Shown piece after piece: positions 1-64,000 of a DNA stretch of 64,000 nucleotides (positions are counted from its first letter, which is position 1; the number at the start of each line of letters is the position of its first letter). The notes beneath the pieces are model-generated. The model was not told the DNA's origin and did no database searches. It worked only from the letters and a program-made list of their open reading frames with translations. Made by a program: the position numbers and the translations under genes. This stretch comes from Chrysemys picta bellii (Eukaryota): the NCBI RefSeq assembly GCF_011386835.1, contig NC_088795.1, positions 100,626,001 to 100,690,000 on the forward strand, written 5' to 3'.

Positions 1-1890
1 CTACTCCTTTCAGATCAGTGTTTAGACTCACCGTACTGTTATGGTCAACAAATATGCAATATGTAATTAGAGGTGAGCCAAACTACTATAGCAAAATTAG
101 AATAGGATATTATACATGTTGATCTTTCTGTAGGACAAGAATTAGGCACACTCGGGCTAAACGAATTCAGACATATTGTGCTTACACGTCTATTGAAGTG
201 TGATTTATCTACACGTTCTTGTTAGGACATGTCATAAGTTACACCCTGATGTTCCAACATCTTTTTTACTACAAATTGCTCTATGCTTAAACATTGAATT
301 AAAAGAATTCCAGCACCAATGGGCATTATAGTTATGTGTCAGCTTAGAAAGAAACTCTATATCTCTAAATAAATGCAACTCCATTCAACAGAGGAGCCAA
401 CTTGTTCACATTTTTTTCAAGTCAAAAAGAATATCATATAAAAAAAAACAACAACCAGGAGGCCCCTGGTTTTCCTACCTGAAGATAATTTTAAAATAAG
501 CACCGCAGTGGCAGCTTGCATTAGAGCTGATGGGCAAACTCACTGTTAGTCACTTTTTGTTTATCTTTTGCAATTAACAGTATTATCTGGTACTTGAACA
601 TTTGGAAGCATCATTTTACCTTGTTGTTCAACATACAGAATGCTCATGAAAGTCAATGGTAGTGGTATGCAAAGACTGAGGGTAGGATTATACCCTTAGT
701 AAGTGAGAACACCTGGACAGCAACAGTAAATATTTAAATGTGCAATAATGTATCAGGAGCTAAAGATGGTAAGTAATGAATATTATACTGAACATTTAAT
801 GTTAGCACTTTTACTGCTTAATTTATAGTAGTCAAAATAAACGTATTCTGTGCTTATTGAAACATTATTGCATATTAAAATATTTACTGTTAGTTCCCAA
901 AGATGAAAACCCCAGAATATGTGGCTGCCAAGCCTGCTAAAGCATGTTCTCATCTGCTTTTCAAAACATGTGTCACGGGCTGGTTCCTTTATATAACAGC
1001 AACTCAGAACACTTCTTGAAATGTATCTGCCTGCAAGGAAGAAGAAAAAGCAATTCTAAGATGCATGTGCTCCTGTTTCTTTGAAATTCATAACACACCC
1101 AAGACTTGTTTCTTTCATTTATTGACAAGTTTCAGACATACCTATTTTTAGTGTATTTGTGGTTGTTTAGTAATTAGTGTCTATTTTCTCTGGACAGAGA
1201 GGTGATCAACATCTGACTAAGCTTATTTTCGTACTTTTCATAGATATAAGTGTCACACAGTGATTTAACATGTTACCTGTGGGTTTCATGTGGGTTTCAC
1301 TTTGAAAGTGGAAGAGGCAAGAAATAAATCATCAGAGTATTTAAAAAAAAAGAGGAAAAATATACTTTTTAATGTTAAGTCCCCTAAGAACAGAAAAAAC
1401 CTTAGGTTCCCACATGTTCAGAAATTCCCACAGCAACTGCATAATACAGCTACCAGCTATAGTTCCAACTGGAAGTTTTAGAAATCTCTGCCTGAGTTGA
1501 GCTTCCATATTACACAAAATCTTTCAGGACTGGCACGGACCTCCGCCCAAACCAACCTTCCCTGGGTTGGGCTAATCTTTCAAGACTAGACTCCCAGGCT
1601 AGGCTAGGTCTTTCAAGACTGGTGCAAATCTTTTGTGTTGGGCAGGCCTTTGCCTGAGCCAGGCTTCCAAGCTAACTTCAGTTACAGGCTGACTTCAGAA
1701 ATTGGAGCAGGAGTTTGCCTAAGCCAAGCTCCCAGGCTAGACTTGATACTTTCACAGTTGGGACAAGCTTTGTAGTTCCTTAACCCCACTCCCATTAAAC
1801 TCCAATCCATTAGCAATCACTCAGTCAATGACCACTCCACCACAGCTATCTAGGACAACGGATAACATTGTTAAAAGTGACTCAGGTATG

Positions 1891-2042
1891 TAAGTCCCAT
1901 TTTCAGAAGTGACTTGGGCTGATTTTTCAAGGGCACAAATGGCACTTAGGTGCCTAACTCCCACTGAAAGTCAATGGGGGTTAGGTGCTAAATATACCTT
2001 TGAAAAATCTGCCCCCAAGTCAAGACTGAAAATGGGACTTAG
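1891..2042. mobile_element. Palindromic MITE-like repeat (nested inverted arms, centre cccactgaaagtcaatggg)
   Basis: agtcccattttcag pairs with ctgaaaatgggact, tgacttggg with cccaagtca, gatttttcaa with ttgaaaaatc. Similar elements at about 24325-24400, 24462-24567 and 35665-35870. Confidence 0.6.
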
Positions 2043-2959
2043 GCACTTTTGAAAATTTTACCCTAGGTCTCAATATTTTGACTTTGTAGTGAGACACCAA
2101 ATTAAGTCAACCTGATTTTAATGTCAACAACCTGATCCTTAAAACAAGAAGGGCTAATAATGGAATAATGTAGATTCTTTCTAAAAAAGGTAAGGCAAGT
2201 ACAGAAACACAAGTAGATGCTTAAGGAAATACAACACAGTGCACATCATATAGCTCAATCATCCATTCAGATTTCAAGGTACCACAGAAACCTGGACCCA
2301 GGTTTCACTGTCTCCCAAGAGCTTTAGCTCAGCTTTGAGAGAGGATTCCATTCACGACTACTGCAGCTCCTACAACCCTAGGCCTCTTTCTATACATTTG
2401 TCCACCTTGATAGACAACCCTTCCTCTCCACACATCTTACTCAGAGATTTATCTGAGGGTGGGGGGATGGAGGGGTGTCCACCCTCACACACAATCTTGG
2501 TGCCAGGTGCTCCCTCCCTCAGAAGTCTTCAGAGGATTATCATGGCCACTCTCACTATTAGTGTCTTTGACAGGGCTAAGAGGTCCTCCTCCTCCAAATC
2601 CCAAATGGTCTTTGGACTCCCTCTCATCTCACCTCAAATCAGAGAGGCATGGCCAAGCCAACAAATAAAGTTTAATCTTGGGCTTTCTGTAAAATGGAGG
2701 ACATGGAGAATAGGGAAAGAAATGAATAGGAAGGCCAGAAACCTCATCTATTTAAGTAACCATTAAAGACATTTTCAAAATACTTTAATAGTGGTACCTC
2801 AGTCTATTTAAATTAAAGAAAATATACATTAAAAAGGGAGTCATAAGTGCTGGAGATGATGTGAGGGAATAGTGACCTTTCTGCATATATGGTGGGAATT
2901 CCCTAAGTTAACAGTGTTCTAGAGGATAAACAACAAATAAAATTTTCAAAATAACTAAA

Positions 2960-3270
2960 GTTAGGTTACCCACAGAACCCATAATGATTCTTTTAGGTTA
3001 CAGTCCAAAGGAGGTTACTGACTCAGGGAAGGACCCACTGATAACACAATTACACTACTAGCAGACAGATATAACATATCTCACTTTTGGAAAAGGACAG
3101 GCCCCCCCAACATTAGCATCATGGAGAAAAGTATAGGGAACCCTTTTAATGGAAAAATGACAGACCCCTTTGCATCAGGATAAAGTAGATGTTGCAGTCT
3201 TTTGGAATTTGTACAAGAGGTTGACTATACACAAATAGGTCTATGAAAAAGGTAACAAAACCAGGTTATG
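2960..3270 (+). mobile_element. Decayed L1/Tx1-like ORF2 3' fragment
   Basis: Conceptual translation ...ISHFWKRTGPPTLASWRKV*GTLLMEK resembles the L1-clade ORF2 C-terminus; contains stops. Boundaries approximate. Confidence 0.4.
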
Positions 3271-3987
3271 CATAAGATTTGTTAATATTTGTATGGAAAT
3301 TTCATGTACATTAAAAATGACAAAATAAAAAGATTAAAAATCAATTAAGCAGAAGGGAGAAACTCTACTAGGATGAAAAGCACTTAAGTATTACTACCCT
3401 ATCTTCATTTCTAATACCTTATAACTGTTTTCTGATCTTCCTACACAAAACGCACAGTTAACATTATATTACACAGTTCCTATTATGTTACTAAGTGTCT
3501 ACATAATGTGCGCATAATTGTCAGCACCATGCTAATCAGTATTTCACCCATAGATTAAAGTACAAGGCCAACTCCTTGAGGACTCTGTTTAACTCCCTGA
3601 AGGGCTAATGGGATTTAGTGAATGACCAATATTTAAACAATCACCTGTGCATCAGAATATACTAAAGAGGCAGTTCAGAAGGACAGCACTGAGCTTCTTA
3701 TCAGCATTTCCAGGCACCAGTCTAAAAATATCCAATGAAATGCCAACAATAAAGTGGCAATTAAGATAAAGTAAATAAGCCATAGGTAAAAGATTAAGAG
3801 TAAATGAAGGAAAGAAGGAAACACCATACATAAATAAAGAGGATTGGGAGAGCCAGTGCTAGATTGACTTATCTATATTGCTTCTAAAACATTTTGTTAA
3901 GACCTGATCCCATTCACTGCGAAAGCTTCAATACAAACCAAGAACACAATTTGTTCTCCATAGGATCTAATCAAAATTTTTACTAAC

Positions 3988-4173
3988 CTTGCAACTTTTG
4001 ATTTTCTTTTTCCATTCTGAGGAGCAGTATCTGTTGAAGAATGGCTTTCTGCCACAGTTCTCGAAGCTCCCGAGTTGTCCGTTTCCTGTCTTCTTTCACT
4101 GGCCCAAAGGGGCCATCTTCACAAACTGGTTCTAACGGGGACCTGGGTGGAAGATCTCCCAATTCAGAGTAAT
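3988..4173 (-). CDS. TBC1D1: TBC1D1 exon (186 nt), region preceding the TBC domain
   Basis: (D)YSELGDLPPRSPLEPVCEDGPFGPVKEDRKRTTRELRELWQKAILQQILLLRMEKENQKLQ; tgaag|AT ... G|gttagt; phase 1-1. The next exon was not found within 1-3987. Confidence 0.97.
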
Positions 4174-5581
4174 CTTCAAGAGACAGAAATGAGCATTACC
4201 CATTTAGGTTTCATAGTCAAATAAAAGGGCACTTTTTCAAAGGCCTGCTGCCACTTGTGCACATGTAAAAAATGTACTATGTATGCATCTAAACTTTGCA
4301 AGCGCAAACACTTGTGTGCACTTTAACCCATGCATAAGCAGTCTCAATAGTCTAAACACCTATCCAAGTGCAAGTGGAACCAATGGATTTTGCAGATGCA
4401 AGTGTTAATATTTGTGTGTGCAGGTGCTTAACTATTGGAAGTACTGGTGTAGATATTAGAATTTCTGAAGTGCACACAGAGCTATATTTGCTCTCGCATA
4501 TGTACAGAATTTTGGACACTCGTGTCAAGAGAATGCCTTTTGTAAATCTCTCTTATGTTACCAGGATAGGGCTACATTATTTAAACAATGCATTTGTATT
4601 GGAAACCTAAAACTGGAAATTTCATGCTTAATTGGACATGCACTTGCATTGTGCCCATATCTATACCTTCTATCTATTCAGGCTCTCTTTCCTTAACATC
4701 AGATCAATTAAAAAGAAATCCTGGCAGGTACATTTTCACTTTCTTCATGACAAAAATTACTGTCTTAGGTTTGACTGAGATCTGTCATTAAAGCTCTGGC
4801 TTCTTTCCACTCCTTGAAGTTACTGTCTCTTGCAGGGGAAGGTGGGGAGAGGCAGAGGGGTGAGAAATCCATGTCTTTAGGCCAGGTTGTTATCAAATGT
4901 GAATTTAAAGTCTCCACACTCTTAACCCATCTTTATTCTTTCTTCAGGTGTCTCTCTCTCATCCAGTTTGAACACCATCCATTCTAAACATGTTTAATCC
5001 AGGTGCTGATATTGGCCATTTGTATCAATGGGAGTTTTCAGACACTGACTTCAGAGGAAGCAAAACTGGAGAAATATGGGCCTGATTTCCACCTTATGAA
5101 ATTTCAATTCCAGCATTTTATTACTGACAATATCTTTCTGTTCCCAGTATTTCCTGTCTGTTGGAAATAGCGCTGAATACCATTCTGCAGTGGTTAAGAA
5201 CTATTTTATCTCATAGTCTGAATATTGTACTTATACCATACAATCCTGTTTCTTCAGTGAGCTCTATGTGAGCAGACCACAGGCAGCCCCAGTGACTGTG
5301 TAGGTGCAGGGTTCTAGCTACACACAGCTCATCTTTCTGATCCGTTAGAAATTCTAATCGATACACCACAAATTTTCATGAGATCAGATGCACTAATTAA
5401 TAGGCCAGACAGTTCAGGATGCTAGCTGTTTGTTTATTATTATTTGACATATTTTACATTTGTGCAAATAAAATATGGGACTCCATCCAGGCAAAATTAT
5501 AAACAGCCCAGTATCAATTCCATAGACACCACGGATACAAAACACACTTCTCCCTCCCTCCCCTTTTAAAAATAGGCTTGG

Positions 5582-5905
5582 CAACATAAAAACATAAGAA
5601 TGGCCCTACTGGATCAGACCGAAAAGTCCATCTAGCCCAGTATCCTGTCTTCCGACAGTGGCCAATGCCAGGTGCCCCAGAGGGAATGAACAAAACAGGT
5701 AATCATCAAGTGATCCATCCCCTATCACCCATTCCCCGCTTCTGGCAAACAGAGGCTAGGGACACCATTCCTGTCCATCCTGGCTAATAGCCATTGATGG
5801 ACCTATCCTCCATGAATTTATCTAGTTCTTTTTTTAATCTTGTTCTAGCCTTGACCTTCACAACATCCTCTGGCAAGGAGTTCCACAGGGTGACTGTACA
5901 TTGTA
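5582..5905 (-). mobile_element. CR1 LINE 3' end (5'-truncated)
   Basis: Starts with the reverse-complemented CR1 terminal repeat (aacataagaatggcc...) and is near-identical in layout to the CR1 end at 16028. Confidence 0.85.
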
Positions 5906-7434
5906 CATTTTCATCTTTCCTTCTCTTCCTCCCAGCTAATACTCCAGACTGAAATAAATTAATTTACCAAAGAACAGACATAGTACAAGCAGTGATGGGC
6001 CAGATTCTCTAATACCTCCCTGCCGGTGTCTCTCAACTCTGACCTAGAGGAATTTAACTTATAGGGTTGAAACTATAGTTCAGGCACATGCAGTCAGTCC
6101 TTGACCATTTGGCTGAGACCTCCAAGAAGGGAACTAAGGCAGAATTGGTGATGTGCAGAATTCTCCCTTAGAAACCTGACAATAACATAGGCCTCATAGA
6201 AGAATTATGTTTTCATGAGGGACCTGTTGGTGGAGTGAAGACATAGACCAGGTCAAGGAGACGGATTCGAGCATAATCATTAGCTTTATCCTCAAATCTA
6301 GTTGTATGCTGCTCAAGTTAGTACTACCTGGAGGTGAAATGGGAAGCCCAAAGGTATACCACTTTCACAGCACCTTTATCTGGATATCTCAGGGCTGTTC
6401 TCTAAATTATACTGGCTTGTATCAGCCCTACAGCAGCACTTATGCCAGCAAAGGAGTGTTGTAGCACCTCCCCTACCCAACACACTCCCTACCCCAGAGG
6501 GAGTGGAGTTGGCAGAGAAATGGCTTTGCCAGGCAAAATTTCACCAGCTGCCAGTTTAGGGCAGCTTTCAGCTCTTTTGCACCACTGGAGTGACTCATAG
6601 GATCTGTAAGAGAGGCCAGAGACTGGCCCATTATTTCTCAAAACTATAAAGACATTAAAACCACATACTTATCCAATGGCCTGCTAACTAAAGCTTTATA
6701 AACAGGACACTTCAATTAATTACAGAAGCATATGCTAGCAACTGAAAGCTAGTATGTCTCAGAAATTTTAAAATAATCAAAATTAGTATATAAAAAAATA
6801 GCTAAACTAGGCTTGACATAGAAAACACACAAACCTTAACTGTATAAACACAGCACCAATACAGTTCATAATACAGTGGGATTAATACCAGTTCCCAATG
6901 TAAATATTCAGTAATGTAGTCACGAACCCCTACAACTAATGCAAACTGAACAACATTCAAGAAGTGTTTGTTCTAGCTTCTAGCTTTTCTGTCACGTCAT
7001 AACCTTTACCTTTCACCAAATTTTTCACTTATGATTGTGTACTTAAGTACCTTTTGCAGTAAGTCAAGCATGCAGATAGCCCACTTAAAAAATTAATTAC
7101 AGCAGAACTCTTAAATTAGTCACAGAAAAAAAATTCATGAGAATATAAGAGGAATTATTCTTTATTTTTACCGAAACATTGAACAATATTGTTCCTTACC
7201 AAAATAAGTACTTAAGCTTTTTTTTATTTTTTATTTTTTTTGGTAACTCCTGCGACAACATCAGTAATTAATTTAGTCTGTTAACTCTATATATACAGAT
7301 TTAATTTCACCCATCCACTGATGTGTAGCCATTTTATATCGCTACACTGATGGACTCATTAGCCTTAGATGCATACAGTATCTAGAGGGAAAATAACTCA
7401 TTTCCCCACCCATGTGTCATGTCTCCCATGCATA

Positions 7435-7587
7435 GTTGTGGTTGAAAATATACATGTCTTTATCCCAAGTTCCAACTATAAGGCCATGGGACTTCTCCCT
7501 TCAGCCAAACAGAATGGCTGAAGGGAGAAGTCCCATGGCCTTATAGTTGGAACTTGGGATAAAGACATGTATATTTTCAACCACAAC
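7435..7587. repeat. Perfect inverted repeat, 73-bp arms, 7-nt loop
   Basis: 7435-7507 is the exact reverse complement of 7515-7587 (checked base by base). Confidence 0.97.
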
Positions 7588-8884
7588 ATGTATATTTTCA
7601 ACCAAACAGAATGGCTGCACACCCTATCCCAAGGGAAGAGCCAAGTCAGTTTGAGGTTGCCTGGTTCCAGAACAGAGGTTGTCAAACACAAGGCAAAACT
7701 GATTGGACACACGCAAACCAGCCTTTCTAACTCTTCCATAACGTTAGAAGTAAATACACCCAGAGAATGTGATCAGAATTCCAATCTTCCTATTTTTTAT
7801 CTGTACATCCTCCCCTCTCAGTGAAAATATGAGCATATTGATCTTCTTCAGTTTTAGGGAAAACCTATGACGGAGCATCTTTTAGTTCACTGCACGTGTT
7901 ATTTAAACAATTTTAGCTCTTGTGAATTCTCCAATAAAAAACTTCATCATACCAACATGCATCAGTGTGGGATATTAACTAGTCAACATAACAGTTTTTG
8001 CTTCCAGTTCAGCCAATAATTTTAAACTGCAGGAAGGGAGAAAATTGTGTGTCATTTTTGCCTAAACTGATCCTGGTTATCTTCAGACAGGAAAACTTAA
8101 ACCATGTCACTTAAGGCTATAAAAGAGAGATCCATAAAATGGAGATTATGGAAATTATAAAATAAATTATCATGGTGACCAACCCTACCTCTAATCCCAC
8201 CAAGAATGTATCCTAGCTCAGTTTTCCCCTTACAATTGTCGGCTCCTCTTGTGTTTTTTTCTTCTTATTGTTACCAGACATTAAACAGACATCTTAGTCT
8301 TCTCAGACAGAGTTTAATACACTAATTTACCTTCTCTCCCTTGGGAAGCTGTATCAAAAAGGAAACAGACACTTGACAATTCAGCCCTTACCAGTATTCA
8401 TGAACATACAACTGTATCAATGATGGCCATGCAGTACGGCTTCCAGAATCAGAACAGGAGTCAAAGGACTATTTAAAAAAAATTTGAACATTTCAATCTT
8501 TCTTGCAAATGTTTTGAAGGAAGACAAAAAGGAGAGATAAAAGGGAGAATAATTCATTTGAAAGTAATTAGAAGTGCACATTCCAGTGAATCCAACTGTC
8601 ATGTGCAAAAGGTTAAACAATGTGCAACTTTCAAGACCTATAAAAGGATAGCAAGTGCACTGCGGCACAACTTGAATATCTAAGCATACTATTAGTAGAA
8701 ACTGAAGGAATCAGCTTCCCTGTTCACTTGCCAACCTTATAGGATTTTGTTGACCCTGCTTTGCATCTAATCCATATAACTGTAATGCACTGTGAATGAA
8801 AAATAGCCCTCCCTAGGAAAATTAGATCTAAAACTCTAATTTAAATTCATAAAATGCTTTCCTGGTTCATATTTCCTGGCTGGA

Positions 8885-10335
8885 CACAATTTTTTAGTTC
8901 AGAAGGTGGAGACAGCTACTGGGGAGAGGCTGTTCTAGATTTGATTTTGACAAATAGGGTGGAACTGGCTGAGAATTTGAAAGTGGAAGGCAGCTTGGGT
9001 GAAAGTGATCATGAAATGGTAGAGTTCATGATTCTAAGGAACGGTAGGAGGGAGAACAGCAAAATAAAGACAATGGATTTCAAGAAGACAGACTTGAGCA
9101 GACTCAGGGAGTTGGTAGGTAAGATCCCATGGGAAGCTAGTCTAAGGGGAAAACAGTTCAAGAGAGTTGGCAGTTTTTTTAAGGGCACAAAAGCAAACTA
9201 TCCCACTGTGTAAGAAAGATACCAAGTATGGCAAGAGACCACTCTGGCTTAATCAGGAAGTCTTCAGTGAGCTGAAACTCAAAAAAGAATCCTACAAAAA
9301 GTGGAAAATAAGTCAAATTACAAAGGATCAATATAAACAAACAACACAGGTATGTAGGGATAAAATTAGAAAGGCCAAGTCACAAAACTAGATTAAACTA
9401 GCTAGAAATATAAAGGGTAACAAGAAAACATTCAACAAATACAGTAGAAGCAAGAGGAAGACCAAGGATAGGGTAAGGGCCCTTACTCAATGAAGGGGGA
9501 AAAACAATAACGGAAAATGTGGAAATGGCAGAAGTATTAAATTACTTTTTTGTTTCAGTTTTCACCAAAAAGGTTAGTAGCAATTGGATGGCTAACATAG
9601 GGAATGCCAGTGGAAATTAGGTAGGCTCAGAGGCTAAATAGGGAAAGAACAAGTTAAAAATTACTTAGGCAAGTAAGATGTCTTCAAGTCAGCAGGGCCT
9701 GATGAAAGACATCCTAGAATACTCAAGGAGTTGACTGAGGTGGTATCTGAGCCATTAGTGATTATCTCTAAAAAGTCATGGAAGACAGGAGAGATTCCAG
9801 AGGGCCTGAAAAGGGCAAACATAGTGCCCACCTATAAAAAGGGAAATAAGGACAACCCAGGGAATTACAGAGCAGTCAGCTTATCTTCAGTACCCGGAAA
9901 TATAATGGAGCAAATAATTAAGCAATCAATTTGCAAACACCTAGAAGAAAATAAGGTGATAAGTAACAGTCAGCATGGATTTCTCAAGAACAAATCATGT
10001 CAAACCAACCTAATAGCTTTCTTTGACAAGTAGCAAGCATTGTGGATAGAGAGGAAGCGGTAGATGTGATATATCTTGACTTTAAAGCTTATGCTCTAAT
10101 AAATTTGTTAGTCTCTAAGGTGCCACAAGTCCTCCTGTTCTTCTTATCTTGACTTTAGTAAGTCTTTTGATACTGTCTTGCATGACCTTCTCATAAACAA
10201 ACTAGAGAAGTACAATCTAGATGGAACTACTATAAGGTGGGTGCATAACTGGTTCTCAGAGAGTAGTTATCAGTGGTTCACAGTCAAGCTGGAAGGACAT
10301 AACGAGTGGGGTCCTGCAGAAATCAGTTCTGGGTT
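8885..10335 (+). mobile_element. CR1 LINE ORF2 fragment (endonuclease C-terminus to first half of RT), frameshifted
   Basis: [15 protein letters not shown]...[11 protein letters not shown]; WKRANIVPxYKKGNKDNPGNYRxVSL; QHGFLKNKSCQTNLIAFFD. Interrupted at 10084-10144. Confidence 0.92.
10084..10144 (+). mobile_element. 61-bp Penelope-like terminal stub with 12-bp target duplication
   Basis: aaagcttatgctctaataaatttgttagtctctaaggtgccacaag matches the 3' end of the Penelope at about 41652-41700; flanked by tatcttgacttt at 10072-10083 and 10145-10156. Confidence 0.85.
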
Positions 10336-12504
10336 CCATAGAAAATTTCCATGACAATTTTCAGTTTTTCAACAAAGGTGGACATTTTCATGAGAATTTC
10401 TAAGTTGCCCAAAACCGATTTATTTTTCATTAAAAAGAAAAGAGTTTTGATCCCGCCCCCCCCCCCCCACTAGCTCTCATAATCATACTTCTACAGAATA
10501 TACATCACTAGCCTGTGATCGCCAATGACGCATACATGGAGAGATTCATGTGGTGCGGTGGGCTGGCAGAAGGCCCTCTTCATTACTAATTGCCCTGCAC
10601 AGGTGTGAGCTGGGGATAGCACTGAAGTGCAAAAGTACTGGTGCACTTCATACTTGTCATGGAAAGGATTTCTGTGCTGGTCACATATCCTACTGCCTGT
10701 GAAAGGACATGCTGGGAGCAGGCCAAATATCGGTGTTTACTCTTACCCAATAGACTACGCCCCCTGCACAATTGTCTGCCTATAGGCTGGAATGGAATCT
10801 GTGCAGCAGCCCCACCCTCCTATATCCAGACCAATCCCTTGAGCTTGATGTGGGTGGAGTTAATTCATTATATGCATTAACAAGCTCCTGCCCTGAGAAG
10901 ACTAAACAAACTTATGCACAAAGATGAGACACACAATACAATAGGCCACAAAATATTACAAAGAAGGCACTACAGTACGGTATCATCACAGAGCACATGA
11001 GAAAAGTTTAAGGAAACTGGTGACTGAATGTGATACAAATGAAGTCAAACAATATTTATCTGTTAGAGTAACAGAATTTGCAACCTATGCTACTGGACTT
11101 TATAAGCTTCAAGAGAAGAGACAAATAGAAAACATCGCTGGGACCTCACAGAGATTCATACTTTCATAACAAGTAACTAAAATTTTGCCTTCAACCTTTT
11201 TTCAAAACATAAAATGAGTTCCCTATACTAGTTTTCAATGAGAACAGTTTTGTTGTATTCGCCAGTAGTTTCTTGGTCACACAATCTCATTTTTTAAATA
11301 TGATTTTACCAAAAAGCCTATTTTAAAAAATTATCTCAGAACCACATAGTTCAATTAACCTCAAATATCCAGAATAAGATGTGTATCCAGTTAGAGACCA
11401 CAACATTTTAGGTAGAAAAGAGGATTTTGTTGTTATTTGTTTTAAAGAATATTAGGGGGAGGAAATTTAACTTAGAATGTTAAGTGTTACATTGGTAAGC
11501 CTGTTACAGACTACAGAATTGGTACAAGGCTCTATAATCTGACGTTTTGATTCCTGCTCCTATCAAACTTGCCCTCTCGGGTGTCCATGAAAACAAAACC
11601 AGAAAAAAAGAATTGCTATCTTACAGCCATATCCCCATGGACATGTGACCTTTTCAGAGTTTATAAGCTAAGCAAGATATGCCTTGGTCTGAACTCAGAG
11701 AGGACAATTCCAAGGAGTTTTCCCTTTTGTGCACTAGAATATTCATACTTTCTCTTGCTGCACTTCTCCCACTTCAAAATAATTTTTTTAAAATAGGAAA
11801 TTCTTTGCAACCCCTCATTTTAAATTGCGCAAAGAAGTGGATTTCACAATAACCTTAACTCTTCCCGAATGTTTGCATGCATGTATTTCAACAGTTTATT
11901 TCAGACATGATCACAACATGAGGCAATGCTGCATGCTATTCAGCTAGTAATACAAAATCAAAGAGAAACTGCATCTACTGCTATAATTGTAGATGTACAA
12001 GTACAGCATTTTGCATTATTTTACATACATGTCTGGAGTTTTTAAGTCTTCAACGGATGCTATAAAGCACATATAGCTAAAATAGTCAGAGTCCTTTTGC
12101 TTCCAGTAGAGTCAAAAACTGGAACCACATTAAGTAACAAATTCCTTTAGTCTCATACACTGTTCTAAGGGCGGAGGAGGAAGACAACTGAATAGCTAAA
12201 TTAGGAGCTTTTGAAAAACTGTATATTTTAAGATAGCTGTTTAAATATCAGCACTGGGAAATTGTTTTGTTTTTTTTTTGTTTGTTTTTTAGCCAAGAAC
12301 TTGCTATATTCTGCCAAAGCAATACTATATTCTGCTTACAAATAACATAAGCAAATGAGGTGATTTAAGACTTCACAAATTAAAACCCAGGCATTTCAAT
12401 GGGCACACCAGCTGTCAGATCCCAGTGGATTACAAGTGGCAAAGTCTACACCCATAATCCTGCCCAGCAGGTCAATGTGGGCACATGAAAGCTATCAACA
12501 AGTA

Positions 12505-12618
12505 TGTGTCTGAAGGGAAGAAAACCGAAGAAGAGCTGTCTATAAGCTCAAAAGCTTCTCTGTGTCAGCAACAGAAGTTGGTCCAATAAAAGATATTACC
12601 TCGCCTACCTTGTCTCTC
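12505..12618 (+). mobile_element. Penelope-like terminal fragment (second family)
   Basis: Homologous to the reverse complement of 27392-27495 (…gaagagc…gctc…gttggtccaataaaagatattacc…ccttgtctctc). Confidence 0.7.
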
Positions 12619-13083
12619 AAGCTTTTTGTGAGAGTAGATATTTCAAACTCTAAACTCTTTTGTTCCAATGTCAGCTCTCAGCTTAACTATTCTGAGTTTC
12701 GAGACTAAAGCTATTTCAAAAAGATCTGTCTCCTTTGAAAAGACAATACACTACATGGGCTCCAAAAGAGGAGGTACATTCCAAAGTATGTTAATGAATT
12801 GGACCCATCAAATTTAAGGCACCAGGCAGAGGGTGTGTCTGCAGGAGGCCTGCTAACCCCCGACTCATGCCTGGAGCAACTAATTATCATAAGAGTGGGA
12901 TCTAGAAAATAAACCTCTCTGATTAGCCTTCTGCGGAGTTGCAATATTTTCCACCGAGTTCAAAGCTGAACAAAACAGTTACATATACTTCATGTTCTCT
13001 AAACAAAGTATTATAATTAGGAAACGTAGAATGAAATGGGCCTTAGAAGTTTCTTTCCCATGGGCCCAGCTGTAGCACTCTAA

Positions 13084-13347
13084 GACCTGGTCTACACTAG
13101 AAAATTAGGTCACCATAACCATGTTGCTCAGAGTTGTGAAAAATCCATACCCTAGTTAAGCCGACCTAAGTCCCCACATAGACAGTGCTATGTGGATGGA
13201 AGAATTCTTCCATTGACCTAGCTACCGCTTCTTGGGGACTACCTATGCTGATAGGAGAATCGCTCCTGTCGGCGTAGGTAGCATCTAAACTGAAGCGCTG
13301 CAGTTGAGCAGATGTGCTGCTGTAGTATTTTAAGCATAGATATATCC
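13084..13347. mobile_element. PIF/Harbinger-type MITE
   Basis: TIR-like g(a/g)cctggtctacacta ... agcatagatatatcc; related to 28134-28337. Confidence 0.7.
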
Positions 13348-15063
13348 CAAAACAGATTTTGAGTAAGACTAAGGTAGAGAAGAAATTTTCTTTGAGGAAG
13401 GTTTTGTGGTAAATAATGCTACAAAACACAAGATGATAAGCCTTCTTATAGTTAAGTAATAGTAAAACCTCATTCTACATATTTAAACTAGGATTTCTAA
13501 ATATTGTAACCCAAGAAACAAACTATAATAGTTCTCTCTGCAGGAAAACAAGGGTTGTTAAAACAGTGGTGGAAGAAAGTTTCAAGTAAATAATTCACTG
13601 ACTCAAATTTTCTGAGTTATGTGCATCAAATAGAGAAATAAAATACAATCCTTAAAGTATTTGCCATTATGCACTGTTGCTAAATGAATTTATGAGTATT
13701 TTTACAAATAGTTGCTAATGTTTTATGTTTTTTTGCATAAATGATAAAACTGAAATAGTCTTTGTTTATCCACTTACCAAATAAACTGGCAAGCTTGGAG
13801 AACAGGATTCCCCCAAGACTTTTCTAGCACTATAAAGCTGAAGTATTTTTTAGGACCTGCTGTTCACCAATATGCTGTAATATTAATGCTATAATATAGT
13901 CTATTTCAAGCATGACTACAGTTTGCCAGAGGTGGAAACCGGATGAAAAGATTTTATTTCTAATATGCTTCTTTTTTTTGTATTTTTTGAAAAAACTGAA
14001 GTAATTCTTACACGCAGGGAGTCAGATATCCAAGTGCGATATAATTACTTTGGAAAAGTAGTCTCTTTGTTTCATCTGAAAGCCTTCTCTGAAATTCTGA
14101 GTACTGCTAAGCAGTACTGAATTTCTCATTCTCCGAAATTATGGTTCAATTCTTATATTATATCCCACTATAATGCCCATCCCAAAACAGATCATTACTC
14201 ATTCTCGAATCTGAAACTGACAGAGCTGTCATAAAAACCTTATTAACCCTCCTATTACTAAAACATCACTCACAGCTGCCAGCATGATACTTTCAGTACA
14301 AAAAATGGATTGTTTCCCCACCATTTATTCCAGGAGATTATATACACGTCTATTTAAACCTGATATTTTATTTTTATGTTAATCTCTACTAAGAATTTTT
14401 GATGTAGTGTTTGAATATGTAGCCATTATGATAAATTCTGAAAAATTATGTACTAAATTAAGAATTGAAACCGGAAATAAAACTATGAAAATATACTGCA
14501 GCACCAGGATTTAATCTTTTCAGCCATTTAAGAAAGAGGGCTAACTAACAAATTAATGCTCCCACACCTGCAATTAGATCCAGAGGAGTAGACCCTTGCA
14601 TTTACAGTTTCTGAGCACAATCAATGAGGCTCCATACAGGTGCAAGAACAGTCTGTGTGAATCTGACTGCAAGTTGGGGCTCAGAGAAGCATAGCTTACA
14701 AATCCAGGAATTCTAAAAGTTTTTGAACATTTTCAAAGGATTGTTTGTGATTTTTCTTTTGAGGATTTAGTCATTCCCTAGAAACAGACAAAAGATTAGA
14801 ATTTAATGAAGAACCAGATTATTCTGCTCTCAGAAGAAATACTGTAGCAAGTCATAATGCACAAAAGGACTAAAATCAGAAGCTACATTTTCCACTGGGA
14901 ACACAACACCAGAAAGACAGAGAAAACAAAACAGTAGCATACAAATTTAATATGAATTCTCAACAGTTCTAGCATGAGAAACACCACCACCTACTGTTCA
15001 TACGATTACAGCTATTCACAGTAAATTTATTCAACTGTATTTTGCTCTCTTATTAAACAAAAT

Positions 15064-15090
15064 ATAATAATAATAATAATAATATAATAA
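15064..15090. repeat. (AAT)n microsatellite
   Basis: Direct reading. Confidence 0.9.
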
Positions 15091-17265
15091 AACATTTGGT
15101 TTTGTATTAATTTGTTTTTTGAAACTGTTGTAACACTTTACAAAGACTGTGTCCACAAACTATGTCTTAGACTGTTTTTGGTGTGTGACTAGGGAATAGT
15201 CACATGGCAATGTTCCTTCCTGCTCAGACTGGATGACCAAAAAAGAAAGGATATTAAAGAGGGCTTCATGGACACATTTTTCACAAGACTAACACACCAG
15301 GACTGTTCTTGTGATTGTGAACAATAGCTCTTCTTACTTTATGTTAATTATTATTTACTATAGTTCTATTAGGTACTTAACAAGGCAGTATATCTAGCAG
15401 CAGCCAACAGAACATTCATTTTAACAAGTCTTTCACTGGGTCATTTGCTTGTACAAAACTACTCAAATAAGTGTCACTCCAATCTAGATCTGCCTATTTT
15501 TATTTTTTGATCTAGAGATGTAAAGCTTGAAAGGTTCCATGGTTTGTGACATTTACACCCACACCCAATTTATCCTATGAAGTTTAATAGAGAACTCAGT
15601 CTTTTCCATAATATTTTTTAAAACCACATATAGCTGGTACAAAAGCAAGTATAAAGTGCTCTATTCAGTTCTTCAGGCTGATTTAGAACTTCTGTAGGAA
15701 GGACCTTTTACACACTATATGTTTAAGAGTAATTTTTATAGAAGATGGTTGGTTTCATCCTTTTGAAATTCTACTGACCTGATTCTCAGGTCTGGGCAAG
15801 CTTGTCTTTTCCACTACACCAGATTATGAGGCTGTTAAGGCAACTAGCTATTCCTAGAGTGCAGAAGCATTCCAGCTACTGTACCTTTCCGTTGGCCACA
15901 TCCCATGAATGCATCCTATCAAATGCATTGTCACAGAACAGCTGCAATCAATTTACAGCCTGAAGCATGAAAGTTTATTACCCCATTATTGCATGAAAAC
16001 TATCCTGGTAGGAATTGTGCAAAATATTATAAGAACGTTAAGAATGGCCATAGTGAGTTGGACCAATGGTCCATCAAGCCCAGTATCCTGTCTTCCGACA
16101 AGTGGCTGGCGCCAGATGCTTCAGAGGGAATGAACAGAACAGGGTAATTATCGAGTGATCCACCTCATCATCCAGTCCTAGCTTCTGGCAATCAGAGGTT
16201 TAGGGACACCCAGAGCATGGGGTTGCATCCCTGACCATCTTGGCTAATAGCCATTGATGGACCTATCCTCAAATGAACTTATCTAATTCTTTTTTAAACC
16301 CAGTTATACTTTTGGCCTTCACAACATCCCCTGGCAACAAGTTCCACAGTGCGTTGTGTGCTGTTTGAAGAAATACTTCCTTTTCTTTGTTTTAAATCAG
16401 CTGCCTATTCATTTCATTGGGTGACCCCTGGTTCTTGTATTATGTGAAGTGATAAATAACACTTCCTTATTCACTTTCTCCATATCACTCATGATTTTAT
16501 AGACCTCTATCAGGTCCCTTTCTCATTTGTCTCTTTTCTAAACTGAGGAGTCCCAGGCTTTTTTAATCTCTCCTCATTTGGAAGCAGTTTAATACCCCTA
16601 ATCATTTTTATTGCCCTTCCCTGTACTTTTTCCAATTCTAATATATCCTTTTTAGAGATGGGGTGATCAGAACTGCACATAATATTCAAGATGGGGGTGT
16701 GCTATGCATTTATATAGTGGCATTATGATATTTTCTGTCTTATTAGCTATCCCTTTTCTAATGGTTCCTAACACTCTGTTAACTTTTTTGACTGCAGCTG
16801 CACATTGAGCAGATGTTTTCAGAGAACTATCTACAAGGACTCCAAGATCTCTTTCTTGAGTGGTAAAAGCTAATTTATACCCCTCGTTTTGTATTTAGAG
16901 TTGGGATTATGTTTTCCATTGTGCATTACTCTGCATTTATCAACATTGAATTTCATCTGTCATTTCGTTGCCCAGTAACTCAGTTTTGTGAGATCCCTTT
17001 GTAACTCTTCGCAGTCAGTGTTGGACTTAACTATCTTAAGTAATTTGTTACTGTCTGCAAACTTTGCCACCCGGCTGTTTACCCTTTTTTCCAGATGATT
17101 TATGAATATGTTGAACAGCATAGGAGCCAGTACAGATCCTTTGGGGACACCACTATTTACCTCTCTCCACTGTAAAAACTGTCCATTACTCCTAATCTTT
17201 ATTCCTTATCTTGTACTCAATTACTGATTCATGAGGGGACCTTCCTTCCTATCCAATGACTGCTT

Positions 17266-17998
17266 TACTCCTGGGGAATTCTTCGCCAAAAATTAAAAAT
17301 TCTGCATCAAAAAATTAAAAGTTTTGCATACAATATTGTAAAATTCTGCAAATTTTATTTGTCAAAATAATACTACATAATCAAGCCAATTTCAATTATT
17401 TTGTTTATTTCAAAACTAGGGTGACCAGATGTCCCAATTTTATAGGGACAGTCCCGATTTTTGGGTCTTTTTCTTATATTGGCTCCTATTACCCCCCACC
17501 CCGTCCTGATTTTACACATTTGCTGTCTGGTCACCCTATTTCAAAACACCTGTCAGCAAGTATGTCTCTAACAACACAGACACACACAAGAATTCCCTCA
17601 GGAGTAGAGTGTTAAAGAAACACCTATGACCAACCCAGTTCCTGTTTCTCTGCACCCATCCCCATCCAAGAGCCCAGCGGGGAGCGCAGCCACCAACAAC
17701 CCCTCCCCCAGAGTCCACCCACAGGGCCCCCCGCAGCCAATACACCCAAACCTCCTTCCCCCCAAGCCTAGCCGTGGGCCCCCCCGCAGCCCAGACACCA
17801 GCTCCCCTCCCTCCCCAAATGCAGCTGCGGCTCCCCCAGCAAAGACATTAACCCACTCCCTCCCAGAACCCAGCTGCCCCCTAGTGGTGACAGCAGCACT
17901 GCAGTCTGTTTCTGTGGGGGAAAGGAAATTCTGTGCAAAAACCATTAATTTCTGCAAAATTCTGCATTGCACAGTGGTGCAGAATTCCCCCAGGAGTA
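17266..17998. mobile_element. Non-autonomous DNA transposon with TIR tactcctggggaattct and 6-7 bp target duplication
   Basis: Left tactcctggggaattct, right agaattcccccaggagta; ctgctt at 17260-17265 and 17999-18004; removal restores the CR1. Confidence 0.8.
17417..17538. mobile_element. 122-bp hAT MITE (TIR tagggtgaccaga), nested in 17266-17998
   Basis: TIRs intact; (t)ttcaaaac duplicated on both sides; same family as 19634-19758 in opposite orientation. Confidence 0.88.
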
Positions 17999-19633
17999 CT
18001 GCTTACTTTATGTAAGAGCCTTTGGTGTTTGCACTTTTCAAAGGCTTTCTGAAAATCCAAGTACACTCTATCAATTGGATCACTCTTGTCCATATGCTTG
18101 TTGACATCCTCAAAGAATTCTAGCAGACTGGTGAGGCATGACTTCCCTTTACCAAAGCCATGTTGACTCTTTCCCAACATATCATGTTTATCTTTGTATC
18201 TTATAATTCTGTTCTTTACTATATTTCAACCAATTTGTCTACTGCTGAAGTTAACAAGTTCTTTGAAAAGAAGCCAAGATAAAGTAGAGCAGTTGTGTAT
18301 ATACTAAGCTAGTCTTAACTGTCCATCATAATAAACCCTTGGGAGAGAGAGATGCACAAAAGGTAAATATCTTACATTAGTAAGAAATTCAAAGTAGAAA
18401 AAGTGAATAGTAAGCTATAGTGAATGAGTTTAACACTCTGGTTTCTATTCATAAATAGATATATACATGAGGGAAGAGAAAGAAATTCACATATATTTAC
18501 ACAGAAAAGGGAGAAAAGTGACCAAATCATGTAAATAGATCCCCTAATTAATACTTACTGCTCACATCTTAGCTTCCCTTATTTCTGCAGCTACAATGTT
18601 TATCCAGCTGTAGATTGTTAAGACAGTATCTTGCAGCTGCAGTGCACAGCCAATCCCCAGAGGAAGAGCCAGAATATGCAATCTAGGTGGTATTTCTTTT
18701 TTAAAAAGAGAAACTTTGAAATCACGTGTAAGACTATTTTTGTCAAGGACATCAAATTTGCAAAACTTAGCAGATTCACTGCATAGCTCAAGTTAAGCAG
18801 CACTCTATATCCCTATTCTATTCAAGTTCTTATACTGTGCCCTCACCATGAGCACTTGTGAGCGATGAATTAAGTGGTGTGACTGGTATCTGTCATGTAC
18901 GGTGACTTTCCCATTCCTCTGCTCTTTCCAGCAGGGAAAAAGGTGTAAGGATTTGTCTTTGTTTGTTATGAAGCACTAGGTTTTTATTACAGAAGGCCAG
19001 GTTGAAGAATTGTGCTTTGCACTTGGAACTGAAAGTAGTGAGCTTTGGGGTGATGCTTTAGAGAAAAACCATACAGCAAATCTGTAAAATTACAAAGGAG
19101 GTATATAAACCCTTTTATGCTATTTGTGGGCTCCTCTTGCTCTTGCATGTTGCATTAACATTTGGAAGTCAGAAATCCTGACTCTATGGGCAATGGTCTT
19201 CAGTTTCATTTTTGCTTGTTCAACTTTTAGTCCAAAATAATAAAAGCCTTGGGGGACAAGACTCCCTTTTCATTGTTCTTGGTGTGCCTTATGTAAACTC
19301 CCTATAAGATTTCTAAAAATGGTTTAAGAAATTCACAGAAATGAACACCACCTAATTAGAGGTAGGCAAAAATTCACTAGCTACTCTCTGGGAAAGTTTT
19401 TTATTTTCATCCCTTCCTACAGCCATATTCTATTTTTTTAAAAAGTCAATCGATTGAGATTCCTTAAAGGAATTAAAGGAAAAAATTAAGAGGCGGGAGA
19501 TAAGAAATCACTATTTAATATGAAGGTTTAAAGAAGGCAAATGTTATGGACTGAGGGTACATAGTTAGAACTAAATTCAGACCAGTTTTAAGCAGATACA
19601 ACTCCACTGTGATCAGAAATGTTACATCCCTTT

Positions 19634-19758
19634 TAGGGTGACCAGACAGCAAGTGTGAAAAATCAGAACAGGGGGTGGGGGGGTAATAGGTGCCTATGTA
19701 GGAAAAAGCTCCAAAAATCAGGACTGTCCCTATAAAATCGGGACATCTGGTCACCCTA
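19634..19758. mobile_element. 125-bp hAT MITE (TIR tagggtgaccaga)
   Basis: Perfect 8-bp TSD atcccttt (19626-19633, 19759-19766). Confidence 0.9.
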
Positions 19759-20264
19759 ATCCCTTTACACCAGGTAGATGTGAATTTTGCCTTTGAGAGC
19801 TCAGTTCTATGGCCAATACGCCAATATATAGCGATACTGTAGTTTCTTTTGATGATACATAGTGATCCTCACTCTGTACTAAAAGGCATCAATGAGAAAA
19901 CAATTATTTTCACAGAATTAATTAAAGGAAATAGGTATAACAAGGTATGCCCCATCCTCTGCCCCCACTTTTCTTTAGCTAGCTGGTGTAATGCAGTCAC
20001 AGATACTATTGTAGATATAACCTAGAGTTGAAAAATAAAAGCTCCATAGCTGAGTACGCCATGCTATGACACAAAAGAGGGTGGGAAACGGCAATGGAAA
20101 TGAGCCACCTGGCAGCTGATTAAATAGCAACCAAAAATTAATACAGGTAGTTCTCCTCAAGCTATTTAAATTGTCACCACCCTACTTAGCAAACATAGGT
20201 ACAGGAGATTAGTACTTCAGCGGTCATTTAGGGCTGCTTGTGTGCAGCCAGATATGGCTCTTAC

Positions 20265-20404
20265 CATCATGTCGGCTGGGAGAATCACATCCTTTCTGTG
20301 GAGTTGCCACTCGAAGGAATATCTGTTGTCTCCATGAATGCCGGCGAGTCCTTACAGGGGTGTCATTGCCAACATCCAGCTGGCTTTGTTTAGACTCATA
20401 GTCA
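20265..20404 (-). CDS. TBC1D1: TBC1D1 exon (140 nt)
   Basis: DYESKQSQLDVGNDTPVRTRRHSWRQQIFLRVATPQKGCDSPSRHD; tttag|T ... G|gtaaga; phase 2-1. Confidence 0.96.
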
Positions 20405-20869
20405 CTAAAATTACAGAGTACAGAAAGGCTTATGAATAAGTTATGACAGACACAAGAGTCGTCTAATGACATTGAAGTGTTAGGTTTCAGGGGACATAAA
20501 AACCAAAGCTATCAAGGAAGGAAGGCTGTGTCCCCCACACATGCTGGGTCAGCATCCATGTGTTAAATGGGTGAAATTCACCCCATTGCTGCAGGTCTGC
20601 ACAAGGTCATACGTATCACTCAAGTTAGTGATTGGGCATATGGCTTTGTGCAGAGTTTGCTTTCCAAGATTTAATTAACTTATTGTCAACATTTTACAAT
20701 TTATTTTGTGATAATACCTAAATACACACAATGTGTAGCAGGTGTACATACAGAACGGTGAAAACAGTGCATATACACACTAACAAACTTTTACATTATT
20801 TGTTAACAGCACTTTTCATTTCTCTAATGACTTTAATTAGTGAATCTCAAGGAGCTCTATTAACATCAG

Positions 20870-21030
20870 TTAAAACTCTCAACTCCCTGTGAATTAGGTG
20901 CATATCATACTCCTTTTTCATATACATAAAATAAGTAACATAGAGGTTAAGTGACTTTCTCCAAGTCACACTATAAAAATCAGTCACAGAGCTAAAAATA
21001 GTCCCCAGAAACCGGCCTTCTATTCCTTTG
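20870..21030 (-). mobile_element. Ancient MIR/CORE-SINE remnant
   Basis: …agaggttaagtgactttctccaagtcacac…cagagctaaaaatag… resembles the reverse MIR core. Confidence 0.5.
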
Positions 21031-21640
21031 GTCTAATTGATAGGCTTCACAAAGAGCGTTTTGTTAAAATTCAGAATTAAATAATGAACAACAATTATAT
21101 CTGTCCCTTTAAAAATCCCACTATTACCTCTTCTAGGAACTCAAATCATTCTTTATTTTTCTTTTTAGCTACCATGGATTGAGAGTGTTGTGGGAATTTG
21201 TGTTGAATGCTGAAGGGGACAAATAAGCTTCAAAGAGCACTGGTAGTAATTGATTTTCTAGGCCAGGAACCATTTCAATAGGCTCATTCCAGCCTGAGAA
21301 CATTGATGTAGTGTGGGATGTATCCTGTATTTTCTTAATGGTGAACTGGTAATATGGATATGCCCCTTTGGACAGGAGTAGTCAGATAGTGGGAATTAAA
21401 GTTGTATTATCACAACATCTGGGTTCAGAAATGGACAGCAGATCCATAGTCATTATAGAACAGAAACCATGGTAACCTCCCGACCTTTGATGGGATCCTC
21501 ATTTAGCTTACTTCATCTATTACATGCAAGTGAATGATAAATTATTAATTTCTACAAATGCATAAAGTGCTCTCAAAATTAAAACAAAGAATCCTTTGAA
21601 TGATACAGTTTTACCTCCAGGCTTAAAGACAGAACCCTAC

Positions 21641-21760
21641 CTTTTTGCGCTCCTAAAGTCAGAGGTGTTATTTTCATCTACGGGAGCCAGAAATTTTAAG
21701 AAATTTGGCACAGAGGAGGAAGAATGAAGCTTTTTCCGTAGGGCAATACGGTAGGAGATG
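21641..21760 (-). CDS. TBC1D1: TBC1D1 cassette exon B (120 nt), muscle-isoform insert part 2
   Basis: (S)ISYRIALRKKLHSSSSVPNFLKFLAPVDENNTSDFRSAK matches mammalian SYRNALRKKLHSSSSVPNFLKFLAPVDENNT. ctcag|C ... AG|gtaggg; symmetric phase 2-2. Confidence 0.93.
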
Positions 21761-22618
21761 CTGAGAGTGCAGTTGGGAAAAGTGCAGTTTAGAATGAGGA
21801 AGTGTAAATATGCAGAATAAAAAAAAAAATACACAGTGCAAGCTTCAAAACAAAAATACTTTTAGGCATGAATACCAAGGAAAACAAAGTAAAAACTAAA
21901 ATTGTGTGACAAGTTCTACTCTGAAATCATATTTGGGTCACCTAACTGCTCCAGTATTCATATACTTTAACAAATTAATTATCTGCTATGCTCAAGGATT
22001 CATCACCCATGTTTCAACTATATTTATTTAATCCTGTAAGAATTCATGGCTATTCTATAGCCAAACAACTGCTAAAATTGGTAGGTACATGTTCCAGTGT
22101 CCTACATTTTTGGAGGGGTGGGGGTAGAAAAAAGTTGACACTTCTGTAACTGGTATGGGGAGGGAGAGCAGCAACTGAATAAGCTGACTATGCAAAAGTG
22201 CCTACTAACATAGTAACTTCCACACAACAATAGAATTTTCAGCATCTGATTGTTTGGGTTTGTTACTCTTGTGTGACAGGTAGAAGCACCAATCAAATCT
22301 CACTAGAAGCATTTCAGCAAATATAACTCTTGTTCCCAACCTTTGTCTCCTAAACTACCTACATGAAGCTCCTACAGCACTCAGAGGAACATTAATGGGT
22401 AGTGGTTTAACAAAAGCAGCTGAGTTAATGACAATTTCTGACTGGAATGGAAGCTGATAAAGTCATCTGGTGTGTGGTAACTAAAAGGTAACATTGCTAA
22501 GAACTAAGATATCATACCAAAATACGCTACTTGGGGTGGGTTATTCTTTATGGGCCTCTGTAAGTCTCTCTTGTTGAAGCTGTTCCACTTTGTATGAAAC
22601 ACTTGAATAGTCATTGAG

Positions 22619-23099
22619 CTAGAAAGAATTATTCTATAGCCTGGTGGTTAGAACGCTCGCTGGGAAGGTAGGAGACCCAAGTTCATGACCCTACTCCAAT
22701 GATGAATTATTTATACACAATGGGACAGATTCAGCATGAGATTGAGATCCCCCACACCAGAATATCCCATAACCCAATGGCTAGGATGCTCTTCTGCAAT
22801 GTTGGAGACACAAGAACAAATCTCTTTTCCACAACAGGCAAAAGGGGGAATTGAACCCTGGTCTCCCATATTCCAAGTGCGGGCCCTAGCCACTGTGATA
22901 AAAGTTATAAAGGGAGGCCATGGCAACACCTCTTCCCCATCTCTTTCTGTTTTGTGACTGGTGCCTAGTCCCAAAAGAAAAAATGTTTTGACTGAAACTA
23001 TTTAGTGAATTCACATCAAAGTCACAAACAGTTTCAGGTTGATTAAAATTGCATTGTTGGTGAATAAATTATTCATCCAAAAAATTTCACCCATCTCTA
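22619..23099. mobile_element. Old repeat with several tRNA-like heads in opposite orientations
   Basis: A/B-box-like units on + (22636-22692, about 22768-22825) and on - (22844-22900); ends in tttcacccatctctag. Confidence 0.5.
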
Positions 23100-23225
23100 G
23101 TTTTAGGGAGCAGGGGTCTTCTCACCATAAGGTGAAAAGGCAGAGTGAATAGCCCTGTCTGTAATTTTCCTCTCCACAAATGCTTTGGCTATAAGGACAA
23201 GAATATCAAACTATCACTTGATATT

Positions 23226-23381
23226 GGGGGAGTGATAGCTCAGTGGTTTGAGCATTGGCCTGCTAAACCCAGGGTTGTGAGTTTAATCCTTGAAGGGGCC
23301 ATTTGGGGATTGGTTCTGCTTTGAGCAGGGGGTTGGACTAAATGACCTCCTGAGGTCCCTTCCAACCCTGATATTGTATGG
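23226..23381 (+). mobile_element. Turtle tRNA-derived SINE with CR1-type 3' tail
   Basis: Head gatagctcagtggtttgagcattggcctgctaaacccagggttgtgagtttaatcc, tail ggactaaatgacctcctgaggtcccttccaaccctgatattgtatg. Confidence 0.88.
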
Positions 23382-23810
23382 TACTGAATAACTCTCCACA
23401 AGTCAGACTTTTATTACCCTTTTCACCTGGTCAAATTTCCAACTCTTAGCAAGTCACTTTCTCCCTCTCCCCTTTTCAACCACAAAGGAGCAGGGACCAG
23501 TATCAGTGTTACTTTGAACAAGGCAGAGAGTGAAACTGAAAAATTCTGGCGAAACAGAGAGAGTGAGAGAGTCCTTGACATCGAAGCCTCAGGCACAGTT
23601 TAACCAGCACTGCTTTCTGATTCATCACAAGAGCAACTGACCACAACATATCATCTGTGTGTGAGAGCACCTGAAGTAATTTCATTCAGTCAAAATGAAA
23701 AATTAGATCAAGTGCCCTATGATAAAATGCACTACTACAAAACGTTAGGAGAGGAGTTTATTTTCCCCTCATGTAAACACATCCCCTCTGGTAGGATTGT
23801 ATTAATAATT

Positions 23811-23838
23811 ATTTATTATTATTATTATTATTATTATT
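23811..23838. repeat. (ATT)n microsatellite
   Basis: Direct reading; about 100 nt downstream of cassette exon A. Confidence 0.9.
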
Positions 23839-23938
23839 CAGTCACTGTGCACATAGTGAGTGAGGATAATGCAGTGGTGTGTGTTTATGGTACAATAAAA
23901 CAAACACTCCCAAAACTATATACAGCTGCTATCCTCAC

Positions 23939-24097
23939 CTCTTTTGTGCAACATGCCCACATTGTTCTCTGCTTGAATTATGCTTTAGATATTTTAAAAA
24001 AGTGGGTGAAGAGGCCGAGGGATTAAGACGAGCTAGAGGAGAGGGAGCTGAAGATTGACCAGAACAGCTTTCAGACTCGCCAACAGATGTGCTCAAA
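23939..24097 (-). CDS. TBC1D1: TBC1D1 cassette exon A (159 nt), muscle-isoform insert part 1
   Basis: (N)LSTSVGESESCSGQSSAPSPLARLNPSASSPTFLKYLKHNSSREQCGHVAQK(S) matches the mammalian long-isoform insert (RLNPSASSPNFFKYLKHNSSGEQSG). ttcag|T ... AG|gtgagg; symmetric phase 2-2. Confidence 0.9.
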
Positions 24098-25764
24098 CTG
24101 AACAGTGGGATTCCAGCCATGTGGGAGGGATGAGGTAAGAAAGAGAGAGAGAGAACAAATCTCAGAAACAGAGAAAAATGAAATGAGATTGCTTATCTAG
24201 CCTCATTTTAAAATGTCCTACTACTGCCAGATAACAATTACATAAATTTCTGATTTACAGCTCTATCTGTAAGGCACTGAGCACTGTAACCTAATCCAGC
24301 AAACTACAGAAGCGTTTGCTTACAGGCCCTGATTCAGCAGGGTACTTAAGCACATGCCTAAATTTATACACATGTTCAAGTGCTTCGCTGGATTGGGGCC
24401 AAAATGCTCAGCATCTTGCAGGATGGTGTCTACATGCACTGTGGAAACTACCTCTAAACCAGGGGTAAGATTTTTCAAAGGAATCTAAGTAATTTACTAA
24501 TCTAAATCTCATTGAAAGTTATTGGGATTTGGGCCTAAATCCCTTGGGCTCTTTTGAAAATTTTATCCTACAAATTTTTCTGAGAGCTCCATTTTCCCAA
24601 CATCGTGTACTTATTGCTTTTATTAGCTTGCCGTAGTATACCACTAAGGGCCCAATCCTTTGAGGATTAAGTGCTCTCAGCTGCTCCCACTGACATCCTA
24701 GGATGGGACCAAAACAGGAATGGCAAAGGAAATTAAACATATATTCAACGTTTAGCTATAGTCCCACAGTAAAATAGGAATGAACTGAGAAAGCAGAAGC
24801 AAGTAGAAAGTTTTAAGGAGGCACTTGTAAAGTTAAACCAACAAGTGCTAAATTGCACCACAAAAGCCATTTAGCATTTAAGGAACAAAAAGGTTCAAAG
24901 AAGAGACAAAAAGGCAACTCGGGTTATGTTTCCTTTTAAATAACAAAATTCTCTTTTTTCACTGTCATCATCTATCTCAAGCATTTACCTTTACCACTCT
25001 GCCTTCTGCAGGAAAAGTGAGCCAGCACAGAGACAGATTTACTACTGTCTAACTTGTGTAAACCAGCAGTTTTGGCAGAGAAACAGAAGTCTACAGACAA
25101 GAATGTTTCCACAGTAACTGGAAAAAGCCAGAGAGAGAGGGAGGGTGAGGGGTGGTGGAGGGGAAGTCCCATAAAGCTTAGTGAGATTTCACGGATGTAT
25201 AAGCAAGCCCTTAAAGGAGGACATCTGAAGAGTATTAGCAAGAAGACTATTAAAAATTTATTTTTGTTAGTGAAACTTTGCAGCTTAATCAAGAATTGCT
25301 TTTATTGCACTGGCTGGTTAAAACTGGACAAGGGTCTGTCCTCTGACACCGATTAGAGAATTTTTTCATTTTTTAAACAGGATTCCTCTTCATAAATATG
25401 AAATAGAGAGGCACCACAAGAACCAGCTATTATTTAGACTGCTTTCAGATACACCCAGCAAGAACTATTTCACATTAGTTGCACAGGCAAATTAATCTCT
25501 CATCATCCACTTATATCATGCTTGTGTAGTAAAATGGCTTTCTGACACTTACTGTGGAATTGCAAGTTTCAGGTTTCGTCTCCCTCCTTGAACAATACCA
25601 AATGAGCAGAGAATATAACGTGTTTTACGCGGATGACACACTGCTCTAACACTAAGCATTACGTTTCTCTTTTGCTAAATGAACATACCTGATATGCAAT
25701 GAACATCCCATAATTTGCCCCAAATATCTATCAAACAATATCCTGCTTTTAAAATGAGTCTTAC

Positions 25765-26039
25765 TTTCGCCTGTGAGGAGTCTCTGTGCTCACTGAATGA
25801 TACCTCATAAGTTTCCTTTGTGGAACAGATGGTGATGTTTCAACTGGTTCCAAAGATTCCTGGTATTCGATAGGCAAGTGACTCAATGTGTTTGCTCGCC
25901 GGCGAAAGCCTTGCTGAGGTAATTTATCAGGCTGCTCGATGGGGTGACTAACTGGGTCACTGGAGACATCTCCCACAGATCCATTGGTCTTGGCAGGAGT
26001 CTCTGGAAGTGGGCCTTCTTTTTCACACAAAGATGGTTC
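25765..26039 (-). CDS. TBC1D1: TBC1D1 exon (275 nt), Thr596-equivalent Akt/14-3-3 motif RRRANTLSH and Ser627-equivalent MRYHSVS
   Basis: EPSLCEKEG...GFRRRANTLSHLPIEYQ...RKLMRYHSVSTETPHRR; gctag|GAA ... AA|gtaaga; phase 0-2. The Thr codon is at 25887-25889. Confidence 0.97.
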
Positions 26040-26744
26040 CTAGCAATATAAAAATATTTACCCATGTAAAATATGATTTATAAATAATAATTTGAGGTTC
26101 TCTATCCCAGGCCTATTTTTTGACACAATAAACAAATCTCCTTCCTCCTACAAAGACATTTATTTCTAAACTTTTAGTCCCAGCTGAACATTTCCTGAAA
26201 ATAAATACAGTCCAACACTTACAAGCTTTCCTGCCTAAACTCAGGCACCCAAGTAAAAGTGGCTGAGATTTTCAAATAGTGTTGAGAAACTGCATCTCCC
26301 AATATGCTGGTGGAAGCTCAACAACTCTCCAAGTCCGGCAACTCTTCTTTAGATACCTAACTTTAGACACTATAGTTTGAACATTTAGGCCATGGTATCT
26401 CACACAATGACCTAACCTTTAATGTTTCATTTCTAATCAGCAAGGCAGATACATGCTATTATATTTATGCTTTATACAGGGAAAAAAGGCTGAATAGTAG
26501 TTATCCTCAACACTCTGAAGAGGAAAACCTGAGACAAGAAAGGGGCAAATGAATATATGGTATGTTATTGTCATGAAAGCTGAAATGTAAAAGGAAGCAT
26601 TTCAGACTACACAGAATCCATTTACATTGATGATTTAACATAAAACTGCACTTTTTATTGGATCTTTTTCTTTTAAAAAAAAATCACTCATGATTACAAA
26701 TGCAGATGCATGAGTCTATCTAGATACTCATATTGACCCTATGC

Positions 26745-26950
26745 CCATTGTATCTTAGCGCCTCACAAATAATGACTTTATCTTCACAACAAACCTGTAA
26801 TGGAGAACTGAGGCACAGGCACACTAGGAGTGGAACTGTGGCCCACTCAAGTCAGGACTTATTCAAGGTCACATAGGAAGCTTATGACAGAACCAACAAC
26901 TGACCTTAGTCTCCTGACTGGTCAGTGGCCATACCACAAGACCATCCTTC
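26745..26950 (-). mobile_element. MIR/CORE-SINE remnant
   Basis: …ggagaactgaggcacag…ttcaaggtcaca…gtctcctgact matches the reverse MIR pattern. Confidence 0.55.
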
Positions 26951-27501
26951 CTCTCTGCTTCATATTAAATTATTTTACTAGAATCTCAAACCATACCATC
27001 AATATATAAATTCTTTACATTTCGAAGTTTAATTCTATAGTCCTTATGAATGTACAACTCCCACTGAAATCCAAAAAGTTGCGTTTACTTTCAGTGATGT
27101 TAACTAATCACCACATTGGAATCAACAATCCTGAAGCTGACGCATCATTTACATTCATTGTTGCAATCTCAGAGAATGAATAATTGCCCAAGTTGGGCCC
27201 ACTAACCCCATCTTTTCTTAGCACCAGGAAAGAAATAATTTATAATCAAAATGCCTAAAGACAGCCTAAAATTTCTGAAAAAGAGAAAGTGACATGGAGA
27301 TATCAGTTCCCATCTCTTGGAGAAGCTGCCAGGATAAGAAATTCCATTATGATCTCTCAACATGTTAACTCAAAATTGCTGTTTCTTTATTAGAGAGACA
27401 AGGTGAGAGATAATATCTTTCACTGGACAAATTTCAGCTGGTGAAAGAGAGAAGATTTCGAGGTACACAGAGCTCTTCTTCAGGTCTGGGAAAGGTACTT
27501 A

Positions 27502-27761
27502 GGCTATGTCTACACTGCACATCTTACAGAGACGGCTGTGTCGCTGTAAGATATGCGGTGTAGCTGCTCTTTGTCAGCAGGAGAGAGTTCTCCTGCTGAT
27601 AAAATAAAAGCACCCCCCAAAGAGGAGTGGTAGCTCTGTTGGCGGGCAAAGTACTGTCCACTCCGGCACTTTGGTAAAACTTCTGTCAGTCAGAGGGGTG
27701 TTTTTTTCACATCACCAACCGACAAAAGTTTTACTGATGAAAGTGTGGTGTAGACATAGCC
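27502..27761. mobile_element. PIF/Harbinger-type MITE (260 bp)
   Basis: TIR ggctatgtctacac / gtgtagacatagcc; same family as 36394-36650. Confidence 0.88.
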
Positions 27762-28133
27762 TTTGAGTGTCACCTCTAAACAAGGTGGAGCTGATTGTTT
27801 AGCACAAGTAATTAGCACATTATGAGAGACCATTCAATGTGAAGTGGCACTTTACCACCCCTGCAGTCACAGGACAAAAAAAAGAGGGTTTCAGTTTGTT
27901 GTAATAAACCATAAACCCACTGTCTTTATTTAAATAATGATTTTTAGTGTCTAGCAAAGTTATGAATTTAAGCTCCCAGGCTCATTTTTTGAAGGTGTTG
28001 TGCAGGTTTCCTTTAAGGAAAAGGACTGAAAGATCAGATGTGGAGTGTTTGTTTTGTGAAAAGTGTTCGCCTAAGGGTGATACAGTATTTTTGTCTTTTC
28101 TGATTTTTCTGTGTGAGTTCATTCAAGAGCTTA

Positions 28134-28337
28134 GGTCTGGTCTTCACTATGTTGCTCAGGGGGTGTGAAAAATTCATACCCCCCATGAGCAATGTAGTTA
28201 TGCCGACCTAACCTCCCAATGTAGACAGCACTATGTCGGTGGGAAAGCTTCTCCCATTAACATAGCTACTGCCTCTCGGGGAGGTGGATTAACTACGCCA
28301 GTAGAAAAGTACTTGCCATTGCTCTTGTAGACTTGCC
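28134..28337. mobile_element. Partial PIF/Harbinger-type MITE
   Basis: Shares gttgctcag…gtgaaaa…tcatacc and gacagcactatgt with 13084-13347; splits the Penelope GIY-YIG frame. Confidence 0.7.
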
Positions 28338-29237
28338 ATTAGTAATTATCTGGTTTCACCCATATAGTGATTATCGGGGCATTTAATGCACTGGATGAGG
28401 TACACCACAAACTGTGATAGCAATGTGTAGGACTCATGGATCTTAAAAGGTGTGTCGTGAGGGGCATTGATCATTGTAGCAGTGGAAACATGTCCGCAGG
28501 TTTTGCATCTGCTGTTACGGCAGGGTCTGGTGCTGCTTTGAGTTGGTGGATCCTGGTCAGTGGAGAACTTGCTTCTGACGATTATCTTGACAAGGTTGGA
28601 GGGGGCATTGTTTGAAGGCATGAAGAGAGGGTTTGGAAAAGATTTCTTTCAGGATGTAGAATCCATTGAGTATGGGTTGTTATTGTTTAATGATAGCCCA
28701 TAGGGGTTCCAGTGTGGGGTGGTAGTCTCATATCCAGGGATGTGGTTTATGATCATAACATTGCTCAGGGGATTCAGATGCATTTTAATGTGGAGTGCAC
28801 ACCTGAGTTGGTTACACACATTTCTTAAGTTGCTTGCAGCAATGGGGTGAGCAGAAGGCAGAATTTAGGCCCTGATGTTGCAAGCTGATATCATGGGCAA
28901 AGCACGGTTGACTTCTATGTGGCTCTGCATGGGATTAAGGATCTGCCCTCTGGGCCAGCATGCAAGAACAGAGCTCCCCTTGGTAGGAAAAAAAACCCCA
29001 TATTCTTAGCAGCAAACTATCATATTACTCGTATAGCTACATTTTTCATGTCTGGTGTTTTGTTTTTCTTCCCACACAATCAATCGGATTTTTTATTCAT
29101 GAATTCATGAAAAAATAACAAATATAAGACATTAAAATAGACTGATTACACCTACACATCACATGATTGTAAATAATTTTACAAAAAAAGTTATCAGAAG
29201 ATTCTCAATTTATTCAATCATTATGGTGATTACTTAC

Positions 29238-29324
29238 TTTACTTGTGCTGCTTAATGTACTGGATAAGGAGCTGTCCAAATCCACACTTCCAGAACTTTC
29301 TAGTGAACCTCTGGCTTTACTACC
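29238..29324 (-). CDS. TBC1D1: TBC1D1 exon (87 nt)
   Basis: GSKARGSLESSGSVDLDSSLSSTLSSTSK; tacag|GGT ... AAA|gtaagt; phase 0-0. Confidence 0.95.
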
Positions 29325-30292
29325 CTGTAGAAATAAAGTATATGAAGCAATCAGAATTAGAACACAAAAAATTGCATTCCAACAGAACATCCTTGCTGGA
29401 ATTGTTAAATCACTGATTCTGCCAGTATCAAATTCAATTTCCTGAAATGCCTAAGAATAACCTGCCTCTTCACAAGAAACAGGTGCTTCCTTCAGGAAGG
29501 CCACAAATATTTTAAGGACCCTAGCAATTAATACACTCATGCAGGTCAAATTATTATTTTTTTCAGCCAGGATTGCTGTTGGCAGCATCATATCCTACAA
29601 AATATATATGTGGAAAGGGTTTGAATAATCATGTGCTTGAGACTGAATTACAACTATTATTACAGCACCTCCCTCAGACCATAAAATGAATTTTCACATT
29701 AGGCTATCTCCATCATAATGCAAAGATAGGAACTGATTAGTACAGAGGACTGAAGACTACATCTAGAGTTTGGTACAATCTCTTGGACTGCAGCCCCATT
29801 AGGTTACCCAGAGGAATGCATAGAAACCGGATAATGGGTAGCTATGCAGCTGTATTTCTATGGAGCAAACATGCTCTTGACCACAAGCAGCTAATAGTTG
29901 GCTTATGTTCTGAAGCACAAAGGTTAAAGTCCTGTATGAAATTTTATTCCAGCTGCAATAGAGTAATTGTTGACATCATCATTACCATATTCTTTTTCTG
30001 AATCTTAATAAACTTTTTGCTTCAGGACTGTCTATGCTTAAGGTTTATCAATATAGTTATATTGATGAGGGGCGTGATTTTTTTACTGACATAGCTATGC
30101 CAATAACAGCCCTAATGTAGATGCAGTTATATTCATAGAATCATAGAAATTCGGGGCTGGAAGGGACCTCAAGAAGCCATCAAGTTCAGTACCCTGCACT
30201 AAAGCAGGACCAAGTTTGACAAGGTTGGAGGGGGCGTTGTTTGAAGGCATGAAGAGAGAATTTGGAAAAGATTTCTTTCAGGATGTGGAACC

Positions 30293-30516
30293 CAGGGCCA
30301 GCTCCAGGCACCAGCGAAGGAAGCAGGTGCCTGGGGCGGCATGTCCGGGTCTTCCGCAGTAGGGAAGGACCCACCACTGAATTGCTGCCGAAGAATGGAG
30401 TGGTACGATTGAGCTGCCGCCGAAGTACCGCCGATCGGCTTTATTTTATTTATTTATTTATCCTCCCCCCTCCTGCTTTGCCGCTTGGGGTGGCAAAAAA
30501 GCTGGAGCCAGCCCTG
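30293..30516. mobile_element. hAT MITE (224 bp)
   Basis: TIR cagggccagctcc / ggagccagccctg; perfect 8-bp TSD gtggaacc. Confidence 0.9.
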
Positions 30517-30553
30517 GTGGAACCCATTGAGTATGGGTTGTTATTGTTTAATA

Positions 30554-30864
30554 CAGGGGTAGGCAACCTATGGCACACGTGTCAAAGGCGGCACGCGAGC
30601 TGATTTTCAGTGGCACTCACACTGCCCAGGTCTTGGCCACAGGTCCGGGGAGCTCTGCATTTTAATTTAATTTTAAATGAAGCTTCTTAAACATTTTAAA
30701 AACTTTATTTACTTTACATACAACAATGGTTTAGTTATATATTATAGACTTATAGAAAGAGACCTTCTAAAAACGTTAAAATGTATTACTGGCACGCGAA
30801 ACCTTAAATTAGAGTGAATAAATGAAGACTCGGCACACTACTTCTGAAAGGTTGACGACCACTG
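30554..30864. mobile_element. hAT MITE (311 bp)
   Basis: TIR caggggtaggcaacc / ggttgacgaccactg; TSD gtttaata/gtttaatg; same family as 42639-42961. Confidence 0.9.
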
Positions 30865-31975
30865 GTTTAATGATAGCCCATAGGGTTTCCAGTGTGGGGT
30901 GGTAGTCTCATATCCAAGGATGTGGTTTATGATCATACCATTGCTCAGGGGATTCAGATACATTTTAATATGGAGTGCACACCTGAGTTGGTTGTGAACC
31001 AAGTAAACCTAGACCATCCCTGACAGGTGTATGTCCAACCTGTTCTTAAAAACCTCCAACAAAAGGGATTCCACAATCTCCTTTGGAAGCCTATTTCAGA
31101 GCTTAACTACCCTGACAATTTGAAAGTTTTCCCTATTATCTAACTTAAATCTCCCTTGCTGCAGATTAAGCCCATTATTTCTTGTCCTACCTTCTGTGGA
31201 CATGGAGAACAATTGATCACCATCCTCTTTATAATGGCTCTTAACATATTTGAAGATGGTTATCAGGTCCCCCCCTCAGTCATCTTTTCTCAAGATTAAA
31301 CATGCCCAGTTTTTTAACCTTTTTAACCTTTCCTCATAGGTCAGGTTTTCTAAACCTTTTATCATTTTTGTCGCTCTCCTCTGGACTCTGTCCAATTTGT
31401 CCACACATTTCCTAACATGTAGCACCCAGAACTGGACACAGTACTCCAGTTGAGGCCTCACCAGTGCCAAGTAGAGTGGGACAATTGCCTCCTGTGGCTT
31501 ACATATGACTTCCCCATTTTGCAACTGCATCACATTGTTGACACACATTCCATTTGTGATCCACTATAACACCTAGATACTTTTGAACAGTACCATCACT
31601 TAGCCAGTTATTCCCCATTTTGTAGTTGTGCATTTAATTTTTCATTCCCCAGTGTAGTAGTTCGCACTTTTACTGAATTTCATCTTGCTGAATTCAGACC
31701 AATTTGTCAAGGTCACTTTGAATTCTAAACCTGTCCTCCAAAGTGCCTGCAACCCCTCCCTGCTCGGGGTCATCTGCAAATTTTATGAGTGCACTTTCCA
31801 CTCTATTATCATATTGGTGCAACATATCTGTCCACAACTTGTACTTACACCAATATAGCTTATGCCAGTCAGGCACTTTTACACCGATATAGCAATGTCC
31901 ACAAGAGGGTTTTATGGCAGAGCTCTTCAGATGTTATCATATGTTATATAAGGGCACATTTCTTTTATCATCCTA

Positions 31976-32259
31976 GGCCAGTCTATATTATAAACTTTTG
32001 CTGGGATAGCTATGTTGGTCGGGGAAGTGATGAAGTGTGATTTGTAAGCAAAAAATTTCCAGTGTAGACATAGTTATCCTAGCAATACTGGGATTTTGCT
32101 GGGAGACCTTAGTTTGCTTCAGGGTGGGTAGCTGTAATAAGCTACACTGGTAAAAGTGCAATTTTGCTAGTATGAATTGCATCCATGCTAGGAGTACTTA
32201 GCCAGTGCAGTATACAGGGATAGCTAAATTGGCAAAACATTTCTAGAGTAGACCTGCCC
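31976..32259. mobile_element. PIF/Harbinger-type MITE
   Basis: ggccagtctata … tagagtagacctgccc termini, internal gtgtagacatag motif. Confidence 0.6.
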
Positions 32260-32269
32260 TTAATTTAAC

Positions 32270-33350
32270 TGAATATCTTCTTGCCCTTGTATTATGAGAA
32301 AGGATAAATGGCACTCCATGATAAATCTTCTCTACCATTCATTGTTTTGTAAAATGTATCTTGTCAACTTTTATCCATCACCTCTCCAAACTAAACGGCC
32401 CTGGATGTTCAATCTCACTTCATATAGAAATCTTTGCAACCCTAATCATTCTTGTCAGACCATTTTCTGGACATTTTCTACTTTGTATTATATCCTTTGA
32501 GAGACCAAAATAACAGTATCCAGACAAAAGGGATTCCACAGGTTTAAGTGGTGGCATTATAATCTTTTCAGTATTTTTCTCTATTCTTATCCTAATACAA
32601 CCTGATATCTTATTTGTTTTTTTCACTGCCGCGGTGTATTGAGCAAATATTGCCAACCATCTGACCATGATATGTGAATCTTTGTCCAGTGTGTTTACAG
32701 GTACACCTCTACCTCGATATAATGCGACCCGATATAACACGAATTCGGATACAACGCAGTAAAGCAGTGCTCTGGGAGGGCGGGGCTGCGCAGTCCGGTG
32801 GATCAAAGCAAGTTCAGTATAACGCGGTTTCATTTATAAGGCAGTACGATTTTTTTGGCTCCCAAAGACAGCATTTATCAAGGTAGAGGTGTAATTGAGA
32901 GACCATCAGTAAAAGTTCAAAGAGTTCCTTCCAACGTTTATCACCTGCCACTTGTTTACAGTGAATTTCATTCTCCATCATATTGCCCAAATAACTATCT
33001 CTGTAAGCTCCTTCTGAAGTTCATACTAATCTTCTCTAGGCCTGACTTAGAAATAATTCTGTGGTATCTACAGATTTTTGCCACCACATCGTACACCCCC
33101 CTCCTCCTATGTCATTAATAAATATTATTTTAAAAATCTGCCCTATTAAAGGTCCTTGGTCAGCCCACTATTAATTTCCTTATGTTAAAAATTGAACAGA
33201 TTTTTCTACTTCTCTTAACCAGTTTCTAAATCCATGAGAGAATTTTACTGCTAATGCCATAACTGCTTAGCTTCCTTTATAGCCTCTTGTGATGTTTTTG
33301 AAAAGTCCACATAAAAATATTTACTGCTTCTTTATACACTAATTTGTTCT
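32270..33350 (-). mobile_element. Old CR1/L3-type LINE fragment
   Basis: Degenerate reverse RT C-terminus (AVKKTNKISGCI…RIEKNTEKIIMP); interrupted by a Tc1/mariner-type MITE. Boundaries approximate. Confidence 0.6.
32704..32891. mobile_element. Tc1/mariner (pogo/Tigger-type) MITE
   Basis: TIR cacctctacct / aggtagaggtg with TA duplicated on both sides. Confidence 0.85.
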
Positions 33351-33517
33351 TTTCTTCAGTCTTAGAAAGGTATGATTTTCATTACAAAGCCCAAGTTCAC
33401 CTAAGTATTTCTAGAACTCTCTTTAATAATTGTTCAATTTTTCCTGGAAGCAAACAAAAGTAGATGTAGACTGTGCGTCTATCACTCAAAAAAAGTCAAT
33501 ACAAAGACGATACCTAC

Positions 33518-33646
33518 CCGTGACAAGATACTTTCTAATGATTCTGTTAGTGACCGTTTAGCTTTGCTCTTCAACATATCTAGTCTGAACCTGGAAGCAC
33601 TGCTTGGCATCTCATTTCCAGTAGTCTCTCCACAAGGCTGTGAAGC
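33518..33646 (-). CDS. TBC1D1: TBC1D1 exon (129 nt), Thr505/Ser507-equivalent motif
   Basis: ASQPCGETTGNEMPSSASRFRLDMLKSKAKRSLTESLESILSR; tatag|GCT ... CGG|gtaggt; phase 0-0. Confidence 0.96.
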
Positions 33647-34123
33647 CTATAATATTTAAGAAAGCAGGTGTAAAATACAGGGTTGTACAGAACAAAAACT
33701 CACTGAAAGATTTTTGACATCTTAGTAGCACATTTCCAAGCTTTTCTAAACCAAAGCTATACTAAGCTCTGAATCCTCTCATGCACTGTGTTTCTACTGA
33801 CATAACAGCACTGAAGCTTATTGAATTAACCTACTACTAGATCTAGGAATCTCTTTTCCAAATGACATTTATTTGTTAAGTGAAGTAAGTGAGCACCAGG
33901 AATATTGTTTTTCATAACAAAAATATGTCTCTTCACATGTTTACCACAATGGCAGAGCACAATTATATCATCTGTAAGTACAAGAAGAATAGATTCAGGA
34001 GGTCATGGGGAATTATTTATCTTAACACCTCAGATTAGACTTGACCAATTTATTTTATTTTTCACGGCAATCGTCTCCTAGGACTTTGAGTGAGTTAGCT
34101 GCAAGAACGTATACCACTCCTCC

Positions 34124-34198
34124 AACTCCATTCCTTCGAACGCTATATATATATAAAACGAAGGAATGGAGTTATATATATATATATATATATATATA
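34124..34198. repeat. 15-bp perfect inverted repeat plus (TA)n tract
   Basis: aactccattccttcg (34124-34138) / cgaaggaatggagtt (34159-34173), then (TA)n to 34198. Confidence 0.92.
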
Positions 34199-36393
34199 AT
34201 CACCACTAGGAACACTTCCACATTATGGATGACAATCAACTCATAGCTGATTTTTTTTTTTTTTTAGTTAAAAGTTTAAGCTCAATTTTAGTGCTTGTGA
34301 AAGTCGGACAGCTCTGGAAACTGAACACAGAATGGGACCGCAGAAGTGGGAAATGAGGGATAAATGTTGTGCCTCAAACCTAACCTAGTCTTATCAACTA
34401 TGTGGACCAAAGAGTAATTCTCTGTGTCCATTAAACCTTGAACTTTTCTCTTGAGGCTCCTAACATTAGTGCCAGATATACCCAGTGGTAACAGTATCAG
34501 AGATGTGAATGCATTAGACCAGTTGATATCACATGGAGAAGTGAACGGCTCGCAGACAGCAGTAAGTTTTGGTCATTACCAATCCAGGCTGTTGACAGTT
34601 CCAACAAAATGACACTACATCCTATTTCCAATCCTCCAAACAAAGAATTCAATCTTTTCCCTCTAATTCAACTCTCCTCAACCCTACATAGTAAGTCCTT
34701 GCAGTTTTCTGGTGAAAAACACTTATTTTGAAAAGACTTTTTGGTTCAAAAATATTAATGTTCTATGAAATCTCTTGCAGCTGTTTAAATTTAAATTCTT
34801 CCAATTTAACAGAGAACTTGAGTAGGATTCCTCACCCAGAAAGCGAGTGTGAGTAGCAATGCAGGAGAGAAGGCAAAAAAATTCAGGGAGTTTGGGTTAT
34901 TCATCTCTGAGAGATGAAGTCCAAAGGTATTTACTGTTCCACAGCTTTGAAGATAAAAGATCAAAGTAGATATGACATTTTCTACTAAGAAGAATGGTTG
35001 GGTGAGAGGCAAATCAAGTTTGCTGCTAGAACTTTGGCATCTTCACAAGCGTCAGATTATTATTTTTTGGCTTCAGGAGCTGAAAAAGACTACAGCATGT
35101 CTCAGCAGCATTAAAATCACACACAGTTTTTATATTAAGATATCATCTTCTTCCTTAAACACCCACTTTCCAACTATTTTGAACATGAAACTGTTTGATA
35201 AAAATAATTGGCACTAATCTCAAATGAAAATATTTCACATCTGTTAACAAAAAACCCCAAACACTATTTCCTCCTGTCCTACCTCAGCCCACACTGCTCT
35301 TTCTAAGTCCACACATATCTGGACAGACACGTAAATGACTGGAGAGTTGACAAAAACAGTAAATCAGAAAACAAGAATGTGAAGCTTTCTTCCTGTTTTC
35401 TCGGCAATGCTAATAATTAACCAATAAGCAATAAAAGGATAAGAGATTAAAATAAACACAGAGCTAGTCACAAAAAAGTGGGTGATGCCTCTCCAATTAC
35501 TTCATGCTTTAAATCTGAATACTTAGAGGGAGCAGAGTTCGAGGCCGCAGCACGTAGGATTCAATTAATCTGACCCTCCAGTGTGTTCACTGTGTACCTA
35601 GCAAGCAGGAGGAGACTGACTGGAGCAGGCATTACAGTACATTTCCTGCTATTGGTAGATATTGAAAGAAATGTTGACCAAGATTTTCAAAAGTGATTAT
35701 GGTTTTGGGTGCCTCAGTTTTGGGGTGCCCAGATTGAGTAACCTTAAAGGGGACTGGTTTTCAGAGGGGTGGTGCTCAGCCTTTTCTATAAAATCAGGCG
35801 CCTTTAAGATATTTCAAGTTGGGCACCCCAAAACCAAGACATTCAAAATCACTAGTCTCTTTTTAAAATCTCATCCATGCCTGAGATCTTTTTAAACCCC
35901 TCCTCTGGTGAGAGAGAGGGAGGAGAGGCAAGCTGCTGCAAGGCTAGTGGCAGTAGGGAGATAGGTTTAGTTATTTCCCCTATGGAAAGGAAAGCAGCCT
36001 CTCACCCTGGAGAAGCCTAAGTGTCTGTTTAAGGGAAGGACTGATACCCCGGGTCCAACAACATGACAACACACACCCCGCAGCAGCGAGGGGGTAGCGA
36101 AATGTGTTTGTAATTTTTTTTCCTTTTGCTTGGTGGAGGAGACCCACCTTGGGCCTGCCATGAGGCCTACATTGAAAATACTGACAAGTAAACACAGAGG
36201 GAAGACAGACACTGTCCAGAGCGGGGCTGATTTACCCCAGGCCTTGCCACTGCCAGAGGGGGAAGAGCTAAATCTGGCGAGACGGGGGAGATACCTGGTC
36301 ACAATACCTGCATTTGAAGGACAATCTGCCCACATTTTTTTCTAGCCATATTGCATGTAAGGTTGGTTACCTCCCAGCTCCTTCAAATTTTTT

Positions 36394-36650
36394 GGCTATG
36401 TCTACACTATGGACCTTAGAGCGGTACAGCTGTAAGATCTCCTGTGTAGCCGCTCTATGCTGGCAGGAAAGAGGTCTTCTGCCAGCATAATTAAACCACT
36501 CCTAATGAGTGGCGGTAGCTATGTCAGGAGAAAAGCGTCTCCCGCCGACATAGCACAGTCCACACCAGTGCTTTTGTCAGTGAAACTTTTGTCAGTCGGG
36601 GGGTGTTGTTTTCACACCCGATTGACAAAAGTGCTAGTGTAGACAAAGCC
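36394..36650. mobile_element. PIF/Harbinger-type MITE (257 bp)
   Basis: TIR ggctatgtctacacta / tagtgtagacaaagcc; homologous to 27502-27761. Confidence 0.88.
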
Positions 36651-37399
36651 TTAAAGACTGAACAGTAGTTTTGTCCTTCCTTTCTCAAGTGAAGAACATT
36701 GTCTCCTCTGTCAGTTCTGCAGCAATGTTTATCTGTCAGTTCTGCAGCAATGTTTAACAACAACCTCTGTTTGCATCAGCCTCAATGATATTTCCACACA
36801 AAGAAATATCCCCCATATTACCGGGCAACCCCAGCAGTCCTTCCTCAGGATAAATTCCAGTGGGCTTGATTCACCATTGAACTCGACTGGGACTGACAGG
36901 GAGCCAGAAAATGAGAGCTGAGTCTTTTTGAAATGACACATATATGCTTCAGCTGTAATTAGTAACTGTGACAGAATGTAGTATTTTCATATGAATGTTT
37001 TCTATATCCACTGTATTGAGAAGATCAGAACAGACTAACTGCAAAGACCAGTGGTCCAGATAGACTGGTACCAGCCAGTACCAGATGCTTCAGAGGAAGG
37101 TGCAAGAGACTCCATAGCAGAAAGTGCAACTAGTGGTTTTCTTATGCCCCAAAGCATAAGGGTTTATATCCTTTCCTCCCTTGCTATTAGCACATGGGAT
37201 ACAAGTATATTCTGACTGGACTTTCTCTTCCCACTGCTGAGTGGCTGTTGCTCCAACCCTCCAGCTCTCCCTCCCTCAGTGATTCCACTTCAGCTTCACT
37301 GCACACCTACCCCTCCTTCCCCTGGCTTTCTCTGCCCTGTCCCCTCCACTTCACTTTCTTTCCATTTAGAATATCCCCTCCTAAGTAAACTCACCCCCC

Positions 37400-37625
37400 A
37401 AAAAATCATGGGACTAAAATGACATTTGCTGCCAACCCATTGTTCACTCTGCTTCTGTGTTCTACCCCTCTCCCCAAACCCTGTGTCTGTCTTGTTTATT
37501 TAGATTGTAAGCCCTTTGGGGCAAGGCCTGTCTTTGTACTGTGTTTGCACAGTGCCTGGCCCAATGGGACCCCACTCTCGGTTGGTTCTTAGGTCCTGCT
37601 ATAATAAACATGTTAAATAATAAAT
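37400..37625 (+). mobile_element. L2-type 3' tail fragment
   Basis: …ttagattgtaagccctttggggcaaggcctgtc…cagtgcctggcccaatggg… as at 50060-50180. Confidence 0.55.
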
Positions 37626-37755
37626 ATCCCACCAGGAAAGAGCAAAGTGGGCTTTCAGTTCAGTGTTAATTTTACATTAAATACAAAGATGGAAATTCAC
37701 CATTGAGAAGTTAGTAGGAAAGGAAAAAGACTTTTTTAAATGAAGGCTCACGTAC

Positions 37756-50809: not shown

Positions 50810-51367
50810 CACTACAGTAAACAACCTCCATCTTCTCTCTATAACCCTGGAGGCATAGCATCTGCCTTCACAAGCTCCTATTGGGGTAGTGTATCTTTGT
50901 ACCCCCTTACTATGAGCTGAGTGCAATAACTGTATATATCTGTGTGGTCTACAAAATAAAAGTAACCTGAGTTTGACTGTTATTTATGAAGACTGTTCAA
51001 TTAACTCTGAAGTACTGTTTACACAGTCTATTTCAGTGACTGATAACGCACTGCACAACACACATACAGCCGAGGGAACCCTGAATTTGCACAACAGTGA
51101 ACCATGTCTTCTGGAATCTGAAAGCAGAACTTGACAGGATATTCGGTCCACTTATTTTTTTATTGCACAGAGAAGAGAGTCTTGACCTCAGATATTACAA
51201 GGCTAAACATTAAACAAGAAATGAAGGCCTTACAAAATTACAGACTGCCAAGGGGTCTACTCACCCATGACATGTGGGGATCCACTTGGAACGAATGGGG
51301 AGGGGAGAATCAATGAGTATTCATGAATGGCAGAACCACCACAAAAATTAATGCACTATCAGTTTAC

Positions 51368-51457
51368 CTGAGAGCAAAAGGATATTTCCTTGAAACTTTT
51401 CTCAAGTGCTACTTTTTTCGTGTCAGGACTGATGAGATAAACTGCAGACTGCCCAAT
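51368..51457 (-). CDS. TBC1D1: TBC1D1 exon (90 nt), PTB2
   Basis: IGQSAVYLISPDTKKVALEKSFKEISFCSQ; ttag|ATT ... CAG|gtaaac; phase 0-0. Confidence 0.97.
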
Positions 51458-53319
51458 CTAAAAACAGTTAAATAAAAAGAGGATTACATTTAGCTTCAAG
51501 AAACACTATGTCAAATTTGTTCCAACTAAGAAATGTTCCTTGTGTATGAGAAATCTCAAAATGCATTCCACTCCATACTTTGACTCAATGTAGATTTAAA
51601 TTACAATAATACAACACACTCCACATTTTGCATGAGAGAGAAAAAAATGACGCAAGGTTGGACCTGCACTTACTATTAAATTTATAGCATTGTAAAATAC
51701 TGAATTGGAATTTTGTTCTGTTTACGAGGCAAAGGAAAAATTAAAGGACCTGCATTTAACCAGACAATAGCAAAACTATACTTACAGCAAATCCTGTATC
51801 TTGGCAGGGGGTTAGACTAGATGACACTTGCGATCCCTTCTATGATTCTACAAAAAATCAGTTTTCCTACAACCTTAGCACATGTCAATTTAATCAAAGT
51901 TATGTGATGAAACTGCAGTGAAATCAAAAGGCAGGCCTGGAAGCTGACTGAACTCCCACTTATATTTTTTTAAAAGTGTTGTTAGATGTACACAGTACTT
52001 AATTTAAAGGCAATGTATCTCAAGATATAAAAATGAGGTGACTGGAGTACATTTTGATGTACATTTAGCTGTAGACCAGTTTTGTAGCAGTAACCCTGTA
52101 GCTGCCGAGAAGCACTGCCAGGTTTGAACAGGAAACTTTTTCCCAGACAGGCACTAATTTTAAGGTGAAACAGCTGTTCAGGATTTTTCATGAGACTGGA
52201 CATGGGCCAATATATAATGTTTAAATTGCAAAATTGTTGCCAAGTCTCTGCGGGCTTCTTCCTAATTGTCAGAAGATTGTATCTGCAGCCTGGTGAATTT
52301 TAGGATGTTTTCCTCTTAGAAAGGTGGAATCTCCATACACGCACACAAAAAACCAAAGTAACCCAAAAAACTACAGCCACCTACAATTCCCAGAATGTAC
52401 ATTAAACCATCCAGTGTGTCCCAGACACCTAGCTTATTGGAAAGACTCATCCAAGAGTGTAGGGGAGGAGAGTTGGGCCTCCTTCTTTTGTTTGTTCTAA
52501 GCATTTCCACATGGATTCATTCTTGACCCTCCATAAAACTTCCCACCATCTCCTTGTCCCCATGGCTTGTTTTCCTTTGCTGTCCCCCAGGGCTGACCTT
52601 TCAGCTTTTACTTGCGGGGAGGCCATTCATCTCCTTGCCGCTCAGCAGACCTCTCCTCTGTTTTTTGCTGGCTGCCTATTCCTGTGGCAGGCAGCTAGCT
52701 CCCACTTCTACCCCATGCAGTTGCAACTGTCAGAGGAGTGGGTCACTGTACCTAGGGGACTGGCCAGGATAGCAATCTCCCAAGATGGTTTATTAAAACA
52801 AATGACTGTGCCAGCCAGATTAAGGGAACTGGCAAGCATCCTAGTCTACATGTTTTTCATAACATCTAATGTGCCAAATACTCAGCCTCTACTATACATT
52901 TCATAGAAAACCACAACAATAACCACTGCACTCAAATAAAGGGTAGTTCAACATCTGAACAATGTTAATTCAAGATTGATCAATATTAGTTGGCTAACCA
53001 ATGAATTCCAGCACTGTGATCAGCTATGGGATGGTGGATACTGCAGTCCCTGACCAAGTCATTTCACTTCCTGCTCCTGAGAGGCGTTCCAACCAGATGT
53101 GCCATACAAGAAATCCAACTTTGTGTATTAAAGAAGCACCTTTTGTGAAATATTAGGAGACTAGGATGCCACAGTCAAAAGTATCCAAAGTTAAAAGCTC
53201 AGAAAGAAGCCACACCTGAAAGTCACGCCACTTTTTTGGGTGGCTAACTCTATACATTCAAGTTTGAAGCACACAGAGGATCGAGTCAAAATTTTCAGTT
53301 TTCACATCTGTAAAACATC

Positions 53320-53637
53320 GGCATACAGTCTCCGCAGTAATTACATTGCTTGTGTGTGTCTACGCTTTATTCATTGTGTCAGCAGCATGTGTCCTCATCA
53401 AGAGCATTTATACTGATTGTACTGTCAGCATGGGGCATTGTGGGGTGGCTTCCGACAGCCAGTAACAGTTGATGTAAGCAGCACAGTGTCTATACTGACT
53501 TTATGCCTCTTGTGAACATGGCATTATTAAGTCAGCGTAGCGAGGCAGTTACATCGGCGAGAGCAAAATGTTAGTGTAGATACTTACATAGTTAGGTCTG
53601 CCTGGAATCGACCTAATTCTGTAGTGTAGCCCAGGCC
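53320..53637. mobile_element. Partial PIF/Harbinger-type MITE
   Basis: Right end gtagtgtagcccaggcc with internal gtgtagatac and gtgtctatac motifs; left end not resolved. Confidence 0.55.
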
Positions 53638-54237
53638 TAAATTTTAAAAGTATTGCACTGTATTTAAAAAACTTTGTACTAAAAAGCACAGAACCACCAT
53701 CCCTTCTCTCGCCACCTCCATCTCCAGGAATAGCCAGCCAAAAGAAACACACACAAGTACTTAATGTACCCAAGAGATGAGCTCAAGATAACCAGCCAAA
53801 CTATTGTCTACTATACTACCTCTAATTAACCAGTGTTGTACAAAATATAGTAAACATGAATGTATTTGCAATATAGCAGGAAAATGAAGCAAAACTAACC
53901 TATACACTCTTCAAATCCTGACAAACAATAGTAGGGGTGTAGCTGGCTAGGTGAATTTTGGATACAGAGAGGTCAACCTGGTGCCAACCTCAACGTCAGT
54001 ATGCTCAGAACTACCCACAATAGCAGCCCACAGTTACACATACACACCGATTACTACTGGGAGTAGGTGCAGTTAAACTGCAAGAGCACCTTAACTAAAC
54101 TGCTTGTTATGAGACACAAAGTGAGTGCTTGCCTGCAGCCAAGTTCCAAAGATTCTGTGCTCTAAACAGGCAGCATCTCTCACCTATAAAGTTGTTTCTG
54201 CTGTAATTATTTAGCATAATACACACACAATATATAT

Positions 54238-54313
54238 AACTAACTTTTATTATTTCTGTGAGATAGAGATAGAGATATATATCTCTATCTCACAGAAATA
54301 ATAAAAGTTAGTT
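54238..54313. repeat. Perfect inverted repeat, 34-bp arms, 8-nt loop
   Basis: 54238-54271 is the exact reverse complement of 54280-54313. Confidence 0.95.
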
Positions 54314-54626
54314 CCAGCCTTTACATCAGATAATTATCAATAATATTTCCTAATAGTTTCTCAACACTGTCCTTTTGAAGCTCAATGTTTTACGTGGTGC
54401 TGTTTTAAACTGTTTCACTTAATATACTTTGACAACGTAAAACAGATTTTTACACTGAATGATAAAACTCTACAAAGAAATATATAAAATTTTATGTGTA
54501 ACAAGCTCCAATAACTGCAGGAAGTTATTCAAGGAGGAACTCTCATCTTTGTAGGACATTTCTTTTGCATTTCCTATCCAGTGTTTAAGAGACATAAAAT
54601 GCTTGCAAAGTTGCAATTTGTTTTAC

Positions 54627-55160
54627 CGTGAACAACATAGTCCGGTTTCCTGCAATATCTGTTGGCTGCACAACGTTGTGTCCATAGCCAAGTTGACGTT
54701 TTAGGTTCAGCGAAGTCTCAGTTTCATCAAAAGAGCTGGCAAAACTGTTACTCCTGCAACTCCCATCTTGCAAGTCCCTCTTAAAAGAAAAGGAACGCAG
54801 CCCAGGCTGAGAATAAGATTTCCTAATTGGCCTTTTCTCTTCTTCTTCACCGACCAAGGGTTGAAAAACAGATCGCAATTTATCACTGAATGATAATCCT
54901 CCAGAATTACTGGCAGTTTCACGTTGTTGGGACAATGAATTAAATTCCAATTTTTTGGTACAACTAACATGGTTAAATTTTTCTATACATTCATCTATTA
55001 ATGCTGGGGGCGCATTTTTGTGTGCTACTGTCACTCGTCCACAGAACAACACCTCAAACTTTTTGGAAAAAGGGTCTTCAACTTCAGATGGATTATTCTG
55101 GAACTCTTCTTGGCGAGCGATTTTTCCAGCCTGTCGAATGGAGCCAATAATCTCAGGCAC
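54627..55160 (-). CDS. TBC1D1: TBC1D1 internal coding exon (534 nt): end of PTB1 region, Ser237-equivalent AMPK/14-3-3 motif, start of PTB2
   Basis: Translates VPEIIGSIRQAGKIARQEE...FEVLFCGRVTVAHKNAPPALIDECIEKFNHVS...RPIRKSYSQPGLRS...NRTMLFT, recognisably human TBC1D1 (VPEIISSIRQAGK...RKSFSQPGLRS...NRTMLFT). Acceptor ttctcgtag|GTG, donor ACG|gtaaaa, phase 0-0. Confidence 0.97.
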
Positions 55161-55401
55161 CTACGAGAAAGAGAAAAAAACAGTATCAACAAATGGTTCT
55201 TTATGCCTAAGACATTGGAATGCTAAAAGGAGACTCCTTATGTCAAATTTCCATTTCCAATTTCCAAGTGGCCACTAATTTTGGGTGCCACCTTTTCTGA
55301 GAGACCACCTGGAGACATCGTGAATTTATCTCAAACAATATGTGCATTAGCAGTTAGATATTGTTCGATAGAAAACCTTGCGAGGAGGACGAAAACTGGT
55401 T

Positions 55402-55595
55402 AATATATGGAGATATACCTATCTCATAGAACAGGAAGGGACCCCGAAAGGTCATCAAGTCCAGCCCCCTACCATCACTAGCAGGACCAAGTACTGATTT
55501 TGCCCCCCGATTCCTAAGTGGCCCCCTCAAGGATTGAACTCACAACCCTGGGTTTAGAAGGCCAATGCTCAAACCACTGAGCTATCCCTCCTCCC
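55402..55595 (-). mobile_element. Turtle tRNA-derived SINE
   Basis: Reverse of gatagctcagtggtttgagcattggcc…ggactt gatgacc…; ends in gagataggtatatctcca. Confidence 0.9.
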
Positions 55596-56571
55596 TTCAT
55601 TTGCTTGCCTAACAAGAGATCATCATCATTAATACACAATCAGTGGACCTGATCTGTCAAGGTGCTGAGGATTTCCAAGAAAGCCTCTGGACTGATTTAA
55701 ATCAAAACAATTTAAATCACAAATTTTAATCATGATTTAAATCAGCAAGCAGAAAATCTTGATTTAAATAATCAATTTTAATTATGTCTGCATTTGTATG
55801 TAAATTTGTAATAAATTAGTTATTTTCCTGAAGAAAGGTTGATTCTCATTGGTTGGTAACCATTAAAACATGTTGATTTGCAACTAATTATAGCTTTTGG
55901 ACTACATTTGGTGCTTCTTTTTGCTAACTAGGTGAATAAAGTATATTTAAATATATTTATTTAAGCAATTATATAGCTTAATTTAGGTTTATCAGATCCT
56001 CAATTTTTACATTTTTATTATGTTAAGAAATGCATCATTCACCATGCTGTGCGGAGAATAAAATGATGTCCTCTATGCAGTAAAAGTGTCAGAACACCGT
56101 TTGTCTGTTCTAGCCCTGGCTCAAGGGACAGACTACTGAATAACCTATGGTGGACCCCACAAGAGTCCAGGAATTCCACTGTACTAGATGATTCATTTTA
56201 TACTTCTGATTTGTGTCAAGCTACGTTTGGCTGGAAATCGAATGAATAAAAAATGTGCAAAACCAGCATTTAAAATCTATTTATTAGTTAAATAAAACTA
56301 CTTTAAATGTGCTGGATACATAAGAAGAAAAGTTTATTAAAATGTTTTGCATTTAAAACTGATTTATTAAAAAAGGAAATATCATCAATAGTTAATGAAT
56401 TGCATTGACTGTTTCTGTTCACCATGTCATTGAAAATTGTAGAACTAGTAGGTCTCATCCTCCCACAGCTATTTTTCATTCATAGATTGAAAGAGAAAAA
56501 ACAAACTTTCCTGCTTTTTCAGCTCCCAACTGGTTTCTAAACATTGAATGAAATAGTCATTGAAGTGAACT

Positions 56572-58020
56572 AGTGTGCTAAGTCGGAGCGTGCAAATGAA
56601 ATTTGCTGAGGATACCAAGTTTGGAGGCATGATCAATACAGAGGAGGATCGGAACATTATACAGGAAGATCTGGATGAACTTAAAGACTGGAATGACAGG
56701 AATGGGATGAAATTCAACAGTACTAAGTGCAAGATCATGCACTAAACATTTCTACTGCAACCTGGGGCTCCTTAGTTGGAAGCAACAGAGACCTGAGTGT
56801 GTGGGTCAATTACAGGATAACTATGAGCCACCAATGAGCTGGGGCTGTGAAAAGGGCAAATGTGATCCAAGAATGTATTAGGCGAGGCATTTCTAGTAGA
56901 GATATAGAAATATTAATGCCATTGTTCAAGGCACTGGTAAGACTTCATTTGGAATATTGTGTACAAATCTGGTCACCCATATTCAAGAAAGATTAATTTA
57001 AACTAGAACAGATGCAGAGAAGAGCTACCAGGATGATTGGGGAATGGAAGGCCTATCTTATGAGAGAATACTGGAAGAGCTTGTCATGTTTAGTCTAGCA
57101 AAAAGAAGGTTGAGAGGGGATATGATTGCTCTCCATAAATATATTAATGGGGTAATTCTAGACAGAGTTTAAACTAAAGGATGGTGTTGGCACAAGAACA
57201 AATGGATATAAACTGGCCATGAACATATTCAGGCTGGAAATTAGAAAGTTTCTAACAATCAGAAGGTGAGGTTCGGAAACAGCCTCCCAATAGACATTAT
57301 GGGGGCAAACAACTTTAAATTAGTTTTACGAGAGAAGGGGAAATTTATGAGTGCAATTGTATGATGGTGTTGCTTATGATGGTAGGGGGCTGGGCTCAAG
57401 GGGCTCACTTCTAGTTTTTCATATGTTACCCAAAGCTCATGCTTCAGTGTTTCAGCAGGAGTCAGGAAGGGATTGCCCCCGCCCCTCTCCACCTGCCTGC
57501 CCCAATGTATTCTGGGAGGGTTTTTCTTTAAAAAAAATAATTCCTTCCTTGAAGCATCAGGGATGGACATGATTGTAGATGGAGAAGGCCAGAGCTCTGA
57601 GGTGGCACCGAGTTTCTCTTGCTCAAGTGCTTGGCTGGCTGGTTCTTGCTCACATGCTCAAGGTTTACCTGACTGCCATATGTGGGGTCAGGAAGGACTA
57701 TATCTGCAGGTCAGATTGACAGTGACCTTGGGGATTTCTCGCCTTCCCCTGCAGCATGTGGGTGTGGGTCACATGCCAGGATTATCTGGGTATATCTCAT
57801 GTAATCCTTTCCCTGTCATTAAGGGGACCTCAAGCTCTGGTGTACCTCAGTCTTTCCTATTTTCTGTCGGTGGCACATAACTGTATAATACTTTGGTTTC
57901 ATTTCAGTTGCTGGATTTAGTGTGCAGGTGCTGGGGAGTGTGGGTGACCTGTGGTATACAGGAAGTCAGACTAGATGATCTAGTGGTTCCTTCTAGCCTT
58001 AAACTCTAAGACTCTATGAT
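56572..58020 (+). mobile_element. CR1 LINE 3' fragment with long 3' UTR
   Basis: KFAEDTKFGG…IQEDLDELKDW…MKFNSTKCKIMH; LVRLHLEYCVQIW; terminal gactagatgatctagtggttccttctagccttaaactctaagactctatga. Confidence 0.88.
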
Positions 58021-58304
58021 CTACTTGAATAAGATGAAATGAAGAAAATATTCTCTCTGCCCCTGCAAAAGAGACTACTGCTGTCAAAAGTTGGTTTAAC
58101 CCTTCAACAAACTTCAGGTGCTTAGCCAGCAACTTCCACCAGTTCAGTGGTTTGACTTTCTTTAAAACTTAGCAGCAAATATGTACTGCTTACTATTATT
58201 TTTTGTATTTAATGTAAATGATTTTAATAGATTATCATCAGTTTGGGTCTTGACATAGGCTGCCAATTTCAAATTTAATTTTAAATAGGTTTATATTTTA
58301 AAAT

Positions 58305-58506
58305 GGGGAAGCATAGCTCAGTGGTTTGAGCATTGGCCTGCTAAATCCAGGGTTGTAAATTCAATCCTTGAAGGGGCCACTTAGGGATCTGGGGCAAAAT
58401 CAGTACTTGGTCCTGCTAGTGAAGGCAGGGGGCTGGACTCGATGACCGTTCAAGGTCCCTTCCAGTTCTGGGAGATAGGATATCTCCATTAAAAAAAAAA
58501 AAAAAA
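58305..58506 (+). mobile_element. Turtle tRNA-derived SINE with poly(A)
   Basis: Same head as 23226; tail gagataggatatctcca followed by A16. Confidence 0.9.
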
Positions 58507-59754
58507 TCTCTATTTAATAATTTAATTTTTAAAAATCCTCAATTTTCATCCACCCTGGCCTCTACAACTCACACCCCAGTGTTAGTATCAAGTTCAAACT
58601 CAAAAAGGAAAGACAAATAACATTCTAGAATATAACAGTAGCCACAAAACAATCAGGAATGCCAAGCATTAATGTTATTGGTAGATTAATGGCATATCTT
58701 GCACACTTGTTCATAGTACCTTCATAGTAGCACATTCTACCATTAAACCAAAATGTTTTTGACAGAAAGTAATTTTGTTTGAAAGAAACAAAATAATTTC
58801 TTTTGTCATATATTTCTATAATTCCACACGGTGGGAGTCCTATCTAAATTAATTTAAACATTCCACCATTTTCAGGGAATCCATGTTAGGAAATACTCAG
58901 TTATGATCCACAGAAACTATAAATTATAAAAAAAAAGCCCAACTACTATCAGAGGCCAATATTTTAATTAATTAACATGAACTGAATCAATAATAGTTGG
59001 AAATCGCTTCTGCTGTCTGAATAGCACATGCAAGTCTTCTTCCAATGGTCTGCTAGGCTCATATTTATAGTGTGTGTACCATACTTGGTTATGTCACACT
59101 ACTTTGTGTTCTTTCGCAGCCTTTGATTGGAGTAAGGGATTATATTATATCAGCAACAAAGGCTGTAGAACAAACACAAACCTGGTGCCATAGCGTATTC
59201 ATCCAGCGGAGAATACTGCCAGATATTTAACAATCCAGAATGATTTTGACAAAAGACCAATGAATGCATAATTTTCTACAGAAATGGATCTCATCTAGTG
59301 AAAGAAGAAATTTAGGATTAAACCCACTTTCAGAATGATTGTGTTCATGAAAATCTGATTGCTGATGCTGCAGCAGGAGGTCTGGAATAGCATTCTAAAA
59401 CATCAAACCAGGAGAACCATCTCCCCAGACAAGTACTGAGATGGTGAGGTATGCTTCAACTCCAGAGAACCCTTCTGGAGGTCACCTCTGCTTTTAATAA
59501 ACATATCCATTTTTTTTTAAAACAGTTGAAGTACAACAGGACTATGCAGAAACAATTGAAAGGTTTTACCTTCAAGAGTTCAGAAACTCAGCACTGCTTT
59601 TTTTTTTTATAGATAAGGAAGTATGGCAAAAAGCATTAGTCAGAGGATTAAAACAATGAATATGACAAATAACAACAATCAGTCAGGAAACACTACTTCA
59701 CCCCTGAGCATGATGCATGAATCATCAGTTAAATCATACATAGAGGAAACAGAC

Positions 59755-59905
59755 AATGGGTCAGGACTTCAAAATTCTATTCCCAGCTACACCACTAATT
59801 AGCTGAGCAGCCTTGGGCCTAGACAGCTCTGTGCCTGGGTTTTAACGTATGTAAAATGGAGATGATAGTTCTTGTTACCTCCAAGGATGTTGTGAGGCTT
59901 ATTAT
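59755..59905 (+). mobile_element. MIR/CORE-SINE remnant
   Basis: ctctgtgcctgggttttaacgtatgtaaaatggagatgata…gatgttgtgagg. Confidence 0.55.
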
Positions 59906-60372
59906 TTAATAGGCCAGACCGTGTGTTCTTCCCTTTCTAGATTGGAAGAAGAAAACGTCTGTGGGGGACTTTAAGCCATTTCTGCACCCTCCATAATTCT
60001 GGCCCTGTCCAGAGACACTACTGAGAGTAGACATAAGGTTGCGTGTGCCAAGTTTTAGGTGACCATCTATGGACTGTTACTCCAGCACAATAGCTTCCTC
60101 TCACACCCTCTCTACCCATTGCAGAGCCAATACACCAGACCCTTATGACTCAGTGCTTGTAAAGTAAAGTACTTTGAGATACTCTCCTGAAAGCTGCTAC
60201 TTAAGTGCAAAGTGATATTCCTGGAATTGAAGAGAAACTGGGAATTAGATGAGGTTTGGCAACTTCCGATTCAGATTTGTGAATTGTAAGGAAAAAGACC
60301 TTTCATCTAGCCACATAACTTATGTAGTTTGTCAATTACACATATAATTTGGTTATACATAGCCACATTTCA

Positions 60373-60654
60373 GGCTATGTCTGCATGAGTGTTTTCCAGG
60401 AAATCTTCCCTTGTTCCATCACCAGTACAGCTCCACCAGTGGGAGTGCCAGAGTAGACCAATTACAAGTATTCATATTACCATGTTATCCAGACATGCTC
60501 TGAGCAAGTTAGATGACACAATAGGCAAAAGACACTGACAGCTGAGCTACATTCCCATTCTCATCATTGCTACCATTACCAGGACTGTGGTGGTGGTGAT
60601 GCAATAGAGGGAGATTTCCTGGAAAATGCTAACATCTGCAATGCAAAAATAGCC
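60373..60654. mobile_element. Harbinger-like MITE
   Basis: ggctat…/…atagcc termini; subterminal ttttccaggaaatct / agatttcctggaaaa inverted pair. Confidence 0.55.
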
Positions 60655-61589
60655 ACTAAATGGAGGTTACCCCAAATCAGCGATACAGCAGTTTTATCCC
60701 TCCAAGCTAGGAGTTTGCACCAGCACAGCTACTCCAAAAGGTGTAGTAGGGGAAAATTCCGAGTGTAGATAGGCCTATGACCAACTGCTAATGCACTGTT
60801 ACTGAATTTGTTTTCTTCAGTGTTTATATCCCTCAGATACCCTTCGGACCTTCATTAGACTGCTGTTCTATAGCAAACCGGGTCCTCTATGCAGCTATAA
60901 TTTAACAAACAAACAAGACAAACCTAAAATCCTAGGTTTACTTTAAAACAGTTAAACTTCACATTCAAAAAGATACACAATGGGCCTTAAAAGGGAGGGA
61001 TAGTTTTTATTTTGCCTTGGGCTTGAATTTCCTGGTATTACATCATTTATAAATAGCAGCTGGGCTTCAATGCTGTGTCTATTTAAGAGTATTTCCTCCT
61101 TTGTTGTGTAAGAACATGAAATGTGTACCTAAACTCGACACCTAAAGGGCATCCAAAGAGCAAAAAAAGGGAGAAGTACTGCCACTTGCAACCTACATTA
61201 GATTCTAATGGTCAACCTAGAACATTACTTCAGTGACATAATTGCAACCATTTCTTTAATACATGTGCACACCACCAGGCTGATCAGCCAAACTGACGCA
61301 GCATGGTTCTAATATTTAATACTGACATTGAGTAGAAGTGATAAATCTGCACTTGGCTGTGCATTTAAACATTTTCCTTAATTTGTTAGGGGGATGAGAC
61401 AGGGGAGAAAGAGAGAGGGGGAAAAACCCACAACTGTTTCCCAAAGGTCCTCTGGGGCTGGATGAAATTGTTTAAAAATATTTTTACTATTAGACTTCAG
61501 TAGTACACCAGACCTTCATGTACAGGTTTACATAGAGGTCTAGGAACCAGTAATTCATAAATTTTAATGTTTGTTCTGGCCCCAACTCC

Positions 61590-61730
61590 CTCTGTGCTCC
61601 CTGGGAAGGAGAAATCATTACACCACTCTGTCTCAGTTTCACCAATTGTAAAATGAGAATAATGCTTAGCTGCCTCACTGAGGTACGGTAAAGATTAACT
61701 AGTTTAAAAATTGTGAAGTACTTTCAAGTT
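61590..61730 (+). mobile_element. MIR/CORE-SINE remnant
   Basis: ctctgtctcagtttcaccaattgtaaaatgagaataat. Confidence 0.55.
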
Positions 61731-61774
61731 GAAATGTTATAATTGCTAAGAATTATTAAAGTAAGTCATGCCTG

Positions 61775-62500
61775 ACTGACAGGCATACAAACAGGATGTT
61801 AGGAATCATTAAAAAAGGGACAGAGAATAGCTTATTGCCCTTATATAAATCCATGGTACGCCAACATCTTGAATACTGCGTACAGATGTGGTCTCCTCAT
61901 CTCAAAAAAGATACACTGGCATTAGAAAAAATTCAGAAAAGGGCAACTAAAATGATTAGGGGGTTGGAATGGGTCCATATGAGGAGAGATTACAAAGACT
62001 AGGACTTTTCAGCTTGGAAAAGAGGAGACTAAGGGAGGATATGATAGAGATATATAAAATCGTGAGTGGTGTGAAGAAAGTGAATAAGGAAAAGTTATTT
62101 ACTTGTTCCCATAATATAAGAACTAGAGGCCACCAAATGAAATTAATGGGCAGGAGGTTTAAAACAAACAAAAAAGTTCTTCTTCACACAGCGCACAGTC
62201 AACCTGTGGAACTCCTTGCCTGAGGAGGTTGTGAAGGCTAGGACTATAACAGGGTTTAAAAGAGAACTAGATAAATTCATGAAGGTTAAGTCCATTAATG
62301 GCTATCAGCCAGGATGGGTAAGGAATGGTGTCCCTAGCCTCTGTTTGTCAGAGGGTGGAGATGGATGGCAGGAGAGAGATCACTTGATCATTACCTGTTA
62401 GGTTCACTCCCTCTGGGACACCTGGCATCGGCCACTGTGAGTAGACAGGATATTGGGCTCAATGGACCTTTGGTCTGACCCAGTATAGCTGTTCTTATGC
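61775..62500 (+). mobile_element. CR1 LINE 3' end
   Basis: [24 protein letters not shown]…[12 protein letters not shown]; [28 protein letters not shown]; terminal gttcttatg. Confidence 0.92.
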
Positions 62501-64000
62501 CGTCCTTTTGCTGGAAAAGTTACCATCAAGTACAATGAGAATTTTGTCCAAGAACTGCATGATCAAGCTAATTGTAAACACGGCCACTGTAAATGCCTAG
62601 CCAAGTGGACCTAAATTCTGTGGCAAGTTCCCTGGCTTCTTCAGCACTGTGATGAAAACTCTCTTCTAGCTTGACAAGTTACAAGATGGAGATTACTACT
62701 GAATTAAATTGGTGTAATTATGGGATTTAGAAACAGACTAAGTAGGGGCTATATGATTGTGGCAGCTGTGGGAATGATGAAGCTGTGTTGATAACTGAAC
62801 TGATGTTTAATTGTTCTGGCAAGATTTTAAAATCAAGTAATAATGTTTGGTGGGATGATCTGTTGCTGAAAGAGTTTCCACATGGGGTTGGATATTCTCC
62901 TGGGGACTTGTTCCTTGGTGTCCCTTCTTGGGGGTCTGGTGCATCATCCCTTCTGCAGTGGTGAGAGACAAGAGGTTTAGCTACATGTATATGGGAGCTT
63001 ATTATTGCCTCGCTCTCCCCCTTCTCCGCAATACACAACTAGAGATGTGAAGCAGCACCCCACTCTAGCTGTGGTTGCAGCTGTAGATGGGAAGGGAGCC
63101 CATTTTTGGGGTCAGGGATTTCAGGGTTATTTTAATCCTACTTTGTCATCGTTATTTATCTGAATTCATTGTCTCTACTGACGGATTCACAGTCTCTGCT
63201 AGACAAGTATGCAGCTCTGGCAACTATGCCAGTGACACAATGTGGTGGACAAGAGGGATGTGTGGTACTGCCACAGGCAGAGGACTCTGAAGACTAAGGA
63301 TAAAACACTGGTACTGGGGGATCTGGTCCCTTAATCCCTGCAGAGCTGGGCATGGAGAAAACTACGGAGCAGAGTATTTCCCAGATATAGACTAGGCATT
63401 TGACATTTAGTATCAGAGCCACTGGCCTTGTGTAGTATTCTATCTTAAAAGCAAGGAGGAGGGACTCTATTCTACAGTTCATGCTACTTAATTCAAGATC
63501 AGTAGCCATAACCATTTTGGCCATCTATGATCTAATTCTTGATGAAACACCTGATTTTGAATGTTACCAGGGCCAGCCAGGTCATGTTGCTTTTCCAACC
63601 TTGACAGTCACCTCTGTTATGCAGATCACCATGAGCAAAGGGGCAAGTAAGGATGTAGAGTAGCTGTGCTGGTCAAAATTGATTTTACATTTTGGAGGCC
63701 TCCACTCTAACCCTGTAGTTGTAATCATAAATAAAATAAACAAACAACCACCACCACATAGGTACGACATTTTCAAATGATACTGTGCTTTTTGAGTTAC
63801 TTTTCAAGTGGTCTTCACATAATAACTCCATCTTTTGACATTTTCCTTCCTTAATCTTTTTGGAGTTGTGATAGTGGAATACAATTGTTAAGGCTGTTTG
63901 CTAGTAAAATAAACAGATGACTTGAACATACATAAAGGGAACAAATAGCATATATGAACACTATGGGTATGTCTACATAGCAAAAAAACAAACAAACAAA

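What the first reader, a model, noticed from the sequence alone, without database searches (positions are those of the whole stretch)
7435..7617. Perfect 73-bp-arm hairpin created by a 97-bp template-switch insertion
Seen: 7435-7507 and 7515-7587 are exact reverse complements around a 7-nt loop. A 19-mer is tandemly re-copied (7565-7583, 7586-7604), and ccaaacagaatggctg is directly repeated 97 bp apart (7505-7520, 7602-7617). Inference: the ancestral locus had only a 6-bp IR (cagcca/tggctg). Replication or repair folded back there, copied about 67 nt of the opposite strand, slipped once, then rejoined at cca. Zero mismatches imply a very recent event. It lies in a TBC1D1 intron, so the pre-mRNA carries a 73-bp perfect duplex. 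That is a plausible ADAR substrate or a newborn miRNA/endo-siRNA precursor, and template switching is a proposed route for de novo hairpin RNAs.
Basis: partly seen in the sequence, partly recalled or inferred. Interest (0 to 1): 0.75.

Follow-up and report, generated by a model that had tools for sequence, protein, structure and literature searches.

The report
Template-switch hairpin in turtle TBC1D1 intron
A copying slip during DNA synthesis pasted a backwards copy of neighbouring bases into an intron of a turtle's TBC1D1 gene, making a perfect 73-base-pair hairpin that is real and shared by two related turtles but absent from a third; it is a clean example of a known mutation type with no shown function.

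Summary

The structure is real and single-locus. An independent sample of the same organism carries every junction, and the arm has twice the depth of its flanks. A second organism (C) also has the hairpin. A third, more diverged organism (D) has one contig that skips exactly 97 bases (7504 to 7602).

The long form parses into four templated pieces of the short form with no untemplated letters:
- forward to 7520
- reverse-complement copy of 7501 to 7435
- reverse-complement copy of 7455 to 7439
- forward again from aacagaatggctg

Junction microhomologies are 6, 2 and 3 nt. This rules out an assembly artefact and a MITE and supports a chained template-switch insertion.

The event is not "very recent": it is homozygous in three individuals of two organisms. 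The host gene is TBC1D1 (minus strand), so the pre-mRNA should carry the duplex. RNA editing and small RNAs could not be tested.

This is a known mutation class, though the return point lies upstream of the departure point. The scan has noted similar scars elsewhere in this genome.

The parts
7435..7501 (.). Source segment (outer 67 nt of the left arm). It is ancestral sequence and the template of the inverted copy.
   Evidence: Organism D's short allele keeps it without any listed difference (tables 3 and 8). maps 7521-7587 to the reverse complement of 7501 to 7435.
7502..7507 (.). Left half (cagcca) of the pre-existing 6-bp inverted repeat, where the fold-back was primed.
   Evidence: Present in the short allele. 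The ancestral 3' end 7496-7520 folds as DNA into this 6-bp hairpin at -5.4 kcal/mol, 91% of the ensemble.
7508..7514 (.). Loop aacagaa (ancestral).
   Evidence: Loop-spanning contigs are present in X1, X2 and X10 (table 8).
7515..7520 (.). Right half (tggctg) of the pre-existing 6-bp inverted repeat. It gives 6 nt of microhomology at the first jump.
7521..7587 (.). New inverted copy, 67 nt: an exact reverse complement of 7501 to 7435. It completes the 73-bp right arm.
   Evidence: Absent from organism D.
7588..7604 (.). Second inverted copy, 17 nt: reverse complement of 7455 to 7439, made after a 21-nt backward slip with 2 nt (ac) of microhomology.
   Evidence: (D2, I2).
7605..7617 (.). Thirteen ancestral bases (aacagaatggctg) copied a second time after the return to the original template. 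The return was guided by ttcaacca pairing at ttcagcca (3 exact nt, 7 of 8).
   Evidence: (D1). The A at 7601 comes from the copied tggttgaa, not from a later point mutation.
7505..7601 (.). The 97-bp insertion as placed by the read alignment. Because of the 16-nt direct repeat, it can equally be placed anywhere up to 7521-7617.
   Evidence: table 5: X14 skips 97 letters, 7504 to 7602, with 16 letters fitting both sides.
3986..4195 (-). Open frame holding the downstream TBC1D1 exon (gene sense). It is the nearest exon, about 3.2 kb from the hairpin.
   Evidence: Pfam DUF3350, E 1.3e-24, 86.6 bits against a cut-off of 25. Translation.
20227..20508 (-). Open frame holding the upstream TBC1D1 exon (...RRHSWRQQIFLRVATP). 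Together with the 3986-4195 exon it bounds the roughly 16-kb intron that holds the hairpin.
   Evidence: Gene named by hits to the exon frame 54588-55160(-).

Best explanation
This is a germline mutation scar. One complex template-switch event during DNA synthesis inserted 97 bp into a TBC1D1 intron.

The ancestral sequence read ...cccttcagccaaacagaatggctgcacacc... and held only a 6-bp inverted repeat (cagcca / tggctg) around a 7-nt spacer. The inferred steps are:
1. A growing plus-sense strand ending in ...tggctg (7520) left its template and paired with cagcca on itself, or on the identical sister strand.
2. It copied 67 nt backwards (7501 to 7435).
3. It slipped back 21 nt on 2 nt of microhomology and copied 17 nt again (7455 to 7439).
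4. Its new end ttcaacca re-annealed to the original template at the look-alike ttcagcca.
5. Synthesis then resumed, copying aacagaatggctg a second time.

The event happened after the lineage of organisms A and C split from organism D, and before or around the A/C split. It created a perfect 73-bp stem with a 7-nt loop. The stem is transcribed within the TBC1D1 pre-mRNA (gene on the minus strand), more than 3 kb from any exon.

It most likely has no function and drifts neutrally. Its likeliest RNA-level consequence is promiscuous A-to-I editing of the intronic duplex.

Shown: the structure, its reality, single-locus status, the short allele, the templated parse, and the gene context.
Inferred: the order and direction of the jumps, replication versus repair synthesis, neutrality, and editing.
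For: - **Structure.**
- **Reality in the same organism.** Run X2 (organism A, a different sample and study from the possible source X1) has four contigs: 6900-7464 (depth 25.7), the arm 7435-7507 (depth 55.2, twice the flanks), the loop piece 7478-7544 (depth 28.1), and 7558-8100 (depth 29.3), which covers the slip and the right junction.
- **Presence in a second organism.** X10 (organism C) has the loop piece 7486-7582 (depth 44.4, as expected for a homozygote) and 7558-8100.
- **No short allele in carriers.** None of X1, X2 or X10 shows a short-allele contig.
- **Short allele.** X14 (organism D, 12 substitutions in 1,104 nt) has a single contig that skips 7505-7601 and keeps G at 7504.
- **Templated parse.** The derived sequence is exactly four templated segments of the short form, with no untemplated letters.
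- **Feasible priming.** The ancestral 3' end forms the priming 6-bp DNA hairpin at -5.4 kcal/mol.
- **Neutral decay.** In organism C one haplotype has an uncompensated 1-nt deletion at 7439 in the left arm (table 4).
- **Gene context.**
- **Known mechanism.** PMC5453318, PMC9435742, PMC8794818 and PMC10710096.
Against: - Only one outgroup (D) was examined, so polarity rests on parsimony. Deletion between the 16-nt direct repeats would regenerate exactly D's form.
- The event needs three jumps, not the single switch-and-return of the four-point model.
- Its return point precedes its departure point. That type was reported as not observed among 794 human-chimp and 90 human-human events (PMC5453318).
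- All runs were Logan contigs, so no single read spans the whole hairpin. Its continuity is inferred from overlapping pieces and depths.
- Neutrality is inferred from one polymorphism and from base rates.
- No RNA data were examined.
Confidence: 0.77

Rival explanations
1. The product is the same, but it was made during break repair rather than at a replication fork. One route is snap-back synthesis by an end-joining polymerase (polymerase theta type). Another is microhomology-mediated break-induced replication after a break or a pair of staggered nicks near 7500-7520.
For: Three successive jumps on 2-6 nt of microhomology, with no untemplated letters, are also the signature of iterative snap-back synthesis (general knowledge of templated insertions in theta-mediated end joining). 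Staggered nicks with long 3' overhangs would explain the 13-16-nt direct duplication in the way a target-site duplication arises. PMC5453318 found no events with the return upstream of the departure in replication-type scans.
Against: A clean two-ended break cannot give the direct duplication of aacagaatggctg, because an intact template or long overlapping overhangs are needed. Copied tracts of 67 nt are long for typical theta-type insertions (own knowledge). Nothing in the sequence separates the two settings.
Confidence: 0.3
2. The hairpin is older than the A/D split. Organism D lost it secondarily by slippage between the two 16-nt direct repeats across the palindrome. D's form would then be a reversion, not the retained ancestral state.
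For: Deleting one repeat copy plus the 81 nt between the repeats gives exactly the sequence seen in D, including G at 7504. Palindromes flanked by direct repeats are known deletion hot spots (PMC7999016, listed; own knowledge). Perfect arms over the whole A/D divergence would still have a probability of about 0.45.
Against: It needs two events where one suffices. The short form must have existed in any case as the precursor of the long form.
Confidence: 0.1
3. The structure arose in two separate mutations: first a 16-nt tandem duplication of ccaaacagaatggctg, then an ordinary inverted-repeat-forming template switch between the two copies.
For: Each step would be of a commonly observed type. 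This avoids the unobserved '4 precedes 1' class.
Against: No run shows the intermediate. It needs two rare events at the same few bases. The second step still needs the extra 21-nt slip.
Confidence: 0.08
4. The hairpin is a newborn functional RNA locus: a miRNA, an endo-siRNA precursor or an editing-dependent regulator of TBC1D1.
For: It is a perfect duplex in a transcribed intron. Template switching has produced at least 18 human miRNA genes, mostly in the sense strand of introns (PMC10710096). Weak hits to palindromic miRNA families mir-3160 and mir-4662.
Against: All Rfam hits are far below gathering scores (48 against 80 bits, 43 against 97) and reflect any long perfect hairpin. The stem is 73 bp and the loop 7 nt, against a preferred stem of about 35 bp and a loop of 10 nt or more. 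Only 0.9% (57 of 6,054) of template-switch hairpins of suitable size are annotated miRNAs (PMC10710096). Organism C has an uncompensated deletion in the stem. No RNA data were examined.
Confidence: 0.03
5. It is an assembly or library artefact (a fold-back chimeric read), or a copy of a multi-copy palindromic transposon (MITE).
For: Perfect palindromes are a known artefact of some long-read libraries (own knowledge). MITEs are palindromic (own knowledge).
Against: All three junctions are present in an independent sample of the same organism and in a second organism. Arm depth is exactly twice the flank depth, not tens or hundreds of times. The empty site in organism D keeps the whole left arm, whereas a transposon's empty site would lack both arms. 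The arm occurs nowhere else in the window.
Confidence: 0.01

Closest known systems
Short-range template-switch mutations (TSMs; four-point model of Loytynoja and Goldman 2017, PMC5453318; Loytynoja 2022, PMC9435742)
   Same: A reverse-complement copy of sequence from within 100 bp is inserted in one step, with no untemplated bases and only 2-6 nt of identity at the switch points. It creates a novel perfect inverted repeat where only a 6-bp one existed. It is polarised by a related genome and inherited by more than one lineage.
   Different: It needs an extra intermediate jump (a chained event). At 67 + 17 nt copied it is much longer than the mean of 11.6 bp, although maxima of 97-180 bp per person are reported. 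The return point (7508) lies upstream of the departure point (7514 or later), so the loop is duplicated in direct orientation. That class ('4 precedes 1') was reported as not observed in primate comparisons. The points lie in the order 3-2-4-1, which is compatible with an intra-strand fold-back.
Template-switch-generated RNA hairpins and de novo miRNAs (Monttinen and Loytynoja 2022, PMC8794818; Monttinen et al. 2023, PMC10710096)
   Same: A perfect stem is created in a single event, inside an intron of a protein-coding gene, where it is transcribed with the host.
   Different: The stem is about twice the pri-miRNA optimum and the loop is shorter than preferred. There is no expression or processing evidence. 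The organism is a turtle rather than a primate or rodent.
[quoted passage not shown]
   Same: The nascent strand folds back at a short inverted repeat and uses itself as template, extending the repeat into a longer perfect one.
   Different: Here the pre-existing repeat was only 6 bp and 84 nt of new complementary sequence were added, rather than a few mismatches corrected. It is a vertebrate germline event.
Templated insertions of polymerase-theta-mediated end joining (snap-back synthesis); FoSTeS / MMBIR
   Same: Serial microhomology-guided jumps, and inverted copies of flanking sequence.
   Different: The scale is local (under 100 bp), unlike FoSTeS/MMBIR rearrangements. The direct duplication at the return requires an intact template or long overlapping overhangs.

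Membership tests
Template-switch mutation (four-point model) | The derived sequence equals a forward fragment, then a reverse-complement copy of nearby sequence, then a forward fragment, with nothing left unexplained. | tested here: met
   a minimal parse into 4 exact segments (41+, 67 rc, 17 rc, 36+ nt in the tested span) with no untemplated letters.
Template-switch mutation (four-point model) | The ancestral (unswitched) form is seen in a related genome or allele. | tested here: met
   the X14 contig skips 97 nt, 7504 to 7602. Only one outgroup was checked, so polarity rests on parsimony.
Template-switch mutation (four-point model) | The derived form is inherited, meaning it is seen independently in more than one sample or lineage. 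| tested here: met
   junction contigs in X2 (organism A, independent sample) and X10 (organism C).
Template-switch mutation (four-point model) | A single switch-and-return described by four points, of one of the six observed types (point 1 before point 4). | tested here: not met
   a third jump (21-nt slip) is needed. Point 4 (7508 or earlier) precedes point 1 (7514 or later) in either replication direction. PMC5453318 did not observe that class. Chained TSMs are reported in PMC9435742.
MITE / palindromic transposon | Multi-copy in the genome, and an empty site that lacks the whole element. | tested here: not met
   arm depth 55.2 against flanks of 25.7-29.3 in X2, which means two copies (the two arms). 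Organism D's empty site retains the left arm; no other copy in the window.
Canonical pri-miRNA hairpin | A stem of about 35 bp with an apical loop of 10 nt or more (PMC10710096), or a match to a curated family. | tested here: not met
   Stem 73 bp, loop 7 nt. All Rfam hits are below gathering scores.
Canonical pri-miRNA hairpin | Discrete small RNAs of about 22 nt produced from the stem. | not testable with these tools
   The single reads call was used on DNA contigs. No small-RNA run was offered.
ADAR substrate (long intronic dsRNA) | A long uninterrupted duplex within a transcribed region. | tested here: met
   A 73-bp perfect stem on the gene's sense (minus) strand, inside a TBC1D1 intron. 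Transcription is inferred from intron position, not observed.
ADAR substrate (long intronic dsRNA) | Clustered A-to-G differences in RNA that are absent from the DNA of the same individual. | not tested
TBC1D1 gene (host) | Exons matching TBC1D1 proteins, collinear on one strand. | tested here: met
   The exon frame 54588-55160(-) hits proteins that their sources name TBC1 domain family member 1, from Vipera, Myotis and Saguinus, at E 1e-47 to 1e-64. The frame 3986-4195(-) matches DUF3350. Further exon frames lie on the minus strand in descending order.

The most novel reading that the evidence does not exclude
The hairpin is more than a scar. As a 73-bp perfect duplex in the sense strand of a TBC1D1 intron, it would be hyper-edited and/or diced into small RNAs. 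That would make it a newborn lineage-specific regulatory RNA locus in turtles, caught within a few million years of its one-step birth.

A more modest but likelier novel reading is mechanistic. It would be a natural vertebrate example of an intra-strand fold-back template switch whose return lies upstream of its departure. That class was reported as absent from primate comparisons. My estimate for this mechanistic reading alone is about 0.4.
Probability: 0.03. Interest if true: 0.6.

Novelty: new member of a known kind. Interest (0 to 1): 0.38.

Why it matters
This is a fully resolved, polarised example from outside mammals. One copying error turns unstructured intron DNA into a perfect 73-bp hairpin, and every base can be traced to its template. 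That is the raw material proposed for de novo hairpin-RNA genes.

Two details are useful to specialists. The event chains three jumps. Its return point also lies upstream of its departure, a geometry that primate scans reported as unobserved and took as an argument against intra-strand switching. One case does not overturn that. It does show that scans should allow for this class, or for repair-linked events that mimic it.

For the turtle itself the insertion is most likely neutral.

Tried and rejected
- **Rfam.** I searched around the hairpin at a permissive threshold and the whole window at gathering scores. Only sub-threshold matches to families that are themselves long perfect palindromes turned up, so they say nothing about function.
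- **More outgroups through the protein collection.** I looked up 16 open frames around the hairpin by exact sequence. None is in the collection. A look at how genes are called on Logan vertebrate contigs showed that only about 1 in 10 spurious frames is called, so I ran no further search on it.
- **Gene naming.** NCBIfam gave nothing, since it covers bacterial models. Pfam gave no hit for four of the five exon frames. A motif search for a RabGAP-side exon in 1-3,900 found nothing, so solved structures were not used to name the gene.
- **Alternative origins considered and rejected.** A simple 21-nt tandem duplication after a shorter switch fails, because 7584-7587 (caac) pairs perfectly with 7435-7438. 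MITE and assembly artefact were rejected.
- **Limits and compliance.** No N occurs in the window. Exons were searched one at a time by reference and never joined.

Full report
**1. Observation**

The sequence is as described.
- Arms 7435-7507 and 7515-7587 are 73 nt and 100% complementary around the 7-nt loop aacagaa.
- The 19-mer 7565-7583 recurs at 7586-7604.
- A 21-nt direct repeat, 7500-7520 / 7597-7617, has one mismatch (G7504 against A7601). The exact 16-mer ccaaacagaatggctg therefore lies 97 bp apart.
- A 42-nt piece of the arm occurs only at these two places in the window, with 0.00 expected in shuffles.
- RNA folds give -158 kcal/mol (z -22) on the plus strand and -164.8 kcal/mol (z -18.6) on the minus strand. 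The DNA fold gives -90.6 kcal/mol.
- It is the longest close inverted repeat in the window. One other perfect one exists (34-nt arms at 54238-54313).
- The window holds no N.

**2. Is it real, and is it single-copy?**

Twenty of the 24 public runs listed hold the stretch or a part of it. I laid four of them on 6900-8100. All four are Logan contigs built from 31-mers, so a perfect inverted repeat must break them at the arm boundaries. That is what is seen.

| Run | Organism | Contig pieces (depth) |
|---|---|---|
| X2 | A, a different sample and study from the possible source | 6900-7464 (25.7); arm 7435-7507 (55.2); loop piece 7478-7544 (28.1); 7558-8100 (29.3) |
| X1 | A, possible source | 6900-7464; 7486-7587; 7558-8100 |
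| X10 | C | loop piece 7486-7582 (44.4); 7553-7587; 7558-8100 |

- In X2 the 7558-8100 piece covers the end of the right arm, the 21-nt slip and the right junction.
- The arm depth in X2 is twice that of its flanks. The sequence therefore occurs exactly twice per genome (the two arms), and the loop junction is at full depth.
- The X10 loop-piece depth of 44.4 matches what a homozygote would give.
- None of these three runs shows a short-allele contig.
- This refutes an assembly artefact and a multi-copy palindromic element.

**3. The predicted short allele exists**

X14 (organism D) differs from the window by 12 substitutions in 1,104 nt. It gives a single 2,937-nt contig that skips 97 letters, 7504 to 7602, with 16 letters fitting either side (table 5). 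It keeps G at 7504 and the whole left arm.

**4. Reconstruction**

I took the short form as the source. A dynamic-programming parse of 7480-7640 needs four exact segments and leaves no letter unexplained:
- forward to 7520
- reverse complement of 7501 to 7435 (67 nt)
- reverse complement of 7455 to 7439 (17 nt)
- forward again from aacagaatggctg

Microhomology at the three junctions:

| Junction | Microhomology |
|---|---|
| First jump | 6 nt (tggctg / cagcca) |
| Backward slip | 2 nt (ac) |
| Return | 3 nt exact (cca), or 7 of 8 for ttcaacca on ttcagcca |

- The A at 7601 is explained as a copy of tggttgaa (7439-7446), not as a later substitution.
- The ancestral 3' end folds as DNA into the priming 6-bp hairpin at -5.4 kcal/mol, 91% of the ensemble.
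- A later simple tandem duplication cannot replace the slip, because 7584-7587 (caac) pairs perfectly with 7435-7438.

**5. Age**

- Organism C differs from the window by 4 fixed and 1 heterozygous substitution in about 1,200 nt. Organism D differs by 1.09%.
- The insertion is thus shared by two organisms and homozygous in three individuals. It is not a private or very recent event.
- Over half the A-C distance, the 146 arm bases expect 0.24-0.30 changes, so the probability of none is about 0.75. Even over half the A-D distance that probability is 0.45.
- Perfect arms therefore need neither extreme youth nor selection.
- In organism C one haplotype carries an uncompensated 1-nt deletion at 7439, in the left arm (table 4). 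This looks like the start of neutral decay.

**6. Polarity caveat**

Deletion between the 16-nt repeats would regenerate D's form, so an older origin with loss in D is not excluded. I put it at about 0.1. The short form must in any case have preceded the long one.

**7. Gene context**

- Open frames on the minus strand at 54588-55160, 42207-42488, about 38 kb, 25764-26039, 20227-20508 and 3986-4195 look like exons.
- The last of these matches Pfam DUF3350 at E 1.3e-24.
- The first hits proteins that their sources name TBC1 domain family member 1, in Vipera, Myotis and Saguinus.
- The exons were searched one by one by reference. I made no joined model.
- The hairpin lies in the roughly 16-kb intron between the exons at 20.3 kb and 4.1 kb, more than 3 kb from either. 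The TBC1D1 pre-mRNA (minus sense) should therefore contain the duplex.
- Earlier notes of this scan call this genome painted-turtle-like. Run organisms were coded, so I name none.

**8. Comparison with what is known**

This is a short-range template-switch mutation.
- In humans such events average 11.6 bp, with maxima of 97-180 bp per person, and they can be chained (PMC9435742).
- They can create whole perfect hairpins in one step and have seeded miRNA genes, mostly in the sense strand of introns. However, only 57 of 6,054 suitable hairpins are annotated miRNAs, and Drosha prefers a stem of about 35 bp with a loop of 10 nt or more (PMC10710096).
- The present stem (73 bp, 7-nt loop) lies outside that range.
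- Rfam gives only sub-threshold matches to palindromic miRNA families.

One detail departs from the primate picture. The 7-nt loop is copied twice in direct orientation, so the return point (7508 or earlier) precedes the departure point (7514 or later) whichever way replication ran. In the four-point model such types were possible in theory. They were not observed among 794 human-chimp or 90 human-human events, and this was used to argue for inter-strand switching (PMC5453318). Three readings fit this detail:
- an intra-strand fold-back with reopening of the new duplex
- repair synthesis after staggered nicks
- two successive events

The sequence alone cannot choose among them.

**9. Function**

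Nothing was shown. The best-supported expectation rests on general knowledge of ADAR, not on a test here: a long perfect intronic duplex is promiscuously edited and otherwise inert. No RNA evidence could be obtained, because all runs were kept as contigs and the single reads call was used on DNA.

**10. Verdict**

The template-switch reading is supported, including its specific prediction. The artefact and MITE readings are refuted. 'Very recent' is overstated, and the functional part is untested and unlikely. It is a new member of a known kind, with a mechanistically interesting geometry. Similar scars have been noted by this scan elsewhere in this genome.

Noticed in passing
window 54238-54313: A second perfect close hairpin in the same gene: arms 54238-54271 / 54280-54313, 34 nt, 100% complementary, 8-nt loop. 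It lies beside GA/TA-rich simple sequence, about 275 nt from the low end of the TBC1D1 exon frame 54588-55160(-). It is a candidate second template-switch scar.
   Followed up: partly
window 7430-7439 in run X10 (organism C): Organism C is heterozygous here. One haplotype has G>A at 7430 and a 1-nt deletion at 7439 inside the left arm, with no matching change in the right arm (tables 3, 4, 8).
   Followed up: partly
window 8845-10351 (+), 16513-18225 (-), 61760-62398 (+): Open frames with LINE-like endonuclease / reverse-transcriptase sequence, apparently CR1-type by eye. They look like decayed retrotransposon insertions in TBC1D1 introns.
   Followed up: no
window 47400-50900: A GC-rich block (GC 0.45-0.49 against about 0.38 elsewhere) with long low-complexity Pro/Gly/Arg-rich open frames on both strands, up to 220 aa. 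It could be a CpG-island-like or GC-rich repeat region inside the gene.
   Followed up: no
window 35700-35851: An imperfect close inverted repeat: 62-nt arms, 76% complementary, 28-nt spacer. It could be an older, decayed hairpin or a transposon remnant.
   Followed up: no
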